Origin: Capsulimonadales bacterium
GTDB taxonomy: Bacteria; Armatimonadota; Armatimonadia; Armatimonadales; Armatimonadaceae
Direction: 5' to 3'
Length of the DNA stretch: 64,000 nucleotides
Assembly: GCA_033762295.1 (NCBI GenBank)
Contig: JANRLW010000064.1
Coordinates: 32,001-96,000, forward strand
A model generated the notes under the pieces. The model saw nothing but the letters and a program-made list of their open reading frames with translations, was not told the DNA's origin and ran no database searches. The position numbers were made by a program, and so were the translations under genes. Every line of letters begins with the position of its first letter. Position 1 is the first letter of the stretch. Shown here in pieces: positions 1-64,000 of this stretch.

Positions 1-2
1 CG

Positions 3-515
3 ATGCAGGGGGCAGGACTCGGACCGGATGACCGTACGGCAATGAGCATTCTTCTGGAGGCGGGAGAGTATACCGAACCGGTGCCGATCGCCCTGACCCA
101 GCAGAGCCGGTCGAACTGGCTGGCAAAGCGGATCGATGCTCTGGACCCGGTGGATATGGCGCGGGAACGGGTGCGGTTGGCGATCAACGAGGCGATTCAA
201 CGGGTACGGGAGGACCGTCTTTGCGTCACCTACTACCGTCCGCATTCCTGGTCGTCGGCATTCCGTCTGGAGATCAAGGCGGAGACGGCGTCGGACCCCC
301 GACGCCTGGAGCGAGTCCTGTCCGCCGTCCGTTCGCAGGTCCTCTCGCCGGAGATTCGGGAGCCGTATCCGCAGTGGGTGGCCGACCGTATGGCGAAGTC
401 GGTGGGCGATGCCCTGATCGCCCTGCGCACGGCAGTCCGGCACGATCTGGCCGACGCGGGGATGGCCGATTACCTTTCGCTGGTCGCGCATTCGTACCGG
501 ACGGAGACCCATTGA
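3..515 (+). CDS. C-terminal part of hypothetical protein, possibly NurA/RNase H-like fold (5' end probably outside window)
   Basis: ORF at the window edge; 'FRLEI...EPYPQWVADRMAKSV' loosely resembles the NurA C-terminal (G)YPxxLxxAH/D motif. Confidence 0.35.
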   Translation: MQGAGLGPDDRTAMSILLEAGEYTEPVPIALTQQSRSNWLAKRIDALDPVDMARERVRLAINEAIQRVREDRLCVTYYRPHSWSSAFRLEIKAETASDPRRLERVLSAVRSQVLSPEIREPYPQWVADRMAKSVGDALIALRTAVRHDLADAGMADYLSLVAHSYRTETH

Positions 516-542
516 CGGGTCTCCGTCCGTAACCGTCCGTGC

Positions 543-1685
543 TTACCGGGTTCCTGCCTTTTTCGCGGTCGTCTTCGTCGGCGACTTTGTTTGGGCGGGA
601 GCGTTCGCCGTCGTCGAGATCACCTGAAACATCCGGGCCGGAAGTTTTGCGCCGGGAACGATCTGCGGTTGTCGGTTGACGACCACGGTCTTGCCGTTCC
701 GGAGGCTGTTCATCCACATCCCCATTTGTTGCGGGTTGTTTTGCATCATAGCCAGTTGCTGCTGGCGATAATCCGCCTTTTCTTTGGCGGTCAGGTCCGA
801 ACCCTTTTGGATCAGCTTGATCAGGTGCCAGCCGAACTGGCTTTTGACCGGTCCGACGATCTCGCCCGATTGCTGAATACCGAACGCGGCTTTCTCGAAA
901 TCGGGGTCCAGCTGGCCTTTCGACATCCAGCCGAGGTCGCCCCCGCTCTGGGCGTTGCTCGGGTCGTCGGACTCCTTCGCCGCGTCGTCCCAGGTTTTTC
1001 GTCCGGCCTTGATATCGGCGAGAAGACCATCGATTTTCGTCTTGGCCTCCTCCTCCTTCTTCTTCTGTTCCTCCGGGGTCAGCGGTTTGCTCTGTTCTCC
1101 CGGCTTCGGAAGTTGAACCGTGGCGGTCAGGATATGCGCCAGGTGCATCTGTCCGTCACGCGTCGGCACCTTTTTTTCGATCGCCTTGGCAAAGGTCTTG
1201 CGACGAAGGATATCCAGGCGAACGCTCCAGCGGATCAGATCCTCATTGAACCCTTCCCGTTCGGCAATCTCCTTGAAGGTCAGCGGAACGCCGGTCGTCT
1301 CCTGCTGGGCGACGATCCGCAGTTTGGCTTCGGCGATCGCCTTGTCGAGTTCCGCCGCCGTCACGGTCACTTTCAGACGTTTGGCTTCCTGTTCGAGGAG
1401 AACGTACTGAACCAGCTGATCGACGATCGGGCGGCCGCCGACCATCTGGAACATGGCAAGCAGTTCGTCCCGCGTGATATTCTCGCTGCCGACACGGGCG
1501 ACGATGTTGGGAGGAAGTTTGGGAGCAGGCTTGGCTTTGGGGCGGTTGACCGGGGGAACGCCACGGGTCGGCGGGGTGGGCGGGCCATGCTGATGATCGT
1601 GGTCGGGCGGCTGTGCCAACGCCGTTCCGAGAAGGGAGTGGGCGACAGCGAGAACACAGGAAACACGAAGGAAGGTGAAAGTCAT
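543..1685 (-). CDS. PpiC/parvulin-type peptidyl-prolyl isomerase (PrsA/SurA-like), exported
   Basis: Signal peptide, SurA-N-like region, HLAHIL, SDDPSNAQSGGDLGW and KSQFGWHLIK rotamase motifs; start placed at MTFTF. Confidence 0.88.
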   Translation of the reverse strand: MTFTFLRVSCVLAVAHSLLGTALAQPPDHDHQHGPPTPPTRGVPPVNRPKAKPAPKLPPNIVARVGSENITRDELLAMFQMVGGRPIVDQLVQYVLLEQEAKRLKVTVTAAELDKAIAEAKLRIVAQQETTGVPLTFKEIAEREGFNEDLIRWSVRLDILRRKTFAKAIEKKVPTRDGQMHLAHILTATVQLPKPGEQSKPLTPEEQKKKEEEAKTKIDGLLADIKAGRKTWDDAAKESDDPSNAQSGGDLGWMSKGQLDPDFEKAAFGIQQSGEIVGPVKSQFGWHLIKLIQKGSDLTAKEKADYRQQQLAMMQNNPQQMGMWMNSLRNGKTVVVNRQPQIVPGAKLPARMFQVISTTANAPAQTKSPTKTTAKKAGTR

Positions 1686-1875
1686 CGTCGGAAAAAGTCC
1701 CTTTCTGTGGGCGGCAACCAACGCGGCCCAGAGGTAAGACAGGAAGATAAGGCGAACATCGGGCAATCAACGGCGGACGGAAAAATCAGGATGCAGGCGG
1801 TCTGCGCATCGGATGGGCGTGTCCATCGGTCCGACACGTACGCCGCGTTATCCTATCGCAGATACGCCGTCAGCG

Positions 1876-2268
1876 TCAAGCCGGGTCCGGGGCGAAGGGG
1901 GGCGAAGTCGCCTGGTGATTACCCGAACGCCCGGAGGAACAAAGCCTTCCGCCATCGATTCGATAGGGCTCGCTATGGTCACCTTCAATCAAAGGCAGGG
2001 GAACGTCTCCGAGCGTCCATATCAGGGAAAGTGCCACGGTATCGGCCTCCGTGAACGTTCCCTGCGACAAAGACCGCTCGATCGAAAGCCCGTCCTCGGA
2101 GAGATGGCGGAGTTCCGACAGATACGCGTATACGGTGCGACGCAGGAGCAACAGCATCGTGCGCGATACGGGGGCCAGGTCCGAGGCATTGTGCGGGTTC
2201 GGTCGTTCGGGCGTCATGGAGGGCATATTCGCTACGGGGATTATAGACGTCCGTGTTGCCCACCGCAT
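1876..2268 (-). CDS. hypothetical protein
   Basis: 130-aa ORF co-oriented downstream of the response regulator; no motif; start uncertain. Confidence 0.35.
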   Translation of the reverse strand: MRWATRTSIIPVANMPSMTPERPNPHNASDLAPVSRTMLLLLRRTVYAYLSELRHLSEDGLSIERSLSQGTFTEADTVALSLIWTLGDVPLPLIEGDHSEPYRIDGGRLCSSGRSGNHQATSPPFAPDPA

Positions 2269-2337
2269 CAGGATTTGTCATATCGCCGACGGATTCTTCC
2301 GACAGACCCGTCGCCGGAAATCCCTGACCGGGATACC

Positions 2338-3006
2338 TTACATCTCTTCGAGCCACCCACGGTCCCGGGCGTACCGGACGATGTCCACCCGACTGTTCAA
2401 ACCGAGTTTTTCGGTGGAGCGGGCTTTGTACGTCTCCACCGTCTTGACCGAGAGGGATAACTGCGCCGCGATTTCCTTGTTGCTGTAGCCGTGGGCAATC
2501 TGACGAAGCACGGCCTCCTCGCGTTCGCTCAGACCGTTGACGGACGCGCCGCCATAGGTCGGTTCCTTCCCGACAAACCCGCTGACCACCTTTCCGGCCA
2601 TGGTCGGATCGAGGTAAACCCCGCCGGCGGCGATGGTGCGAATGGCGCGGATCAGATCGTTGGCGGCGGAACGCTTGATCACATATCCGGTCGCACCCGC
2701 CTTGAGCAGTTCGTGGAGGTAGCTGCGGTCCTCATGCATGGTCAGGGCGAGTACCCGCACATCGGGAAGGTGCTGTCGGATTTCGGCGGTCGCGGTCGCG
2801 CCGGACATACGCGGCATGGTGACATCCATCACGATGATATCGGGGCGGGATTGCCGGGCTTTTTCGACCGCCATCCGCCCGTCGCTGACCTCGCCGACGA
2901 CTTCCATATCGGGCTGTGCATTCAAAAGTGTCGACAGTCCTTCGCGAATCATAGCATGATCGTCAGCAAGCAGTACACGAATTTTCTCACCGGTCGTTTT
3001 CGACAT
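2338..3006 (-). CDS. NarL/FixJ-family response regulator (REC + LuxR HTH)
   Basis: LLADDH, MDVTMP, GATGYVIK; LSEREEAVL...SNKEIA...LSVKTVETY. Confidence 0.95.
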   Translation of the reverse strand: MSKTTGEKIRVLLADDHAMIREGLSTLLNAQPDMEVVGEVSDGRMAVEKARQSRPDIIVMDVTMPRMSGATATAEIRQHLPDVRVLALTMHEDRSYLHELLKAGATGYVIKRSAANDLIRAIRTIAAGGVYLDPTMAGKVVSGFVGKEPTYGGASVNGLSEREEAVLRQIAHGYSNKEIAAQLSLSVKTVETYKARSTEKLGLNSRVDIVRYARDRGWLEEM

Positions 3007-3161
3007 GTTGTTTTCCTTCCCGGTATCGGATCGATGCGGTCGGCCGGTGTCAGAATATCAGGTCATCGGGCGTAGCGGTTCTCTGACAAGCCCACCTCAA
3101 CAACACGGAACCCGTCAAAAAATGTTCCCTCAAATAGCCAAACATCGGGAGCGGGGTCGGA

Positions 3162-4373
3162 TCAGGCCGGCAGGATGGCGGTCAGAGTCGTCCCTAACCC
3201 CGGCTTCGAGTCCACCGTAAAGGTGCCGCCCAGCCCCTCGGCCCGCTCGCGCATCGAATGCATGCCGATCCCCGTTCCCGCGGCTCCGTCCGGATCAAAA
3301 CCGGCTCCGTCGTCGGCAATCGTGAGCGTCACCTTATCGCGATCGCGGGCCAGGCGCACCTCGGCCTGCCTCGCTTCCGCCGCATGTTTGACGGTATTGG
3401 TGAGAGCTTCCTGGACGATCCTGAGAACGGCCAGTTGGGAGGGCGGCGGAAGCGTATCGAGAATCTCCGCGCCCTCCATCTGGATTTCCAGACGGGTGCG
3501 CCTTGCCAGGCGTTCGGTTTCCGCTTGCAGCCGTACGGACGGCGCCGTTCCGTCCTGATCTCCGACCGACCAGGGTTTCGTAAAGAACGTCCAGTCGCGA
3601 ATGGCCGACATCGCCGTTCGCAAAAAATCCGCCTCCTCGCGCAACAGGTCGGCGGTCTGTGGCTGTTGCTCCTTTTCGGCCCGGTGAGCGGCGAACTCCA
3701 GACGGAGCACCGAGGCTGCCAGACTGTTCCCGATGCCGTCGTGCACTTCGCGTGACAGATGGCTGCGCTCCTGCGCCAGGGCAAGTTCGGCGCGCAGGGA
3801 CGCGTTTTCGCGCTCTTTCGCCTCATGATTCAGGCGAAGGCGGCGGGCGACGCTGCTGACCGCCAGAAACGAGCCGATACGCAGAGCCATCTCCGGCAGG
3901 TAGTTGCCCGTAAAACCGGAAAGATCGGACGGGAAGGTTCCGAGTAGCAGGGACAGGATCGCTCCGTAACGGACCAGATACGCCTCGGCGGCCGGAGCGA
4001 GCAGGGTTTCCGCGATCCCGATCAGAAAAATCACCACCCAGAGCGGACTGTGAAAGCCCCCCGTGTAGCGGAGTCCCGCTGCCACCAGAATCAGGTCGAC
4101 GGTAACGAACGTCCAGGAAAAAGGTCGGCGACGTACCCCCTCCGGCTCTCCGGTACGGTCGCGTCGGAACCGATCATAGGAACGGGCAGCCAGATTGCAG
4201 GTTTCCAGCAGTAGGACAATCAGGAAGGGAAAGGTGTCGACCGGCGGACTGTCGGGTACCAGACGGGACGCCGCCAGCATGCTCCAGACCCCGATACCGG
4301 CCAGAGCCAGCCAGTAGACCAGGCTGACACGGGTATTGTTGCGTATCTGTTCACGGGCGGGCAAGGGGACCAT
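3162..4373 (-). CDS. membrane sensor histidine kinase (HisKA_3 + HATPase_c)
   Basis: Multiple TM helices, ERSHLSREVHDGIGN H-box, QEALTNTVKH, IADDGAGFD, GIGMHSMRER. Confidence 0.93.
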   Translation of the reverse strand: MVPLPAREQIRNNTRVSLVYWLALAGIGVWSMLAASRLVPDSPPVDTFPFLIVLLLETCNLAARSYDRFRRDRTGEPEGVRRRPFSWTFVTVDLILVAAGLRYTGGFHSPLWVVIFLIGIAETLLAPAAEAYLVRYGAILSLLLGTFPSDLSGFTGNYLPEMALRIGSFLAVSSVARRLRLNHEAKERENASLRAELALAQERSHLSREVHDGIGNSLAASVLRLEFAAHRAEKEQQPQTADLLREEADFLRTAMSAIRDWTFFTKPWSVGDQDGTAPSVRLQAETERLARRTRLEIQMEGAEILDTLPPPSQLAVLRIVQEALTNTVKHAAEARQAEVRLARDRDKVTLTIADDGAGFDPDGAAGTGIGMHSMRERAEGLGGTFTVDSKPGLGTTLTAILPA

Positions 4374-4579
4374 GGGTGTCGTCCCAAACGGGTGTGTAAA
4401 AGCATCCGAAAACGTCGGTGTGAGAAACTTCTCAGAATCCGGGCGAATTCCGAACGGAAAACTCCGTACTATAGTATATCACTACGCGCCTTCGTCGGCT
4501 TTTGAAATGATGTCGAAGGAGGCGCGCGGCTATGCGGGGGCGCGGACGACGGCTCGTTCGCGCAAAGTGAGGATTTGAA

Positions 4580-5362
4580 ATGTCGCTGCGAACCCATACG
4601 AATACCGATCAGGTTGCCTGGCAACGTTCATTCAAGGAGAATCCGTTCATGGCGGACTCGGAGACGCGCCCCTCCGGCGCGACTCGCACCCTGCTTCTCG
4701 CGGCGCTCATTACGATCGGCCTGTATTTCGTGCCGTACGCGGGTTACGTCACGTATCCGATCCGCCTTCTGGTGACACTGATCCATGAAGGCAGCCACGC
4801 GCTGATGTCTTTGTTGACCGGCGGGTGGGTACAATCGATCTCGATCGAACCGGACGGTTCCGGACTGACCATGTCGTTGTTACGTGGCTGGCTTCCCCAG
4901 GTCCTGGTCGCCTCGGCGGGATACCTGGGAGCGACCCTGTACGGCGCCGGACTGATTTATCTGTTGCGACGCGGGGCGTCCGGTCGTCCGCTTCTGCTCG
5001 GAACGGGAATCCTCACCGGATTGGTGACGCTGGGAATTTTCCTGGGACTGATTTTCACCGGCAACGTCTTCGGGCTTTTCTGGGGGTTGATGATCACGGC
5101 CGGTCTTCTGATCGCCGGGCTCAAACTGCCGAAAGGGACCGCCGGTTGGCTGGCGGCGTTCGTCGGAGTTCAGTGCGTCCTGAACGCCCTGTTCGATCTC
5201 CGAACGCTGTTCACGCTGTCCGTCTCGACGCTGGCGCCGACCGATGCGATGGGTATGGCTCGCCTGACCCTGATTCCTGCGCCGATCTGGGCCGCCCTCT
5301 GGATCATTACCGCCTTCTTTATGCTCTGGTTGGTGCTGCGCCCCGCTCGGTCCTCGCGGTAA
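4580..5362 (+). CDS. M50B-like membrane metallopeptidase
   Basis: TLIHEGSHAL (HExxH), ASAGYLG, TDA motif, hydrophobic throughout. Confidence 0.85.
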   Translation: MSLRTHTNTDQVAWQRSFKENPFMADSETRPSGATRTLLLAALITIGLYFVPYAGYVTYPIRLLVTLIHEGSHALMSLLTGGWVQSISIEPDGSGLTMSLLRGWLPQVLVASAGYLGATLYGAGLIYLLRRGASGRPLLLGTGILTGLVTLGIFLGLIFTGNVFGLFWGLMITAGLLIAGLKLPKGTAGWLAAFVGVQCVLNALFDLRTLFTLSVSTLAPTDAMGMARLTLIPAPIWAALWIITAFFMLWLVLRPARSSR

Positions 5363-5438
5363 TTCGGCGACCGACAGACCGACCGAGTGTTTGGTCACAA
5401 AGTTTGGTCTATTCGGTCATCGGACCATGCGAAAAAGA

Positions 5439-5467
5439 AAAACCCTCGGCATTCGACCGAGGGTTTT
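5439..5467. terminator. bidirectional intrinsic terminator-like hairpin
   Basis: AAAACCCTCGG-cattcga-CCGAGGGTTTT between convergent genes. Confidence 0.65.
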
Positions 5468-5594
5468 ACCACAGCACGTGGAGAGAAAAGGAGATCACAC
5501 GGGGGGATTATAATCGAAATCCTTCTGCTTGGCAAGCCTCTTCGCTCCGTCGTTTATTTGATTTTCGACCATTTGATTCCGGATTTACCACTAT

Positions 5595-6482
5595 TTACCA
5601 CTTCAGAACCGGAGGAAAGTACTCGGCGATCAGGTCCTCGTAGTACGGTCGCAGTTCCTCGACGTTCGGCTTTTCCTGGCTCTTGGAGTACAGGTCGTAG
5701 GGGTTGAAGGCCCGTACCCAGCGCAGCATCTCCCGGTCCTTCTCGTTCGTCAGGTGCGAGTAGGCGTTTTCCTTATGCCAGGGGTAGAATGAATGATAGC
5801 GAAGCATATACAATGCTTCCTCGGGAAGGTAGTCTTTAGTTACCTGGTAGATGTATTCATCATGCCCCCAGGAAAGGTGAACGTTGTCCAGTCCGCACCC
5901 CGGTTCGTAAATTCCGTTTTCCGTTTGATATTCCGGAACAAGGCTGTCCGGATTGGCATCGAAGAAATCGGAGAAAACGATTTTATCGGAGTAGGCGCAA
6001 CCGACCGGGAAAGTATCGCCCACGACGGCCCATTGCGGTTCGCCGTAGAGGCAGAGAATCTTGCCCAGGTCGTGAACCAACCCGGCGAGTACGAACCATC
6101 GCGGATGCCCATCCTTGCGAATCTCCTCCGAGGTTTGCAAAAGGTGCTGAATCTGCGTCAGATCGGTGTCCGGATCACTATCGTCGACCAGCGTATTGAG
6201 GTACTCCATGGCCTCCCAGATGCCCATTTCGCGCCGGTCGAGCGCAAGATATTCGGTCTTCTTCGCTCGCACAAAGTCGACGGTCTGGTACGTATGGTTC
6301 AGGCGATAAAACTCGCGGACGGTCGGTCGAGCCTCCGCTTCATAGTTGCGAAACGCTTCTCTGGGCTTGTTCGGATCGGTAAAGCGGTTTTCCTCGCTTT
6401 CCGTCTCCGGGTAACGTTCCTTCAGCGACTCTTCCCATTCCTCAATGTAGTTGGGAGAGGGAGAAACGGTAGTATCCGACAT
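5595..6482 (-). CDS. inositol oxygenase (MIOX family, di-iron HD fold)
   Basis: [63 protein letters not shown]. Confidence 0.93.
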
Positions 6483-6589
6483 GGGCGACTCCTCCGAAAG
6501 AGGTCAGGTGAATGCCCTATTATACGGAATGTGGCCGGGGATGCCAGTTTGTCGAAAAGGGGTTTACACGTAAATTCGGAGCGTAGACC

Positions 6590-8026
6590 ATGACCATATG
6601 GGGAATCCTCACCTTGATTAGCTTCGCCCTCAGCACCGTCGGCGGCGATGCGCAAACACCGACTGGCGACGCGCCCAAACCGGCGCCCGCGCCGACCGAC
6701 ACCCTCGTTCACCTGCGGGCCGACTGGCCTGCTGTTCCCCCTCCGAACGACCCCGACGCGGCAGGCCGCGGCATTCAGCGGACGATGCGTCTGCTCGCGA
6801 CCAGCACCCCGCAACATCGAAACTCCGTCCGAATCCTCTTCTACGGTCAGTCGATTACCGAGCAGAAGTGGTGGGAGCAGGTCGCCGACGATTTGCGGCG
6901 GCGGTTTCCGCATGCCGATCTCGATATCCGCAACCGGGCAATCGGAGGTTTCGCCTCGCAGCGACTGATCCGACCCGCGCAACATGATATCTTCCCCTGG
7001 TATCCGGATCTGGTGATTTTTCACGTTTACGGAGCGGATCAGGAGTACGAGGAGATTATCCGGAATATCCGGACCCGGACGACCGCCGAAATACTGATGC
7101 AGAAGGACCATGTCACCCGATGGCCGTTGCCGGTCCATGACCCTTCCGCCGATAAAAGCGACTGGTGGGACGATCGTATGAACCATCAGCGTCTGCCGGA
7201 AATCGCTGCGAAGTATGATTGCGGTCTGGTCGATGTTCGGGGCGAATGGTTGCGCTATCTCAAAGCCAACGCACTGGAACCGAAGGACCTGCTGACGGAT
7301 GGAGTTCACCTGAACGAACACGGATGCTTTGTCCTGGCGGAGATCGTCAAACAGTACCTGGTTTACCGCCCGGAACGCAAAGCCGACGACCCTCGCGTTC
7401 GGGACGTTGTGGTCGGGCAGGACGTACGCTGGAAGGAAGGTCGCCTGACACTGGACTTTGTCGGTAACCGTGTCGACCTGCTGCCGGGGGCGAGAGGGGG
7501 CGGAGGAAGCGTCCGGATACTCATCGACGGCAAAGCGCCCTCCGCGCATCCGGAATGTTACACGTTCTCCCGCCCCGCTCCCAACCCGTGGGCGTCCCCG
7601 CTGGCACTGGTTCGCGTGGATAGCGTCCGTCCGCTTCTGTCCGAGGATTGGACTCTGACCGTGACGGAGGTAACCGGGGAAAAGGACGATGTTGTCTGGA
7701 GCTATCGGGTCGTCGGCTCGTTGACCGGTGAGGACGGCACGGGCAAAAGCGATGCGGTCTTCGTGTCCGCTTCGGGTCGCGTTCGGATCGAACCGGCGTC
7801 CTTCTTTCGCGGCTTCAATCCGCCGCTGCCAAAGAATCACCGGATCACCTGGCAGTCGTATTTGATGGGGACCGATCACTACCGGTTCGAGCGGGTGGCG
7901 GACCCGGGCCGAGAGAATGCGGTTTTGCTGGCACAGGGCCTGGAGAACGGACCGCATCGATTGGAACTGATCGTCGAGGGGAAAACGCCGGCACCGATCC
8001 GCGCTCTGCGGGTCTACCGTCCCTGA
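6590..8026 (+). CDS. secreted SGNH/GDSL-like hydrolase
   Basis: Signal peptide, LFYGQSIT, NRAIGG, DGVHLN. Confidence 0.8.
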   Translation: MTIWGILTLISFALSTVGGDAQTPTGDAPKPAPAPTDTLVHLRADWPAVPPPNDPDAAGRGIQRTMRLLATSTPQHRNSVRILFYGQSITEQKWWEQVADDLRRRFPHADLDIRNRAIGGFASQRLIRPAQHDIFPWYPDLVIFHVYGADQEYEEIIRNIRTRTTAEILMQKDHVTRWPLPVHDPSADKSDWWDDRMNHQRLPEIAAKYDCGLVDVRGEWLRYLKANALEPKDLLTDGVHLNEHGCFVLAEIVKQYLVYRPERKADDPRVRDVVVGQDVRWKEGRLTLDFVGNRVDLLPGARGGGGSVRILIDGKAPSAHPECYTFSRPAPNPWASPLALVRVDSVRPLLSEDWTLTVTEVTGEKDDVVWSYRVVGSLTGEDGTGKSDAVFVSASGRVRIEPASFFRGFNPPLPKNHRITWQSYLMGTDHYRFERVADPGRENAVLLAQGLENGPHRLELIVEGKTPAPIRALRVYRP

Positions 8027-8028
8027 AA

Positions 8029-8056
8029 AACGCCCCGCCGGATTCGGCGGGGCGTT
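8029..8056. terminator. intrinsic terminator hairpin between convergent genes
   Basis: AACGCCCCGCCG-gatt-CGGCGGGGCGTT perfect 12-bp stem. Confidence 0.75.
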
Positions 8057-8087
8057 GAAACGCGATAAGGTCGAAAGGTTCGAAACT

Positions 8088-8438
8088 TTATTGCCCGTAG
8101 AGGAACCGCTCCTCCGTGATTTTGCCGTCCTGAACGGCATACAGCGCGATCTCCGCGAATTGCGCCACATTACCGCTTTCTTTCTGCACAATCTCCATGG
8201 TGAAGACCACCGCGAAGGAGTCGCCACCGAGAAACGGCCCGGTGACCGAGACGGAGCGAATGTCATTGGCCGCGCCCCATGCCGCGGCTTTGGCATGCAA
8301 CGCATCCAATCCGGTCGCCGTGGCACCGTCGGGTTCGATGCTGCGAGCGTTTTCGGCGAAGAGGGTGGAGTAGGCGTCATCGAACTTGCCCTCACGGCAA
8401 AGAGCGACGAGGGAGCCGGCGATTTCGGAAACGGTCAT
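8088..8438 (-). CDS. SnoaL/NTF2-like protein
   Basis: MTVSEIAGSLVALCREGKF...EIALYAVQDGKITEERFLY; RBS GGAGG upstream. Confidence 0.85.
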   Translation of the reverse strand: MTVSEIAGSLVALCREGKFDDAYSTLFAENARSIEPDGATATGLDALHAKAAAWGAANDIRSVSVTGPFLGGDSFAVVFTMEIVQKESGNVAQFAEIALYAVQDGKITEERFLYGQ

Positions 8439-8522
8439 CTGATTCCTCCAGAAAGGGATATGGGAACACCAGGAATAGACTGCTTTGCAGGGAGGCAACC
8501 CGGAAGGCGGAGCAAAGAAAAA

Positions 8523-8543
8523 GGACGCCCGAACGGGCGTCCC
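8523..8543 (-). terminator. intrinsic terminator after GH44 gene
   Basis: GGACGCCCG-ttc stem followed by a T-run on the minus strand. Confidence 0.65.
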
Positions 8544-8565
8544 TACGATCCTCGAATCGAGACGA

Positions 8566-10581
8566 TCACTGCGCCGTAAACGTTCCGGCGTTGTTATTCC
8601 AGTGATATAACTGCGTCCAGTTGCTGTTGAAGATTCCGATCTTGACCGTGTAGGTTCCGGCCTTCGTCGGGGTCCAATCCCATTTATAGGAGCGAACGGC
8701 GTTGGCGACCAGATTCTGCCCGGCGGCGTATCGCTGGTACACCTTCGCGCCGGCGGCGTCATAGATCTCCATATTGATGATCGACCCCATGCGCGGGGTG
8801 GCATCGTTAGTTACCGTGAGGGTGATGGTCGTTTTCGAATTGATCTTCACGGTCGACGGGTTGGCGACCGCCGAGGTGCCGAGCGTCTGGTTTTGAACCG
8901 GCTGCTGGCCCAGGACGAAGAGGGTGACGCTCTGCGGCGGCACCGTCGTGGTTACCGTGGTTGCCTGGGTCGAGGTATTGACCGACGGCGTCAGATCGGC
9001 GAGCCGTTTGATCACGTTGGCGGAGGTCAACTGGTAGACCTGTACCGCGCCTTTGGCGGCGAAACCGGCCAGATTCAGTGTCACCGGCGTATTGCCCGAC
9101 AGAACCTTGTTGATCGCCATAACCGTCATCGCGCCGTCCCTGGTCCGCTCCGCAGCGAAGGCGGACAGGTTATCCGGGTTGGCGACGTTGGCGGCAACAC
9201 TGGTATCGCCGAAGGTCGATTTGCTGCCGTCGTAGTTCCGGTACATCTTCATCGCCTTGTAGGTCGGTGTCGTGTTGCCCGGAATACCCCACCTGGCCGA
9301 CAGGTTCAGTCCCTCTCGACCGAAGATACCCATGATATCCGCCTGCGTGGTCGCTCCGTTGATATGGTTTTCCGCGCCCCAGTTGTACTCGGTGATCGCC
9401 GTCTGCGTTCCCGGATAGTACTGATTCACCCAGGCGCGAATCCGCGGGATCAACTGAACCGGGGTTCCGATCCAGCTTTCGTCCTTGTAGTTGGGGTCCC
9501 ACAGCGCGCGGGTGGATCGGTTGCGCCGAAGCTGCATCGAGGTCGATACGTCGTTTCCGAACTCACCGCCCTGCGGGTAATAGTGCACCGAAAAGATGTC
9601 CAGAAGCCGCTTGCCGGTTTTCGCCTGATGCTGGCGCATCTGGTCGAGAATCCATGGCATATAATCCCAGTTGCCGTTCTTCGACCGGTCCGGCAGAACG
9701 GACGACCATCCGTTGGTTCCGGCCCACTGCTGATCGTAGCCGCTGTAAAAGAAGCCGCTCCAACCCCACTCCTCCGGCCCGACCAGGATCGCATTCGGGT
9801 CCTTGTCGCGAATGCGGGTGCCGTAGTCGATCATTTTCGATTTGATCTCGTCCATCGTCGCGCCGACCGGGTGCACATCCCGATGGGTGAAATGCCAGAT
9901 ACTCGGTTCGTTATCGTAGATATAGTATTTGACACCGCCGGTCCCGGAGGTTCCGAACCGGGAGATCAGGTGGTTGATCATTCCCTGCTGGAACAGGCTG
10001 TCGGACGGAACGTTGGCATCCAGAGGGTTGTTATTGGTGATCGGCTTGCCCGTGGATTTGAGTATGCCGTTTCCCGCATCCGGGAACCATGAGGCGTCGG
10101 TCGCCGTCTGTGCGCCGTACTTTTTAACGGAGTACGAGGAGAGTTTCGAGCGATTCGCCCCGACCTTGGCGACATACCCGATGGTCGGAACGGTGATCAT
10201 CGGCTCTGCGCCGACGAGCGCCGCGAACGTGCTACGCGTGAAGGTCTCCACCCGTTCGCCCACGTTCCGGCTGTCATCCGGAATGCTTTCGAAATACCAG
10301 TCGCTGCCCCGGTTGTCGGCGTTCTGCTGGTAGTTGTAACGCGTGGCGGCATTGCCACCATTACGATTTATAACGTAGTTTATATCCGCAAGATCGGCCG
10401 TGTTGGCGAAAGCGACCCCGTAAATGCGGGGATCGATCGCGCGTCGGTTCGCTTTGGCATCCACATTGATGTAGGTCGCGGCATTTTGAGCGAAGGCCAG
10501 GGGGCAAAAACCGAGGACAAGAGACAGGGTTCCGGCAGCGCCACGGAAAGCGGACGCCATGTGAGTGTTTCGGAAATACAT
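8566..10581 (-). CDS. secreted glycoside hydrolase family 44 (endoglucanase/xyloglucanase) with C-terminal Ig-like domain
   Basis: GGNAATRYNY, DWYFES, YIYDNEP, GPEEWGW, SVHYYPQ, AITEYNWG motifs. Confidence 0.9.
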   Translation of the reverse strand: MYFRNTHMASAFRGAAGTLSLVLGFCPLAFAQNAATYINVDAKANRRAIDPRIYGVAFANTADLADINYVINRNGGNAATRYNYQQNADNRGSDWYFESIPDDSRNVGERVETFTRSTFAALVGAEPMITVPTIGYVAKVGANRSKLSSYSVKKYGAQTATDASWFPDAGNGILKSTGKPITNNNPLDANVPSDSLFQQGMINHLISRFGTSGTGGVKYYIYDNEPSIWHFTHRDVHPVGATMDEIKSKMIDYGTRIRDKDPNAILVGPEEWGWSGFFYSGYDQQWAGTNGWSSVLPDRSKNGNWDYMPWILDQMRQHQAKTGKRLLDIFSVHYYPQGGEFGNDVSTSMQLRRNRSTRALWDPNYKDESWIGTPVQLIPRIRAWVNQYYPGTQTAITEYNWGAENHINGATTQADIMGIFGREGLNLSARWGIPGNTTPTYKAMKMYRNYDGSKSTFGDTSVAANVANPDNLSAFAAERTRDGAMTVMAINKVLSGNTPVTLNLAGFAAKGAVQVYQLTSANVIKRLADLTPSVNTSTQATTVTTTVPPQSVTLFVLGQQPVQNQTLGTSAVANPSTVKINSKTTITLTVTNDATPRMGSIINMEIYDAAGAKVYQRYAAGQNLVANAVRSYKWDWTPTKAGTYTVKIGIFNSNWTQLYHWNNNAGTFTAQ

Positions 10582-10846
10582 TCGGTACTCCTTGATTGAT
10601 ACGATCCTGTCCGCAGGCTAACGTCAGGATCGGTGCACAAGTGAGCATCAGCCCTAAAGGACGATTCGGGTCTCCGGCAGCGGATACCCGGAATCGTTCC
10701 GGTCGAGGTATATCTTCTCACGAAGATACTGATGCAAAACCATCCGATTGTATTTTCGGGACGACGTGACCTTGAGTGGGCCGTCTTTTTTGCCGGTTTA
10801 GTTTGCGGGTATTGCGTCGCCGGGATGTCCGGGTAAAAAGGAAAAG

Positions 10847-11428
10847 ATGAAAATTGCGGGGGTGGATGAGGTCGGACGGGGACCGCTGGCCGGACCTGTG
10901 GTCGCGGCGGCGGTGATTTTGCCCGAAGATTGTGAGATTCCGGGAATGACGGACTCCAAACGGATGACGCCGGCGGCACGGGAGCGAGTCTTTGCGCGGC
11001 TGTGCGAATTGGACGTCGCAATCGGCATCGGCATGGTCGAGGCCGACGAAATCGACCGGATCAATATCCTTCAGGCGACCTATAAGGCAATGCGGCTGGC
11101 CGTCGCCGCACTCCCGATACCTCCCGATGAGGTCCTCGTCGATGGCCTGCCCGTTCCGAACCTTTATCGTGTCTGTCGAAATCTGGTCCGGGGAGATGCG
11201 CTCTGTCCGGCGATTTCCGCCGCGTCCGTCGTCGCCAAGGTCACTCGCGATCGTTTGATGACCGGTCGTTACCAGAAGGAGTTCCCGCTGTACCAATTCG
11301 CACGGCACAAGGGCTATGGCACGCCGGAGCATCTGGAAGCGTTAAGGGAGCATGGTCCCTGCATCCTCCATCGCCGCTCCTTCGCGCCGGTCGCCCAGTG
11401 CGTACTGCGGTTCGAAGAGAGTGTCTGA
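10847..11428 (+). CDS. rnhB: ribonuclease HII
   Basis: AGVDEVGRGPLAGPVVAAAV, DSK, LVDG, ISAASVVAKVTRD, HKGYGT, HRRSF. Confidence 0.96.
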   Translation: MKIAGVDEVGRGPLAGPVVAAAVILPEDCEIPGMTDSKRMTPAARERVFARLCELDVAIGIGMVEADEIDRINILQATYKAMRLAVAALPIPPDEVLVDGLPVPNLYRVCRNLVRGDALCPAISAASVVAKVTRDRLMTGRYQKEFPLYQFARHKGYGTPEHLEALREHGPCILHRRSFAPVAQCVLRFEESV

Positions 11429-11430
11429 GC

Positions 11431-11937
11431 CTACAATTCGACGGTTTTATTTTCGCCGACCGGACGACTCTCCTGCGTCAGGGTGTTCCGCACCAGAGCG
11501 ATCGTGGTCGCTACGACCCCGGACGGCGAATCCCAGTACTCGGCGCTTTCGGTTTCCACCTTCAGCAGGCAGATGTTCGGCGTTTCCAGTTCCTGGGGAA
11601 ACCATGCTTTGAAGGTGGGACGCCAGAGTTGCTCCATCTTGGCCCGGTCATGGAGGATGTGGGCGCGTCCCGAAATCGAGACATAATCCTGCTTGCTCGG
11701 ATTTGAGTAGGCGACGTTCACCCGGGAATCATGACGGATCTCCTGCGCCTTCGGGGAGTTGTCGTAGGTGAAGAAATACAGGTCGCCGTCGAAATCGACT
11801 TCCTGGGTCGCCATCGGTCGGCTGAATAACCGTCCGTCTTCGCCGACCGTGGTCAGCATGGCAATTTTCACCCCGTGAATCAGTTCGCCGACCTTTTTGA
11901 CGTTGTCCGCGCGCGTTGCGGCCAGTTCGTTCTGCAT
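11431..11937 (-). CDS. pyridoxamine 5'-phosphate oxidase-like / general stress protein 26 family
   Basis: IAMLTT...SRPMAT...LYFFT...YVSISG...WFP...AEYWDSP. Confidence 0.88.
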   Translation of the reverse strand: MQNELAATRADNVKKVGELIHGVKIAMLTTVGEDGRLFSRPMATQEVDFDGDLYFFTYDNSPKAQEIRHDSRVNVAYSNPSKQDYVSISGRAHILHDRAKMEQLWRPTFKAWFPQELETPNICLLKVETESAEYWDSPSGVVATTIALVRNTLTQESRPVGENKTVEL

Positions 11938-12026
11938 CCCTTGCCCCTCTTTCAAGCGGGGTTCGCCCGCGTGTTTCTCGAACAAGACGAGGAAACGACC
12001 GTCGGGTTCGCCAAACAAAATGTCGT

Positions 12027-12446
12027 ATGACAGGCAGGGTCAAACGGCGGGCGAGCGGCACGGGATCGGTCGGGGAGGGACTCGCGCAGGAGTTTCTGGA
12101 GCGGGCGGGGTATTGCCTGATCGACACCAATATTCGTTTCGGGTCGACCTCAGGGGTGACCGGCGAACTGGATATCGTCGCCTGGGACGGACCGACCCTC
12201 TGTTTCCTCGAGGTCAAGACGCGCCGGGCCAGCGGTCGGGAAGGTTCTCCGGCGGCGGCGGTGTCCGCGGCCAAACAGCGACAGCTCACCCGATTGGCGA
12301 CCGCGTATGCCCTGCGCTACGGTTTTCTCGGTGACGGGGAAACACCGATGCGTTTTGATGTGGTTTCGGTCACCCTTTGGCCGAATCCGGACCGTGCTCC
12401 GGTCATCCGGCTTCTTCGGGGCGCGTTCCCGGCTGCGGACGAGTAG
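12027..12446 (+). CDS. yraN: YraN (UPF0102) family protein
   Basis: G..GEGLA..FL...GY, GELDIVA, LCFLEVKTR, MRFDVV. Confidence 0.88.
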   Translation: MTGRVKRRASGTGSVGEGLAQEFLERAGYCLIDTNIRFGSTSGVTGELDIVAWDGPTLCFLEVKTRRASGREGSPAAAVSAAKQRQLTRLATAYALRYGFLGDGETPMRFDVVSVTLWPNPDRAPVIRLLRGAFPAADE

Positions 12447-12457
12447 GCCGGCCCCGG

Positions 12458-14491
12458 TCAGGCCAGAAGCTCGGCTTCGGCGGCGGCGTTTTCCCAGGCG
12501 GTCAGCGAGGCCTGTAACTCGTTCCGGAGCCGCGTGTGTTCGGCGGCGAGTGCGACCAAATCCGTCCCTTTCCCGCCGGAGGCCAGAGCCGCTTCGACGT
12601 CCGCAAGGCGTTTCTCCGCCTCGTGAACCGCCCGTTCGGCCCGGTCCGTCGCCTCCTTCGCTTTCGTCCGCGCTTTGCTCCGTTCGTGTGCGCTCATTCC
12701 GGCCAGCGCCGGGTTCGGGGCGACCGGTGGCGGGGCCGCGTTCTTGGCGGGGACGGGGGCAGGTGGCGGCGATGCCGACGCCGGTCGGACCGGTGCCGAC
12801 GCCGGTCGGACCGGTTTCGATCGGATCGTGTCCCGCCAGACCGCATAGTTCCCCTCGACGAACGCCGCGCCGCCGTCGCCGGTCAGTCCGAGCGTTTTGG
12901 TCGTCACCGCGTTCAGCAGGTATCGATCATGGCTGACAATCAACAGGGTACCGTCGTAACGGGACAGCATCTCGGTCAGCGTCTCGACCGACGGCATATC
13001 GAGGTGGTTGGTCGGCTCGTCGAGGATCAGCAGGTTGCAGGGGCGTAGCAGCATCAAGGCGAGCGCCAGTTTGTTCTTCTCGCCACCGGAAAGCATTCCG
13101 ACCGTTTTGTGAACATCGTCGCGGGAAAACAGGAAACGGCCGAGGTAGTTCCGGGCTTCGGTCTCGGTAAAGGTCGGCGCGGCGTCCGTCAGCGTCTCCA
13201 CAACCGTCCGATCGACCTCGAGGCGATCGGTCGCGTGCTGCGAGAAGTACGCCGGGCGGACATTATGCCCGAACGTGATCTCGCCCCCGGTCGGCGGTTC
13301 CTCACCCAGGATCATCCGGACCAGGGTGGTCTTTCCCGCGCCGTTCGGCCCGACGACGCCCACCCGGTCGTTGCGCTCGACGACGGCATGAAGGTCCGAG
13401 AAAAGGGTGCGTTCGCCGTATCGTTTCGACAGATCGGTCAGGCGCATCACTTCGCGTCCGATCCGGCCCGCGCCCGCCGTTTCGAACCGGGCTTTCACCG
13501 TGCGGATGTCCGTTCCGGGCGGATCGATCTTCTCCATCCGATCAATGCGTCCCTGTGTCTTGTGCCGGATATTGCTGGCGTTGGCATCTGCGCCCATGTT
13601 ACGTTTGATCAGGTCCTGAAGCCGGGAAATCTCCGCCTGCTGGATATCGTAGAGCTCCTGCTGTCGCTGCATCCGCTCCTCTTTTTGTTGTCGGAAGTGC
13701 GAATAATTGCCCTTGTAGACGGTCAGGCGTTTGTTTTCCAGTTCGGCGATGGTATCGGTCACGGCGTCCAGGAAGTAGCGGTCGTGGCTGATGAGCAGCA
13801 CCGCGCCGGGATAGGACTTGAGGAAACCTTCGAGCCATTCGGTCGCATCGATATCGAGGTGGTTGGTCGGTTCATCGAGTACGAGGAGATCGGGGCGTGT
13901 CAGAACCAGTTTGGCCAGGGCCAGCCGGGTTTGTTCGCCGCCGGAGCAGTCGCCGACGCGTTTCCGTCGCGCCTCCGGGCCGAATCCGAGCTTTTCCAGG
14001 ACGGAATCCCGTTCCTCCTCGATCGCGTATCCGCCATGCGCTTCGAAATCGTCCTGTGCGGCGGTGTAATCGGCCATCGCCTTTTCGAGGGCGGCGTCAT
14101 CGGTCGCCGTACTCATGGCATGTTCGGCGTCCTGCAGGCGTCGCTCGATGGCGCGGAGCGGCGCCAGCGCCTCGTCGATCTCCTGTTCGATCGTGTGTTC
14201 GGGATGGACGGGCGCTTCCTGGCGCAGGTAGCCCATACGCCGACCCGATGCCATGGCGATGCGCGGGTGGAGCAGTTCGTTTTTGGGGCCGACGCTGGCG
14301 TCGGGCGTCTCCTGACCGAGAAGTATCCGTATGAGCGTGGTTTTGCCGCCGCCGTTGCGACCGATCAGGCCCATCTTCTGCCCGGCGGCGAGGCTGAACT
14401 GAATATCGGTGAAAAGCAGTTCGGCACCAAAACTCTTGGCGACGTTGACGACGGTTAAAAGGCTCATACAGGTGTTCCGACTCCGAGGCAT
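12458..14491 (-). CDS. ABC-F family ATP-binding protein (Uup-like)
   Basis: Two ABC domains (GRNGGGKTT, GPNGAGKTT, LDEPTNHLD twice), no TM segments, C-terminal coiled coil. Confidence 0.93.
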   Translation of the reverse strand: MPRSRNTCMSLLTVVNVAKSFGAELLFTDIQFSLAAGQKMGLIGRNGGGKTTLIRILLGQETPDASVGPKNELLHPRIAMASGRRMGYLRQEAPVHPEHTIEQEIDEALAPLRAIERRLQDAEHAMSTATDDAALEKAMADYTAAQDDFEAHGGYAIEEERDSVLEKLGFGPEARRKRVGDCSGGEQTRLALAKLVLTRPDLLVLDEPTNHLDIDATEWLEGFLKSYPGAVLLISHDRYFLDAVTDTIAELENKRLTVYKGNYSHFRQQKEERMQRQQELYDIQQAEISRLQDLIKRNMGADANASNIRHKTQGRIDRMEKIDPPGTDIRTVKARFETAGAGRIGREVMRLTDLSKRYGERTLFSDLHAVVERNDRVGVVGPNGAGKTTLVRMILGEEPPTGGEITFGHNVRPAYFSQHATDRLEVDRTVVETLTDAAPTFTETEARNYLGRFLFSRDDVHKTVGMLSGGEKNKLALALMLLRPCNLLILDEPTNHLDMPSVETLTEMLSRYDGTLLIVSHDRYLLNAVTTKTLGLTGDGGAAFVEGNYAVWRDTIRSKPVRPASAPVRPASASPPPAPVPAKNAAPPPVAPNPALAGMSAHERSKARTKAKEATDRAERAVHEAEKRLADVEAALASGGKGTDLVALAAEHTRLRNELQASLTAWENAAAEAELLA

Positions 14492-14608
14492 TATCGCCCA
14501 AAGTCAGGCCCAAGGCAAACGGAAATCGCTCGCCACAAGAGAAAGGCCGGAGCAACCGGGGACCGAACGCCGGAGTATTCACCCCGGCGTCGCCCGCCGC
14601 CGTTGTCC

Positions 14609-15364
14609 TCACGGCTGGTTCGGGTCGAACCGGAAGGTGGTGGTCTTCTCGCCCGGTTGTCGGCTCTCCTGTGGAATCACCCCGATCCGGGCGATGTCGC
14701 GGAATTTATTCTTTGTATTGGCGTAGGCCACCTTGACGTTTCCGATCGTGCCGGACTGGGCCCAGACGATCCGCAACTCGTTTTCGCCCGGGCGCACCAG
14801 GTTGCCCACATCCAGGTTATTGTTAACCTGCACGGTCCCGACCCGCTTGCCGTTCAAATAAACGACCGCCGGGCGAATCAAGGCCGACCGGAGGATCACC
14901 TGCCGGGAAGCGGAACCGGAGACCGGGCTTTTGCCCTGCGCCTCGTCAAGGGCGGAACCGGGGAGCGTAAAGGTGAACGTACTGTCCGTCTTGCCGCCCG
15001 TCACCGGGTTGATGGCGTAGCGCAGGAGGCGGCGGAACTTCCCGGCGGTCGGGGCATGCGATATCTCGACGCTGCCCATGCGGCGGGACTGCACCGCGCG
15101 GACGGTGTTTTCGCCCGGCTTGCAGTAGGCGGTGATATCGGTCCAGTAGATGACCGGCTTGGAGTCCACCTGCTGACCGTTGACATACACGGTGATCGGG
15201 GTACCGTAGCCGCCGCTCGCCCGAAGGATAACCTGGTTGTCCCGTCGGGGTATGCGTGCCAGCGCGGCGTTGTTAAACTTGTCCTGTGCGGAGACGGCGG
15301 CAGTCGACACTACCGGAACGAAGCACAGCAATGCCACCCGTCCCGCGATATCTCGCTTCATCAA
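14609..15364 (-). CDS. secreted hypothetical protein with two internal repeat beta domains
   Basis: Signal peptide; two copies of QVILR...VY(V/L)NG...D(I/V)...(K/R)PGEN...KFR. Confidence 0.7.
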   Translation of the reverse strand: MMKRDIAGRVALLCFVPVVSTAAVSAQDKFNNAALARIPRRDNQVILRASGGYGTPITVYVNGQQVDSKPVIYWTDITAYCKPGENTVRAVQSRRMGSVEISHAPTAGKFRRLLRYAINPVTGGKTDSTFTFTLPGSALDEAQGKSPVSGSASRQVILRSALIRPAVVYLNGKRVGTVQVNNNLDVGNLVRPGENELRIVWAQSGTIGNVKVAYANTKNKFRDIARIGVIPQESRQPGEKTTTFRFDPNQP

Positions 15365-15682
15365 TGGTTCTCTCCTTTCGTCCGTTCCAGGATGTTACCG
15401 AAAAACCGGATACTCGACGGGCGGAGCGAGAACACGGTTCCGTTGACCGTTCGCCGCATGGTCGCCTCCGGGGGAGCCGATTTTCCGATATCGTTTCGAC
15501 GCACCGGCCCGTCGCACCGAAAAGGGCAGGATTCGACGAGGTCGGCGCGGAAGTGACCACCTGAACGAACGAGGCCCGTTTTTCGGCGAGTTTTTCACCG
15601 GAAAACGGGAAAACATGGGCCGTAGCCCGGTCGGACTGCCACCGGATGGACAGACCGGGTGTCGGATCGTTGGTGAAAGACG

Positions 15683-16093
15683 ATGTTTTTCATTCTTCCC
15701 GGGATTCTGTTCTGTGGTTTTCTGATGATCGCTGTCTGGTGGGCGTTCTTTCGGGCGGCGGTGCGGCATGAGCGTACCGTGAGAGAGGCGCGACGGCGCG
15801 AGGCGGCGTTCGAACGCCTGCTGGCGACCGAGGGGTTGCCGCTCTATTGCGTCGCCTGCCGTCGTGTATTCCGTGGCCCCCTGGAACCGGACGGATGCCC
15901 GGAATGTCATTTGCGCTCGTTCGTCCTGCCGGCGTATCTGAGCGAGGAACGGGGCGTGCCCGAAGCGGTACGGAACCTGCCACCGATCCCGGATCGACGG
16001 CGACCGGATCAGGAGGAACCCACCGTTCCGGAAGCCCCCATCGTCGAACCCACCCCTCTACGAAACACCTTGCCCCAGGGAAAACAACCATGA
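15683..16093 (+). CDS. membrane-anchored Zn-ribbon hypothetical protein
   Basis: N-terminal TM helix, CVAC...CPEC; ATGA overlap with next gene. Confidence 0.6.
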   Translation: MFFILPGILFCGFLMIAVWWAFFRAAVRHERTVREARRREAAFERLLATEGLPLYCVACRRVFRGPLEPDGCPECHLRSFVLPAYLSEERGVPEAVRNLPPIPDRRRPDQEEPTVPEAPIVEPTPLRNTLPQGKQP

Positions 16094-16923
16094 AAGTTTC
16101 AAAAGTCGGCTGCCTCACCGGAATCGGGGTCGGCATCGTCGGCACCGTCCTCTTCTTCGTCGTGTCGCTGGCGGCCGGAGGGCACATGCCGGGACCGACG
16201 TATATCGCTCCCGGCAACGTCGGCCTGCGGATCGACAACTATAAAGGCGTCGTCCAGGACAACCTGATGCCCTCCGGCGTCCACTTCCAGGGCATCTGGG
16301 AGACCGTCATCGAAGTGCCCACCATGCAGCGGACCCTCTCGTTCGATGGCGACGGCGCGATCGATGTCAATACGTCCTCGAATATGCTGACCGCCGACGT
16401 GACGGTGCAGTACAACGTACGCGGGGACAAAGCCCGGGCGCTCTACACCGACTATCAGGACACCTTCGCCGATCTGGCCCAGTTCGAGTCGATCAATGTC
16501 CGTCCGGCAATCAAGGAAGCGGTCAACTATGCGATGGGCGATCTCGATACCGCGGCCGCAATGACGACCGAAGGAAAGACCAAAGCGGAGGAGGAAGCGC
16601 TGGCTCGCCTCCGGAATGAATGGGGACCGCGCGGTGTCGAGTTCCATAACCTGCTGATCCGCGCCGTCGAACCGGATGCTCAGGCGAAGGCGCTTCTGTC
16701 GGCGACGACGGCCAAGATGCAGGACATCGAAAACGCCAAACTCGCCCTGAAACAGCAGGAAGTCGAAAATCAAACGCTGATCCGTACCGCGCAGGCCGAG
16801 GCACGGATCAACAACGCGCGCGACTCCTCGCTCACCGACCTGTATATTCAGGACAAGATGCTGCAGCGGGTGGATACGATCTACCTGCCGTCCGACCGGA
16901 TCATGGGGATGCTCAACAAATGA
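16090..16923 (+). CDS. SPFH/Band-7 domain protein
   Basis: TM anchor, IAPGNVGL, ADVTVQY, C-terminal AQAEA coiled coil. Confidence 0.85.
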   Translation: MKVSKVGCLTGIGVGIVGTVLFFVVSLAAGGHMPGPTYIAPGNVGLRIDNYKGVVQDNLMPSGVHFQGIWETVIEVPTMQRTLSFDGDGAIDVNTSSNMLTADVTVQYNVRGDKARALYTDYQDTFADLAQFESINVRPAIKEAVNYAMGDLDTAAAMTTEGKTKAEEEALARLRNEWGPRGVEFHNLLIRAVEPDAQAKALLSATTAKMQDIENAKLALKQQEVENQTLIRTAQAEARINNARDSSLTDLYIQDKMLQRVDTIYLPSDRIMGMLNK

Positions 16924-17864
16924 AGCCCACGACTTTCCTTACGCTGCCAGCCGACCGACGGACGCTCGGCATGGCCTTCGCCTTCTTCCTGGCGACGTTC
17001 CTTCTGTCCGGCTGCGGAACCATCGTCAAAACCGGGAATGTCGGTCTGGTTGTCAACCACTTCTCCGGAAAAGTGGACGGCAAGGTCCGTCATGCGGGCT
17101 TCAACCCGTTACCGCCGATGTCCGGATACGAGATGATCGAAATCCCGACCCACAAGCGCACCTACACGATGGTGCGGACCAGTGCGGAGGGGTCGCGTCG
17201 GGGAGATGACAGCGTTCGGGTCAATACGTCTTCCGCGAACGTCCTGAACGTCGACATCTCCGTCACCTACCACCTGGCGTTCGATCCGGCGCGTGAGGAA
17301 GGGCTGAAGAACCTGTACGATAAGTACCGCTCCCAGTTCCAGGGCCAGGGGTTCGATGCCTTCGAGGAGAACCAACTCCGTCCGCTCTTTCGGAAATTCG
17401 TTTCGAACGCCTTCGGTAAACTGACCACGGTCGAAGCGATGACCGGAGAGGGCAAGAACCGGGCTGCGAAGGATGCGCGCGATGAACTGAATCGAATGCT
17501 GAACCCGGATTCGATCATCGTGGATGAAGTCCGTATCCGGGCGATCTGGCCGGATGAAAACACGAAAAACACGCTGCGCACCCATCTGGTCGCCGAGCAG
17601 AACCTGCGACTGTCGAAGCTGAACCAGCAGTTGGCAGAACTGGTCAACGCCCGCGCGGTCTCCCGGGCGGAAGCGGAGGCGAAGGCGACCCGGATTCGCG
17701 CGGCCTCGCTGACACCTCGTCTGGTCAAGTACAAACATCTGGACGCGATCCGAATCGTCGGCGTCCCGCAGGGAGCGATCGTCAACGCCGGTGCGCCGGT
17801 CGAACGTGTTCGGCCCACCGACCTCCCCGCTTCGTCTCCCGACGCGGAAAACGGCGTCCCCTAG
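16920..17864 (+). CDS. SPFH/Band-7 domain protein (possible lipoprotein)
   Basis: LLSGC lipobox-like, VKTGNVGLVV, VDISVTY, VDEVRIRAI, AEAEAKA. Confidence 0.85.
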   Translation: MKPTTFLTLPADRRTLGMAFAFFLATFLLSGCGTIVKTGNVGLVVNHFSGKVDGKVRHAGFNPLPPMSGYEMIEIPTHKRTYTMVRTSAEGSRRGDDSVRVNTSSANVLNVDISVTYHLAFDPAREEGLKNLYDKYRSQFQGQGFDAFEENQLRPLFRKFVSNAFGKLTTVEAMTGEGKNRAAKDARDELNRMLNPDSIIVDEVRIRAIWPDENTKNTLRTHLVAEQNLRLSKLNQQLAELVNARAVSRAEAEAKATRIRAASLTPRLVKYKHLDAIRIVGVPQGAIVNAGAPVERVRPTDLPASSPDAENGVP

Positions 17865-17875
17865 GCGTCTCTCCG

Positions 17876-19285
17876 TCAGGCGCGGTCTTCGTAGAGGTCG
17901 CGCCTGGTCGGGGGAAGACCGGACGGACCTTTGCTCCCGTGTTTGGTCGCCAGAATCTGGTAGAGGCGAAGCGGCCCGTCGGCAAAATTGAAACTGACGG
18001 CGGCAAGGTAGGCGACCCACATCCGATAACGCTCCTCCCCCACAAGCGCAACCGCTTCCTCCCGACGGGCCGACAGACGCTGACACCAGTAGCGCGAGGT
18101 CAGACCGTAATGCCACCGCCAGCCCTCGACATCCTGTATCTCGAAACCGCCCGCTTCCATGCACTCCTGAACATGTCCGACATGGTCCAGTTCGGAACCG
18201 GGAAAGATATATTTAAGGATCAGCCGCTTCTCCGGGGTGATCTTACGAAAATCTTTCGAGGAGGCTTTGGCGCGACGGGTGATTCCGTGATTGAGAAAAA
18301 TACCGCGGTCCCGCAGAAGCGACGCGACCTTGCGGCAGTAGCCAGGGAGGTTGTCGATACCGACATGCTCGAACATACCGACACTGGCCACCTTATCATA
18401 GACCCCGGTGACATCCATATAGTCGCACAGTTCCACCGTGACCCGTCCTTCCAGGCCGAGGTTTCGAATCTTTGCCTGAACGAACTCATGCTGACGCTCG
18501 GAAAGGGTCACCCCATGGGCGATGACCCCGTATTTTCGGGCCGCATAACATATCAGGCCGCCCCAACCGCATCCGATGTCCAGCATTCTCTCGTCCGCCT
18601 GAAGACGTAGTTTCCGGCAGATCATTTCGATCTTATCGGTCTGCGCCTGCGCCAGCGTATTGTTCCAGTCGGTGAAATAGGCGCAGGAGTACTGCATCTC
18701 CGGATCGAGAAACAGGGCGTAAAACTCATTGCTGACATCATAATGAAACTGAATGAACTCCCGATTATTGCGGCGTGACGGATTCAATCCGGTTTCATCG
18801 TCGGCGTATCCATGTTTCAGGTCCGGTTTGTCGGGAGGCGTTAACAGCAAAACCAGGGCGTCCCGGAGAAGCACTCCGTAGCTGACGCCGCGCAGTCGTG
18901 TCTTCGATCTGCGCGAACGGGCGATATCGCCGAAGGCCATCAGGTCGCCACCATGAAAATCGAGATCGCCTGATGCATAGTGGCGCAGTAGCGTCTCGAT
19001 ATTCGGGCGACGTAGGAGCGAACCAAGGACACCCGGACCGCGGATCGAGAGGAAATAGCCGGGTTCGACCTCCGGTCCGAGCGGGACGAGGGAGCCATCC
19101 CACAAACGTACGCTGAAGCGGGCCTGAACCGCTTCCGCGACATATTCGAGGATCTTGCGAGCCGCCGCCAAACGTCGGGCATCCTGAGTATCGGGCACGA
19201 ATCCGCTCCTTCGAACGCCCTGAACGACAGCATTCGTGATACGGATTGTACCTGCATCGCCGGAGGTTTCGATACCTGCGGTCAT
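17876..19285 (-). CDS. cfa: cyclopropane-fatty-acyl-phospholipid synthase family methyltransferase
   Basis: FHYDVSNEFY, MQYSCAYF, LDIGCGWGG, SVGMFEHVG, KYIFPG. Confidence 0.92.
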   Translation of the reverse strand: MTAGIETSGDAGTIRITNAVVQGVRRSGFVPDTQDARRLAAARKILEYVAEAVQARFSVRLWDGSLVPLGPEVEPGYFLSIRGPGVLGSLLRRPNIETLLRHYASGDLDFHGGDLMAFGDIARSRRSKTRLRGVSYGVLLRDALVLLLTPPDKPDLKHGYADDETGLNPSRRNNREFIQFHYDVSNEFYALFLDPEMQYSCAYFTDWNNTLAQAQTDKIEMICRKLRLQADERMLDIGCGWGGLICYAARKYGVIAHGVTLSERQHEFVQAKIRNLGLEGRVTVELCDYMDVTGVYDKVASVGMFEHVGIDNLPGYCRKVASLLRDRGIFLNHGITRRAKASSKDFRKITPEKRLILKYIFPGSELDHVGHVQECMEAGGFEIQDVEGWRWHYGLTSRYWCQRLSARREEAVALVGEERYRMWVAYLAAVSFNFADGPLRLYQILATKHGSKGPSGLPPTRRDLYEDRA

Positions 19286-19499
19286 GCCGACCTGTCTCCG
19301 GAGCGATCCGGAAGAGCGGACCGGCGATCAGTATACGAAAAACGGGGTAAGACGGTCAAAAAACTTCCGAAGGTTTTGTCGCCGGACAGGGGCGACGGGG
19401 TTTACCGACCTTCCTGTCTCTGTGGAAGCTTTGCGGCGATCAGGTGAAAACATAACGCTGTTGCCACGATTTTATTCCTACTTTCGCCGCCATCTTACG

Positions 19500-19703
19500 G
19501 GGTCGGCAAGCACGGAACGCAGGCGGGCGGCGGTGGCGGCGAACGGAGCGAAGGTCAAGAACCCCGGCAGGAAGCCGAAGCCGCTTTCGGAGTTCGCCTG
19601 TACCTGCGGGCGCGGCGACGCACTGGAAGGACACCCGACCACTTGCCCGCGTGGTCTGAACATTTACCGGCGGCGGAAGGCGGGGAAATTGAAGACCGTG
19701 TGA
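19500..19703 (+). pseudogene. small basic protein (AAxxANG..GRxP, CxC...H...C, RRRKAGKL), copy A, start unclear or truncated
   Basis: GSASTERRRAAVAANGAKVKNPGRKPKPLSEFACTCGRGDALEGHPTTCPRGLNIYRRRKAGKLKTV*; clear homolog at 20912-21043. Confidence 0.65.
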
Positions 19704-19760
19704 AACTAAAACGCCCCGCTCATTCTGTATCGGCGGGACGCGACGGCTGTTCAGTACACA

Positions 19761-20258
19761 CTACGTTAATTCTAACTTAGAGAGGAACGTTTCAAAGTCT
19801 GGCGCTATAGTCCTGACCAATACAAACGGGTATTGCTCTGAATAAACGCTAATCACCTGCGGACTGTCGGCGTCTGTGTAGCAAAGCGCAACCCCGCCGT
19901 GTCCCTCATGGGATAGGACTACGCTACTTTTTGGATACCCCCACTGCTCTTTCAAACAATCGTTCCATAACTTGCCATTAACCACCCTGTTTATACCGTG
20001 CTGACTACAAATACCGAAAAGGGTGCTTACGGATATATACCCTTCCGTGTCCGCGTCTGGAAAACTCTCTGTGTCAGCACCTACATAGAAGCGATTGGGA
20101 TGAAGCAAGCCACCATTTCTAACTTTCAGAACAGCAGTTAGTGACTTAGGCAGGACGAAGCCAAGTTGCCGTTCCGCTTCGCTTAACATACTCGCAGTTA
20201 GCGGCGGACACGTCAAATCATCGTCTTGTATGTCCCAAAACAATTTCTGAATATCCAC
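19761..20258 (-). CDS. SMI1/KNR4 (SUKH) family immunity protein
   Basis: LSEAERQLGFVLPKS...NGG, HEGHGGVALCY, IAPDFETFLSKL; directly downstream of a toxin tip. Confidence 0.88.
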   Translation of the reverse strand: MDIQKLFWDIQDDDLTCPPLTASMLSEAERQLGFVLPKSLTAVLKVRNGGLLHPNRFYVGADTESFPDADTEGYISVSTLFGICSQHGINRVVNGKLWNDCLKEQWGYPKSSVVLSHEGHGGVALCYTDADSPQVISVYSEQYPFVLVRTIAPDFETFLSKLELT

Positions 20259-20275
20259 TAATTATCAATACACTT

Positions 20276-20911
20276 TCAGAAATCGAAAATGTGAACCTTG
20301 TCCCACAGTTGCCGGTTGTTTAACAGGTAGTTCATTTCTGCTTCTGTAATCGGCGTGTCAGTGCCAATGTTCTTCGTATTGAACAGTATGCGCTTCGCGC
20401 CCTGCGCTTCCGCCGCAAAGCCAGCCGGGTCGTTAAGGATGTTGACCGATGTTCTTCTCGGAATGCCTAATCCTGACCGTGCGCCGCCCGCTAACTTAAA
20501 CTCTTGCATGAAGCGGTTCCAAGAGTTTGTCAGAACATTCCCCTTATTCGTACCTAAAACCAAGTCATAGCCACATTGGTTGTGAACCCAAATGCCGCCG
20601 TTTGCCTTGCCGACGAAATAGGTATGGTCGCCTTCTACCTCGAAGTTGTAGACCGCGACGCCTTCGGGGTGGCTCTCGCGGGTGATGGACTTGACCACAA
20701 GGGCGGGGCCAGCGCGGACAAGCACCTTCGTTCCGATGCCTAACTGCCCCATAGCAACCATGCCCCCGCCTTCCACGAAGAACGGGTGTTCCGGCGTCCC
20801 CTTGATGGTTTCCACTACCTTACCGGTTGTTGCGTCGGCGAACTCACCTTTGACCAATTCGTAGGCGGTTCGCTTGAACGTGCGGGTCACCGTGCGAACG
20901 GTCGCCTTTCC
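20276..20911 (-). pseudogene. 5'-truncated polymorphic toxin: partial pretoxin Hint domain + C-terminal toxin tip
   Basis: TPEHPFFV, VYNFEVEGDHTYFVG...WVHN Hint end; Hint N-terminus (CF) missing, sequence joins small-gene remnant at ~20911/20912. Confidence 0.85.
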
Positions 20912-21043
20912 AAGAACGGCGGCAGACCGTGTAAGCCGCTGGAAGACTACGCCTGCACTTGCGGCGGCGACGGTCTGGAACATCGGGCGTCCTGCCCGCG
21001 TGGTCAGGCGATATACCGGCGGCGCAAAGCGGGAAAGTTATAG
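20912..21043 (+). pseudogene. small basic CxC-H-C protein remnant, copy B
   Basis: KNGGRPCKPLEDYACTCGGDGLEHRASCPRGQAIYRRRKAGKL*, homologous to copy A. Confidence 0.75.
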
Positions 21044-21053
21044 GAGCGGGCTT

Positions 21054-21563
21054 TTACAGCCGGTGCGCTCCGTGCGCTTCCGGGTCATAGCCGGAAGGCC
21101 ATACTGTGTTATCATTGAACTTCACTCCACTGAGCAGGGGCGAAGTTTCCGAAGGGGAACGCAGGTCAGCCAAACCGTTTACCAGCACCTTTGCCGCTTC
21201 AAGCGTAACCCCTTGCAGTGATGTTCCAATCACCGTTGCGCCGGTTAAATCGGCCCCTTGTAGAAGGGCATCGTCAAAAGTCGCGCAGTCAAGGTAAGCG
21301 GATTGCATCGTCGCATTGGTCAAGTTGGCTCTATGAAGGTAGGCATTCGTAAGGTTCGCGCCCGTTAAATCCGCGCCTGACAGGTCGGCTTCCCGAAGGT
21401 CGGCATTACGCAGGTCGGCACTACGTAGGGACGCTCCTTTAAGGTCGGCTCCGACAAGCCATGCACGGTGTAAATTCGCCCCGTCAAGGTTGGCTCCTTG
21501 TAGGGTGTCTACATCGAACGTTGCCATCACCTTTGCCGTTGTGTAGTCACGCACCTGGTACAC
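21054..21563 (-). CDS. pentapeptide repeat protein (in immunity-gene position)
   Basis: Tandem A(D/N)Lxx repeats, C-terminal T.WP.GYDP; RBS GGAG upstream of GTG. Confidence 0.88.
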   Translation of the reverse strand: MYQVRDYTTAKVMATFDVDTLQGANLDGANLHRAWLVGADLKGASLRSADLRNADLREADLSGADLTGANLTNAYLHRANLTNATMQSAYLDCATFDDALLQGADLTGATVIGTSLQGVTLEAAKVLVNGLADLRSPSETSPLLSGVKFNDNTVWPSGYDPEAHGAHRL

Positions 21564-21610
21564 GGTAGTTCTCCCTGCAAAGTATAGCCCGTTCTAATGG
21601 GGCGTTTGTT

Positions 21611-21670
21611 GCGGCGCGTCAGGCGAACGGATACAAAGGCAGGGGAAGGCCACGTAAAGCCCGTACCTAA
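21611..21670 (+). pseudogene. small basic protein remnant, copy C (AT-hook-like)
   Basis: AARQANGYKGRGRPRKART* matches AAVAANG..GRKP and NGGRP of copies A/B. Confidence 0.5.
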
Positions 21671-21728
21671 ATGCCGCGTGACTGAACCGCAGACATTAAA
21701 AACATTGACAAGACATCACACCGGATTA

Positions 21729-22022
21729 TTAAGCAATATTATTGTTAATTACGCTCTTAACAAAGTCTTCAACAACCCGTCTTGCAGCACCCCAATCACT
21801 GAAGGCATATGTCTTCCAGTAGACTTGCGCTCCGCTGTCTACGTCAATTACTTCTAAATCACAACTCCCTAAGTCCCACAATGTAACTCGCGCCATCTTC
21901 ACCTCTGTCTCTACATCTAAGTAGGCAGAGTTATTTGCGTTCGTTACGAATGAAAGTGTAGCCGCGTCCGCTTCTCGGCTCCATTCATTGAACCATTGTC
22001 GGAATTGTTCAGTTAGCGCCAT
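21729..22022 (-). CDS. TriTu-like immunity protein
   Basis: F..W...ARVTLWDLGSCDLEVIDVDSG resembles the TriTu RFTVWDD.SC..EVMDVDTG pattern as recalled; overlaps end of TreTu-like tip. Confidence 0.72.
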   Translation of the reverse strand: MALTEQFRQWFNEWSREADAATLSFVTNANNSAYLDVETEVKMARVTLWDLGSCDLEVIDVDSGAQVYWKTYAFSDWGAARRVVEDFVKSVINNNIA

Positions 22023-22489
22023 TTGCTTGCTATCGGATTTATATTTTGTGCGGCAGGCATTTGTGGGATAGGCAAACCTTTACGAGCAGCCAAACGGCCT
22101 TGAAGAGAGTTCGGACCAATAATTTTTGCCCACCCTTCTGAAGTTGGAACAACAGATGAAGAAGGAACATCAAACTCAACATAAACAGAACCGGGTTTGG
22201 CTTGCCGTATGAAAGCATTCATGTCTGCTGGGTGAGCAACGTGTGTTGTACCACTTAGTACTACAGCGGCACATAGCCTGAAAAGCCGTCGGGAACCGTA
22301 AGAATAGTGTTATTGGTTGCGTCTGGAGCCTACCCCTGGCAGACGAAAAATCAACTGCGGCTGTAGTACTAGGCTTTCTGGAACCATGCCTGTTCGTTCC
22401 ATAGCAGCCAACTCATCAGGGTGCATCCATCGTCCTACTGTGGTAAGACAGTCGTTATGCACCCATGTCCCACCACTGGCTTTGCCAGC
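22013..22489 (-). pseudogene. TreTu-like ADP-ribosyltransferase toxin tip with Hint tail, 5'-truncated and interrupted by a MITE
   Basis: After removing the insertion: GKASGGTWVHN/DCLTTVGRWMHPDELAAMERTGMVPESLSGTTHVAHPADMNAF...YVEFDVP...EGWAKIIGP...GRLAARKGLP. Confidence 0.8.
22258..22369. mobile_element. 112-bp MITE / IS remnant with terminal inverted repeats (IS701- or IS630-like ends)
   Basis: Left TAGTACTACAGCGGCA vs right reverse complement TAGTACTACAGCCGCA (15/16 including the flanking TA); removing the element plus one TA restores the toxin frame. Confidence 0.85.
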
Positions 22490-22513
22490 CGCCGGGAGGC
22501 GGCCAAGTTGTAG
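22490..22513 (+). pseudogene. small basic protein remnant, copy D (last 7 codons)
   Basis: RREAAKL* vs RRKAGKL* of copy B; same 10-bp gap to the convergent stop codon. Confidence 0.45.
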
Positions 22514-22523
22514 GGATTATTTG

Positions 22524-22781
22524 CTATGCTGGCAACGATGTTGGAGCAATAACCGTTAAGCCATAATCCTCTGCTAAGTATTCGACCTTACGGAACTCTT
22601 CGCTTGTAAGCCAAATATCTGCCTCTTCTTCAGACGCGAACGAGTAGAACTTTTGCTCAACCTGTATTGTTGCCGTCCCGTCAGTAAGGACATGGAGCAA
22701 CGCAAGATACAAAGTGCGCTGGTCGCTGTAGAATGCGGCATCGTCATACCACCATTCGGACCTAATCACAGACTGTTTCAT
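22524..22781 (-). CDS. putative orphan immunity protein
   Basis: 85-aa acidic/aromatic AT-rich ORF in the toxin array, overlapping the end of the upstream ORF. Confidence 0.55.
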   Translation of the reverse strand: MKQSVIRSEWWYDDAAFYSDQRTLYLALLHVLTDGTATIQVEQKFYSFASEEEADIWLTSEEFRKVEYLAEDYGLTVIAPTSLPA

Positions 22782-23079
22782 AAGTATATGGTTCTATGGT
22801 AGTTACTGTGCAGGCTATAGAATCGTTTGCGTTGCCGTTCTTTGTCGATACCATTGCTTCGCTTTCGCCCCACAGACCGAACAGCGCGACGAAGGCGACC
22901 AATATGCCAACCGTCCACAGGGCGAACGGTCGGCGCGGCGCGTTCGTCACCGGCGGGGGCGTTGCCGCCGTCGTGTTCGGCTTCGGCGTCGCTATCTGCT
23001 TGGCTTTCTGCTCTTGCGCCTTCCGGTCGGCGCGTCTTTCTTCCCGGTTCATGGCTTGCCGCCTAAAATGCCCGTTCAC
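22762..23079 (-). pseudogene. chimeric ORF: GC-rich N-terminal leader with TM helix fused to AT-rich toxin-like tail
   Basis: RBS GGAGG, charged leader + TM (FALWTVGILVAFVALFGLW), abrupt composition change near 22860. Confidence 0.45.
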
Positions 23080-23152
23080 TGCCTCCCGACGGCAAACCCC
23101 CTTGCACAGAGCAAGCGGGGCGACTTCGTTGTCATTCCTGCTCAGAGGAGGG

Positions 23153-23455
23153 TTAGAAAATTGGCTTGCAGTTCTCGGCTACTTCCACCTTCCCGCCGCG
23201 GGCTTCAAAGCCGACGGCACGGTCCCTTAGAATAACCGTATCCTCGTACACGCTATCCGCGTTCACCTTTTCAATCTCGAAATTCGCCCCATCCCATCCT
23301 GTTGGGCCGCATAAAAAAGACAGGTCGGCACAGCTTATATGAAGGTTGCCCTTGCTTCCCTCACGTTCGACCCGGAGTGTCAGCACTCTATGGGAGACGG
23401 TGTACTCCCATATTTTGACTCTGCCTCCCCGCCACCTGTTGATAAGTGTTTCCAT
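23153..23455 (-). CDS. putative immunity protein
   Basis: 100-aa ORF just downstream of a toxin-like tip; IWEYTVSHRVLTLR pattern. Confidence 0.6.
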   Translation of the reverse strand: METLINRWRGGRVKIWEYTVSHRVLTLRVEREGSKGNLHISCADLSFLCGPTGWDGANFEIEKVNADSVYEDTVILRDRAVGFEARGGKVEVAENCKPIF

Positions 23456-23464
23456 GACAGGAAT

Positions 23465-23764
23465 TTACGGTATGGATACCGGGCTTCCTCCCAAGTAAAA
23501 AGGTGTTTTCGCATGGGAGGCCGGGTTAGTCATAATGTAGTGAAGTTCAGAATCGGTCATGTTTACCAAACGAAAACCGTCTGTTCCTTTCCGCACAGCA
23601 TTTTCCACACCTTCAACGCCCATACCATCAAGCGCAAAGTGGATATGACGCGCTCTGTGTACCGCGTGATGGAAAGCGCGTCCTCTACCCATTATCGTTG
23701 CTTCGCTCAACTTGTGAGTATAAAAACTCAAATCCGCACCGGATATTTTTTGTCCGTTAGCCAT
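23465..23764 (-). pseudogene. orphan, probably chimeric, polymorphic toxin tip fragment
   Basis: C-half ARHIHFALDG...MTDSELHYIMTN...KTPFY parallels AKRILFN...ITEAEMNYLLNN...KVHIF of the tip at 20276. Confidence 0.55.
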
Positions 23765-23923
23765 CGCATTGCGCCTTCCGTTCCTCCGAAACGACCGGAC
23801 GGGCGCGGCGGGCGGTCCGGCAGGAAATCCGTCGAAACGAAACCGAAAAGGGCTCTGCGTTTCCCGTGCGGTTCAGGTTCTTTAGCGCGGAACGTTTCGC
23901 GGCGATAGTGGTATAACGAGACG

Positions 23924-25699
23924 ATGCTTCGACGATTCTTCGCCTATTATCGCCCCCATCTCGGGCTGTTCAGTCTGGACTTCTCCTGCGCGGTCCTCTC
24001 CGGTCTGCTCGAACTGGCCTTTCCGCTGGCCGTTCGCTCCTATGTCGATCAACTGCTGCCGAGCGGCAACTGGACCCTGATTCTGGGGGCGGCGGCGGGA
24101 TTGCTGCTGATCTATCTGATCAATACCGGTCTGCAATACGTCGTCAACTACTGGGGACACGTTCTCGGTATCTCCATCGAGACGGAGATGCGCCGTAAAA
24201 TTTTCGATCATCTGCAAAAACTATCCTTCCGGTTTTACGACAACCAGAAAACCGGGCATCTGGTCGCGCGGATTACCAAGGACCTGGAGGAGATCGGCGA
24301 GGTGGCGCACCACGGTCCGGAGGACGCCTTTATCGCCATCATGACCTTCCTGGGCTCCTTCGTCCTTATGTTCCAGCTGCATCCCCAACTGGCGCTGATC
24401 ACCGGGATTGTCGTCCCGCCGATGACCTTCATCTACACCCGCTACGGACGGGCGATGACCCAGACCATGCGGAACCTCTTCAGCCAGGTCGGGAATTTTA
24501 ACGCCCGCATCGAGGAGAACGTCGGCGGTATCCGCGTCGTGCAGGCGTTCGCCAACGAGGAGCACGAACGTAAACTTTTCGCCCTCGACAACGAAAAGTA
24601 CCGCGACACCAAGCTGGACGCCTACCGCCTGATGTCCCGCAGCATGTCGCTCAGCTACATGACCATGCGTATCGTCCAGCTCTTCGTCATGATCGCCGGC
24701 GCCTACTTCGTTCTGCGGAATCAACTGACGGTCGGCGGGTTTATGGGCTTCCTGCTGCTGGTGAACGTCTTCTTCCGCCCGGTCGAGAAGATCAACGCCG
24801 TGCTGGAGACCTATCCGAAGGGGATCGCCGGGTTCAAACGCTACACCGAACTGCTGGACACCGTGCCCGATATTCAGGACGCTCCGGACGCGATCGACGC
24901 CGGGCATCTTCGGGGGGATATCCGTCTGGAAAACGTCAGCTTCGGTTACGACACCCACAAAAAGGTGCTGAACGGGATCGATCTGACGATTCGTGCCGGG
25001 GAGACGATCGCCTTCGTCGGACCCAGTGGCGCGGGCAAGACGACGATCTGCTCCCTGGTGCCCCGCTTTTATGAGATCGACGGCGGACGCATCACCATCG
25101 ACGGCCTCGATCTGAGGACGTTGACGCTGGCCTCCCTGCGCCGGAATATCGGGATCGTTCAACAGGATGTCTTCCTGTTCGCCGGGTCGATCCGCGAGAA
25201 TATCGCCTACGGCCGACTGGAAGCGACCGAGGAGGAGATTTGGGACGCGGCCCGTCGGGCGCGTCTCGACGAGATGATCGAACGTCTGCCGGACGGACTC
25301 GACACGATCATTGGCGAACGGGGCGTCAAGCTGTCCGGCGGACAGAAGCAGCGACTCGCCATCGCCCGCATGTTCCTGAAGAATCCGCCGATCCTGATCC
25401 TGGATGAGGCGACCTCCGCCCTGGATACGGAGACCGAACGCGCGATCCAGGCGTCGCTTGCCGAACTGGCGGTAGGGCGTACGACCCTGGTGATCGCCCA
25501 TCGACTGGCGACAATCCGCAACGCCGATCGAATCGTGGTCGTGGACGAGTCCGGGGTGGCCGAACAGGGACGTCATCAGGACCTGCTGGCCCGTGGCGGC
25601 GTCTACGCCCGTCTGCACGAGGCGCAAAACGCTCCGCCGATCGGTATGGAGTCCGTCCGGACCGGGCGCAACCACCCCGGCGAACCGGTCAGGGTTTGA
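23924..25699 (+). CDS. ABC exporter, fused permease + ATPase (MsbA/YwjA-like)
   Basis: TM domain, GPSGAGKTT, LSGGQKQRLAIAR, ILDEATSALD, IAHRL. Confidence 0.95.
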   Translation: MLRRFFAYYRPHLGLFSLDFSCAVLSGLLELAFPLAVRSYVDQLLPSGNWTLILGAAAGLLLIYLINTGLQYVVNYWGHVLGISIETEMRRKIFDHLQKLSFRFYDNQKTGHLVARITKDLEEIGEVAHHGPEDAFIAIMTFLGSFVLMFQLHPQLALITGIVVPPMTFIYTRYGRAMTQTMRNLFSQVGNFNARIEENVGGIRVVQAFANEEHERKLFALDNEKYRDTKLDAYRLMSRSMSLSYMTMRIVQLFVMIAGAYFVLRNQLTVGGFMGFLLLVNVFFRPVEKINAVLETYPKGIAGFKRYTELLDTVPDIQDAPDAIDAGHLRGDIRLENVSFGYDTHKKVLNGIDLTIRAGETIAFVGPSGAGKTTICSLVPRFYEIDGGRITIDGLDLRTLTLASLRRNIGIVQQDVFLFAGSIRENIAYGRLEATEEEIWDAARRARLDEMIERLPDGLDTIIGERGVKLSGGQKQRLAIARMFLKNPPILILDEATSALDTETERAIQASLAELAVGRTTLVIAHRLATIRNADRIVVVDESGVAEQGRHQDLLARGGVYARLHEAQNAPPIGMESVRTGRNHPGEPVRV

Positions 25700-25830
25700 G
25701 ATAGGGGGCGAGGACCTGCGTCCAGAGTTTGTACCCCTCCGGCGAAAGGTGAAGCCGGTCCGCGACGTACAGTTCCGGACGTGGCTCACCGTTCTCCCCG
25801 AGCATCGGGGTATGGACGTCCACGAACGCC
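25614..25830 (+). repeat. 217-bp direct repeat, copy 1 (left island flank)
   Basis: Identical to 30540-30756 except A25701/G30627. Confidence 0.96.
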
Positions 25831-25874
25831 GACCGGGTTTGTCGATGCCAGGTGTACGGGTTGGCGGCGGACCG

Positions 25875-27272
25875 CTATGACCTTTGGTTGTTTTGAAGTG
25901 CAGTCCGGGTCATCAGGTCGAGCACCTTTCCCCCTGGTGAGAGGCTGATGGCTGTATACCGATGGGCAAGAGCTATGGGTATCACGGCATTACGATAAAG
26001 ATCGCTCTCGAAATGATTGATCAACGCCAATGCTCGCGAAAGATTCGGGTAATTGGCCATGTCTGTCTTGAAAGTTTTGTGAAAACTCGGATTTCCACTT
26101 TTTGACGCTACCGGGTAAGGTATGCCAAAGACGAAGTTGCGTCCGCTCTTGCTTTTGTAAATGAAATCTTGCCCATAATAATCTTCATCCCCAAAGCCAT
26201 TCTTCGCCTCCGTCCTCTGAACAATATGTTCATACCGGTAATCGTCGGCGATGGGAAGGATGCGTTCGCGCGGTACATATTTCTCGATTAGAGTAACGTG
26301 GTCGACAACTTGTCCCGTCTTTTGAAGGCCAATCATCAGAAGGTCAGGACGACCAAGGGAGTGAAGTTTCTTTCGGACGGTATCCAAGTAAGACATGATC
26401 GCACGGCTTAACCAGGCACCGTTGCCGAACACGGCCAGCGGCCCATCCATAAAGAAAGCGACATCCCCCAGTACATTGGGCATTATTTTCATCATGTGTC
26501 GAGCCCAGTGAATCGGTAGCATATGCTCCACTTGGAGCATACACCGGGAAAGTGCCTGATAGCTGGACTGGAAATCGCTGACCTCTTCCCAGAGACGGAG
26601 GCAATCCGACGGATAGATTTCGTTTTTGCAAGCCGGGCAGAATTGCGGTTCAGGAACATCCTTCACCTTTACGTCTTGTTCAGAGCAGGACGGACACCGC
26701 GACACGGTTAATGTCATCGTATCCCTACCGCCATGGCGGTGGCTTGCGAGATGAAATAATGTGGTACGAAGGCTCGTGTCTGGATCATTCGCCACAAAAC
26801 GCGTATTCTCACCATAAAGGTAGGCGTCGAGAACAGCGCGGAAACTATCCCGGACGGATTTCTTCCCTTTGAGAACGTTAGCACTCGGCAAGACGATCAA
26901 GAGTGAATCCTTGTTGCGTTGCAATGCGGCAACCTTAAAAGGATCAACAAACTTCCGGTCCGGCGTACGCAGATCACCGAACTCCGAAAGCATGATCATC
27001 ATGGCACTGACCTTGATGTAGCCTACTTTGCTACTCGGAAGTTTGTCATCTATACTCGATTCGTGAACGCTTCCATCCACTGCGACAATTCGCTCCGGGA
27101 GCGTCTGCGGGTCGCCGAGGGCGGTCGGCGAAAACATTTCGGCAATCGCCTGCCCTTCCTCATCCGACGGTTCTCGCAGGTATTCGCACTCCGCAAGAAA
27201 CGCCGCGACATCCGGATTCTTGATGATGTCGGAATGAGACGCCTTATTGGCAAATTCCCCTTGGTATGGCAT
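25875..27272 (-). CDS. NurA-like nuclease with inserted Zn-finger
   Basis: IVAVDGS, FMDGPL, IGLQKTG, PIALAHRY; CPSC...CPAC insertion; start MPYQGE with GGAGG/GAGGG upstream. Confidence 0.82.
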   Translation of the reverse strand: MPYQGEFANKASHSDIIKNPDVAAFLAECEYLREPSDEEGQAIAEMFSPTALGDPQTLPERIVAVDGSVHESSIDDKLPSSKVGYIKVSAMMIMLSEFGDLRTPDRKFVDPFKVAALQRNKDSLLIVLPSANVLKGKKSVRDSFRAVLDAYLYGENTRFVANDPDTSLRTTLFHLASHRHGGRDTMTLTVSRCPSCSEQDVKVKDVPEPQFCPACKNEIYPSDCLRLWEEVSDFQSSYQALSRCMLQVEHMLPIHWARHMMKIMPNVLGDVAFFMDGPLAVFGNGAWLSRAIMSYLDTVRKKLHSLGRPDLLMIGLQKTGQVVDHVTLIEKYVPRERILPIADDYRYEHIVQRTEAKNGFGDEDYYGQDFIYKSKSGRNFVFGIPYPVASKSGNPSFHKTFKTDMANYPNLSRALALINHFESDLYRNAVIPIALAHRYTAISLSPGGKVLDLMTRTALQNNQRS

Positions 27273-27285
27273 CCCTCTATCCTCC

Positions 27286-29286
27286 CTAACCGGATATAGA
27301 ACGGACCCTTTCCTTCTCCGTTTCCGGGTCAAATTTATCAATCTGAACCGGAGTCACGAACGGACTGGAAAGAGTTTTTACACGGGCAAAGCCTACGTCT
27401 TGCGCCCGCACGATACTCCGGGAGAAGTCTTCGAAATCGTAGAATTGCGCCAGTTCCTTAACTTCACGCGCGTTATTGAGGTGGCTGATGAACCAATTTT
27501 CTGTGTTCGACAGAATATTCGGGTGTACGCTGGAAACTTCTTGGGTAGCGTAGACCAAGCCAATCCGGTATTTCGCTCCCTCTTTGGCAAGACGTGGCCA
27601 TGTTTCCGTCAATTCGAGATTCTTCCCAATCAAGTTATGGGCTTCTTCAATATAGACGACAATGTTTGGGGGAAATTTGCCCTCCACGAAAACTTTCATA
27701 TTCTGATCGAAAATCCGCTGTGCTATCGACTTACTGATCTTTTCCCGCAGGGTCGGGTCGCCTACCGAAAGGTCGAGAATGACGATATGTCCCTTCTTGA
27801 GGTATTCGTAAACCTCGGTGCTTACATCACCGCTGCGTCGCGGAGAGTGGTACGGCTCGATCGCGACAAGATCACGCCATCCATTAATATAGCTGCCATT
27901 TTGTTGTTGAAACAGCATGTCGAGTAGTACTTTTAACGTATCATCGATCCATGGCTTTTTTGATGAACTGGACATTAATGGTTTTTGGGCATTCTCTGCC
28001 ACCGCATTCCTAAACCATTCGACGGCCTCCTCTAAAGAAAAGCCGTTACTTGGATTGCCTAAGTCAACGCCCGCGATATTATTAACAGCCTGGCGAATCG
28101 TTGCGTTTGCATCAAAATAAACGCGATGATTCTCTGGCGGCTTAAACCCAGCCCTAAACAGCAGGCATTTATATACCGCTAAGCGAACTTGCCAGCGCTT
28201 GAATTCAGAACTGTTTTTCTCCTCGGGTTGATCAAAGCTGAGGCCGTGGAAGACGGTGATGTATCCACTGGTTCGGCCAGCAAGAGCCATCTCGCGCTTG
28301 ATGATTTCAAACCCTTCGGTTACTTGCTCGTAAAAGTTGTTGCGAAGTTCATTGAATCCTTCTGCGGGGAGCATTCGATACCGAACGGTATCGTCGGGAT
28401 AGACATCCGCTATCGAGCCATTGTCTTGCTGGTTGGCGTTCGCATACTCTCCGTTTAGGTCGAAGATGATTTGTCCAATCTTCAATCCACCCTGGAGGGA
28501 GACACGCTTAACTACGGCGACTGTCTGCTTCACCATATTGGATTTGCCGGTTCGAGTCATGCCAAGGACGGCCGTCCGACGCGCAAGGAAGTCTGACGGC
28601 TGAATCGCGACAGGTACTTTCTCGTCATCACTTCCGCGATGCAAACGGTCAGTAGACGTATACCGCACCGTTCCTAACTGGATTGGCTGAATGCTTCCTT
28701 TAATCCCGAGGGCTTTTGCCTCCTCTTCAGCTACGGCTTTTCGGATTGGGTCGACATAGTTTACGATGATTTCCAGGGCTTTTGTCCTGGGGCGATAGAC
28801 TTTGAGACGTGCGGCACTGGCAAACGATTCGAGGTCGCTGCCCATCCGGAGGTTGGAATTCTTATCCATGTAAAACGTGCCCAAGACACGGCACTGAAGC
28901 CCGCCAAACTGCATCCGGGACTGGGTGATATCGTCCATCCCCTCATCGATAGTCGGCGAAGCTTGCTCCTGGAAGTTGTCGATCTTGGTGCGGACGTTAT
29001 CGTCATCCTGTGGCAATCGACATGAACCTACGACACGTAAAAGGATCACCTCTGCGTCTGTGGGATCGAAATTGTTTGCGCCGTCTGCGGAGGCATCAAA
29101 TGCGCAGGCGATAAGGAAACTGTTATGGGGAATACCTAAGGCTTCGGCCTTCCACTTGTCGTTGGTCATCACCAAAGCCCAGTCGTAATCGATATTGTAA
29201 ACCCACCCACAAAAGTTCTCGGTCTGGATCAAGCGGAAAAGGGGATGGTTTTCCGCGACTATCCGACCCATGTTTCTGAGGCTCAT
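27286..29286 (-). CDS. HerA/FtsK-like ATPase (DUF87) with HAS-barrel-like N-terminus
   Basis: Walker A GMTRTGKS, IFDLNGEY, Walker B VYIEEAHN, KEGAKY, ATQ. Confidence 0.9.
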   Translation of the reverse strand: MSLRNMGRIVAENHPLFRLIQTENFCGWVYNIDYDWALVMTNDKWKAEALGIPHNSFLIACAFDASADGANNFDPTDAEVILLRVVGSCRLPQDDDNVRTKIDNFQEQASPTIDEGMDDITQSRMQFGGLQCRVLGTFYMDKNSNLRMGSDLESFASAARLKVYRPRTKALEIIVNYVDPIRKAVAEEEAKALGIKGSIQPIQLGTVRYTSTDRLHRGSDDEKVPVAIQPSDFLARRTAVLGMTRTGKSNMVKQTVAVVKRVSLQGGLKIGQIIFDLNGEYANANQQDNGSIADVYPDDTVRYRMLPAEGFNELRNNFYEQVTEGFEIIKREMALAGRTSGYITVFHGLSFDQPEEKNSSEFKRWQVRLAVYKCLLFRAGFKPPENHRVYFDANATIRQAVNNIAGVDLGNPSNGFSLEEAVEWFRNAVAENAQKPLMSSSSKKPWIDDTLKVLLDMLFQQQNGSYINGWRDLVAIEPYHSPRRSGDVSTEVYEYLKKGHIVILDLSVGDPTLREKISKSIAQRIFDQNMKVFVEGKFPPNIVVYIEEAHNLIGKNLELTETWPRLAKEGAKYRIGLVYATQEVSSVHPNILSNTENWFISHLNNAREVKELAQFYDFEDFSRSIVRAQDVGFARVKTLSSPFVTPVQIDKFDPETEKERVRSISG

Positions 29287-29460
29287 GTCGTCCGTACTCC
29301 TTTGCTCTCACTTTACCGGACATTAGGAGTTACCCACTCGCCGAAAAGCTTACCTACCTTAACATGAGAGCACTTTGGCGTCAATAGTAGACAGGAGATA
29401 GTAACGAAAGCGAAGGGTAGAGAAGAAGAAAGGAGGATTTTGCGAACGGCTGCACAATAG

Positions 29461-29477
29461 ATCAGGGATACCCTGAT
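29461..29477. promoter_or_regulatory. inverted repeat overlapping MTase start
   Basis: ATCAGGG-ATA-CCCTGAT in the HerA/MTase divergent intergenic region. Confidence 0.3.
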
Positions 29478-30474
29478 GAAAGTTGCCACATTAGATATCG
29501 ACGTGTTGGAGGATAATGATCGACCGAACGAGGATGCCGTCGTTTGTCCAGGCTCTTCCGAAACAGGAACACTCCCGTACGCTAAGCCCATCCTGGTCGA
29601 TTATATTTCACGTCTGCCCAAGCGCAGCCCCTTTCGTTATCCCGGGGGAAAGACCGCTTTAATCCCTGGGTTCAGACTATGGCTCAAAAGTCTCTCCCGT
29701 CGCCCGAAGGTTGTGGTCGAACCCTTTGCGGGAGGAGGCACAATGTCCTTGACAACCGTCATGGAAGATTTGGCTGACGGAGCATGGATGAACGAACTCG
29801 ATCCGACCATCAGTGCTTTTTGGAAAGCTACCTTGAACCCGGAGGAGGCTGAATGGCTTGCCAAACGCATATTAAACTTTGAGGTCAATACCGAGAGCGT
29901 TGAAGCAGAATTGCGTCGTACAACGACTACTCAGCGCGAGATCGCCTTTCAAACCCTTCTCCGAAATCGGACGAACCGCGGTGGACTGATGACACCAAAT
30001 AGCCGATCGCTTCGCAAAGGTGAAAATGGTCGGGGAGTCCGATCGCGTTGGTATGCAGAGACGCTTTCTGCACGGATTCGAGATATTGCGGCCGTTCGAG
30101 AGAAGATAACGTTTACGACCGGTGACGGAGTTGCCATAATTTCCAAGCACTTGGAGGAAATAGGTATGGCGTGGTTCATCGATCCTCCTTATTCTGTCGG
30201 AGGCAAAAAGGCAGGGGATAGGCTATATAACCATTCCGGCGTCGACCATGAGGCGCTTTTCCTCTATGTGTCCCGTCTCGTTGGTCCATGGTTAATGACA
30301 TATGACGACGCTCCTGAAGTTCGTAAATTGGCACAATGTTTTGGTTTCGAAATCGAACCGGTCGTACTTCGAAACTCCCACAATCGAAATTCGGGTGAAT
30401 TACTCATCGCCTGGAACCTTTCTTGGGCAAGAGGGCAAGACGCTTGCAGCAAGTTGCCGCGCCCTATCGGATAA
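29476..30474 (+). CDS. DNA adenine methyltransferase, D12/Dam-like alpha class
   Basis: SPFRYPGGKT, VEPFAGGG (motif I), NELD, FIDPPY (motif IV), MTYD. Confidence 0.92.
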   Translation: MKVATLDIDVLEDNDRPNEDAVVCPGSSETGTLPYAKPILVDYISRLPKRSPFRYPGGKTALIPGFRLWLKSLSRRPKVVVEPFAGGGTMSLTTVMEDLADGAWMNELDPTISAFWKATLNPEEAEWLAKRILNFEVNTESVEAELRRTTTTQREIAFQTLLRNRTNRGGLMTPNSRSLRKGENGRGVRSRWYAETLSARIRDIAAVREKITFTTGDGVAIISKHLEEIGMAWFIDPPYSVGGKKAGDRLYNHSGVDHEALFLYVSRLVGPWLMTYDDAPEVRKLAQCFGFEIEPVVLRNSHNRNSGELLIAWNLSWARGQDACSKLPRPIG

Positions 30475-30539
30475 GCCATATTAACATGCCCAATAACCGT
30501 ATCGGAAATAGCATATGACCATAGCTCAAATGTTCCCGA

Positions 30540-30756
30540 TGCACGAGGCGCAAAACGCTCCGCCGATCGGTATGGAGTCCGTCCGGACCGGGCGCAACCA
30601 CCCCGGCGAACCGGTCAGGGTTTGAGGTAGGGGGCGAGGACCTGCGTCCAGAGTTTGTACCCCTCCGGCGAAAGGTGAAGCCGGTCCGCGACGTACAGTT
30701 CCGGACGTGGCTCACCGTTCTCCCCGAGCATCGGGGTATGGACGTCCACGAACGCC
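30540..30756 (+). repeat. 217-bp direct repeat, copy 2 (right island flank)
   Basis: Matches 25614-25830 with 1 mismatch. Confidence 0.96.
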
Positions 30757-31334
30757 ATGTTTTTTTGCGTCCCGATCCAGTCGGCGATGTTTTTGTTGGC
30801 CGCTTGAATCCGATCCTGAAACTTCCACCGGGACGGACTCGGCTTGATCGCCAGATAGAGGATCTTCGCTTCCGGCAGAGCCGACCGGATCTTCAAAGCG
30901 AACGTTTGAAAATCCCCGGTCACCTGCGCCGACGTATGACCGGCGGCGATGTCGTTGTCCCCGGCGTAGAGAACCACCGTCTTCGGGGCGTAGGGAAGAA
31001 CGATCCGGGCGGCGTAGAAGGTCGAGTCCGGAATGTGGGAACCGCCGAACCCGCGATTGATCGTCGGCAGTCCGGGGAAGTCGGTGGCCAGCGTCTTCCA
31101 TTGAACGATCGACGAGGAACCGACGAACAGAATGCCGCCCGGCGGGGGCGTTCCCTTTTCCCGGTCCGCCGTCTCAAAGGCGACGATGGCCTTTTCCCAG
31201 AGGGCGGTCCGCTCGGGGTACGATTGCGGTTCGGACTTCGGGGGCGCGGTCGATTGCGCAAGGGCGGGAACCGTCGCGCCGAGAGTCAGGACGGACAGGA
31301 CGACCAGGGTCCTGCGAAAAAAACAGGTTTGCAT
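30615..31334 (-). CDS. secreted GDSL/SGNH hydrolase
   Basis: Signal peptide, FVGSSSI, NRGFGGS, YAGDND, DRLHL. Confidence 0.9.
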   Translation of the reverse strand: MQTCFFRRTLVVLSVLTLGATVPALAQSTAPPKSEPQSYPERTALWEKAIVAFETADREKGTPPPGGILFVGSSSIVQWKTLATDFPGLPTINRGFGGSHIPDSTFYAARIVLPYAPKTVVLYAGDNDIAAGHTSAQVTGDFQTFALKIRSALPEAKILYLAIKPSPSRWKFQDRIQAANKNIADWIGTQKNMAFVDVHTPMLGENGEPRPELYVADRLHLSPEGYKLWTQVLAPYLKP

Positions 31335-31347
31335 CTACCGGAGCCTA

Positions 31348-32007
31348 TCACGATTTGTCGCTCAGATACCAGGGTTTCGTCCCGTGGACGACGGTCACGG
31401 TCTCAGGCGGCGAGACGACCGGCGGGCGAACGACCGGTGGCGTCGGCACTGGGACCGTGGCGCGGGGGGGCAGAGTCGCGTCCGGGACGTAGTAGGTGCG
31501 AAACGCTTCCAGAAATTGCTGCAGGTCACCGGCGTTCAGGCGTCCGTTCGGAAGGACGTACGCGGTGGTCGAACCGATGAACAGAAACGTATGATCCGCC
31601 GTTGCCTCGATCCTCTCGAACGCGCCCCAGGCAAGGCGTGTCTCCTGATATTTCGTCCGGACGATCAGACCCTCCGGAACGACCTCCAGTTCGTGTTCGG
31701 TGAACAAACGGCGGTTTCCCGGCTCCGAGTACAGCTGACGGACCATTTCCTGTACCGATCGGCGATATTGACGCGACGACTTCCAGGCGAAGATTGCGGC
31801 GTAAAGGAGCGGCAGCAGAAGGACGAGCGGCGACAGGCTCAGAGGTTCGAGCAGAATCGTCAACAGAAGGAACGAGAGAAGGGAAGCGAGGATCGCTCCG
31901 GTCAGACGGTAGCGTTGGCGCGCCCGGCGAAGCGTCGGGGATTGTTCGTGGTTGTAATCGCTGAGGGCCACAATATCGTCGATCGTATTGGAAAATCGCA
32001 ATTTCAC
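31348..32007 (-). CDS. YcxB-like membrane protein
   Basis: Two TM helices then GL.V...E.RLAW...TADHTFLF...AYVLP; GTG start. Confidence 0.72.
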   Translation of the reverse strand: MKLRFSNTIDDIVALSDYNHEQSPTLRRARQRYRLTGAILASLLSFLLLTILLEPLSLSPLVLLLPLLYAAIFAWKSSRQYRRSVQEMVRQLYSEPGNRRLFTEHELEVVPEGLIVRTKYQETRLAWGAFERIEATADHTFLFIGSTTAYVLPNGRLNAGDLQQFLEAFRTYYVPDATLPPRATVPVPTPPVVRPPVVSPPETVTVVHGTKPWYLSDKS

Positions 32008-32058
32008 GGAGTGCCTCTCGCGTCGGGCGTCGGATGGCTCATTGTACAGGATTACCTC

Positions 32059-32688
32059 GTGACTACCAACGGAGCAAATCAGGTACAACAGTGTATGGAA
32101 CTGCTGACGTTCGGCCTGAACGCCTGGAAATCGGAACCGGCGATGCGGATCGAGGACGCCTACAAATGGCTGTTCCATGCGGTCCGCGGTGGCGAACATG
32201 CGGTCACCGACCCGGATGGGCCGCGCCGCTGGCTCGACCGGGAGTGGCTGACGCTGGACGGACCGTTTCCGAACGAACCGCTGGTGGTTGCGCTGCGTCC
32301 GGACCGGGCGATCGTCCGACTGAACCTTCGACCTTACCGGGCGCGCGGGGGCGGCCGGGAGCGACTTCTGCAAGCGTTCGTCCGAAGCGCGCACGGATTC
32401 CGGGGGGAAGCGGCCACCTTTGCCACCGTCTGGCGCGAACTGGGTCGGACTTTGGAACGGGGCGACCGGGGCGCATTGACCGCCGCAGAGTGGCGGCGTT
32501 GCGACCGGGAGACCGCCCCCGATCACTACCCTGCGCTCCACCATAGCGAACACTACGAGAAGATCCGGAAGCCCGCCTACCGTGTGCTGACGGCGACGGA
32601 GGCGGCAACACTGTCCGCTTCCCTGCGTCCGTCCGGAATCGGCAGGAGCGGGGAGGGCAAAGCGGCCTCCGGACGATACACTCCCTGA
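32059..32688 (+). CDS. conserved hypothetical protein
   Basis: EDAYKWLF...GGEH, VRLNLRPY, HHSEHY...PAYRV; upstream of the dehydrogenase. Confidence 0.65.
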   Translation: MTTNGANQVQQCMELLTFGLNAWKSEPAMRIEDAYKWLFHAVRGGEHAVTDPDGPRRWLDREWLTLDGPFPNEPLVVALRPDRAIVRLNLRPYRARGGGRERLLQAFVRSAHGFRGEAATFATVWRELGRTLERGDRGALTAAEWRRCDRETAPDHYPALHHSEHYEKIRKPAYRVLTATEAATLSASLRPSGIGRSGEGKAASGRYTP

Positions 32689-32700
32689 CAGGAGAAAACG

Positions 32701-33693
32701 ATGCGCGTTTTTGTTTTCAGCACCCGACCCTATGATCGTGACGCTCTGGAGAAGGCCAACGGCGGCCAGCATGAACTGACCTTCTCACCGGTCTCGCTGG
32801 ACGAACAGACGGCCGCACTGGCGAAGGGCTACGAAGCCGTCTGCCTGTTCGTCAATGACCGGGCGGACGTCGGGACACTGGCCAAACTGGCCGAGGGGGG
32901 CGTCCGGATGATTGCCCAGCGGTCCACCGGTTTCAACAATATCGACCTCGAAGCGGCACACCGACACGGAATCAAGGCGTTCCGTGTCGGGTACTACTCG
33001 CCGTACGCCGTCGCCGAACATGCCGTCGCCCTCCTTCAGACCCTCAACCGACGAACCCATCGCGCCTTCAACCGCGTCCGGGAGAATAACTTCCTTCTGG
33101 ATGGCCTGGTCGGACGCGACATCCACGGGCGAACCGTCGGCATTCTCGGAACAGGGAAGATCGGGACGGTCTTCGCCCGGATCATGAAGGGGTTCGGCTG
33201 CACACTCCTCGGTTACGATGTCGCGCCGAACCCGCAGTGTCTCGAACTGGGCGTGTCCTATGTTCCGGTCGAGGAACTGGCGGCGCGCGCCGATATTCTG
33301 AGTCTGCATCTGCCCCTGACCCCGGAAACGCATCATATCATCAACGCCGACGTACTGAATCGGACGAAACCGGGCGTGTTTCTGATCAATACGAGCCGGG
33401 GCAAACTGATCGACACGGACGCGCTGATCGACGCCCTGAGGACCGGGCATATCGGCGCGGTCGGCCTCGATGTCTATGAGGAGGAGGAGAGTCTGTTCTT
33501 CCGTGATTTTTCGCAGGACTACGTGCGTGATGACCGGTTCACCCGCCTCCTGTCGTTTCCCTCCGTGCTGGTGACCGCCCATCAGGCGTTCCTGACCGAG
33601 GAGGCTCTGGCGACGATCGCCCGAACGACCCTGCAAAACCTCTCGGACTTCGCCGAGAATCGCGATAACGAGAACCTCCTGCCGCCGCGATAG
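32701..33693 (+). CDS. ldhA: D-lactate / 2-hydroxyacid dehydrogenase
   Basis: VCLFVND, YSPYAVAEHA, GTGKIG, INTSRG, LDVYEEE, TAHQAFLT. Confidence 0.9.
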   Translation: MRVFVFSTRPYDRDALEKANGGQHELTFSPVSLDEQTAALAKGYEAVCLFVNDRADVGTLAKLAEGGVRMIAQRSTGFNNIDLEAAHRHGIKAFRVGYYSPYAVAEHAVALLQTLNRRTHRAFNRVRENNFLLDGLVGRDIHGRTVGILGTGKIGTVFARIMKGFGCTLLGYDVAPNPQCLELGVSYVPVEELAARADILSLHLPLTPETHHIINADVLNRTKPGVFLINTSRGKLIDTDALIDALRTGHIGAVGLDVYEEEESLFFRDFSQDYVRDDRFTRLLSFPSVLVTAHQAFLTEEALATIARTTLQNLSDFAENRDNENLLPPR

Positions 33694-33765
33694 CCGGGGC
33701 CTGCAACCCGCCGCCGCCGATCCGGGTCCCATGAGAAGGTAGGCCCCGTAGAGGAAGGAGTAGTG

Positions 33766-34272
33766 ATGAAATTTCCGATACATCCGTTATCCGTGTATCT
33801 GGCGGCGATCGGTCTGGCGGTTGGCCAGGTGCTTTACTACTTCCCGTTATTGCCGGACACCCTCGCCAGCCATTTCGGTCCGAACGGAACGGCGGACGGC
33901 TGGATGGGGAAGGCGGCGTTTATGACGTTCTACCTGACCCTGCTTCTCGTGGTTGCCGCGGTGTTGGCCGGGGTCGGACTGCTGATGACGAAACTGCCCG
34001 TCGATATGATCAACCTGCCGAACCGAGAGTACTGGCTCGCCCCGGAACGACGGGCGCGGACACAGGGGATACTTCAGGAACGGATGACCTGGTTTGGCGC
34101 AGCCACCCTTATCTTCCTGATCGCGATGATGCAGCTGACATTCCTGGCGAACCTGGGGGCCGAACCGCGCCTTGACAATCGCGCGATGATTGCGACCATC
34201 GGCTACCTGGTCTTTACGATGTTCCGGACGATCGGCCTGATTGCGAGTTTCTCCCGGGTACCCGACCGCTAG
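33766..34272 (+). CDS. DUF1648 (SdpI-like N-domain) membrane protein
   Basis: LPDTLASHFGPNGTADGW, NLPNREYW, 4 TM helices. Confidence 0.8.
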   Translation: MKFPIHPLSVYLAAIGLAVGQVLYYFPLLPDTLASHFGPNGTADGWMGKAAFMTFYLTLLLVVAAVLAGVGLLMTKLPVDMINLPNREYWLAPERRARTQGILQERMTWFGAATLIFLIAMMQLTFLANLGAEPRLDNRAMIATIGYLVFTMFRTIGLIASFSRVPDR

Positions 34273-34295
34273 CTTGCTGGCGACCGTGCGAGGTG

Positions 34296-34304
34296 TGTTA
34301 TAAT
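34296..34304 (+). promoter_or_regulatory. extended -10 promoter element
   Basis: TGtTATAAT upstream of the TPR/M50 genes, followed by hairpin 34305-34329. Confidence 0.5.
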
Positions 34305-34443
34305 GAGCCGGAAGCCACGCTTCCGGCTCGTCAATCGTTACGTATTCCGAAATAGCCTCTCATCTCTTCTATCTTCGGAACCCATTCGTTCATCATTCAG
34401 GGCTCGGTAGCCCGGCATCGCCCCTGATTCAGGAGACTGCGCC

Positions 34444-35577
34444 ATGTCCGTTCCGCCTTTTAACGTCGGCAATCGCGTTCAAGAAGCCATGCGTCTGTTG
34501 CAGTCCGGCAATGCCGACAGCGCGGTCGCGATCCTCGAAACCGAGATCCGGGAAAACCCTCAGAACGGCACCGCGTTCCAGTATCTGGGCGTCGCCCGCG
34601 CTCAGACGGGAGATGTCGGCGGCGGGATCATGGCCTTGCGCGAGGCCATCCGCCTGATGCCCGGCAACAGCGCCGTCCATTACAACCTCGGTGTCGCTCT
34701 GGCGCAGGCCAAACAGGTGGAGGAGGCGCGACCGATCCTCGAAAAGGCGTACGCGCTCGATCCGGGGAATGATCGGGTCCGGGCGGCGCTCGAAAAACTC
34801 GGCTTTCCGGTGCCGTCGCCGAGAATGCCCGCGCCCGCCGTCGACACGGGCCGTACGGCCGTTTTCGATCTGGGGATCGATACGCCGGCGCCTCCCGTCC
34901 CGATGCCTCCGCCTCCCGCCCCTGCGCCTCCCCCGGCGTCCCTCCTCGGAACGATCGGCGGGGGCGCGTACAACTCGCCCCCCTCCGCCGCACCCGCCCC
35001 GCCGGCCCCGCCCGCGTACGGACCGCCGCCGTCGTACGGACCGCCACCGTCATACGGACCGCCGGCGCATGGTTCGTTGCCGGCCGCCGCTTCCACCGGG
35101 TTGGGTGGAGATGCGGTCGCCGGAGGGATGTACGTACCGCCCGCGGCCGTCACCTCGCAGATGATGGGTCGCGAACCCAGTGCCGGGGAGCGGATCGGTC
35201 GCGGGCTTGGCTGGGGCGCACTTTTCGGACAGTGGTGGACCCTGTGGATCATGGTGTCCGTCTTCCTTTTCCGGGGGCTGTTCGGTCAGACCTCGATGCC
35301 CGTGTTCCTCATCATGACCGCGCTTCTCGTTCTTCTCTTTGCCGTGGTCGGAGGCGTCACCGGCCTGATCATCGGTATTACGAATGCCGATGATGAAGGC
35401 GGCGCGATGATCGGTATCGGAGCCGGTATCCTCTGCTTCATCGTCGAAACGGCCATTACGCTGATGGGCGGCGGCTTTTCCTTCGGGATCATCATCAACG
35501 CGATCTGGTGGTTCTTCACCGGACGCTTCGTCGGCGCGAACGTCGGACGCCGGGTTCAGGAACGGATCGGCGTCTGA
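34444..35577 (+). CDS. TPR + proline-rich linker + 4-TM membrane protein
   Basis: TPR motifs (YLGVA, HYNLGVALA), PPPSYG repeats, C-terminal TM helices. Confidence 0.8.
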   Translation: MSVPPFNVGNRVQEAMRLLQSGNADSAVAILETEIRENPQNGTAFQYLGVARAQTGDVGGGIMALREAIRLMPGNSAVHYNLGVALAQAKQVEEARPILEKAYALDPGNDRVRAALEKLGFPVPSPRMPAPAVDTGRTAVFDLGIDTPAPPVPMPPPPAPAPPPASLLGTIGGGAYNSPPSAAPAPPAPPAYGPPPSYGPPPSYGPPAHGSLPAAASTGLGGDAVAGGMYVPPAAVTSQMMGREPSAGERIGRGLGWGALFGQWWTLWIMVSVFLFRGLFGQTSMPVFLIMTALLVLLFAVVGGVTGLIIGITNADDEGGAMIGIGAGILCFIVETAITLMGGGFSFGIIINAIWWFFTGRFVGANVGRRVQERIGV

Positions 35578-35605
35578 AACAGGAACGGAGCGAAATCGAG
35601 CCGGA

Positions 35606-37930
35606 ATGACCTGTCTTGCCTGTGAGCGACAAAACCTGCCCGGCGGGATTCGCTGCGCCTATTGCGGCGCGTACCTGCCGCAGGCCCTGGAATTTGATCT
35701 CGGAGAAACGGCAGGAACGCCGCCCGCCGCGAAGGGTACGCCGATCGCTGAGCCGGTTCCCCTGACCGGAAGCGGCCAGGCGATGGTAAAGGCTGTCGGC
35801 TGGATCACCCCGATCGTCCTTGTTGCCACGAAGCTGAAATCGATTCTCGCGTTACTCAAACTGCAGAAAATCGCCACCACGCTGATCTCGATGTTTGTTT
35901 TCATCTGGGCGGATGCACTGCTTTTTGGCTGGAAGTTCGGTGCCGGGATCGCTATTTCCATCTTCATTCACGAGATGGGACACGTCTATGTCAACTGGCG
36001 CTACAAACTGCCGCAGTCCGCGCCGGTCTTCATTCCATTTCTCGGGGCGGCGATCTTCCTGAAGAATTTCCCGGATAATCCGCAAATCCAGTCCGAGAGC
36101 GGCGCGGGCGGACCAATCGCCGGATTTCTCGCCGCCATCGGGTGTTACCTGATCTACCTGGGAACGAAGGACCCCTTCTGGCTGGCGCTCGCGCATACCG
36201 GCTTTGCCATTAACCTGTTCAACCTGATTCCGTTTCCCCCACTGGACGGTTCACATATCCAGACCGTATTTTCACCCGGTCTTCGGAATCTGGTTCTGAT
36301 CCTGATGCTGCTCTGGGTGATCAAGATTCCGGCAGGGATTCTCTGGGTGATCCTGATCGGCAGCGTCCTGGTGCGTTTCTCGCAGCCGGAGTCCGATCGT
36401 TACCGTCTCGCCCGGCCCGCCGTACGCGCCCGGATGGCCGCGATCTACCTGGCGATGTGTCTGCCGATGAGCTGGGCGGCGGAACAGACCACGGTCAGTC
36501 GGACCCGTGCCTCCGCTCCCCCGGTCACCGTCGCCGCGCCGCAGGAACGAGGAACCGCCGGGACGCCGGATCGCCCGCCGGAGGATTTGCAGCGGATCGT
36601 TAAGGAGGCGGAGCGGCGGCGGCAGATCGATTACGGTCGTCGCTGGAAGCAAAGTCGCCTTTTCCTGCCTGTCAACCTGGCGGCTGCCATGGTCGGAATC
36701 GGCCTGTGGACGGCGTCGGTCGGGCTGTTGCTGGCAAGGCGTCGGCGCGGGTGGACCCCGGCGGACGGACGCTTCGTCCTCGGTATGGCCGCTCTGTTCC
36801 CTCTGACCTGCGCCGGGGCGTATGTCGTGGCAAGACCCCTGGCGGAGCAATGGCAGATTCTGGGGGCGTACCTTCTCGGTACGGCCGGCGCGTTCGCCTA
36901 TACGGTCTACCTGCGCGTTCTGGGACGAGATGCCGGAGAAACGATGGGCGCATTGCGAACCCGTCTTCTCGGCGTTTTTGCTTTCGGCGTTTTCCTGATG
37001 GGATATGGCGCGAACCATCCGGGAATCCTCGCCGTCTGCGCTCTGGGAATCGTCATCTTCTTCGCTCTGCATCGCTGGCAGGTTCCGGCGACGCTCGGGC
37101 GGATCGCCGAACGGTCCGAGGACACGGCGAAGGCGATCAAGGAGTACGAACGGGCGGTGACCGCTTGCCCGGACGTGGAGGAACAGGCGGTCCTGCGCAC
37201 GAAAATCGCCCGGCTAAATCTCCAACTCTATCGGGGAAGCGCAGCGCTTGCCGCCTTCGAAAAAATCGACCGAAGTCCGCAACAGGAGGAGAGGGCCGGT
37301 ATGGCTCGCCTGGGAGAGAACTACGAAAAGGCCCAGGCATACGGCTTAACCGACCGGTTCGAGGAGGGACTCGCCCTGTGCGAGAGATCGCTTCACGAGG
37401 CCGCAGCCGATCCGGTCCGCTCCGCCGCCCTGGTGCCGGTAGCGCTGGCCTACACCCATCTGACACTGGCGCATTACGCCCTGCTGCGCGGCTGGCACGA
37501 TGAAGCGATCGTGCAGATCGACTGGTGCCTGGGGGCGCTCTCCGCTTCGTCGGTGACTCTGCGGGCCACCCTGCATCTCTTCAAAGCGGAAGCCCTGGCG
37601 GCGCAGGCAGCGGAGGGCGGAGAAACCGAAAGGCACGAACGTCTGCTCAGGGCGGAGGAGGAGTGCCGTCTGGGCGCCGAACGGAACCATGGCGCGATCG
37701 GTCAGGCGCATGTTGCGACGGTGCGCGCACAGATCGCCCGTGGGCGTAAGGACGAACCCACCGCGCAATCGGAGGCGAAAAAGGCCCTTCGTCTGGCGCC
37801 GGAGCATCTTGCCTGTCGCTACTGGTACGGGCGACTGGTCGACGGGGAGGCATCGCGAAGTCTGGCCGTCGAGTTCCCCGAGGACCATTTCGGGCGTCTG
37901 GCCGTGAAAGAAAACGCCCCCGCCGCATAA
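35606..37930 (+). CDS. site-2 protease (M50) with N-terminal Zn ribbon, extra TM domain and C-terminal TPR-like region
   Basis: CLAC...CAYC, IHEMGH, GGP, NLFNLIPFPPLDG. Confidence 0.87.
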   Translation: MTCLACERQNLPGGIRCAYCGAYLPQALEFDLGETAGTPPAAKGTPIAEPVPLTGSGQAMVKAVGWITPIVLVATKLKSILALLKLQKIATTLISMFVFIWADALLFGWKFGAGIAISIFIHEMGHVYVNWRYKLPQSAPVFIPFLGAAIFLKNFPDNPQIQSESGAGGPIAGFLAAIGCYLIYLGTKDPFWLALAHTGFAINLFNLIPFPPLDGSHIQTVFSPGLRNLVLILMLLWVIKIPAGILWVILIGSVLVRFSQPESDRYRLARPAVRARMAAIYLAMCLPMSWAAEQTTVSRTRASAPPVTVAAPQERGTAGTPDRPPEDLQRIVKEAERRRQIDYGRRWKQSRLFLPVNLAAAMVGIGLWTASVGLLLARRRRGWTPADGRFVLGMAALFPLTCAGAYVVARPLAEQWQILGAYLLGTAGAFAYTVYLRVLGRDAGETMGALRTRLLGVFAFGVFLMGYGANHPGILAVCALGIVIFFALHRWQVPATLGRIAERSEDTAKAIKEYERAVTACPDVEEQAVLRTKIARLNLQLYRGSAALAAFEKIDRSPQQEERAGMARLGENYEKAQAYGLTDRFEEGLALCERSLHEAAADPVRSAALVPVALAYTHLTLAHYALLRGWHDEAIVQIDWCLGALSASSVTLRATLHLFKAEALAAQAAEGGETERHERLLRAEEECRLGAERNHGAIGQAHVATVRAQIARGRKDEPTAQSEAKKALRLAPEHLACRYWYGRLVDGEASRSLAVEFPEDHFGRLAVKENAPAA

Positions 37931-37940
37931 CGACGGGGGC

Positions 37941-37992
37941 GTTCGTGAGCCGGTTCGTGAGCCGGTCCGTAACCGGTTCGTGAACCGGTCCG
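37941..37992. repeat. short tandem ~12-bp repeat, about 4 units, next to a terminator hairpin
   Basis: GTTCGTGAGCCG x2, GTCCGTAACCG, GTTCGTGAACCG. Confidence 0.65.
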
Positions 37993-38000
37993 CCGTTCCT

Positions 38001-40127
38001 TTACAGTTCGCGCGGCACCTGACGCATCTCGAAACACTCGATCACGTCGCCGACCTCGAACTGGTTGAAATCGGAGACCGTCAGACCGCACTCGTAACCG
38101 AACGTCACCTCGCGGACATCGTCGCGGAAGCGTTTCAGGGTTTCGATGTCCCCGGTGGTCAGCAGGTCCTTGCCCCGGAACACCCGCGCACGGGCATTAC
38201 GGCGAATCTGACCATCCGTGACATAGCTTCCCGCAATGGACCGTCCGCCCGGCAGTCGGAAGAGGGCGCGCACTTCGGCTTTGCCGAGGGTGGCCTCCTC
38301 GTAGATCGGCTCCATCAGGGCGACCAGGTCCTCCTTCACCGCATCGATCAACTGATAGATGATGTTAAAGGTACGGATCCGGACGTGCTCCTGCTCGGCC
38401 TTCTTATCGACCCCGTTCGCCGTCCCGACGTTGAAACCGACGACCAGGGAGTTTTTCTCATCCTGATCCTTGTCGGAGGCGGCCAGAAGAACGTCGCTTT
38501 CCGAGATCGCTCCCACGCCGGTGGAAAGAATCCGGACACGGACCTCGTCGTTCCCCAGGTTGGCGACGGCATCGCGGACAGCCTGCACCGAACCCTGAAC
38601 GTCGCCCTTGATGACGAGGTTCAGTTCCTTGGTGCCGCCGGAGAGGAGCTGCTTGTACAGGGCCTCGAGCGTCATACGTCCGCCGGACTGCAGGCGCAGG
38701 TTGCGAATGGTCTCGCCCCGTTCCTCGGCCAGCCTTCGGGCTTCGCGTTCGTCCTTGGCGACTTCCAGACGATCGCCCGGTTCCGGAACGGCGTCCAGGC
38801 CGACGATTTCCACCGGGGTGGAGGGACCTGCCTTGGACAGTTTGTTTCCGCGATCATCGGTCATCGTCCGGATCTTGCCGAAGGACGCGCCCGCCACGAC
38901 CGCATCTCCCTGGGTCAGCGTTCCCTGCTGCACCAGCACCGAGATAACCGGTCCGCGGCCCTTTTCCAGTTTGGCCTCGATCACGGTTCCCTGCGCTTTG
39001 GCGTGAGGATCGGCTTTCGGATCGACGATGGCTTCCGACACCAGAAGGATCGTATCCAGCAGGTCGTCGATTCCCTGCCCGGTTTTGGCCGAGATCGGTA
39101 CGGTCTGGACATCGCCGCCGTAGGCTTCGGGGACGAGTTCATGGCTGGTCAGGTCGATCATGACCTGGTCCGGGTTGGAATCCGGCAGGTCGATCTTGTT
39201 GATCGCCACAATGATCGGGACACCGGCATCCCTGGCGATTTTGATCGCCTCCTGGGTCTGCGGCATGATGCTGTCATTCGCGGCGATGACAATAATCACG
39301 ATATCGGTGACCGACGCGCCGCGCGACCGCATGGAGGAGAAGGCGGCGTGACCGGGCGTGTCGATAAACGTGATCCGTTGCCCGTCGCGATCGATCTGGT
39401 ACGCGCCGATATGCTGGGTGATGCCGCCCGCCTCGCGGCTGGCCACATCCGCCTTACGGATGGAGTCAAGCAGGGAGGTTTTCCCGTGGTCGACGTGTCC
39501 CATGATGGTGACGACCGGCGGTCGGGCCACCTCCTGAACCTTCCGCCCCTGAACCGCGAGCGCCTTGCTGCCGCCGGCTTTCGGCGCCGTCGGCGCTTTC
39601 CCGGTCGCAACGGGGGCTTTCTCCACGCCGGTGGCGGCGGGACTGGCAACGGGAGCCGGAGTGGCCGGTGCGGGCGTGCCGATTCGAACGGTTCGCCCGA
39701 GTTTCTGGGCGATTCGGTTGACGGCGTCCGGGGCGAGTCGCTGATTGAGCGCCGCCAGCACTCCCATGCCCATCAGGACCTTTTGCAGTTCGCTCGCGGA
39801 CATTCCCAGACGTTCCGCCAGGTCCTTCACGGTAACATTGACCGGAACATCGACCGTCTCTCCGGCCGGGGGCGCGGCCTGTGCCACCGGGGGAGGCGCT
39901 GCCGCGGGCCGTGCGCCGTTCGAGGACGCGCCATTACTCGCCCCATGGGAGGGGCGACCGGCGCCGTTCCGCGCCCCGGCGACCGCCGTACGGACCCTTC
40001 GAGCCGTATCATCGTCCAGATCGCTGGACGGACTCATCCGCTTCAACCCCATTCTGTCCAGCAGGGTTAACGTTTCCGTGTTGGACAGGTTTAATTCTTT
40101 CGCTAAATCGTATACCTTGACCGGCAT
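38001..40127 (-). CDS. infB: translation initiation factor IF-2
   Basis: RPPVVTIMGHVDHGKT, GGITQHIGAY, DTPGH, NKID, GYECG. Confidence 0.98.
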   Translation of the reverse strand: MPVKVYDLAKELNLSNTETLTLLDRMGLKRMSPSSDLDDDTARRVRTAVAGARNGAGRPSHGASNGASSNGARPAAAPPPVAQAAPPAGETVDVPVNVTVKDLAERLGMSASELQKVLMGMGVLAALNQRLAPDAVNRIAQKLGRTVRIGTPAPATPAPVASPAATGVEKAPVATGKAPTAPKAGGSKALAVQGRKVQEVARPPVVTIMGHVDHGKTSLLDSIRKADVASREAGGITQHIGAYQIDRDGQRITFIDTPGHAAFSSMRSRGASVTDIVIIVIAANDSIMPQTQEAIKIARDAGVPIIVAINKIDLPDSNPDQVMIDLTSHELVPEAYGGDVQTVPISAKTGQGIDDLLDTILLVSEAIVDPKADPHAKAQGTVIEAKLEKGRGPVISVLVQQGTLTQGDAVVAGASFGKIRTMTDDRGNKLSKAGPSTPVEIVGLDAVPEPGDRLEVAKDEREARRLAEERGETIRNLRLQSGGRMTLEALYKQLLSGGTKELNLVIKGDVQGSVQAVRDAVANLGNDEVRVRILSTGVGAISESDVLLAASDKDQDEKNSLVVGFNVGTANGVDKKAEQEHVRIRTFNIIYQLIDAVKEDLVALMEPIYEEATLGKAEVRALFRLPGGRSIAGSYVTDGQIRRNARARVFRGKDLLTTGDIETLKRFRDDVREVTFGYECGLTVSDFNQFEVGDVIECFEMRQVPREL

Positions 40128-40400
40128 ACCGGTACCTCACTTCCTGACTACGCGCTTCAGTTACTCATCAGGGAACCCCCTCTGCATAGCGCAGTTTCGA
40201 ATGGTTTTTGTGTTTTCCGAGTTGATTTCGATGGTGGTTCGGACGACGTCTCCGGGGAGAGGCGAACGAAATCGCCGCAGTACATTCCGGGAGACGCAGA
40301 GACAAGGGGACGCGCCATCGTCGCGCCCCCTGCGCCTTTTACTCTACCGCAAAATGTCGGACAACGTTACCTGTGCGGGAACGTTCTCGTATTTTTATCT

Positions 40401-40718
40401 TCAGACGTCGCCGCTCTCATTTTCTCGCACGGAGGATTGAAGCCATCCGGCCACCTCCTCCGTAATCGGCGTTTTAAGCGACCGCTCCAGCGCTTTTCGT
40501 TTGAGCGCGATGTTCACACACTCCGCCGTCGGACAGACATAAGCGCCCCGCCCACTGCGTTTGCCGGTCGGGTCGGGGGCCATGCCCCCGGCGTCGGGCA
40601 GACGGACGATTCGCAACAGACCACGCTTGCCGCCCGTGGTCCGGCAGGCGACGCAGGTACGCTGCGGTACACGCCTGGGTCGTCCCGCCGTTGCTGTCGG
40701 CGTTGTTCCCTCGTTCAC
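40401..40718 (-). CDS. ylxR: YlxR/DUF448 family protein
   Basis: PQRTCVACR...LLRIVR...GRGAYVC; between nusA and infB. Confidence 0.9.
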   Translation of the reverse strand: MNEGTTPTATAGRPRRVPQRTCVACRTTGGKRGLLRIVRLPDAGGMAPDPTGKRSGRGAYVCPTAECVNIALKRKALERSLKTPITEEVAGWLQSSVRENESGDV

Positions 40719-40744
40719 GGCCGTCTCCCTCCGGATACGGAGTC

Positions 40745-41911
40745 TCACTTTTCGTTGTCGAAATCGCCGAAAGTGATCGGTGGCAGCATGGATTCGGTGT
40801 CCGGGTCCTCGTCCGCGATGGCCAGGGCGGCGGCGGCATCCAGGAACGCCTGTTTCGCCACCTGCGATTCCGACCGGATATCGATGCGCCATCCGGTGAG
40901 ACGGGCGGCGAGGCGGACGTTCTGTCCGGCTTTCCCGATCGCGAGCGAAAGCTGATTGTCCGGAACGACGACAAAGGCGGACTTGGTGTCCTCGTTCAAC
41001 TGAACGGACGAAACGCGTGCCGGCGACAGCGACTCGGTGATGAACTGCCGGTTGTCCGCACTCCAACGAACGATATCGATCTTTTCGTCGAACAGTTCAT
41101 TGACGACCGCCTGAACCCGCGCCCCGCGATGTCCGACGCACGAACCGACGGCGTCGACCCGGTCATCCCGGGACGCCACCGCGATCTTGGAACGCTGGCC
41201 CGGTTCGCGCGCCACCGACTTGATGGTCACGATCCCGTCATGGATCTCCGGCACCTCCAGTTCGAACAGGCGGCGAATCAACGACGGATGGGTTCGCGAG
41301 ACGATGACCTGCGGCTCCTTGGAGGTCTTGCGCACCTCCACGACGAAGACTTTCACCCGGTCGTTGAAGTGGTACCGTTCCGAGGCGACCTGCTCCTTCA
41401 TCGGCAAAATGGCTTCCAGCTTACCGAGAGCGATACGGACGTTACCACCTTCCCGACGCGACACCGTGCCGGTCAACACCTCGCCGACCTTGTCATTGTA
41501 CTCGTCGAAAACCTTGTCACGTTCCGCCTCGCGGATACGCTGCATGATGACCTGCTTCGCCGTCAGCGCGGCGATGCGTCCGATACGTTCAAAGTCCTTG
41601 GGAGCAAGCAGCTCCTCCACGGTGCCGCCCGGTTCCGCATTCGGATCGAGTTTCCGCGCGTTCTCGAGCGTCATTTCACCGTGCGGATTGGAGACCGTCT
41701 CCGATACCGTCAGGACGCGGAAGACCTTCAGCGATTTGGAAGTGGCCGACGAGCTGCCGGCATCGACCCGGAGGCGGACCTCCTGCTCGGTGCCGTAGCT
41801 TTTCTTATAGGCGGTGACCAGAGCCGATTCGAGGGCGCCGACCAGCACCTCGAAGGAGATATCCTTCTCCCGCTCGATCTGCCGCAATGCTTCGATAAAT
41901 TCTGCGTTCAT
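40745..41911 (-). CDS. nusA: transcription termination factor NusA
   Basis: GRIAALTAKQ, SRTHP, AREPG.RSKIAV, SLAIGKAGQNVRLAARLTGWRIDI. Confidence 0.98.
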   Translation of the reverse strand: MNAEFIEALRQIEREKDISFEVLVGALESALVTAYKKSYGTEQEVRLRVDAGSSSATSKSLKVFRVLTVSETVSNPHGEMTLENARKLDPNAEPGGTVEELLAPKDFERIGRIAALTAKQVIMQRIREAERDKVFDEYNDKVGEVLTGTVSRREGGNVRIALGKLEAILPMKEQVASERYHFNDRVKVFVVEVRKTSKEPQVIVSRTHPSLIRRLFELEVPEIHDGIVTIKSVAREPGQRSKIAVASRDDRVDAVGSCVGHRGARVQAVVNELFDEKIDIVRWSADNRQFITESLSPARVSSVQLNEDTKSAFVVVPDNQLSLAIGKAGQNVRLAARLTGWRIDIRSESQVAKQAFLDAAAALAIADEDPDTESMLPPITFGDFDNEK

Positions 41912-42115
41912 ACCTTGCCCGGCTCTCCTCCCCTGTGCGGACGTTTCGGCCCGGATAGTAAGCGTCCTCGAACCACCCTGTACGCCTGTATGAAACGGCC
42001 TGAAATCCGGTGCTGCACGCCGAAAAGGACAAACAAAACCCGGTCACGCCTGACCGGGGTAAAACTACGCAAAACCCGCTGCTTCGCCACCGAAAAGCGA
42101 GCCTCATCATTACGA

Positions 42116-42141
42116 CAAAAGAGCGGGCCAAAGCCCACTCT
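42116..42141 (-). promoter_or_regulatory. rimP/nusA leader-like hairpin
   Basis: AGAGTGGGC-tttg-GCCCGCTCT followed by TTTG, ~210 bp upstream of nusA. Confidence 0.65.
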
Positions 42142-42226
42142 TCATCAATCGGACGATGATGGACATCCGCGACCTCTGCCGACGGATGAGATAAGGTGGC
42201 GACGTTGCGCGAACTGCCAGTACCGT

Positions 42227-42235
42227 ATTATACCA
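42227..42235 (-). promoter_or_regulatory. extended -10 promoter of nusA operon
   Basis: TGgTATAAT on minus strand upstream of the leader hairpin. Confidence 0.55.
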
Positions 42236-42410
42236 AGGGAAAACTTCCCCCGCAAATGCCGCGTTCCCGCGAGGTATCGGACGGCGAACGGAACGACCGT
42301 AGGAGCAGGGCGGTATAGTGTCCTGTGGATTGTCCTGATGAGTGTTTTGTGTTCGGTCCGCGCCGGACAACGGACACGGACGCCGCCACAGGACGGAAGG
42401 AGAAAGGAAA

Positions 42411-43169
42411 ATGAGACTGCACACCGCCATTGGTTTGCCGGTCGTCGGTTTTTTCGTCGCGACGTTCGGTACCCCTGTATCCGTGTCGGCGCAGCCACCG
42501 GTCCCATCGGTTTCGATCGTCGAACGGTCGTCCGTGCCGGCGATCGTGGCGAGCGGCTCGGGCGAGGTGAATATAACGCCGAGCCTTGCGTACATCACCC
42601 TCGGAGTGGAAACCCGTGATGCCGATTCCGCCAGGGCAAGCACGCAAAACGCCGGGCGGATGGAACAGGTGATGAAAGTGATTCGCTCCCTGGGGGTCGC
42701 CGAAAAGGACCTGCAAACGGTCGGCTACAATATCTATCAGACCAACCAGACCGGAGCGAACGGAAAGCCGGAACGGAACTTTTACGTCGTCACGAACAGC
42801 GTCCGGGTCACCGTCCGTAAACTCGCCGACGTCGGGCGCATTATCGATGCCGCGACCCAAGTAGGAGCCAATGTCGCCGACGGCATCCGACTGGATGCGG
42901 AGGACGCGGCGAAGGAACAGGCGTACGACGAGGCCCTGGAAAAGGCGGTCGCCGCCGCTCTGCGCAAGGCGAGAACGATGGCGCGGGCGGGGAACGTCAC
43001 CTTACAGCGCCTGGTGGAGGTGACCGAGGAGGCGCGCGATATCGCCGTGCCGATGCCCGCGATGGCGATGGAACGGTTTTCGAAAGCGGAGACGCCGATT
43101 GCGGGAGGGGAACTGACCGTCCGGGCGAATGTTACCGTCCGGTATGCCATCGGCGGAACGGGTTTGTAG
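42411..43169 (+). CDS. SIMPL/DUF541 family periplasmic protein
   Basis: Signal peptide, SGSGEV...LGVET, GAN, AV..A..KA..MA, PI..GE..V.ANVTV.Y. Confidence 0.9.
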   Translation: MRLHTAIGLPVVGFFVATFGTPVSVSAQPPVPSVSIVERSSVPAIVASGSGEVNITPSLAYITLGVETRDADSARASTQNAGRMEQVMKVIRSLGVAEKDLQTVGYNIYQTNQTGANGKPERNFYVVTNSVRVTVRKLADVGRIIDAATQVGANVADGIRLDAEDAAKEQAYDEALEKAVAAALRKARTMARAGNVTLQRLVEVTEEARDIAVPMPAMAMERFSKAETPIAGGELTVRANVTVRYAIGGTGL

Positions 43170-43218
43170 CAGGTCGCGCGGGGACCGGTAAAGTGGGGTA
43201 GGTCCCCGCGCATTTCCG

Positions 43219-44295
43219 TCAGAACGTGATCGTCCGACCGGTTTCAGCGGACGTGTAGATCGCTTCGAGCACCTCGGAGACGACGCAAGCCTGCTCGGGC
43301 AGGATCGTCAGCGGAGTGCCGTTCAGAATCGCCGAAACAAAGACCGCCATCTCGGTGTTCTCCGGTCGTTCGGGAGTCGCGTCGTAAAACGCCACGCCCT
43401 TGCCGCCCAGCTGGACCTCGTTGACATAAAGCTTGCTGTGCTTCTCGCCGTTGATGAAGAGGCCGCCCTTCATGTCCGCGCCGGCTTCCGATCCGTAGAG
43501 GGTGCACTTCGCTTCGTCGGTTTCACGGGCGTTGAGCGCCCAGGAGGATTCCAGGAAGATGGTCGCGCCGTTCTTCATCTTGATGAAGCCGAAGGCCGAG
43601 TCCTCGACCGTGTACACCTTCGGGTCCCAGGAACCCCACGCGTTGGCGGCGTTCTCACGATCCGCCAGCTTGCGGTAGACGGAACCGGTAACGGAGGCGA
43701 CCTCATAGTTATCCATCAGCCAGAGGGTCAGGTCAAGGGCGTGCGTGCCGATATCGATCAGCGGACCGCCGCCCTGCTTTTCGGCATCGAGGAACACGCC
43801 CCAGGTCGGAACGGCGCGTCGGCGGACGGCGTGCGCCTTGGCCATATAGATTTCGCCCAGTTCGCCCTCGCTGATAATCCGTTTCAGGTACTGGCTGTCG
43901 GCGCGATAGCGGGACTGGTAACCGACGGTCAGAATTTTGCCGGTACGCTTCGACGCCTCGACCATCGCGCGGGCGTCCGAGGCGGTCTTGGCCATCGGTT
44001 TCTCGGTCAGGACATGGAGACCCGCTTCCATCGCGGCGATCGCGATCTCGGCGTGCGAGTTGTTCGGCGTACAGACGTTGACGGCGTCCACCAGGCCCGA
44101 GGTAAGGAGTTCCCGATAATCGATGAACGATTTCGCGCCCTCGACGCCGTATTTCTGTGCGGCATCGACCGCCTTCTCCACCTCGATATCGCAAAATGCG
44201 GTCATCTCGACATTGTTCTGTCGTTTCAATGCGGGCATATGCTTGCCGTGGGCGATTCCGCCACAGCCAATGATTCCGATCCGTACCTTTTCCAT
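43219..44295 (-). CDS. Gfo/Idh/MocA family oxidoreductase
   Basis: IGIIGCGGIA, CTPN, EKPMA, GGGPLIDIGTH. Confidence 0.93.
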   Translation of the reverse strand: MEKVRIGIIGCGGIAHGKHMPALKRQNNVEMTAFCDIEVEKAVDAAQKYGVEGAKSFIDYRELLTSGLVDAVNVCTPNNSHAEIAIAAMEAGLHVLTEKPMAKTASDARAMVEASKRTGKILTVGYQSRYRADSQYLKRIISEGELGEIYMAKAHAVRRRAVPTWGVFLDAEKQGGGPLIDIGTHALDLTLWLMDNYEVASVTGSVYRKLADRENAANAWGSWDPKVYTVEDSAFGFIKMKNGATIFLESSWALNARETDEAKCTLYGSEAGADMKGGLFINGEKHSKLYVNEVQLGGKGVAFYDATPERPENTEMAVFVSAILNGTPLTILPEQACVVSEVLEAIYTSAETGRTITF

Positions 44296-44430
44296 AGACA
44301 CAGGTCCTCTCTTGGGTAACGACGTAATATTCTCCGGAGAAAAGCGGTTTCCTTCCCGGTCGGAATGCCAGAGGGCAGTTTCCGGGAACCGATCCGGCGA
44401 CCGGGCCATACCGTTGGCAGGAGGGTTATC

Positions 44431-45405
44431 ATGAAGGCTGTTCGCGTACATGAGTTCGGCGGGCCGGAGGTTTTGCGGCTGGAGGAGATGGCGGACCCGA
44501 CGCCGGGGCCGGGATATGTCGTCATCGACGTCCGTGCGGTCGGAGTCAACCCGGTCGACGCCTATATTCGCAGCGGGAACTACGGACGCAACCGTCCGCT
44601 GCCGTATACGCCGGGAAGTGACGCTGCCGGGGTCGTCAGCGCGGTCGGCGAGGGCGTGACCAACGTGGCGGTCGGAGATCGTGTCTATACCGCCGGAACG
44701 CTGACCGGCGCCTATGCGGAAAAAACCTGCGCCGAGGCCGCCAGCGTGTACCGATTCCCCGATCAACTGACCTTTGCTCAGGCGGCGGGAATCAATGTGC
44801 CGTATGCCACCGCCTACCGTGCGCTGATTCAGCGGGCGCACGCCGTCGCCGGAGAGACGGTGCTGGTCCATGGCGCGTCCGGCGGCGTCGGAATCGCCTC
44901 GCTGCAGATCGCGCGCGCCCTCGGCCTGACCGTCGTCGGAACCGCGGGAACCGCGGAAGGACGCGAACTGGTTCTGCGGGAAGGCGCTCACGCCGCCTTT
45001 GATCATCGAGCCGATGGGTACCTCGAGGCCGCCGTGAAGGAAACGACCGGAGGAAAAGGGTTCGATGTCATTCTGGAGATGCTGGCGAATATCAATCTGG
45101 CAAAGGATCTGACCGCGCTCGCTCCCTTCGGGCGCGTGGTTGTGATCGGGAACCGGGGGACGATCGAAATCAATCCGCGCGAGACGATGAGCCGGGACGC
45201 CGCCATTCTGGGGATGTCTCTGTTTAACGTCCCGACGACCGAACTGCGCAGCATCCATGCCGCCCTGTTTGCCGGATTCGAAAACGGGACGCTCCGCCCC
45301 GTCGTCGGCCGGGAACTGCCGCTGTCCGCCGCCGCGCAGGCGCACGTCGATATTCTGTCGACGACCGGGGCGCACGGCAAGATCGTTCTGATTCCCGGTG
45401 CCTGA
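44431..45405 (+). CDS. NADPH:quinone reductase (zeta-crystallin-like MDR)
   Basis: GVNPVD, PGSDAAG, HGASGGVG, GKIVL. Confidence 0.92.
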   Translation: MKAVRVHEFGGPEVLRLEEMADPTPGPGYVVIDVRAVGVNPVDAYIRSGNYGRNRPLPYTPGSDAAGVVSAVGEGVTNVAVGDRVYTAGTLTGAYAEKTCAEAASVYRFPDQLTFAQAAGINVPYATAYRALIQRAHAVAGETVLVHGASGGVGIASLQIARALGLTVVGTAGTAEGRELVLREGAHAAFDHRADGYLEAAVKETTGGKGFDVILEMLANINLAKDLTALAPFGRVVVIGNRGTIEINPRETMSRDAAILGMSLFNVPTTELRSIHAALFAGFENGTLRPVVGRELPLSAAAQAHVDILSTTGAHGKIVLIPGA

Positions 45406-45477
45406 ACCGAACGCGGAACGGACGGCCGAACCGCCCGCCTCGGTTACCGGGTGGGCGGCGACCGGCATACGTCGGTG

Positions 45478-46095
45478 TCAGACGCCGACGGGCGTCCTGG
45501 CGGAAACCGTCTCCTCGCGGCGTTTCACCTCGCGATACGCGGTGGCGAAGGCCGGAATGAAGCGCGATTCCCGTTCGAAGATCGTCAACTGTCGTTCGGG
45601 AGCGACCGTCAGCAGATCGGGCGGGACCGTATCGGCTGTGCGGCGCACCACGCCCTGCATCACCGCGAACGATTCCCGGAACGCCGGGAACGCCAGGTCC
45701 AGCGTCACCGTACAGGCGTTGACATGGCCCAGTGTCGTCCAGGCCGTCGCCGTTTCATACCGTTTTTGATAGTCACGGACCCTGCCCGGACTGTCCGTTA
45801 CCAGGACGCCCGGCAGGTCGATGTCCGTCGGGTCGCAGAAAACGACCACATACATCGTCCGATCGCGCAAAACGCCCTTGATCTCGCCGGCGTTCAGCGC
45901 AATATCGAAAACGGAATGAAGCGTTCGGACCGGGGAGTCGGCGCTGTCGCCGGTCAACCGCACGACGAGGAACTGTCGGTCGTCCGCCGGCGTCCGGAGG
46001 GTATCCGTCGCGGAACACTCCTCGCTGCGCACGATCCTTTCCGGAGCGCAAAGGCTCTCGCAAAGACTTACCCATTGTACGACAAAGTCACGCAT
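45478..46095 (-). CDS. hypothetical protein
   Basis: ORF with host-like codon usage and AG-rich RBS before MRDF; no motif. Confidence 0.5.
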   Translation of the reverse strand: MRDFVVQWVSLCESLCAPERIVRSEECSATDTLRTPADDRQFLVVRLTGDSADSPVRTLHSVFDIALNAGEIKGVLRDRTMYVVVFCDPTDIDLPGVLVTDSPGRVRDYQKRYETATAWTTLGHVNACTVTLDLAFPAFRESFAVMQGVVRRTADTVPPDLLTVAPERQLTIFERESRFIPAFATAYREVKRREETVSARTPVGV

Positions 46096-46313
46096 CGTCA
46101 CTTCTTCCTTTCGCAACATTACCAATCCTAGTATTGCCCTCTCGTTCGCCCGGCGAATCCGCCAATTGCCGGATTGAGGCCGGATGAAGTTCGGTGGGAG
46201 ACTCGGAGGGAGACCCGGAAATCCGCCGACGGAGGGACGTAGAGGCCGTTTGACAGCGAGACAATACGGTAACAATGGCGTCATTTGCCATCTCGAAAGC
46301 GAGGAAAAGGGTG

Positions 46314-47252
46314 ATGCAAACGGTACTCGGTGTGGACGGACGTTGTGGCGACAGGGTAGCCGCACAACTCTTACGACGGTTGGCGTTTCCCCATCCGGAC
46401 TGTGATGTGGTCAATGTGGTCGAATCGCTGCCGTTCCCCTGGTGGGGAGCCGGGGAAATGTCCTCCCCGGATGTGGTCGAGAAACTCCTGGAGGATCAGG
46501 AGGAGCGGGGGGCCGCGATTGTCTCCGATGCCAGCAAACTGATCGCTTCGACTTCGGCGCGGGTGCGAACGCTCGTTCGGCGTGGCGGCGCGGCGGACCA
46601 GTTAATGAGTCATGCGGACGAGATCAACGCCGATCTGATCGCGATCGCCGGATCGTCCCATACCAATCTGGGCGCGTTTCTGACCGGAAGCGTCGGACGA
46701 AGCCTGGTGCTCGGAGCGAAGCAAAGCTTGCTGATCGCCAAGGGAACCGCGGACAGTAGCCGTCCGTTGCGCGCCGTGCTGGCGACGGACCATTCGAGAT
46801 ATATGGACGAGTGCATCGAACTGCTGGCGCGATTCGCTCCGCAGGGGGCGGAGAATATCACCCTGCTGACCGCCTATCCGAAGTCCTATACGGAAGCGAT
46901 CCGCGCGTTCCTGCCGGAATTCATCCGGGACCCCGCCGCCTGGATTCGGGAAGGCATCGAACGGCGCAGCAGCGAGATCGCCGAACGGCTCAAACCGCTC
47001 GGAGCCACCGTCGATTTCCGCGTCAGCGATCTGAATCCGAATGAGGCGATCAAGCAGGTCATGGAGCAAAAGGAGGCGGACCTTCTGATTCTCGGGTCGC
47101 GCGGCCATGGTGGGCTGGAACGTATCCTGCTCGGAAGCGTGGCCTTTCATCAGGTCATCGGCGAACCGTATTCGACGCTGGTTTTGCGGGCACCGATAAA
47201 GGAACGCGCTCCGGAACCGAAACAGGCATCGGAAATGCCGATTCTCATCTGA
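46314..47252 (+). CDS. tandem universal stress protein
   Basis: Two Usp domains: LGVDG...ADLIAI...GSVG and ATDHS...ADLLILGSRGHG...LLGSVA. Confidence 0.9.
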   Translation: MQTVLGVDGRCGDRVAAQLLRRLAFPHPDCDVVNVVESLPFPWWGAGEMSSPDVVEKLLEDQEERGAAIVSDASKLIASTSARVRTLVRRGGAADQLMSHADEINADLIAIAGSSHTNLGAFLTGSVGRSLVLGAKQSLLIAKGTADSSRPLRAVLATDHSRYMDECIELLARFAPQGAENITLLTAYPKSYTEAIRAFLPEFIRDPAAWIREGIERRSSEIAERLKPLGATVDFRVSDLNPNEAIKQVMEQKEADLLILGSRGHGGLERILLGSVAFHQVIGEPYSTLVLRAPIKERAPEPKQASEMPILI

Positions 47253-47265
47253 CCCGATCAAGGAC

Positions 47266-47292
47266 GCCCGGATACCTTTTCGGTATCCGGGC
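47266..47292 (+). terminator. intrinsic terminator
   Basis: GCCCGGATACC-tttt-cGGTATCCGGGC followed by a T-rich tract. Confidence 0.7.
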
Positions 47293-47531
47293 GTATTTTG
47301 ATTTTTTGGAAAGCGTTCTGATTCCCCAACTTTCTTCCGGTCGTTCCCCGTTCATTAATGGCCATGCTTTGTTTCCGTGATTTTGGACATCGATCGCGGT
47401 ATCCCCGAAAATAGGCCGCACACAACGACCGTTTTTTCCGTTCAATACCCGGATGAGAAGGTTCCCAACCGCTCATACCCCGAATCGGCCGGCGCAGTGA
47501 CGGTTCGATACACGGAAGAAAGGAAATCCCT

Positions 47532-48368
47532 GTGAACTCATTTGAGGAGTTGATGCGAAGCCCTCTGCAACGTCGCGCATTTTTGACGCGAATGACCGCC
47601 GCGGGCCTCGGAAGCGCCGCCGTCGCGCTTCTTTCCGGCTGCGGCAGCCGAAGCGGTACGCTTTACCCGTCCCCGTTCACCGACCCCACCAACTTCCCCG
47701 GAATTCCGGGTCGCAACGCCGATGAGACGGTGCTGAATTATGCCCTGACCCTCGAAATTCTGGAAGCGGACCTGTACCGACAGGCGCTGAATCTGGCTTC
47801 CGGACGCTCCGTCGGCACCGCGCTGGACCCGACGCTGCCCGCCGGACCGACCGGTACGGGCAGCTACCGCCTCGCCGTCAGCCCGGGCGGCATCGCGGCG
47901 GATCGGGTCGCACCGGCGTTCGCCTACCTCGTACAGTACGCCTACGTGGAAGCGGCGCACCGTGACTTCCTGCAAACCGCGCTTGCTTCCCTCGGCGCGC
48001 CGGTCGCCCGCCCCAATGCGCAGGGGTATCGCGCCGACTTCGGCACCACCCTGGAATCGATTCTCACGGTGATCTATGCCATCGAGGAGACGGGGGTACG
48101 CGCCTACCTCGGCGCGGCGGGCTTTATGAACGATCCGCAACTGCTCACGACGGCCGTCGCCATTCATTCGACGGAGGCGCGGCATTCCGGCGCGGTCGCC
48201 TACGTTCTCGGACTCCCCGTCGGACCTCGATACCTGGGGGGCGATCGAAACGCGCTCAATCAGGCGCAATCGCCCAACCCGAGTCCCTATGGGGAAAACA
48301 CCTTCCAGTACTATCTGGAACCGAGGACCGTGCTGCAGGCCGTGCGCCCGTTCATCGTCGGAGCGTAA
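47532..48368 (+). CDS. ferritin-like domain protein, Tat-signal (lipo)protein
   Basis: RRAFL twin-arginine, LLSGC, LNYALTLE.LEADLY, EAAH, EETGV.AY.GA, EARH. Confidence 0.85.
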   Translation: MNSFEELMRSPLQRRAFLTRMTAAGLGSAAVALLSGCGSRSGTLYPSPFTDPTNFPGIPGRNADETVLNYALTLEILEADLYRQALNLASGRSVGTALDPTLPAGPTGTGSYRLAVSPGGIAADRVAPAFAYLVQYAYVEAAHRDFLQTALASLGAPVARPNAQGYRADFGTTLESILTVIYAIEETGVRAYLGAAGFMNDPQLLTTAVAIHSTEARHSGAVAYVLGLPVGPRYLGGDRNALNQAQSPNPSPYGENTFQYYLEPRTVLQAVRPFIVGA

Positions 48369-48386
48369 AGGAAAGGAAAGAAGATT

Positions 48387-49049
48387 ATGCCTCAGATGAC
48401 AGGCGCGGCAACAGGTCGCGTCACGCCCCCGTTGCGATTCTCCGATATCCCCGGCCAGGGCGATATCAAAGTGCTGAACTATGCCCTTGCCCTGGAAGCG
48501 TTGGAAGCGGACTTATACGCCCAGGCTCTGTTGCGTCTGACCGGCGGCGGGACGAATCAACTCGGGCGAACCATTCCGGGATTGGGCCTGAATGACAGTG
48601 CGCCGGATGTCCGTTACGTCCGGGAGTTCGGTCAGGTGGAGGCGCAGCATCGGGATTTCCTGAACGGCGCCCTGGGCGGGCAATCCATCCTGCTGTCCGC
48701 TCTGCGAACCGCACGGTTCGACTTCGGTATCGAAACGCAGAGCCGTCAGCAGGTCGTCGATCTGCTGTACACGGTGGAGAACCTCGGCACGCAGGCGTAC
48801 CTCGGCGCCATCAAGTTCTTCGCGACGAAGACCTACCTTCTGCCGGCGGGTGCGATTCAGGCGACCGAGGCGCGGCACACGGCAGTGATTGCCGCCATCT
48901 CCAACGCCCTGTTCGGACCGACCAAACTGACCGCTCCGCTGGCCGGTCAGACGGCCAACATCAACGGCCAGGTCAATACCGCCGGAATCGACAGCACGGC
49001 GGAACCGGATGCCGTCCTGGCGACCGCCTCTCCCTTCATCGTTCTTTGA
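48387..49049 (+). CDS. ferritin-like domain protein
   Basis: LNYALALEALEADLY, EAQH, E.LG..AYLGA, EARH. Confidence 0.87.
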   Translation: MPQMTGAATGRVTPPLRFSDIPGQGDIKVLNYALALEALEADLYAQALLRLTGGGTNQLGRTIPGLGLNDSAPDVRYVREFGQVEAQHRDFLNGALGGQSILLSALRTARFDFGIETQSRQQVVDLLYTVENLGTQAYLGAIKFFATKTYLLPAGAIQATEARHTAVIAAISNALFGPTKLTAPLAGQTANINGQVNTAGIDSTAEPDAVLATASPFIVL

Positions 49050-49057
49050 TTTTACAC

Positions 49058-49084
49058 GGCCCCCGAAAAATTCGGGGGCCTTTC
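49058..49084 (+). terminator. intrinsic terminator
   Basis: GGCCCCCGAA-aaa-TTCGGGGGCC followed by TTTC. Confidence 0.7.
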
Positions 49085-49156
49085 TCCGCCCGGGTTGTGA
49101 AGCCTTTGACTACGGGAGGCGACTAAACGCCGTATCCGCCCGTTGAGGAGGTTGTC

Positions 49157-49849
49157 ATGCGCCAAGCCGTTACGATCCTGACCGCCCTGTTCGCCCTTGC
49201 CGTCCGTGCCGTGCCCGTCGCCGCCCAAAGCGGCGGGAGCGAGGAGATACGGACGCAATTCATGTTCCGTCATCTCCGCCCCAGCGCATTCGTCCGCCAG
49301 TTAACCGAGGTCGAACGGTTGCCGTCGCCGGTCGCCGGAGTCGCTCCCGTCCTGCCCTCGCCGGCGCCGCCGGTCCGTGATCTCTCGCAGATGATCCCCG
49401 ACGACGATCGGAATCGGCTGACCGTTCGTGGAACGAAGGAAGCCGTGGGCGTACTGAGAACCCTCGTCACTTTGCTCGATGTGCCCGAACGTCTCTCCAC
49501 CCTGCGATACCGGTTGTGGTTCCGCAAGCAAGGCAATACCGCGCGCGGGACCGTCGCGGCTGAAGGAGCGATCCCGGAGGCGAACCGGGGCCGGCATCGG
49601 ACGACGATGATTGTCGAACGGCTGCCGATCCGACTTGACACGCTGGCCCGAAGACACGGTAACGGGGCGCTGACCGTAGTAACGACGCTCGCCGTCGATG
49701 AAATCCGTGCGGGCGACAGGATACATCAGACACAGGTCACCGGAACGGTGCTGGTACGTCCCGGCGCACCTCGTTCGAAGAGTCCCCAGCTGGAACTGAC
49801 AACCCGAGACGGCATTTTCGAACTGGAACTACTGCCCGGTAAGGGCTGA
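49157..49849 (+). CDS. secreted protein with secretin-N/NolW-like repeat
   Basis: Signal peptide; DDRNRLTVRGT.E.V..L..LV..LDVP. Confidence 0.55.
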   Translation: MRQAVTILTALFALAVRAVPVAAQSGGSEEIRTQFMFRHLRPSAFVRQLTEVERLPSPVAGVAPVLPSPAPPVRDLSQMIPDDDRNRLTVRGTKEAVGVLRTLVTLLDVPERLSTLRYRLWFRKQGNTARGTVAAEGAIPEANRGRHRTTMIVERLPIRLDTLARRHGNGALTVVTTLAVDEIRAGDRIHQTQVTGTVLVRPGAPRSKSPQLELTTRDGIFELELLPGKG

Positions 49850-49949
49850 AGCGAATATTCAAACCCGCAAAAACGGGGCGATGCGTCGATCAGGGGACGC
49901 GTCGATAAGCCTCACCGCCGGAACCGATTCGGGGTGTATAATCGTTACC

Positions 49950-50639
49950 GTGAAGGAAACCACGGGACAACGACGACGGGGGCGACGTCCGGCGGATGCG
50001 GGCATTCGGCGGCAAGCGGTGGAAAAAGCGATCGCCGACCTGACGGAGGGCGGCGTTCCTTTTTCCATGCAGGACGTCGCCGAACGGGCCGGAATCTCGC
50101 GTGCGACCCTCTACCGGGACGCCAACCTGCGGGATCTCGTCGGCGCGGCGGGGGAAGGTCCCGCCCTTCGTCCGGTCACGGGCCGTGAATACGATCAATT
50201 GAAGGAGCGAGCGGAAACGCTCGCCCGTGAACAACGTCGCCTGAAACTTGCCCTGCGTCAGGCGGAGGACCGGGCGCGAGCCGCCGAGCAGCGGGTGATG
50301 GAACTCACCGACGCGCATTCGGAACGGGAGCGCGCCGGTCGAAACGCTCAGGAACCGCCGACCAACGCCGAACTGGAGCAGGCGCGGAAGGAAGCCTACG
50401 CCGACGGGTTTGCCGCCGGAGTGCGGGCCGCCGGGCCAAGGGGCGGTGTGGGTGCGGGACGCAGCGGAAGCGAACTCGGCGCGGTGGCGGCCCGTCTGCC
50501 GAAAGCCGCGCTTCTCAACGCTCGTAGGACCCTGGTTCGCGCACTGCACCCCGACCTGTTCGCGCAGGACCCCGCCGCCGCCCTGCTCGCCACCGAATTG
50601 TTGAAACAGCTCAACGCGGTCACGCAGAGCAATCGATAA
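49950..50639 (+). CDS. TetR-like HTH + coiled coil + J-domain-like C-terminus
   Basis: FSMQDVAERAGISRATLY; heptad stretch; RRTLVRALHPD...LLKQLN. Confidence 0.7.
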   Translation: MKETTGQRRRGRRPADAGIRRQAVEKAIADLTEGGVPFSMQDVAERAGISRATLYRDANLRDLVGAAGEGPALRPVTGREYDQLKERAETLAREQRRLKLALRQAEDRARAAEQRVMELTDAHSERERAGRNAQEPPTNAELEQARKEAYADGFAAGVRAAGPRGGVGAGRSGSELGAVAARLPKAALLNARRTLVRALHPDLFAQDPAAALLATELLKQLNAVTQSNR

Positions 50640-50664
50640 GATGGGCGTGCCGACCGTCCGTGAA

Positions 50665-50967
50665 CTAACGCGGAACGCTCGAGTACATCCGACCATCGCG
50701 GCTGTAAACGGTTTTCGCCGTTCCGGTCGCCCGGGAGGACGCCGTCCGGATTTCCGATTGCGCCACGCTCTCCGTCACGGCGTTGACATAGTTCTGAAGG
50801 CAGATTACCGATAACGTCATAAACAGCAGGACGACGATCAGGCCGCCCGACTTGATCCGCACCACCTTGCCATTTCCCTCGATGTCCACCGCCATATTTT
50901 TCAGATAGATCGTCATTTTCACTCCGGGGCGATGTATTTCGGTCATCGCCATATTTATTAAGGACAC
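50665..50967 (-). CDS. small hypothetical membrane protein
   Basis: Single TM helix; start uncertain. Confidence 0.35.
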   Translation of the reverse strand: MSLINMAMTEIHRPGVKMTIYLKNMAVDIEGNGKVVRIKSGGLIVVLLFMTLSVICLQNYVNAVTESVAQSEIRTASSRATGTAKTVYSRDGRMYSSVPR

Positions 50968-51192
50968 TTAAAGAACAGGCATCTTTCATGCCGCTTCGGG
51001 CCATGCTTCTGTGAAAAAAAAGACAGCGGGTTCCGGACCCCGCAGGGATACCGGGGAATCCCTGGAGAGTCAGGGACAGGGTCCGGTCCGGCTCTCCGCA
51101 GGTAAAGAGAGGAATTCGGGAGGCATCGGGCGAATCCTGCATAGCCGATGCCGCCGGTTGGCGGCACCGAGCCGGATGCCGGAGCAGGGATA

Positions 51193-52302
51193 GTGGAAAG
51201 CGTTCAGGTGACCCAGCTGGTCAAAAAGTTCGGAGATAAGGTCGTGGTCGATAACCTCGATCTTCAGGTGGATAAAGGAGAGTTCATGGTCTTTCTGGGG
51301 CCGTCCGGCTGCGGAAAAACGACGACTTTACGCTGCATTGCCGGACTGGAAATCCCGGATGGCGGCGAAATCCGGATCGGCGCGAACAGCGTCACCAAAC
51401 TTCCGCCCGCCGAACGGGATATCGCTTTCGTCTTTCAGTCGTTCTCCCTTTACCCCCACATGACCGTGCGCGAAAACCTCTCCTTTCCCTTGCGAGCGGT
51501 CCGAACCCCGGCCAATGTGATCGCCGAGCGAGTAACCGCGGCGGCCCGCTCCCTGCATATTGAGAAACTGCTCGACCGTCGCCCGAACAAACTGTCCGGA
51601 GGCGAGATGCAGCGGGTGACGATCGGCCGGGCCATCGTCCGACGGCCGCAGGTCTTCCTGATGGATGAACCGCTGTCGGCGCTCGACGCCAAGCTGCGTA
51701 CCGAGATGCGCGCGGAGATCAAACGACTGCAGAGCGATCTGGGCGCGACCACGATCTACGTCACCCACGATCAGCTGGAAGCGATGAGCATGGGCGACAA
51801 GATCGCGATCATGTACGGGGGAATACTGCAACAGGTCGGCACACCGACGGAAGTCTATGACAATCCTCGAAATCTGTTCGTCGCCGGGTTTATCGGATCT
51901 CCGTCGATGAACTTCTTGCCGGTCCGGCGCGAGGGCGATCAACTCCGGATCGTCGGAACCGAGGGGGCGAGCGACGTAATGCTGCCCATCGCCGCCGAAG
52001 CGGGACACCGTTTCTCCGGCGGGACGCCGGATCGCGAGTTGGTCCTCGGTGTCCGCCCGGAAGATATTCAACTGGTTTCCACCGGAAGCGTCGGCGCACC
52101 GGAGGCGGAGGTCTATGTCGTCGAACTCCTGGGATCGGAAAATATCATCAACCTCCGAATCGCCGGGCATATCGTCAAGGCGCGTACTCCGCCGACCTTC
52201 CGCCCGCAGGTCGGGGAAACTCCGGGACTGCGCCTCGATCAGACACGCAGCCACCTGTTCGATGCCGCTTCCACAATCGCCATCACGAAAAAGGAAGGGT
52301 AG
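51193..52302 (+). CDS. sugar ABC transporter ATP-binding protein (MalK/UgpC-like)
   Basis: GPSGCGKTT, LSGGEMQRV, MDEPLSALDAKLR, YVTHDQ, TOBE C-terminus. Confidence 0.94.
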   Translation: MESVQVTQLVKKFGDKVVVDNLDLQVDKGEFMVFLGPSGCGKTTTLRCIAGLEIPDGGEIRIGANSVTKLPPAERDIAFVFQSFSLYPHMTVRENLSFPLRAVRTPANVIAERVTAAARSLHIEKLLDRRPNKLSGGEMQRVTIGRAIVRRPQVFLMDEPLSALDAKLRTEMRAEIKRLQSDLGATTIYVTHDQLEAMSMGDKIAIMYGGILQQVGTPTEVYDNPRNLFVAGFIGSPSMNFLPVRREGDQLRIVGTEGASDVMLPIAAEAGHRFSGGTPDRELVLGVRPEDIQLVSTGSVGAPEAEVYVVELLGSENIINLRIAGHIVKARTPPTFRPQVGETPGLRLDQTRSHLFDAASTIAITKKEG

Positions 52303-52305
52303 GAA

Positions 52306-52524
52306 ATGCTACACGGACGTTTCGCCCAGATCGCCGAGTTCGCCTCGATCGTCCTGATCCTTCTCGGCATCGTCTGCCTCTGCCAGCCGTTCTTCTTCGT
52401 GCTTTTTCAAAACGGCTTTTCCCTGTTGCTGCTCGGATGGATCGGCCTGACGATCTTCTCGCACCGTCACCCGATCCTTCCGAAACCCGGCGACTCGAAT
52501 CCGTCCGCCGACCACGGTCATTGA
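52306..52524 (+). CDS. small 2-TM membrane protein
   Basis: 72-aa hydrophobic ORF 3 bp after the ABC ATPase. Confidence 0.65.
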   Translation: MLHGRFAQIAEFASIVLILLGIVCLCQPFFFVLFQNGFSLLLLGWIGLTIFSHRHPILPKPGDSNPSADHGH

Positions 52525-52551
52525 CCGATCCCGGCGGACGGAACCGGGCCG

Positions 52552-53133
52552 TCAGATCGCTTTGCCGACCTCGGTCGCTTCGGGCACTTCGATCAGTTTT
52601 CCCGTTCGGACATCATACACGTAACCGTAGATCGGGATCGATTTCGGCACCAGCGGATGAAGGCGAATGCGCCGGACATCGGTGATGACGCTTTCCGTTT
52701 CACTGCGGAAGGTCAGCCAGTCGATAAACTGCCCTTCCTCGGAGCCGGGTCCCGCTCCCGTATCGCGCCAGCCGTCCGCATCCACGGTCGCCGTCTCCAG
52801 ACTGCTGGCCAGCAAGCCCCGCATGATCTCATCGGAAAAAAGCGCCATGCCGCAGTCCGTATGATGAATCACGAAGAACTCACGGGTCCCGAGCAGTTTG
52901 TAGGAGATGACCAGCGAACGGATCGCATCATCGCTGGCGCGTCCGCCGGCATTGCGAATGACGTGCGCGTCGCCCTCGGACAGACCGGCAAATTTCGCGG
53001 GGTCCAGACGAGCGTCCATGCAGGTCAGCACGGCGAAGCGACGTCCGGGCGGCAGGGGGAGATTCCCTTTCTCACCGAAATTTTCGGCGTAGGCGGCGTT
53101 GGCGGCCAGCACCTCATCCAAAACCTGACTCAT
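52552..53133 (-). CDS. beta-class carbonic anhydrase (clade D-like)
   Basis: [22 protein letters not shown]. Confidence 0.92.
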
Positions 53134-53314
53134 TGCCTGAGATTTCCTTCCTGAGTTGCAAAGAATGCCCGGCCTCGAAACGGACAGGACCGGGCCGGAA
53201 GTAAATATACCTCCTCAGACCTTCCGGACGGATAGCATTGAACTTTTTACGGCGGTCATTCGTACATCGGGCAACACAATCCGCTGGACCGCATCCGGTT
53301 CGGCAGGGGGAAAA

Positions 53315-53911
53315 ATGAATACTTCCGTAAAAAATCGATGGGTGGGGGGCGGCGTGCTTGTCGCTCTGGGAATCCTGATATCGGTTCTGCCGGTATCCGC
53401 ACGACATCTCGTTCAGGACGACTTGCGGCGCTCCGCTCCGGAACTGACCGTGGAGGCGACAAACTGGATCAATACGGGGGGGAAAGCCGTCCGGTTGTAC
53501 GAAAACGGTACGAACAAGACGGTCGATCGGGTGACCGTCCTGGCATTCTGGACGCATGGTTGTATCAATTGCGAGCGCACCGTGCCTTTCTGGAACGATT
53601 GGGCGAAACGGTATGCGGAAAAAGGCGTATCGATTATCTCCATCCATACGCCCGAACTCGATTTCGAGCGGAAACCGGAAAACGTTCGGCGTTACGTCCG
53701 GGAGAAAGGCATCGTTTTCCCGGTAGCGATCGATAACGATTCGGCGGTGTGGAACGCCTACGGCGTTCGGGTATGGCCAACGACGATTCTCCTCGATGCG
53801 AAGGGGCGGGAGCAGGCTCGCTGGGAAGGGGAACTCGATTACAACAAAAGCGGAGGCTATAAACGGTTCGAGCGACGGATCGAACAACTGCTGCGTCGTC
53901 GACAACAGTGA
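53315..53911 (+). CDS. exported thioredoxin-like redoxin (DipZ/TlpA-like)
   Basis: Signal peptide, FWTHGCINC, IHTPE, VAIDND..VW.AY....WPT. Confidence 0.88.
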   Translation: MNTSVKNRWVGGGVLVALGILISVLPVSARHLVQDDLRRSAPELTVEATNWINTGGKAVRLYENGTNKTVDRVTVLAFWTHGCINCERTVPFWNDWAKRYAEKGVSIISIHTPELDFERKPENVRRYVREKGIVFPVAIDNDSAVWNAYGVRVWPTTILLDAKGREQARWEGELDYNKSGGYKRFERRIEQLLRRRQQ

Positions 53912-53957
53912 TAACAGTCCCCTTTCCGAAGCCGGAAAGGGGAGGGCACCGCAAGGA

Positions 53958-55664
53958 TCAACGATTTCGGTCGGAAAGGTCCCACAGACGACGTGACAGG
54001 CGGGCGGCGACCGCGAAATCGATCGGCAACTCCAAAGAACCGGTCAGGCAATCGTCCCGGTAACCGGCGGACGCCATCAGCGGAGCGTCGCCGCACAGCG
54101 CGGACAGATCGTTCGGGTCCCAATCCGTGTCGGATGTGGGGCGGGCGGTCGAAGTCAGTTTCGGGCGAAGCCAGTTCACGACCGCTTTGGTCTCGAGAAC
54201 GAACGCGATGTTTCGGTCCCTCGTCAGCGTCGACAGCGGGAGCGGAACCGCCGGCGGCTTGCGAAAGGCGTCGACCGAACGGTTCAGCAGGTCGGGAGCG
54301 GTCGCGAAGAGAACCGCCCGGTCGATCTGTGCGACCTGCTCGCTGGGAAGTGGGCGATCCGGCGCAGGGGCTCCCGGAGAGGAAACCTTCCAGTCCGTGG
54401 GCAGGGAACGATAGACCGCGTCTTTCGCCGTGCGGCGGGGAAACGTCAGCCGCGCATCGTGCGCCGTAATGGAGTCCGCAAGACGGTCAGCGAGGCGTGC
54501 GGGGTTGGCTCCGTGGGAATTGTCCAGGACGGCCAGAAGATCGACCGAGTCCGGATGGGAACCGGGATAGGCAGCGACGGTCAGGTGACCGGACAGAGCC
54601 CGAAGAACGTCCCGATCCAAACTGAGCTGTGTCTGACGTTCGAACTCGGCAACGGAGCGTTCCCAGGATCGCAGGCTCTCTCCACCGCTGCGCCGGACAG
54701 CCTCCTCGAATACGGCCAGGCATTTGCCGGGCTGCGCCATGACCACGAGGCCCAGCGAACCGGGTGGAATACGGAGGGCGGCTTCCGGTTTGATCGGAGC
54801 GATTCCGGCCATCGGGCGGAGCGCGTCCGCGTCGCCGCCGGTGACGCTGTCGAAAACGATGCCGTCTTTCCGAAGCGTCGCACTGAAGCAGGCCGGCTGA
54901 ACCTGCGACAGAAGACGGACCGTCGTTTCGTCGGGCGGGCCGCTTTGCCTCTGCGCCCGCCGGATCAGGTCGGGCGATACATAGCAGAGCAGGTTGGCAT
55001 CGGCCGGCAGCTTACCGCGCAGCCGAACGAAGGCCGGGTCCGCCGCCAGGGAGGTCCGTTGCGCCCGGTGGACGTTTCGAACCACTTGCAGCGACGATGG
55101 TTCCGACAGCAGGAGATAGCCGTCCGTGACAACGGCCGCGATATCGCCACGGAAGGGGGAATCGGAACCGGACGGGGAAAGGTTGAGAAAGTACATCGAC
55201 GGCCCGTCCCGGTCATCGGTTCGGATGGCATGGCGTTTCAAAACCGTAATCGCGTCGCTTTCCCGGCGTACGCGGACGACGATCACCAGATTGGGCGCGT
55301 CCGGTTGTCCGGGCTTGTCCCAGATCAGGACGCCGCCCGCGCCGGTCAGGGACGGCATCAGGTCGCGCAGGACCGGAACCGAGTCGGCCGCACGGTTCAG
55401 CGACGATTCGATACGTCGGTTGAGCCCTTCACGCTCCAGCGCGGAGGCGATGCGTCGGAAGGCTTCCGCCTGATCGAACGATCCCGGTTGCGGGTCGAGG
55501 CTGATCGCCAGGGCGGTCTGCGGCGGCGCGAAGAGGAGAAGCGTCCTTTCGCCGGGGCGACGTTCCCCGGAACTACCGAAATGCCGGGCCAGCGCCATTC
55601 CGAGCAGCACACCGAGAATAGCAATGAATGCGATTGCACCGAAAACGGTCAGGCGGCGGGTCAT
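53958..55664 (-). CDS. membrane-anchored DUF3352-like protein
   Basis: N-terminal TM anchor; SLA.DP.F, 'LSLDRDVL' pattern. Confidence 0.55.
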   Translation of the reverse strand: MTRRLTVFGAIAFIAILGVLLGMALARHFGSSGERRPGERTLLLFAPPQTALAISLDPQPGSFDQAEAFRRIASALEREGLNRRIESSLNRAADSVPVLRDLMPSLTGAGGVLIWDKPGQPDAPNLVIVVRVRRESDAITVLKRHAIRTDDRDGPSMYFLNLSPSGSDSPFRGDIAAVVTDGYLLLSEPSSLQVVRNVHRAQRTSLAADPAFVRLRGKLPADANLLCYVSPDLIRRAQRQSGPPDETTVRLLSQVQPACFSATLRKDGIVFDSVTGGDADALRPMAGIAPIKPEAALRIPPGSLGLVVMAQPGKCLAVFEEAVRRSGGESLRSWERSVAEFERQTQLSLDRDVLRALSGHLTVAAYPGSHPDSVDLLAVLDNSHGANPARLADRLADSITAHDARLTFPRRTAKDAVYRSLPTDWKVSSPGAPAPDRPLPSEQVAQIDRAVLFATAPDLLNRSVDAFRKPPAVPLPLSTLTRDRNIAFVLETKAVVNWLRPKLTSTARPTSDTDWDPNDLSALCGDAPLMASAGYRDDCLTGSLELPIDFAVAARLSRRLWDLSDRNR

Positions 55665-55788
55665 GCAGGAACCTCCTGTGGAACGGAACAAAGGGATTCG
55701 GCGATAAAATGAACCGGGTACGGAAAGAAAGACACGTGAAACCGACAGTGGTTGCGGAATCCGGGATTCCGACAGGGAAGGAAAAAGC

Positions 55789-56670
55789 ATGACGACCGCT
55801 CCGATGGAAGCGATGCCCGCCCCGGAAGGGGAGGCCGTTTCCGGAACATCCCCGGAAGTGCGGCTGGTTCGGAAGCATCCTCTGGCAATCCGGTGGAATC
55901 ACTGGATCAATTTTCCGGTCCTTTTCGTGATGGTCTGGAGCGGATTCCTGATTCTCTGGGCGCACGACGCGTACCCGAACGAACCGCTCGCGTTGAAAGT
56001 TCCGAACCGGATCTCGTTCTATCGCGGCCCCTCGGCTCCGGCGGCGCAGACCGAGTCCGAACCGGGGATTCGTTTTCCGGTGAACTTGCGTCTGCCCGGG
56101 GGCGGGGTGGCGGTGGTCTATGGCGACCGGGACACGGCGGAGTACCCCGCGCCCGTGGAGCGGCGGTGGGACATTCGTACCGGCTTCCGTCTGTCGGAGG
56201 GGATGGCCTGGCACTTTACCTTCGCCTGGCTATTTACACTGAACGGTGTCGCCTATACCGTGTTTCTGCTCGTTTCGGGGCAATGGCGGCATCTGGTCCC
56301 GCTTCGGAACTCGCTGACCGAGGCCTGGAAGGTCGTACTGCACGATGTCGGGCTGTACCGGAAACCGCTACCACCGGGCAAGTATAACCATGCCCAGCGG
56401 ATCGCCTACACCGGTGTCTGGGCGATGGGAGTCGGGATGGTGGTGACCGGACTGGCGATCTATAAACCGGCGCAAATGAACTGGCTGGCGGATCTGCTCG
56501 GGGGGTATCAGGCGGCGCGCACCGAACATTTCCTGTTGACGATGCTTTTTCTGGCGTTCTTCGTGATCCACATCGCACAGGTGATGCGTGCCGGATGGCA
56601 AAATTTTCAGGGAATGATCACGGGCTACGAACTGCAAAAACGATCGGAGACGGCAAATGAACGACTCTAA
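55789..56670 (+). CDS. cytochrome b/b6-like membrane subunit
   Basis: RWNHWIN, WHF..AW, KYN.AQR.AY, R..HF, IHI.QV. Confidence 0.88.
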   Translation: MTTAPMEAMPAPEGEAVSGTSPEVRLVRKHPLAIRWNHWINFPVLFVMVWSGFLILWAHDAYPNEPLALKVPNRISFYRGPSAPAAQTESEPGIRFPVNLRLPGGGVAVVYGDRDTAEYPAPVERRWDIRTGFRLSEGMAWHFTFAWLFTLNGVAYTVFLLVSGQWRHLVPLRNSLTEAWKVVLHDVGLYRKPLPPGKYNHAQRIAYTGVWAMGVGMVVTGLAIYKPAQMNWLADLLGGYQAARTEHFLLTMLFLAFFVIHIAQVMRAGWQNFQGMITGYELQKRSETANERL

Positions 56671-57136
56671 TTCCTGTCCCGCCTGTCATCGGCAAAACGA
56701 CACCGACGCCATCTTTTGCCGGCACTGCCGGAAAGCGCTCGGCCCGTTTCCGTATATCGAGGAGGAAGTGGAGCGAGAAACCGCCTGGTACGAACGCTGG
56801 GCCGAAAGAACCGCGGAGTTCATCGGGCGGCCCCATTATTTCGCGGTCCATACGGTCTGGTTTCTGGGATGGGCACTATTGAACGCCGGAATCGTAGCGG
56901 CGGTCGGGAAGTTCGATGCCTATCCGTACAATCTGCTCGGACTGATGCTCGGGATCGAAGCGATCTTCGTCACCGGATTTCTACTGATTGCCCAGAACCG
57001 GGAAAACACACGGGAACGGCGACTCGCCGAACTGGAGTACGAAATCAATGTCCGCGCCTACCGTGAAATTCAAGAGGTAAAAAGTCTGTTGAACGAATTG
57101 GCCGCACGGCGCGATCAGGGAGGAACGAATGGATAA
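56657..57136 (+). CDS. DUF1003 membrane protein with N-terminal Zn ribbon
   Basis: CPAC...CRHC; FDAYPYNLL...EAIF...LLIAQNR. Confidence 0.85.
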   Translation: MNDSNSCPACHRQNDTDAIFCRHCRKALGPFPYIEEEVERETAWYERWAERTAEFIGRPHYFAVHTVWFLGWALLNAGIVAAVGKFDAYPYNLLGLMLGIEAIFVTGFLLIAQNRENTRERRLAELEYEINVRAYREIQEVKSLLNELAARRDQGGTNG

Positions 57137-58016
57137 GGAAGCGACCGAACAACCGCTGACGGAAACGACGGAAGCGTCGGAGTCCGCACCGACACCGGTC
57201 GGTCCGGTCGCGCCTGCGAAAGTGACGATCGAGGCGGACGAACCCCTCACGGGAGGAGTCCTCACCGGGGAAGCCGCCGAGCGAGAGATGCGCCGCCATA
57301 CCCGCCGATCGTTTCTCTGGGCGGGTGCGGCGCTCCTCGGGGTGCCCGCCGGCTGGAAATGGTTCAACGATCATGCGCCGGAGGACGGCACGTCGATCAA
57401 ACAGGTATTTCGCCGGACGCTCCAATTCAATGAAACGGTGGCCCGTACGGTGTTTTTCTCACCGACCCATCGGGCGCGGGAGTTTCCGCGCGAAAAAGCC
57501 GTCGAACCGCGTAACAACTATAAGGGCGAGACGCCGGAGATAGACCTTGACTCCTGGCGGTTGCATCTGTCCGGGACGGCGGAGGGCGACCGGGTTCTGA
57601 CGATGGGCGATCTGGAAACGCTTCCACGGTCCGAGCAGACGACCGAACTGAAGTGCGTCGAGGGCTGGTCGGCGGTGGTGAACTGGTCGGGCATACCGCT
57701 CGTCGAATTCCTGAAAAAATACCCGGTGCCGGTCGGCGTCGAATACGTGTCCATGCGCTCGGAACCCGAAGGTTACGAGGATGAATGGTATTACGTCGGG
57801 CTGGATATGCCGGGGTGCCTGCACCCGCAGTCGCTTCTGGCCACCCATATGAACGGTGAACCGCTGACGGCGGCGCATGGCGCGCCGCTTCGACTGGTGA
57901 TGCCGCACAAATACGGGATCAAACAGATCAAACTGATCACGCACATCGCGTATGAAAAGGAACGCTCCAGGGATTACTGGGCCGAACAGGGGTACGATTG
58001 GTACGCCGGACTTTAA
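57129..58016 (+). CDS. molybdopterin-dependent oxidoreductase (sulfite oxidase/MsrP-like)
   Basis: TRRSFL Tat motif, [27 protein letters not shown]...GYDWYAGL. Confidence 0.9.
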
Positions 58017-58038
58017 ACGGAATCGAGAAGGGACGGTT

Positions 58039-58638
58039 ATGAAACTCGCTAAAAAGATCGGATTCTTTGTGGTCGGCATCACGCTCGGAAGTGGAATCGC
58101 GTTCGCCTGGCAGGCACAACAGGCGCAGCCGGAGCCGCAGGAGCCGGCGAACGCTCGGACGGAGGCGAAAGACGCAAATACGGCGAAAGTCGGCAAGAAC
58201 GACGGCAAGCCGATTGTCCGGGTCGTGAAGAGCGATGCCGAATGGCGGAGAAGACTGACCCCCGGCCAGTATCACGTTCTGCGGCAAGCCGGGACCGAAC
58301 CGCCGTTTACGGGGGAATACTGGAACCACCACGGAAAAGGAACCTACGTCTGCGCGGGCTGTGACCTCGAACTGTTCTCCTCGGCCACCAAGTTCGAGAG
58401 CGGGACGGGCTGGCCGTCGTTCTGGCAGCCGGTGGGTCAAAAGCAGGTGATCGAGAAGACGGACCGAAGCCACGGAATGGTCCGGGTCGAGGTCGTGTGC
58501 GCCCGCTGCCGGGGGCATCTTGGCCATGTGTTCGATGACGGTCCGAAGCCGACCGGACTGCGCTATTGTATGAACTCCGCCGCTCTGAAGTTCGTACCGG
58601 CCGCCGGAAACAAAAACGAAAAGAGCGACCGGCACTGA
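58039..58638 (+). CDS. msrB: peptide-methionine (R)-S-oxide reductase with signal peptide
   Basis: [34 protein letters not shown]. Confidence 0.95.
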
Positions 58639-58654
58639 GCGGGCCGGCTTTCGG

Positions 58655-59308
58655 CTAAGCGTTCGCGGCGGGACGGACGGACGGATCGTCGACCGGCAGT
58701 TCCCGTTGCACGGTCGCCGGGTTTCCGGCGACCAGGGTGTTCGGCGGAACGTCGCGCGGGACCACCGCTCCCGCCGCGACGACCGCCCCCTGACCGACCG
58801 TTACCCCCGGCAGTATCATGGCGCCCATCGCGATCCAGGCACCGTCCTCGATCACGATCGGTTTGGATTTCAGCTCATACTGCATCCGACGCTGGCTTGG
58901 TCCGAGCGAATGAGTGCCGGTATGAAGAACCGCCAGCGGACCGATCGAGACGTTTTCGCCGATGGTAATCTCGCCGTCCAACCCGAGGGTGACGTCCGTC
59001 GCGATCAAACTGCCCTCCCCGACGGTCAGGCGTGACGCAATATCTCCGTCCCCGACGATGCGAAGTCTGCCATACAACACGACACGCCGACCGAGACGAA
59101 ACCCGGCGCGACGGTAGAGGACGGCGCGTATTCGATGGAGAGTAAAGTCCGGCAGGAGGTTCGCAAGACCCAGCCAGAAATTCAGACGAGGTCGAAACCG
59201 GTGTCGCAACCCGTTCCACTCCTTCACTATCGAATCGGAAAAACGTGACGAAGGGGGCGTACCGGGGCCTGACAATATGGCATTGTCCGTTCTGGTTCTC
59301 AGAGTCAT
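58655..59308 (-). CDS. hexapeptide-repeat O-acetyltransferase
   Basis: IGENVSIG, HTGTH, IEDGAWI, ILPGVTVG, VAGNPA; start uncertain. Confidence 0.85.
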   Translation of the reverse strand: MTLRTRTDNAILSGPGTPPSSRFSDSIVKEWNGLRHRFRPRLNFWLGLANLLPDFTLHRIRAVLYRRAGFRLGRRVVLYGRLRIVGDGDIASRLTVGEGSLIATDVTLGLDGEITIGENVSIGPLAVLHTGTHSLGPSQRRMQYELKSKPIVIEDGAWIAMGAMILPGVTVGQGAVVAAGAVVPRDVPPNTLVAGNPATVQRELPVDDPSVRPAANA

Positions 59309-59570
59309 GCGTTCATTCGTTCCGTAAGAGGCTGTTCCCGTTCGCACAACCGAAAGCCAACCCGGTCGTCCGGCGCCATCCCCTTACCCTCTACTTTGTC
59401 GGTGTTGCGGGCAAGGAAAGTTCCCTCATTTTCCGCATTCCCCTACATGTCGCAAAGAACCGCCTGACGGATCCTGCCTATATCACCCAAACTACCCGCA
59501 ATCTCGTCAGGTGTCAAGGCGTTTTTCAGTTCATTCGTGACGGAATGCCTGCAAGTTTCGCGCCGAAAAA

Positions 59571-59597
59571 GCGTCTTCCCCGGTCCGGGGAAGACGC
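59571..59597 (-). terminator. intrinsic terminator after metalloprotease
   Basis: GCGTCTTCCCCGG stem, T-run on minus strand. Confidence 0.7.
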
Positions 59598-59612
59598 TTC
59601 GGATTCCGAAAA

Positions 59613-62261
59613 TTACCGGTTTTTAGCCGAACCGGTGAAGAATGTCTGCCAGTCCATGCCTGCGCCGAGAGCGCAGCCGAACGATCCCTGTCCCGGCTGT
59701 ACGGGGGTGACGCCGCCGGTAAAGGTGCCGTCCTCGAGGAAGAACGGCAGGAAGGACGCGAGGCTGGCCACGGCGGTCGGGCCGAACTTCGGATCGAGGA
59801 TGCTGTCGATCTGCTTCTGGCAATCGCGCAGGTGTTCGGCGGTCAGCGGGTCGGTCGTTTTGGGAAGAACCAGAAGGATCTGTTTCTTCAGACCGCGCAA
59901 CGCGGCGGAGGCCAGCGGGCGGAACTCGGATTGAGACGCGCCATCCCCGACCAGACGGGGGCGCATCGTCTGCAGATACGCTCGCTGGAGGTTCCGCCGA
60001 TAGGCATCCACCCGGGGATTGGTCAGGTTCAATTCCGTCCACACGCCGCTCTGCACATCGGACACCAGTCGTTTGGCAGTGTAGGTCGGGGTCCTGGAAA
60101 GCGCTTCCGCGTCGACCAGACGCTTCACCCGCGACTCATTGAGCAGCGAGTTCAGGATCTGGCGCTGGCTCGCGAGGACCCGGTCCATCACCCCGTTCGG
60201 AGCGATCCGGTTGAGGATGCCGGGAACCAGGAGGCTTTTCGGGGTCGCGAACGCATTGTCGATCAGGAACTTGACCGCCTGCGCCTGCTTCGCCGCGGGA
60301 ACCGGCACGAAAACCTCGCCGCCACGGCCCGCGTGGTAGTCGGTCTCCACGACGCCGCCCACCAGTTTGACCACATGGTTTAGTTCCGTCTGCCGCTGGC
60401 CCAGAAGCTCGTTGTACATCTCATCGAGCATCTGGTAGTCCTCGCCGAACTTGCTGGTCGCGGAGAGCAGGAGGTTGACATTCCGATCGATATTCTTCAG
60501 GCCGAGGGTCGTCGCCTCGATCGGATCGGAACCCAGGTCCTCGGTCTGGACCGTCGGGTCGATGATGACCGCGTTAAACGTCTCCCCGTTGAAGCGCAGG
60601 GTCGGATCGGCCACCTGTCGGGCGGCGATGGCATCGAGTTCCGGCTTCTCGGCGTCGGGGGTGTCGCGGCCGGGAAGGGGCTTGTAGCCCCATTCGATCG
60701 CGAACTTGTCGTAAGCGCCGATCATCGGGATCAGGCGGGCATTGTCTCCCGGCTGCGCCACATAGTTGAACCGTCCGTAGTCCATGATCGACGCCTCGTT
60801 GCCATTGGCCTCGGTAAAGGCTTTATCCCGAAGCTGGGCGACCGTAAAGGAGGAACTCGCCTTATGGTTGTGCCGGAGACCGAGGGTGTGGCCGACCTCG
60901 TGCGCTGTGACGTACCGGATCAGTTCGCCCATCAACTCCTCGGGGAGCGGCAGTTTCTGCGCCTTCGGATCGAGGGCGGCGCACTGGACGAAGTACCACG
61001 CTTCGTTGAGTTTCAGGATGTCGTGCCAGAAGATGATATGCGCCGAAACGATCTCGCCGCTACGTGGGTCGTGCACATGCGGCCCCATCGCGTTTTGAAT
61101 CGGGTTGGCCGCCCATCGGATCACGGAGTAACGGGCGTCCTCCGGGTCCCAGTTCGGGTCCTCCTGCTCGGTCGGAGCGTCCTTGCAAAGGATGGCGTTC
61201 TTGAACCCGGCCTGTTCGAACGCGACCTGCCAGTCCTCGACGCCTTTCTTCATGAAGGAGCGCCACTTTTCGGGAATTTCCCGGCTGAGGTAGTAGACGA
61301 TCGGTTTGACCGGCTCGGAGACCGTCGCCGTTGGGTCTTTCTTTTCCAGACGATAACGGGTGATGTACTCGCGGGGCTTGACCCGGTTCTCCGAGGAGCC
61401 GTAATCCTCGAAGCCTTCGGTGAAGTAGCCGACGCGCGAATCGAAGTATCGCCCGACCATCGGCTTCTCCGGAAGCAGGGTCATGCTGTGATGGACCAGA
61501 ACCGTGATGCTGGGGGCGGGACCGGTCGGCGGCGCACCGGCGGAGCGGGCGGGGATGCCGGAGAGGGTGAGAAGGGAACGGGCCTCGATGTTGGTCGGGA
61601 ACGCCTTGATCTTGTCGATGTAGCTGCGCGAGGTATCGGCGCCGCCCGCCCGGAGTTCGGGACCGACCGTCACCGGAGCCGAGTCGGAGTTGAACCACTT
61701 CGTCACATCGATGACCGCCGCCTTGTCCTTACCCTCCGCCTCTACCGAGAAGGCCGCCAGGATCGGCTGAACGGACGCCGCATCCACCGCCTTCTGAATG
61801 GCGGTCTTGCCGTCGCCGCGCAGGGCATAACTGACATCCCGAACGTACACGGTATTGTTGCGACGGGTCCAGCGCAGAATCCGGGAGTTGACCGGCGTGC
61901 CACCGAAACCGTAGCCGGTAGTTGTCTGGGCGATCTCCGTCGACCAGAGCATATCTTTGCCCATCGTCTCCGGCGGAATCTCAAAATAGACTTTCTCGTC
62001 GATGCGGTGTACGGTAAAAAGGCCGGCGTCGGATTTTGCCTCGGCGGTAATGACATCCTTATACGGCTTGGGCGTACCGGGCTTGACGGGGGGCTTCTTT
62101 TCTCCGTCGGCCGGCTTCTTATCGGCGCTTTCTCCGGGTTTCGGCGTCGGGGCGGGCGGCTGAGGCGACGGGGCCGGCGCCTGGGCGAAGGCGGTGACCG
62201 GGACCAGGACCGCGGTCAACAAAACGAGGGTGGGGATACTCTTCTTCGGCGGAAACTTCAT
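59613..62261 (-). CDS. secreted zinc metalloprotease (DUF5118/DUF5117/DUF4953 type)
   Basis: DSRVGYF, KPIVYY, DPRSGEI, AHEVGHTLGLRHN, SIMDY. Confidence 0.92.
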   Translation of the reverse strand: MKFPPKKSIPTLVLLTAVLVPVTAFAQAPAPSPQPPAPTPKPGESADKKPADGEKKPPVKPGTPKPYKDVITAEAKSDAGLFTVHRIDEKVYFEIPPETMGKDMLWSTEIAQTTTGYGFGGTPVNSRILRWTRRNNTVYVRDVSYALRGDGKTAIQKAVDAASVQPILAAFSVEAEGKDKAAVIDVTKWFNSDSAPVTVGPELRAGGADTSRSYIDKIKAFPTNIEARSLLTLSGIPARSAGAPPTGPAPSITVLVHHSMTLLPEKPMVGRYFDSRVGYFTEGFEDYGSSENRVKPREYITRYRLEKKDPTATVSEPVKPIVYYLSREIPEKWRSFMKKGVEDWQVAFEQAGFKNAILCKDAPTEQEDPNWDPEDARYSVIRWAANPIQNAMGPHVHDPRSGEIVSAHIIFWHDILKLNEAWYFVQCAALDPKAQKLPLPEELMGELIRYVTAHEVGHTLGLRHNHKASSSFTVAQLRDKAFTEANGNEASIMDYGRFNYVAQPGDNARLIPMIGAYDKFAIEWGYKPLPGRDTPDAEKPELDAIAARQVADPTLRFNGETFNAVIIDPTVQTEDLGSDPIEATTLGLKNIDRNVNLLLSATSKFGEDYQMLDEMYNELLGQRQTELNHVVKLVGGVVETDYHAGRGGEVFVPVPAAKQAQAVKFLIDNAFATPKSLLVPGILNRIAPNGVMDRVLASQRQILNSLLNESRVKRLVDAEALSRTPTYTAKRLVSDVQSGVWTELNLTNPRVDAYRRNLQRAYLQTMRPRLVGDGASQSEFRPLASAALRGLKKQILLVLPKTTDPLTAEHLRDCQKQIDSILDPKFGPTAVASLASFLPFFLEDGTFTGGVTPVQPGQGSFGCALGAGMDWQTFFTGSAKNR

Positions 62262-62337
62262 GAAATACTCCGAACAATGGCTGAAGGATTAGATACGTTT
62301 CCCTGACGTCAGGAAAATTCCTTCCCGACCGCGCACG

Positions 62338-63291
62338 TCACCGCCACGGGAAAAAGCAGACCTTGATCGCCTCCTGTCGTTCCAGGAGATCGATCGCCTC
62401 CGCGTATCCTTCGAGGGGGAAACGGTGTGTGACGAGTGGCAGAAGATCGAGTTGCGCGTTGACAATCAGTGAGACGGCGTATTCGGCGGCGGCGCGGCTA
62501 TGCCCCGGATAGCCGCAGAGACGAAGGCGGTAGTGACGCGGCGCGAACGTGTACGGTTCGCGTTGCACCCCGAACAGGGCGACCGTATCTACCGTACGGT
62601 CCATAAGCCATTCTACCGAAGCCCGGGCGCCGACGCAATCGATGCCAGTGTCAAACCGGAGCGGGAGCGTCTCCTCCCGTGAATCGAAGGCGGCATCCAG
62701 CCCGATCGCCAGTCCCTGACGCCGTCTCGCCTCCACGAAATCAAAGCCGATTACCTCGGCCGCCCCTTCCGCGCGGGCCATCTGCGCGGCGATCAACCCG
62801 GCCGGACCCAGGCCGACGACCGCGAACCGCCGCCCGGCGATGGCGTTCATCTCCCGAAGCATCAGGAACGAGGCGCCGACGCACATCGCGAGTTCGACCG
62901 GCGCCGTCGCCTCGGGCGGAAGATGGGACGGGACCCGGATCAGGTTCTCCACCCGGTGAACGACATACTGAGCGTAACAGCCCGGCCGGTGATGCCCGGT
63001 ATCACGCCACGCACTGACCCGGTCTCCGACCGCCAGTGCGGTGACGCCCTGCCCGACGGCTTCGACCGTTCCGGTCGCCTCGTGACCCGGCTGACCGGGC
63101 GTATAAGGATACGTGAACCGGTGACCCGGATACATCGGTTCGTTGTGGCGCAGGTGGAGATCCCATTGCGGACAGGTCGTGACCGCGTCGATCCGGAGCA
63201 GCGCTTCGCCGGGGCCGGGCGTCGGTGTGGGGACGTCGAGAATCGCAAACGTTCGCCCCTCGCCCACCTGAAGGATTTTCACGTCAGACAC
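62338..63291 (-). CDS. zinc-binding alcohol dehydrogenase family protein
   Basis: TTCPQWD, PGHEATG, GLGPAG, VTHRFPL. Confidence 0.88.
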   Translation of the reverse strand: MSDVKILQVGEGRTFAILDVPTPTPGPGEALLRIDAVTTCPQWDLHLRHNEPMYPGHRFTYPYTPGQPGHEATGTVEAVGQGVTALAVGDRVSAWRDTGHHRPGCYAQYVVHRVENLIRVPSHLPPEATAPVELAMCVGASFLMLREMNAIAGRRFAVVGLGPAGLIAAQMARAEGAAEVIGFDFVEARRRQGLAIGLDAAFDSREETLPLRFDTGIDCVGARASVEWLMDRTVDTVALFGVQREPYTFAPRHYRLRLCGYPGHSRAAAEYAVSLIVNAQLDLLPLVTHRFPLEGYAEAIDLLERQEAIKVCFFPWR

Positions 63292-64000
63292 CCTCCCATT
63301 CCAGAATCACGCCGAGAACGGATTCGCGTCGTTGCAAAATCAGATCGAACGCCTCGGCGGCCCGTGTCGCCGGGAAGCGGTGCGTGATCAGGTGACCGGT
63401 CGTCAGACGGCCTTCGGTCAGCCAGGCGAGGGTCGTTTCCAGGCGGGACCGGTTCCACCCGGCCGGGGCATACAGAGTCAGTTCTTTGGCCCGGAGTTTC
63501 TGGATGTCGATCCGGCCGTTCGGGCCATGAAAGCCCGCCGAGACCACCTGCCCGAAGTGACGCATCTGCGGAAGAAGCGCCTCCACCGACGCGATGGAAC
63601 CCACGGTGTCCGCGAGAACCTGAATCCCCTGCGGAGCCCACTCGCGAACCAGCGGATCGAGTTCCTCGACGTTCGCTCGAACCGCCCGGTCGCCATCCCG
63701 GCAAACGAACCGTTGCAAACGGTCCTCGTGTCGTCCGACCAGAAGGACGCGCGCCCCGCGCTGCTGCAGCGTCTGCGCCGACCAGTGACCGACCAGTCCG
63801 TCTCCGAGGACGACGGCCGCATCCCCCGGCGATAGCTGCGGACAGGCGCCGATGTTGTAACCGACCTGCGTCAGCACCAGCCCGCTGGCAAGCACGGGGT
63901 CCGCTCCGGACGGGAGACGATACACCTGGGAGCGGGCCGTGACGGCGGGGGAGACATGCCCCCCGTTTGCGTAGAACATCCCCCCGACGTGCGAGACGGT
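63284..64000 (-). CDS. zinc-binding dehydrogenase family protein (5' end outside window)
   Basis: VLGDGLVG, DTVG, ITHRFP; overlaps next gene. Confidence 0.82.
   Translation of the reverse strand, partial: TVSHVGGMFYANGGHVSPAVTARSQVYRLPSGADPVLASGLVLTQVGYNIGACPQLSPGDAAVVLGDGLVGHWSAQTLQQRGARVLLVGRHEDRLQRFVCRDGDRAVRANVEELDPLVREWAPQGIQVLADTVGSIASVEALLPQMRHFGQVVSAGFHGPNGRIDIQKLRAKELTLYAPAGWNRSRLETTLAWLTEGRLTTGHLITHRFPATRAAEAFDLILQRRESVLGVILEWEGV

Follow-up and report, generated by a model that had tools for sequence, protein, structure and literature searches.

A low-GC island that joins a HerA-like ATPase and a zinc-ribbon NurA-family nuclease to a DNA methyltransferase: a candidate TdpAB-type defence cassette that resembles restriction-modification

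HerA and NurA are a textbook pair known for DNA end resection in archaea and Deinococcus, and HerA paired with Sir2 or DUF4297 forms anti-phage systems. TdpABC, a system of thermophiles that An et al. 2025 reportedly described in Nat Chem Biol (doi 10.1038/s41589-024-01832-w; PDB 8wet, 8wfd and 8y1k), is said to be a phosphorothioate-based restriction-modification (R-M) system in which phosphorothioate on self DNA halts both translocation and cutting by TdpAB. In the portions of the respective papers that were available, TdpABC is classed as phosphorothioate-based R-M (PMC13223576), tdpC alone makes the phosphorothioate mark (PMC12914056) and archaeal HerA-NurA acts on DNA ends (PMC12977600). 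The tdtA operon of the Thermus thermophilus element ICEth1 contains Tth111II, the NurA-like TTC1878, TdtA and the PF01555 methylase TTC1880; the NurA-like and TdtA genes are required for transjugation and the role reported in the accessible part of that paper is DNA donation, not defence (PMC5365140). PD-Lambda-5 is described, likewise in the accessible text, as a compacted RM+Abi system (Vassallo et al. 2022, PMC9519451). No defence system composed of a methyltransferase, HerA and NurA was found in the searchable literature; Iyer et al. 2004 and An et al. 2025, which lie outside it, might mention methyltransferase-linked homologues. The word NurA does not occur in a paper on HerA/FtsK capture systems (PMC10853773).

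The locus studied here lies in a 64-kb window, i.e. the whole stretch of DNA that was analysed. As the initial annotation had stated, three AT-richer genes fill an island at 25831-30539 and nothing else is present in its 4709 bp; the GC content is 0.504 compared with 0.607 and 0.623 in the two flanks and 0.602 in the window, and all catalytic motifs of the three genes are intact. Pfam was applied to 17 candidate ORFs in 19761-37930, to ORFs of at least 150 aa elsewhere in the window and to the three island genes, and among these neither Mre11 or Rad50 nor a restriction endonuclease (REase), integrase or transposase was detected, which agrees with the earlier observation that Mre11/Rad50 and a recognisable REase are missing. 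Promoter and terminator scans gave results at chance level (5 promoter-like matches versus 4.4 expected and 7 terminator-like matches versus 5.4 expected). One promoter-like match on the plus strand (29359-29388) falls inside the 189-nt intergenic region between the divergent HerA and methyltransferase genes (29287-29475, GC 0.476), a result not above chance for that region.

The borders of the island coincide exactly with a direct repeat of 217 nt, whose left copy lies at 25614-25830 and whose right copy lies at 30540-30756, a feature absent from the initial annotation. The copies are identical at 216 of 217 positions, the sole mismatch being A at 25701 and G at 30627. Two convergent host genes, encoding an ABC transporter and a GDSL lipase, have 3′ ends that overlap, and these ends are what is duplicated. 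The left copy contains the genuine end of the transporter gene (stop codon at 25697-25699) plus the final 47 codons of the lipase gene as a non-functional duplicate; in the right copy it is the lipase gene that ends genuinely (stop codon at 30615-30617), and the transporter 3′ end is the non-functional duplicate. The 44 bp past the left repeat were also considered as a diverged lipase fragment, a candidate that was rejected on a translation without similarity. An empty site was not seen in seven loci outside the source genus that carry an orthologue of the ABC transporter (80-87% amino acid identity); these loci are without a GDSL lipase within ~1.5 kb downstream. Long direct repeats bracketing the trio were not found in ten other loci searched. 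The island is best explained as a horizontally acquired, self-contained cassette.

Two of the three genes are co-oriented on the minus strand. They encode a HerA/FtsK-type ATPase of 666 aa (27286-29286) and a NurA-family nuclease of 465 aa (25875-27272), the latter recognised by Pfam NurA, fold and motifs, and the HerA stop codon is separated from the NurA ATG by 13 nt (27273-27285), confirming the spacing given previously. The NurA start used here is the ATG with an upstream GGAGGA Shine-Dalgarno sequence; the longest ORF begins at 27341. The ATPase matches Pfam DUF87/HerA at 44.2 bits (cut-off 23.2) and carries a Walker A motif GMTRTGKSN (28537-28563) and a Walker B motif VVYIEEAH (E547 and E548 at 27643-27648) with a long helical insert between them; GMTRTGKSN and IEEAH are invariant in HerA sets of 15 and 40 sequences. 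When a 15-sequence HerA profile was searched against the PDB, TdpA (8wet_A) was retrieved at E 6.3e-36 and the next HerA at 1.9e-19, and even the single HerA sequence matched TdpA at E 5.8e-19. Solved complexes of Sir2-HerA and DUF4297-HerA were also among the PDB matches of HerA. The NCBIfam HerA equivalog model scores only 54 bits, far below its 800-bit cut-off. PADLOC, one of the checks proposed for this island, named no system for the trio; its HerA models match the island HerA (best 8e-20) and its model PD-Lambda-5_B matches the methyltransferase at 6e-42. The mad1-mad8 set of MADS is likewise not present in the island, where HerA gives a mad8-like match of 8.7e-12 only and the three proteins match no other mad model.

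The nuclease is a more divergent protein in sequence searches. Pfam NurA (PF09376) scores 21.3 bits with a cut-off of 21 and covers residues 61-134 only, and homologues at other loci reach 30-50 bits over the whole domain. D66 (part of a DGS motif) and D223 do not vary among 108 sequences, and at each of E249, D276 and K318 conservation reaches 90% or more; the acidic residues of this set probably correspond to the catalytic residues of solved NurA. The N-terminus carries an MPYxGE motif. The similarity of solved NurA sequences to the island protein is too low for phmmer, which gave no match in the PDB, or for a 21-sequence profile, which retrieved only KRas (E ~0.007), a hit rejected as spurious. 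A 108-sequence profile placed TdpB on top (E 7e-4); the match is split into three co-linear pieces and takes in both DG motifs as well as the N-terminus with MPYxGE. The AF2 model (pLDDT 96.2) led to the same protein. TdpB chain 8wfd_G was the best Foldseek match (E 3.3e-9), and VIA-align superimposed the model on TdpB with Z 20.5 over 317 of 358 residues, compared with 15.2 for Sulfolobus (Sso) NurA 2ygk, 13.1 for 9x1m_G, 12.5 for Pfu NurA and 11.8 for 7f6d_G. PIWI and EndoV structures reached only Z ~8, far under the NurA-fold matches, and the model is predicted to have the RNase H-like fold of NurA. The Zn finger proposed in the initial annotation is well supported as a Zn-ribbon insert (26628-26696, minus strand), since its four cysteines C193, C196, C212 and C215 (CPSC...CPAC) are each retained in at least 90% of the 108 family members; predicted beta-hairpins lie at residues 187-192 and 199-204 and the ribbon sits in a segment ~80 aa longer than its counterpart in TdpB.

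The third gene (29476-30474, plus strand) encodes a D12-class N6-adenine DNA methyltransferase (MTase) of 332 aa with a Pfam MethyltransfD12 score of 36.5 bits. It belongs to the alpha class because motif I, EPFAGGG (29719-29739), precedes DPPY (30181-30192), and it is divergent from HerA across the 189-nt spacer, both as described before. The NurA family comprises 1090 protein clusters at 50% identity. Of 401 genomes of the phylum, 10 have it; among 23 other genomes of the source's taxonomic family it is present in one, at a different site. Several bacterial phyla have the trio as a whole, and so does an archaeal plasmid, on which the genes are annotated as DUF87, hypothetical and DNA methyltransferase. 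NCBI names some homologues of the nuclease 'DNA double-strand break repair nuclease NurA'.

The recurrence of the MTase linkage, which the initial annotation had made a key check, is evident across loci. A DNA MTase adjoins HerA-NurA in 17 of 19 genome loci (9/10 in one set and 8/9 in another, the ninth of the latter being cut by a contig end), and the 80 metagenome loci include 56 with an adjacent MTase, two with MTase fragments at the contig edge, 20 too truncated to judge and only two that are informative and without an MTase, though all of these counts are not independent because the loci share ancestry. At the two MTase-less loci (L074 and L075) and on one plasmid, HerA-NurA is accompanied by a UvrD or exonuclease gene but by no recognisable MTase, and thus the HerA-NurA pair can exist without one. 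IS elements disrupt the trio at two loci (L005 and L008). There are at least three MTase solutions, namely a D12 enzyme upstream, a permuted N6_N4 enzyme downstream (motif order DPFxGRG then TSPPY) and a D12 enzyme of the NotI lineage, and in 50 D12-upstream loci the MTase directly abuts HerA. Seven changes in the type or position of the MTase are required on a NurA tree built from 32 hand-picked rows, and the rows closest to the window span all three MTase types.

We consider it probable that the island is an RM-like defence cassette of the TdpAB type in which methylation is the self mark, a reading for which the comparative evidence and the predicted structures both speak and which upholds the RM-like self/non-self proposal made for the island earlier. 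The D12 methyltransferase would put N6-methyladenine on the cell's own DNA. HerA would act as a hexameric, ATP-driven DNA translocase on which a NurA dimer docks, as structures of TdpAB and HerA-NurA suggest by analogy, and the complex would thread and degrade unmarked DNA. By the same analogy with TdpAB, the methyl mark may block loading, translocation or cleavage without a cognate recognition sequence, and a candidate for reading the mark is the Zn-ribbon insert, a feature peculiar to this NurA family. It is proposed that unrelated MTases can stand beside closely related HerA-NurA pairs because the mark is not matched via a cognate sequence. A point against this reading is that, in the accessible papers, the one NurA-like/HerA-like/methylase operon with experiments behind it, that of ICEth1, was linked to DNA donation (PMC5365140).

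Among the alternatives, the one that survives best, though we think it unlikely, is that the genes are accidental neighbours: the MTase would be an orphan of a NotI-type type II R-M system and HerA-NurA a separate, methylation-independent module, for example of abortive or end-degrading defence. The window MTase shares only 24-28% identity with its counterparts beside the closest HerA-NurA pairs, and its divergent layout is found in 0 of 80 metagenome loci. Of 12 sampled loci of its lineage, 10 have a PF12183 NotI-family REase next to the MTase, and the window MTase is 42-49% identical to those REase-linked enzymes; given this usual partnership, it might be an orphaned remnant of a type II system. 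The lineage is also far commoner in the phylum than HerA-NurA, being present in 53 of 401 genomes (E<=1e-15; 39 near full length, at 42-49% identity) versus 10 of 401, and in three genomes with both it is located away from HerA-NurA. Against chance proximity speak an island of exactly three intact genes and the HerA-NurA pairs that elsewhere almost always have an MTase. Furthermore, at one locus (L093) the gene after HerA-NurA encodes an MTase with 37.5% identity to that of the window, with no REase, and a metagenome operon (L096) packs an HTH gene, an MTase of the window's lineage, a NotI-like REase, HerA and NurA together, co-oriented and with overlapping ends. The possibility that the linkage reflects an REase since lost is borne out in part, in that the MTase lineage is usually NotI-paired and the REase is missing here, but the linkage of HerA-NurA with an MTase is itself recurrent.

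The operon at L096 also bears on a second, rather improbable alternative, in which HerA-NurA shreds DNA only after a separate endonuclease has made the first cut, processing the ends left by an REase much as RecBCD breaks down restricted DNA, and the island is incomplete or crippled, its REase having been lost. The gene content of the ICEth1 operon (a type IIG REase, NurA-like and HerA-like proteins and a methylase) and the action of archaeal HerA-NurA on DNA ends are in line with this view, as far as the available parts of the sources go (PMC5365140; PMC12977600). On the other hand, L096 is the only locus among those examined in detail with a recognisable REase inside the cassette, the 50 D12-upstream loci have the MTase abutting HerA directly and the three island genes are all intact. 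A NotI-family REase was not found in the window (tblastn with five proteins gave nothing below E 0.08) and PF12183 was not found in the source genome, which is 94.5% complete (positive control 3/3).

Another conceivable role is DNA donation or transfer, as for the TdtA operon of ICEth1, where processing and export of DNA fall to a NurA-like nuclease and a HerA/FtsK-type pump. This is suggested by the same gene kinds in an operon whose NurA-like and TdtA genes are required for transjugation (PMC5365140, accessible part), but it is very unlikely given that no integrase, conjugation gene or REase is seen among the scanned ORFs of the window and that TdpA and TdpB, both defence proteins, are the nearest relatives with a solved structure. 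Housekeeping end resection of double-strand breaks, as by archaeal and Deinococcus HerA-NurA, fits the NurA fold, the HerA motifs and the repair-nuclease name of some homologues, yet it has the least chance of all, with no Mre11/Rad50 nearby, the family restricted to so few genomes of the phylum, the genes on a low-GC inserted island, tight MTase linkage and the low HerA equivalog score.

Under the reading of a methylation-marked cassette, a bolder and rather doubtful extension is that HerA-NurA of the TdpAB type could be a mark-agnostic plug-in for restriction that works with any DNA-modifying enzyme, since it would read modifications (phosphorothioation, m6A, m4C, perhaps m5C) as roadblocks and need no cognate sequence, with the NurA Zn ribbon as methyl sensor; here it might have taken the place of the NotI-type endonuclease in a type II system, only the MTase being kept. 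If the cassette reading is true, the widespread trio that at present bears only the annotations DUF87, NurA and DNA methyltransferase would be an unnamed class of restriction-modification, its nuclease arm an ATP-driven ring translocase plus NurA and not a sequence-specific endonuclease, and it would tie phosphorothioate-based TdpABC to ordinary DNA methylation. The reading poses the question of how a DNA pump distinguishes methylated from unmethylated DNA when its MTase partner is freely swappable.

The window MTase lineage is normally the partner in NotI-family type II R-M, but no such REase was found in the island, where HerA-NurA is the neighbour, on the other strand. PD-Lambda-5 differs in that the island has no match to PD-Lambda-5_A. 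Sir2-HerA and DUF4297-HerA (Gao Her) share the combination of a HerA-family ATPase with an effector; here the effector is NurA, an MTase is present and TdpA is a much closer match to the HerA profile. The likeness to ICEth1 is one of gene kinds, and consists of a NurA-like nuclease, a HerA/FtsK-type ATPase and a methylase on a mobile element with direct repeats, whereas ICEth1 has the order NurA then ATPase, a type IIG REase and a 14-kb ICE with integrase (PMC5365140, accessible part); an integrase or type IIG REase was not seen among the scanned window ORFs. With archaeal and Deinococcus HerA-NurA the island shares the NurA fold, the HerA Walker motifs and adjacent co-oriented genes, but it is imported, patchily distributed and MTase-linked, and Mre11/Rad50 is absent among the scanned window ORFs as well as in the 19 genome loci. 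TdpABC is the closest, and the question of a match to an already named system has a divided answer: a named relative exists, but the island is not a member of it because a methyltransferase is present and TdpC absent. A TdpC-like or sulfur-transfer gene was not found in the island or among the Pfam-annotated neighbours of the 19 loci, and the modifying enzyme is instead a SAM-dependent DNA methyltransferase. The island NurA differs in its Zn-ribbon insert within the longer segment, and its HerA-NurA family is not limited to thermophiles. The likeness is nevertheless twofold, as TdpA and TdpB are the nearest solved relatives of the island HerA and NurA, respectively, and in both systems a single-gene DNA-modification enzyme stands beside the motor-nuclease pair.

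We infer that the cassette in the island (window 25831–30539), made up of a methyltransferase (MTase), a HerA-like protein and a NurA-like protein, is most likely a restriction-modification (R-M)-like defence of the TdpAB type. The island holds three intact genes and no others. The HerA-like gene (27286–29286, minus strand; 666 aa; Pfam DUF87/HerA, 44.2 bits) ends 13 nt before the ATG of the NurA-like gene (25875–27272, minus strand; 465 aa; Pfam NurA, 21.3 bits against a cut-off of 21, N-terminal part only), which is preceded by a GGAGGA ribosome-binding site. The D12 adenine MTase gene (29476–30474, plus strand; 332 aa; Pfam MethyltransfD12, 36.5 bits) is divergent from HerA across a 189-nt spacer. 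GC content is 0.504 versus 0.607 and 0.623 in the flanks, and the initial annotation, which had described this gene content, layout and AT-richness, was right on every checkable point.

A 217-nt direct repeat of host-like composition (GC 0.659) flanks the island on both sides (25614–25830 and 30540–30756); its copies differ at a single base (25701 A vs 30627 G), synonymous in the lipase frame. The repeat contains the 3′ ends, overlapping by 11 nt, of two convergent host genes. Since the left copy completes an ABC transporter gene (23924–25699, plus strand) and the right copy a GDSL lipase gene (30615–31334, minus strand), both remain whole. A circular molecule that bore a copy of the target would be expected to leave such a footprint on recombining into the chromosome. 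The repeat occurs only in these two flanking copies in the 5.16-Mb assembly. The island has no recombinase gene, and Pfam found none among the scanned window ORFs (17 candidates in 19761–37930 and ORFs of at least 150 aa elsewhere). No empty insertion site was seen; distant relatives from other genera carry other genes after the transporter. A second AT-richer stretch with polymorphic-toxin leftovers lies 4 kb upstream of the island (19761–22022). Its genes, all on the minus strand, encode a SUKH-1/SMI1 immunity protein (19761–20258), a PT-HINT domain ORF (20276–20983), a pentapeptide-repeat protein (21054–21563) and a TriTu immunity protein (21729–22022), and it looks like a toxin-immunity cassette array. 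At another locus, L007, an 88-nt direct repeat (2883–2970 and 3648–3735; 91% identical) duplicates the 3′ end of a GNAT gene just upstream of HerA, with both copies on one side of the cassette.

Both proteins of the HerA-NurA pair resemble their Tdp counterparts. In HerA, Walker A (GMTRTGKSN) and Walker B (IEEAH) are invariant and separated by a long helical insert. The closest solved relative is TdpA (E 5.8e-19 with a single-sequence query), and with a 15-sequence family profile TdpA scores E 6.3e-36 versus 1.9e-19 for the next HerA. The NurA family numbers 1240 relatives at E ≤ 1e-3 among 8000 candidates scored, and a cluster search gave 1090 clusters at 50% identity, 408 of them below 1e-30. 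Across a 108-sequence alignment D66 (DGS motif) and D223 are invariant, and at least 90% of the sequences keep each of G67, C193, C196, C212, R226, E249, D276, G277, K318 and G320; the four cysteines form a CPxC…CPxC pattern present in both deep clades. Neither the single protein nor a 21-sequence profile found a solved relative by sequence. The top hit of the 108-sequence profile was TdpB (E 7e-4), matched in three co-linear pieces, which include a common N-terminal MPYxGE and both DG motifs. This hexapeptide (residues 1–6; window 27255–27272, minus strand) is near-invariant in the family, TdpB itself starting with MPYAGE, and this conservation suggests a functional N-terminal tail. The confident AlphaFold model (pLDDT 96.2, pTM 0.93) has chain G of the TdpAB cryo-EM structure as its top structural match (Foldseek E 3.3e-9; VIA-align Z 20.5, rmsd 4.1, 317/358 residues aligned), followed in VIA-align by Sulfolobus NurA (Z 15.2), by Thermococcus, Pyrococcus, Deinococcus and TM1739 (Z 10–13), and by PIWI and EndoV at Z ~8. 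The segment bearing the Zn-ribbon is ~80 residues longer than its TdpB counterpart.

The linkage has persisted although the family, position and strand of the MTase have changed. The initial annotation had asked whether such linkage recurs among homologs, and genome and metagenome counts both say that it does. In tallies that are not independent trials, since the loci share ancestry, an MTase adjoins HerA-NurA at 9 of 10 species-genome loci (DUF87 detected in 9/10), at 8 of 9 further loci sampled from the phylum, the ninth ending at a contig edge, and at 56 of 80 metagenome loci, scored by HMMs that derive from our own alignments. Among these 56, the MTase is D12, upstream and co-oriented in 50, D12 and downstream in 3, and a permuted N6_N4 type and downstream in 3; the divergent layout of the window occurs in none of the 80. 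The downstream N6_N4 class looks active by prediction, as DPFxGRG and the following TSPPY are both invariant. The other 24 loci comprise 20 too truncated to judge, 2 with D12 fragments at a contig edge and 2 lacking an MTase. The last two, L074 (1647–8543) and L075 (2922–9893), are near-copies of each other with sufficient flank; in both, genes for a UvrD helicase and a PD-(D/E)XK nuclease come after HerA-NurA, and no methyltransferase was recognised. A UvrD_C-type protein also follows NurA at L003. Of the 72 metagenome loci with room for it, 70 have HerA immediately upstream of NurA; a gap separates the two at L085 and L091, and a small PIN-domain gene stands between them at L002 (5466–5915) and L004 (5464–5916). 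Mre11, Rad50 or a restriction endonuclease (REase) adjoins the pair in none of 19 Pfam-annotated loci. A haloarchaeal plasmid (L139; Halorarius halobius, NZ_CP101164.1, 120027–124803) carries the HerA/NurA-like/DNA methyltransferase trio, annotated DUF87/hypothetical/DNA methyltransferase, so the cassette spans the bacteria-archaea divide; on a cyanobacterial plasmid, HerA-NurA comes with an exonuclease gene but lacks an annotated MTase.

In the window's MTase, EPFAGGG precedes DPPY. HerA and NurA share 62–63% and 56–57% identity with their L003 and L004 counterparts, whereas the MTase shares just 24–28% with theirs. Its lineage occurs in 53 of 401 phylum genomes at E ≤ 1e-15 (39 near full length, 42–49% identity), and in 10 of 12 sampled lineage loci, a non-random choice of long contigs, it adjoins a NotI-family REase (PF12183); of the other two, one is truncated at a contig end and the neighbors of the other are unassigned. 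No such REase was found in the window by tblastn with five of these proteins (nothing below E 0.08) or in the 94.5%-complete genome, by a search positive in 3/3 known-carrier genomes. The island MTase, the sole D12 MTase of the genome, may be an orphan that derives from a NotI-type system and has no relation to HerA-NurA. Its lineage meets HerA-NurA at two metagenome loci. At L093, an MTase 37.5% identical to the window's accompanies HerA and NurA, with no REase, and L096 (908–6395) encodes an HTH_17 regulator, a D12 MTase (43% identical), a NotI-family REase, HerA and NurA as five co-oriented genes with overlapping ends. In L096 the motor-nuclease pair is joined to an entire type II system. 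This operon, like that of the Thermus mobile element ICEth1 (NurA-like, HerA-like, methylase and type IIG REase), suggests that HerA-NurA may be a shredder dependent on a REase for the first cut. The pair may instead be a DNA-donation machine, a role reported for ICEth1 (PMC5365140). In a maximum-likelihood tree of 32 NurA rows, chosen by hand from ~100 loci, MTase type or position requires 7 changes (minimum for 7 labels, 6), and the permuted N6_N4 type requires 2, forced by well-supported branches. The window's NurA clusters with three N6_N4-type loci (91/86, moderate support) within a group that also contains D12-upstream loci. HerA-NurA pairs that are close relatives of one another thus function alongside unrelated MTases. 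The window contributes a clean insertion footprint and a cassette whose MTase has been replaced by one from a NotI-type system, with L096 as intermediate.

Lastly, HerA-NurA may serve housekeeping end resection. The NurA family occurs in 10 of the 401 phylum genomes, own genome counted (10/207 genera). Among 23 other genomes of the window's own taxonomic family it was found in 1, located elsewhere and falling on another branch of the tree. Copies at L005 and L008 are disrupted by IS elements. Defence-type neighbors were seen at L001 (Schlafen-like helicase and Cas1), L037 (AAA_15/AAA_21 ATPase) and L075 (STAND (NB-ARC/NACHT) NTPase, upstream of HerA-NurA), and other copies are surrounded by housekeeping genes.

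In the R-M-like defence that we favor, the MTase would mark self DNA, and a HerA hexamer with a NurA dimer would translocate on and degrade unmarked DNA. The methyl mark would be sensed generically, blocking loading, translocation or cleavage, with no cognate recognition sequence matched; the free exchange of MTases argues for such sensing. The Zn-ribbon segment of NurA, conserved in this family and apparently absent from TdpB, is a candidate sensor of the mark. An et al. reportedly found in 2025 that TdpAB translocation and cutting are both halted by phosphorothioate (PT) in self DNA.

Public records name these genes DUF87, NurA or hypothetical, and DNA methyltransferase, and no NCBIfam family scored above cut-off. 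PADLOC, proposed in the initial annotation, matched only generic HerA and MTase models and has no model for this NurA. The literature searched yielded no account of a defence system made up of a methyltransferase, HerA and NurA. Published sources state that tdpC alone makes the PT mark (PMC12914056) and class TdpABC as PT-based R-M (PMC13223576). Unlike TdpABC, the island has no TdpC and for that reason falls outside that system, although the cassette most likely works like it.
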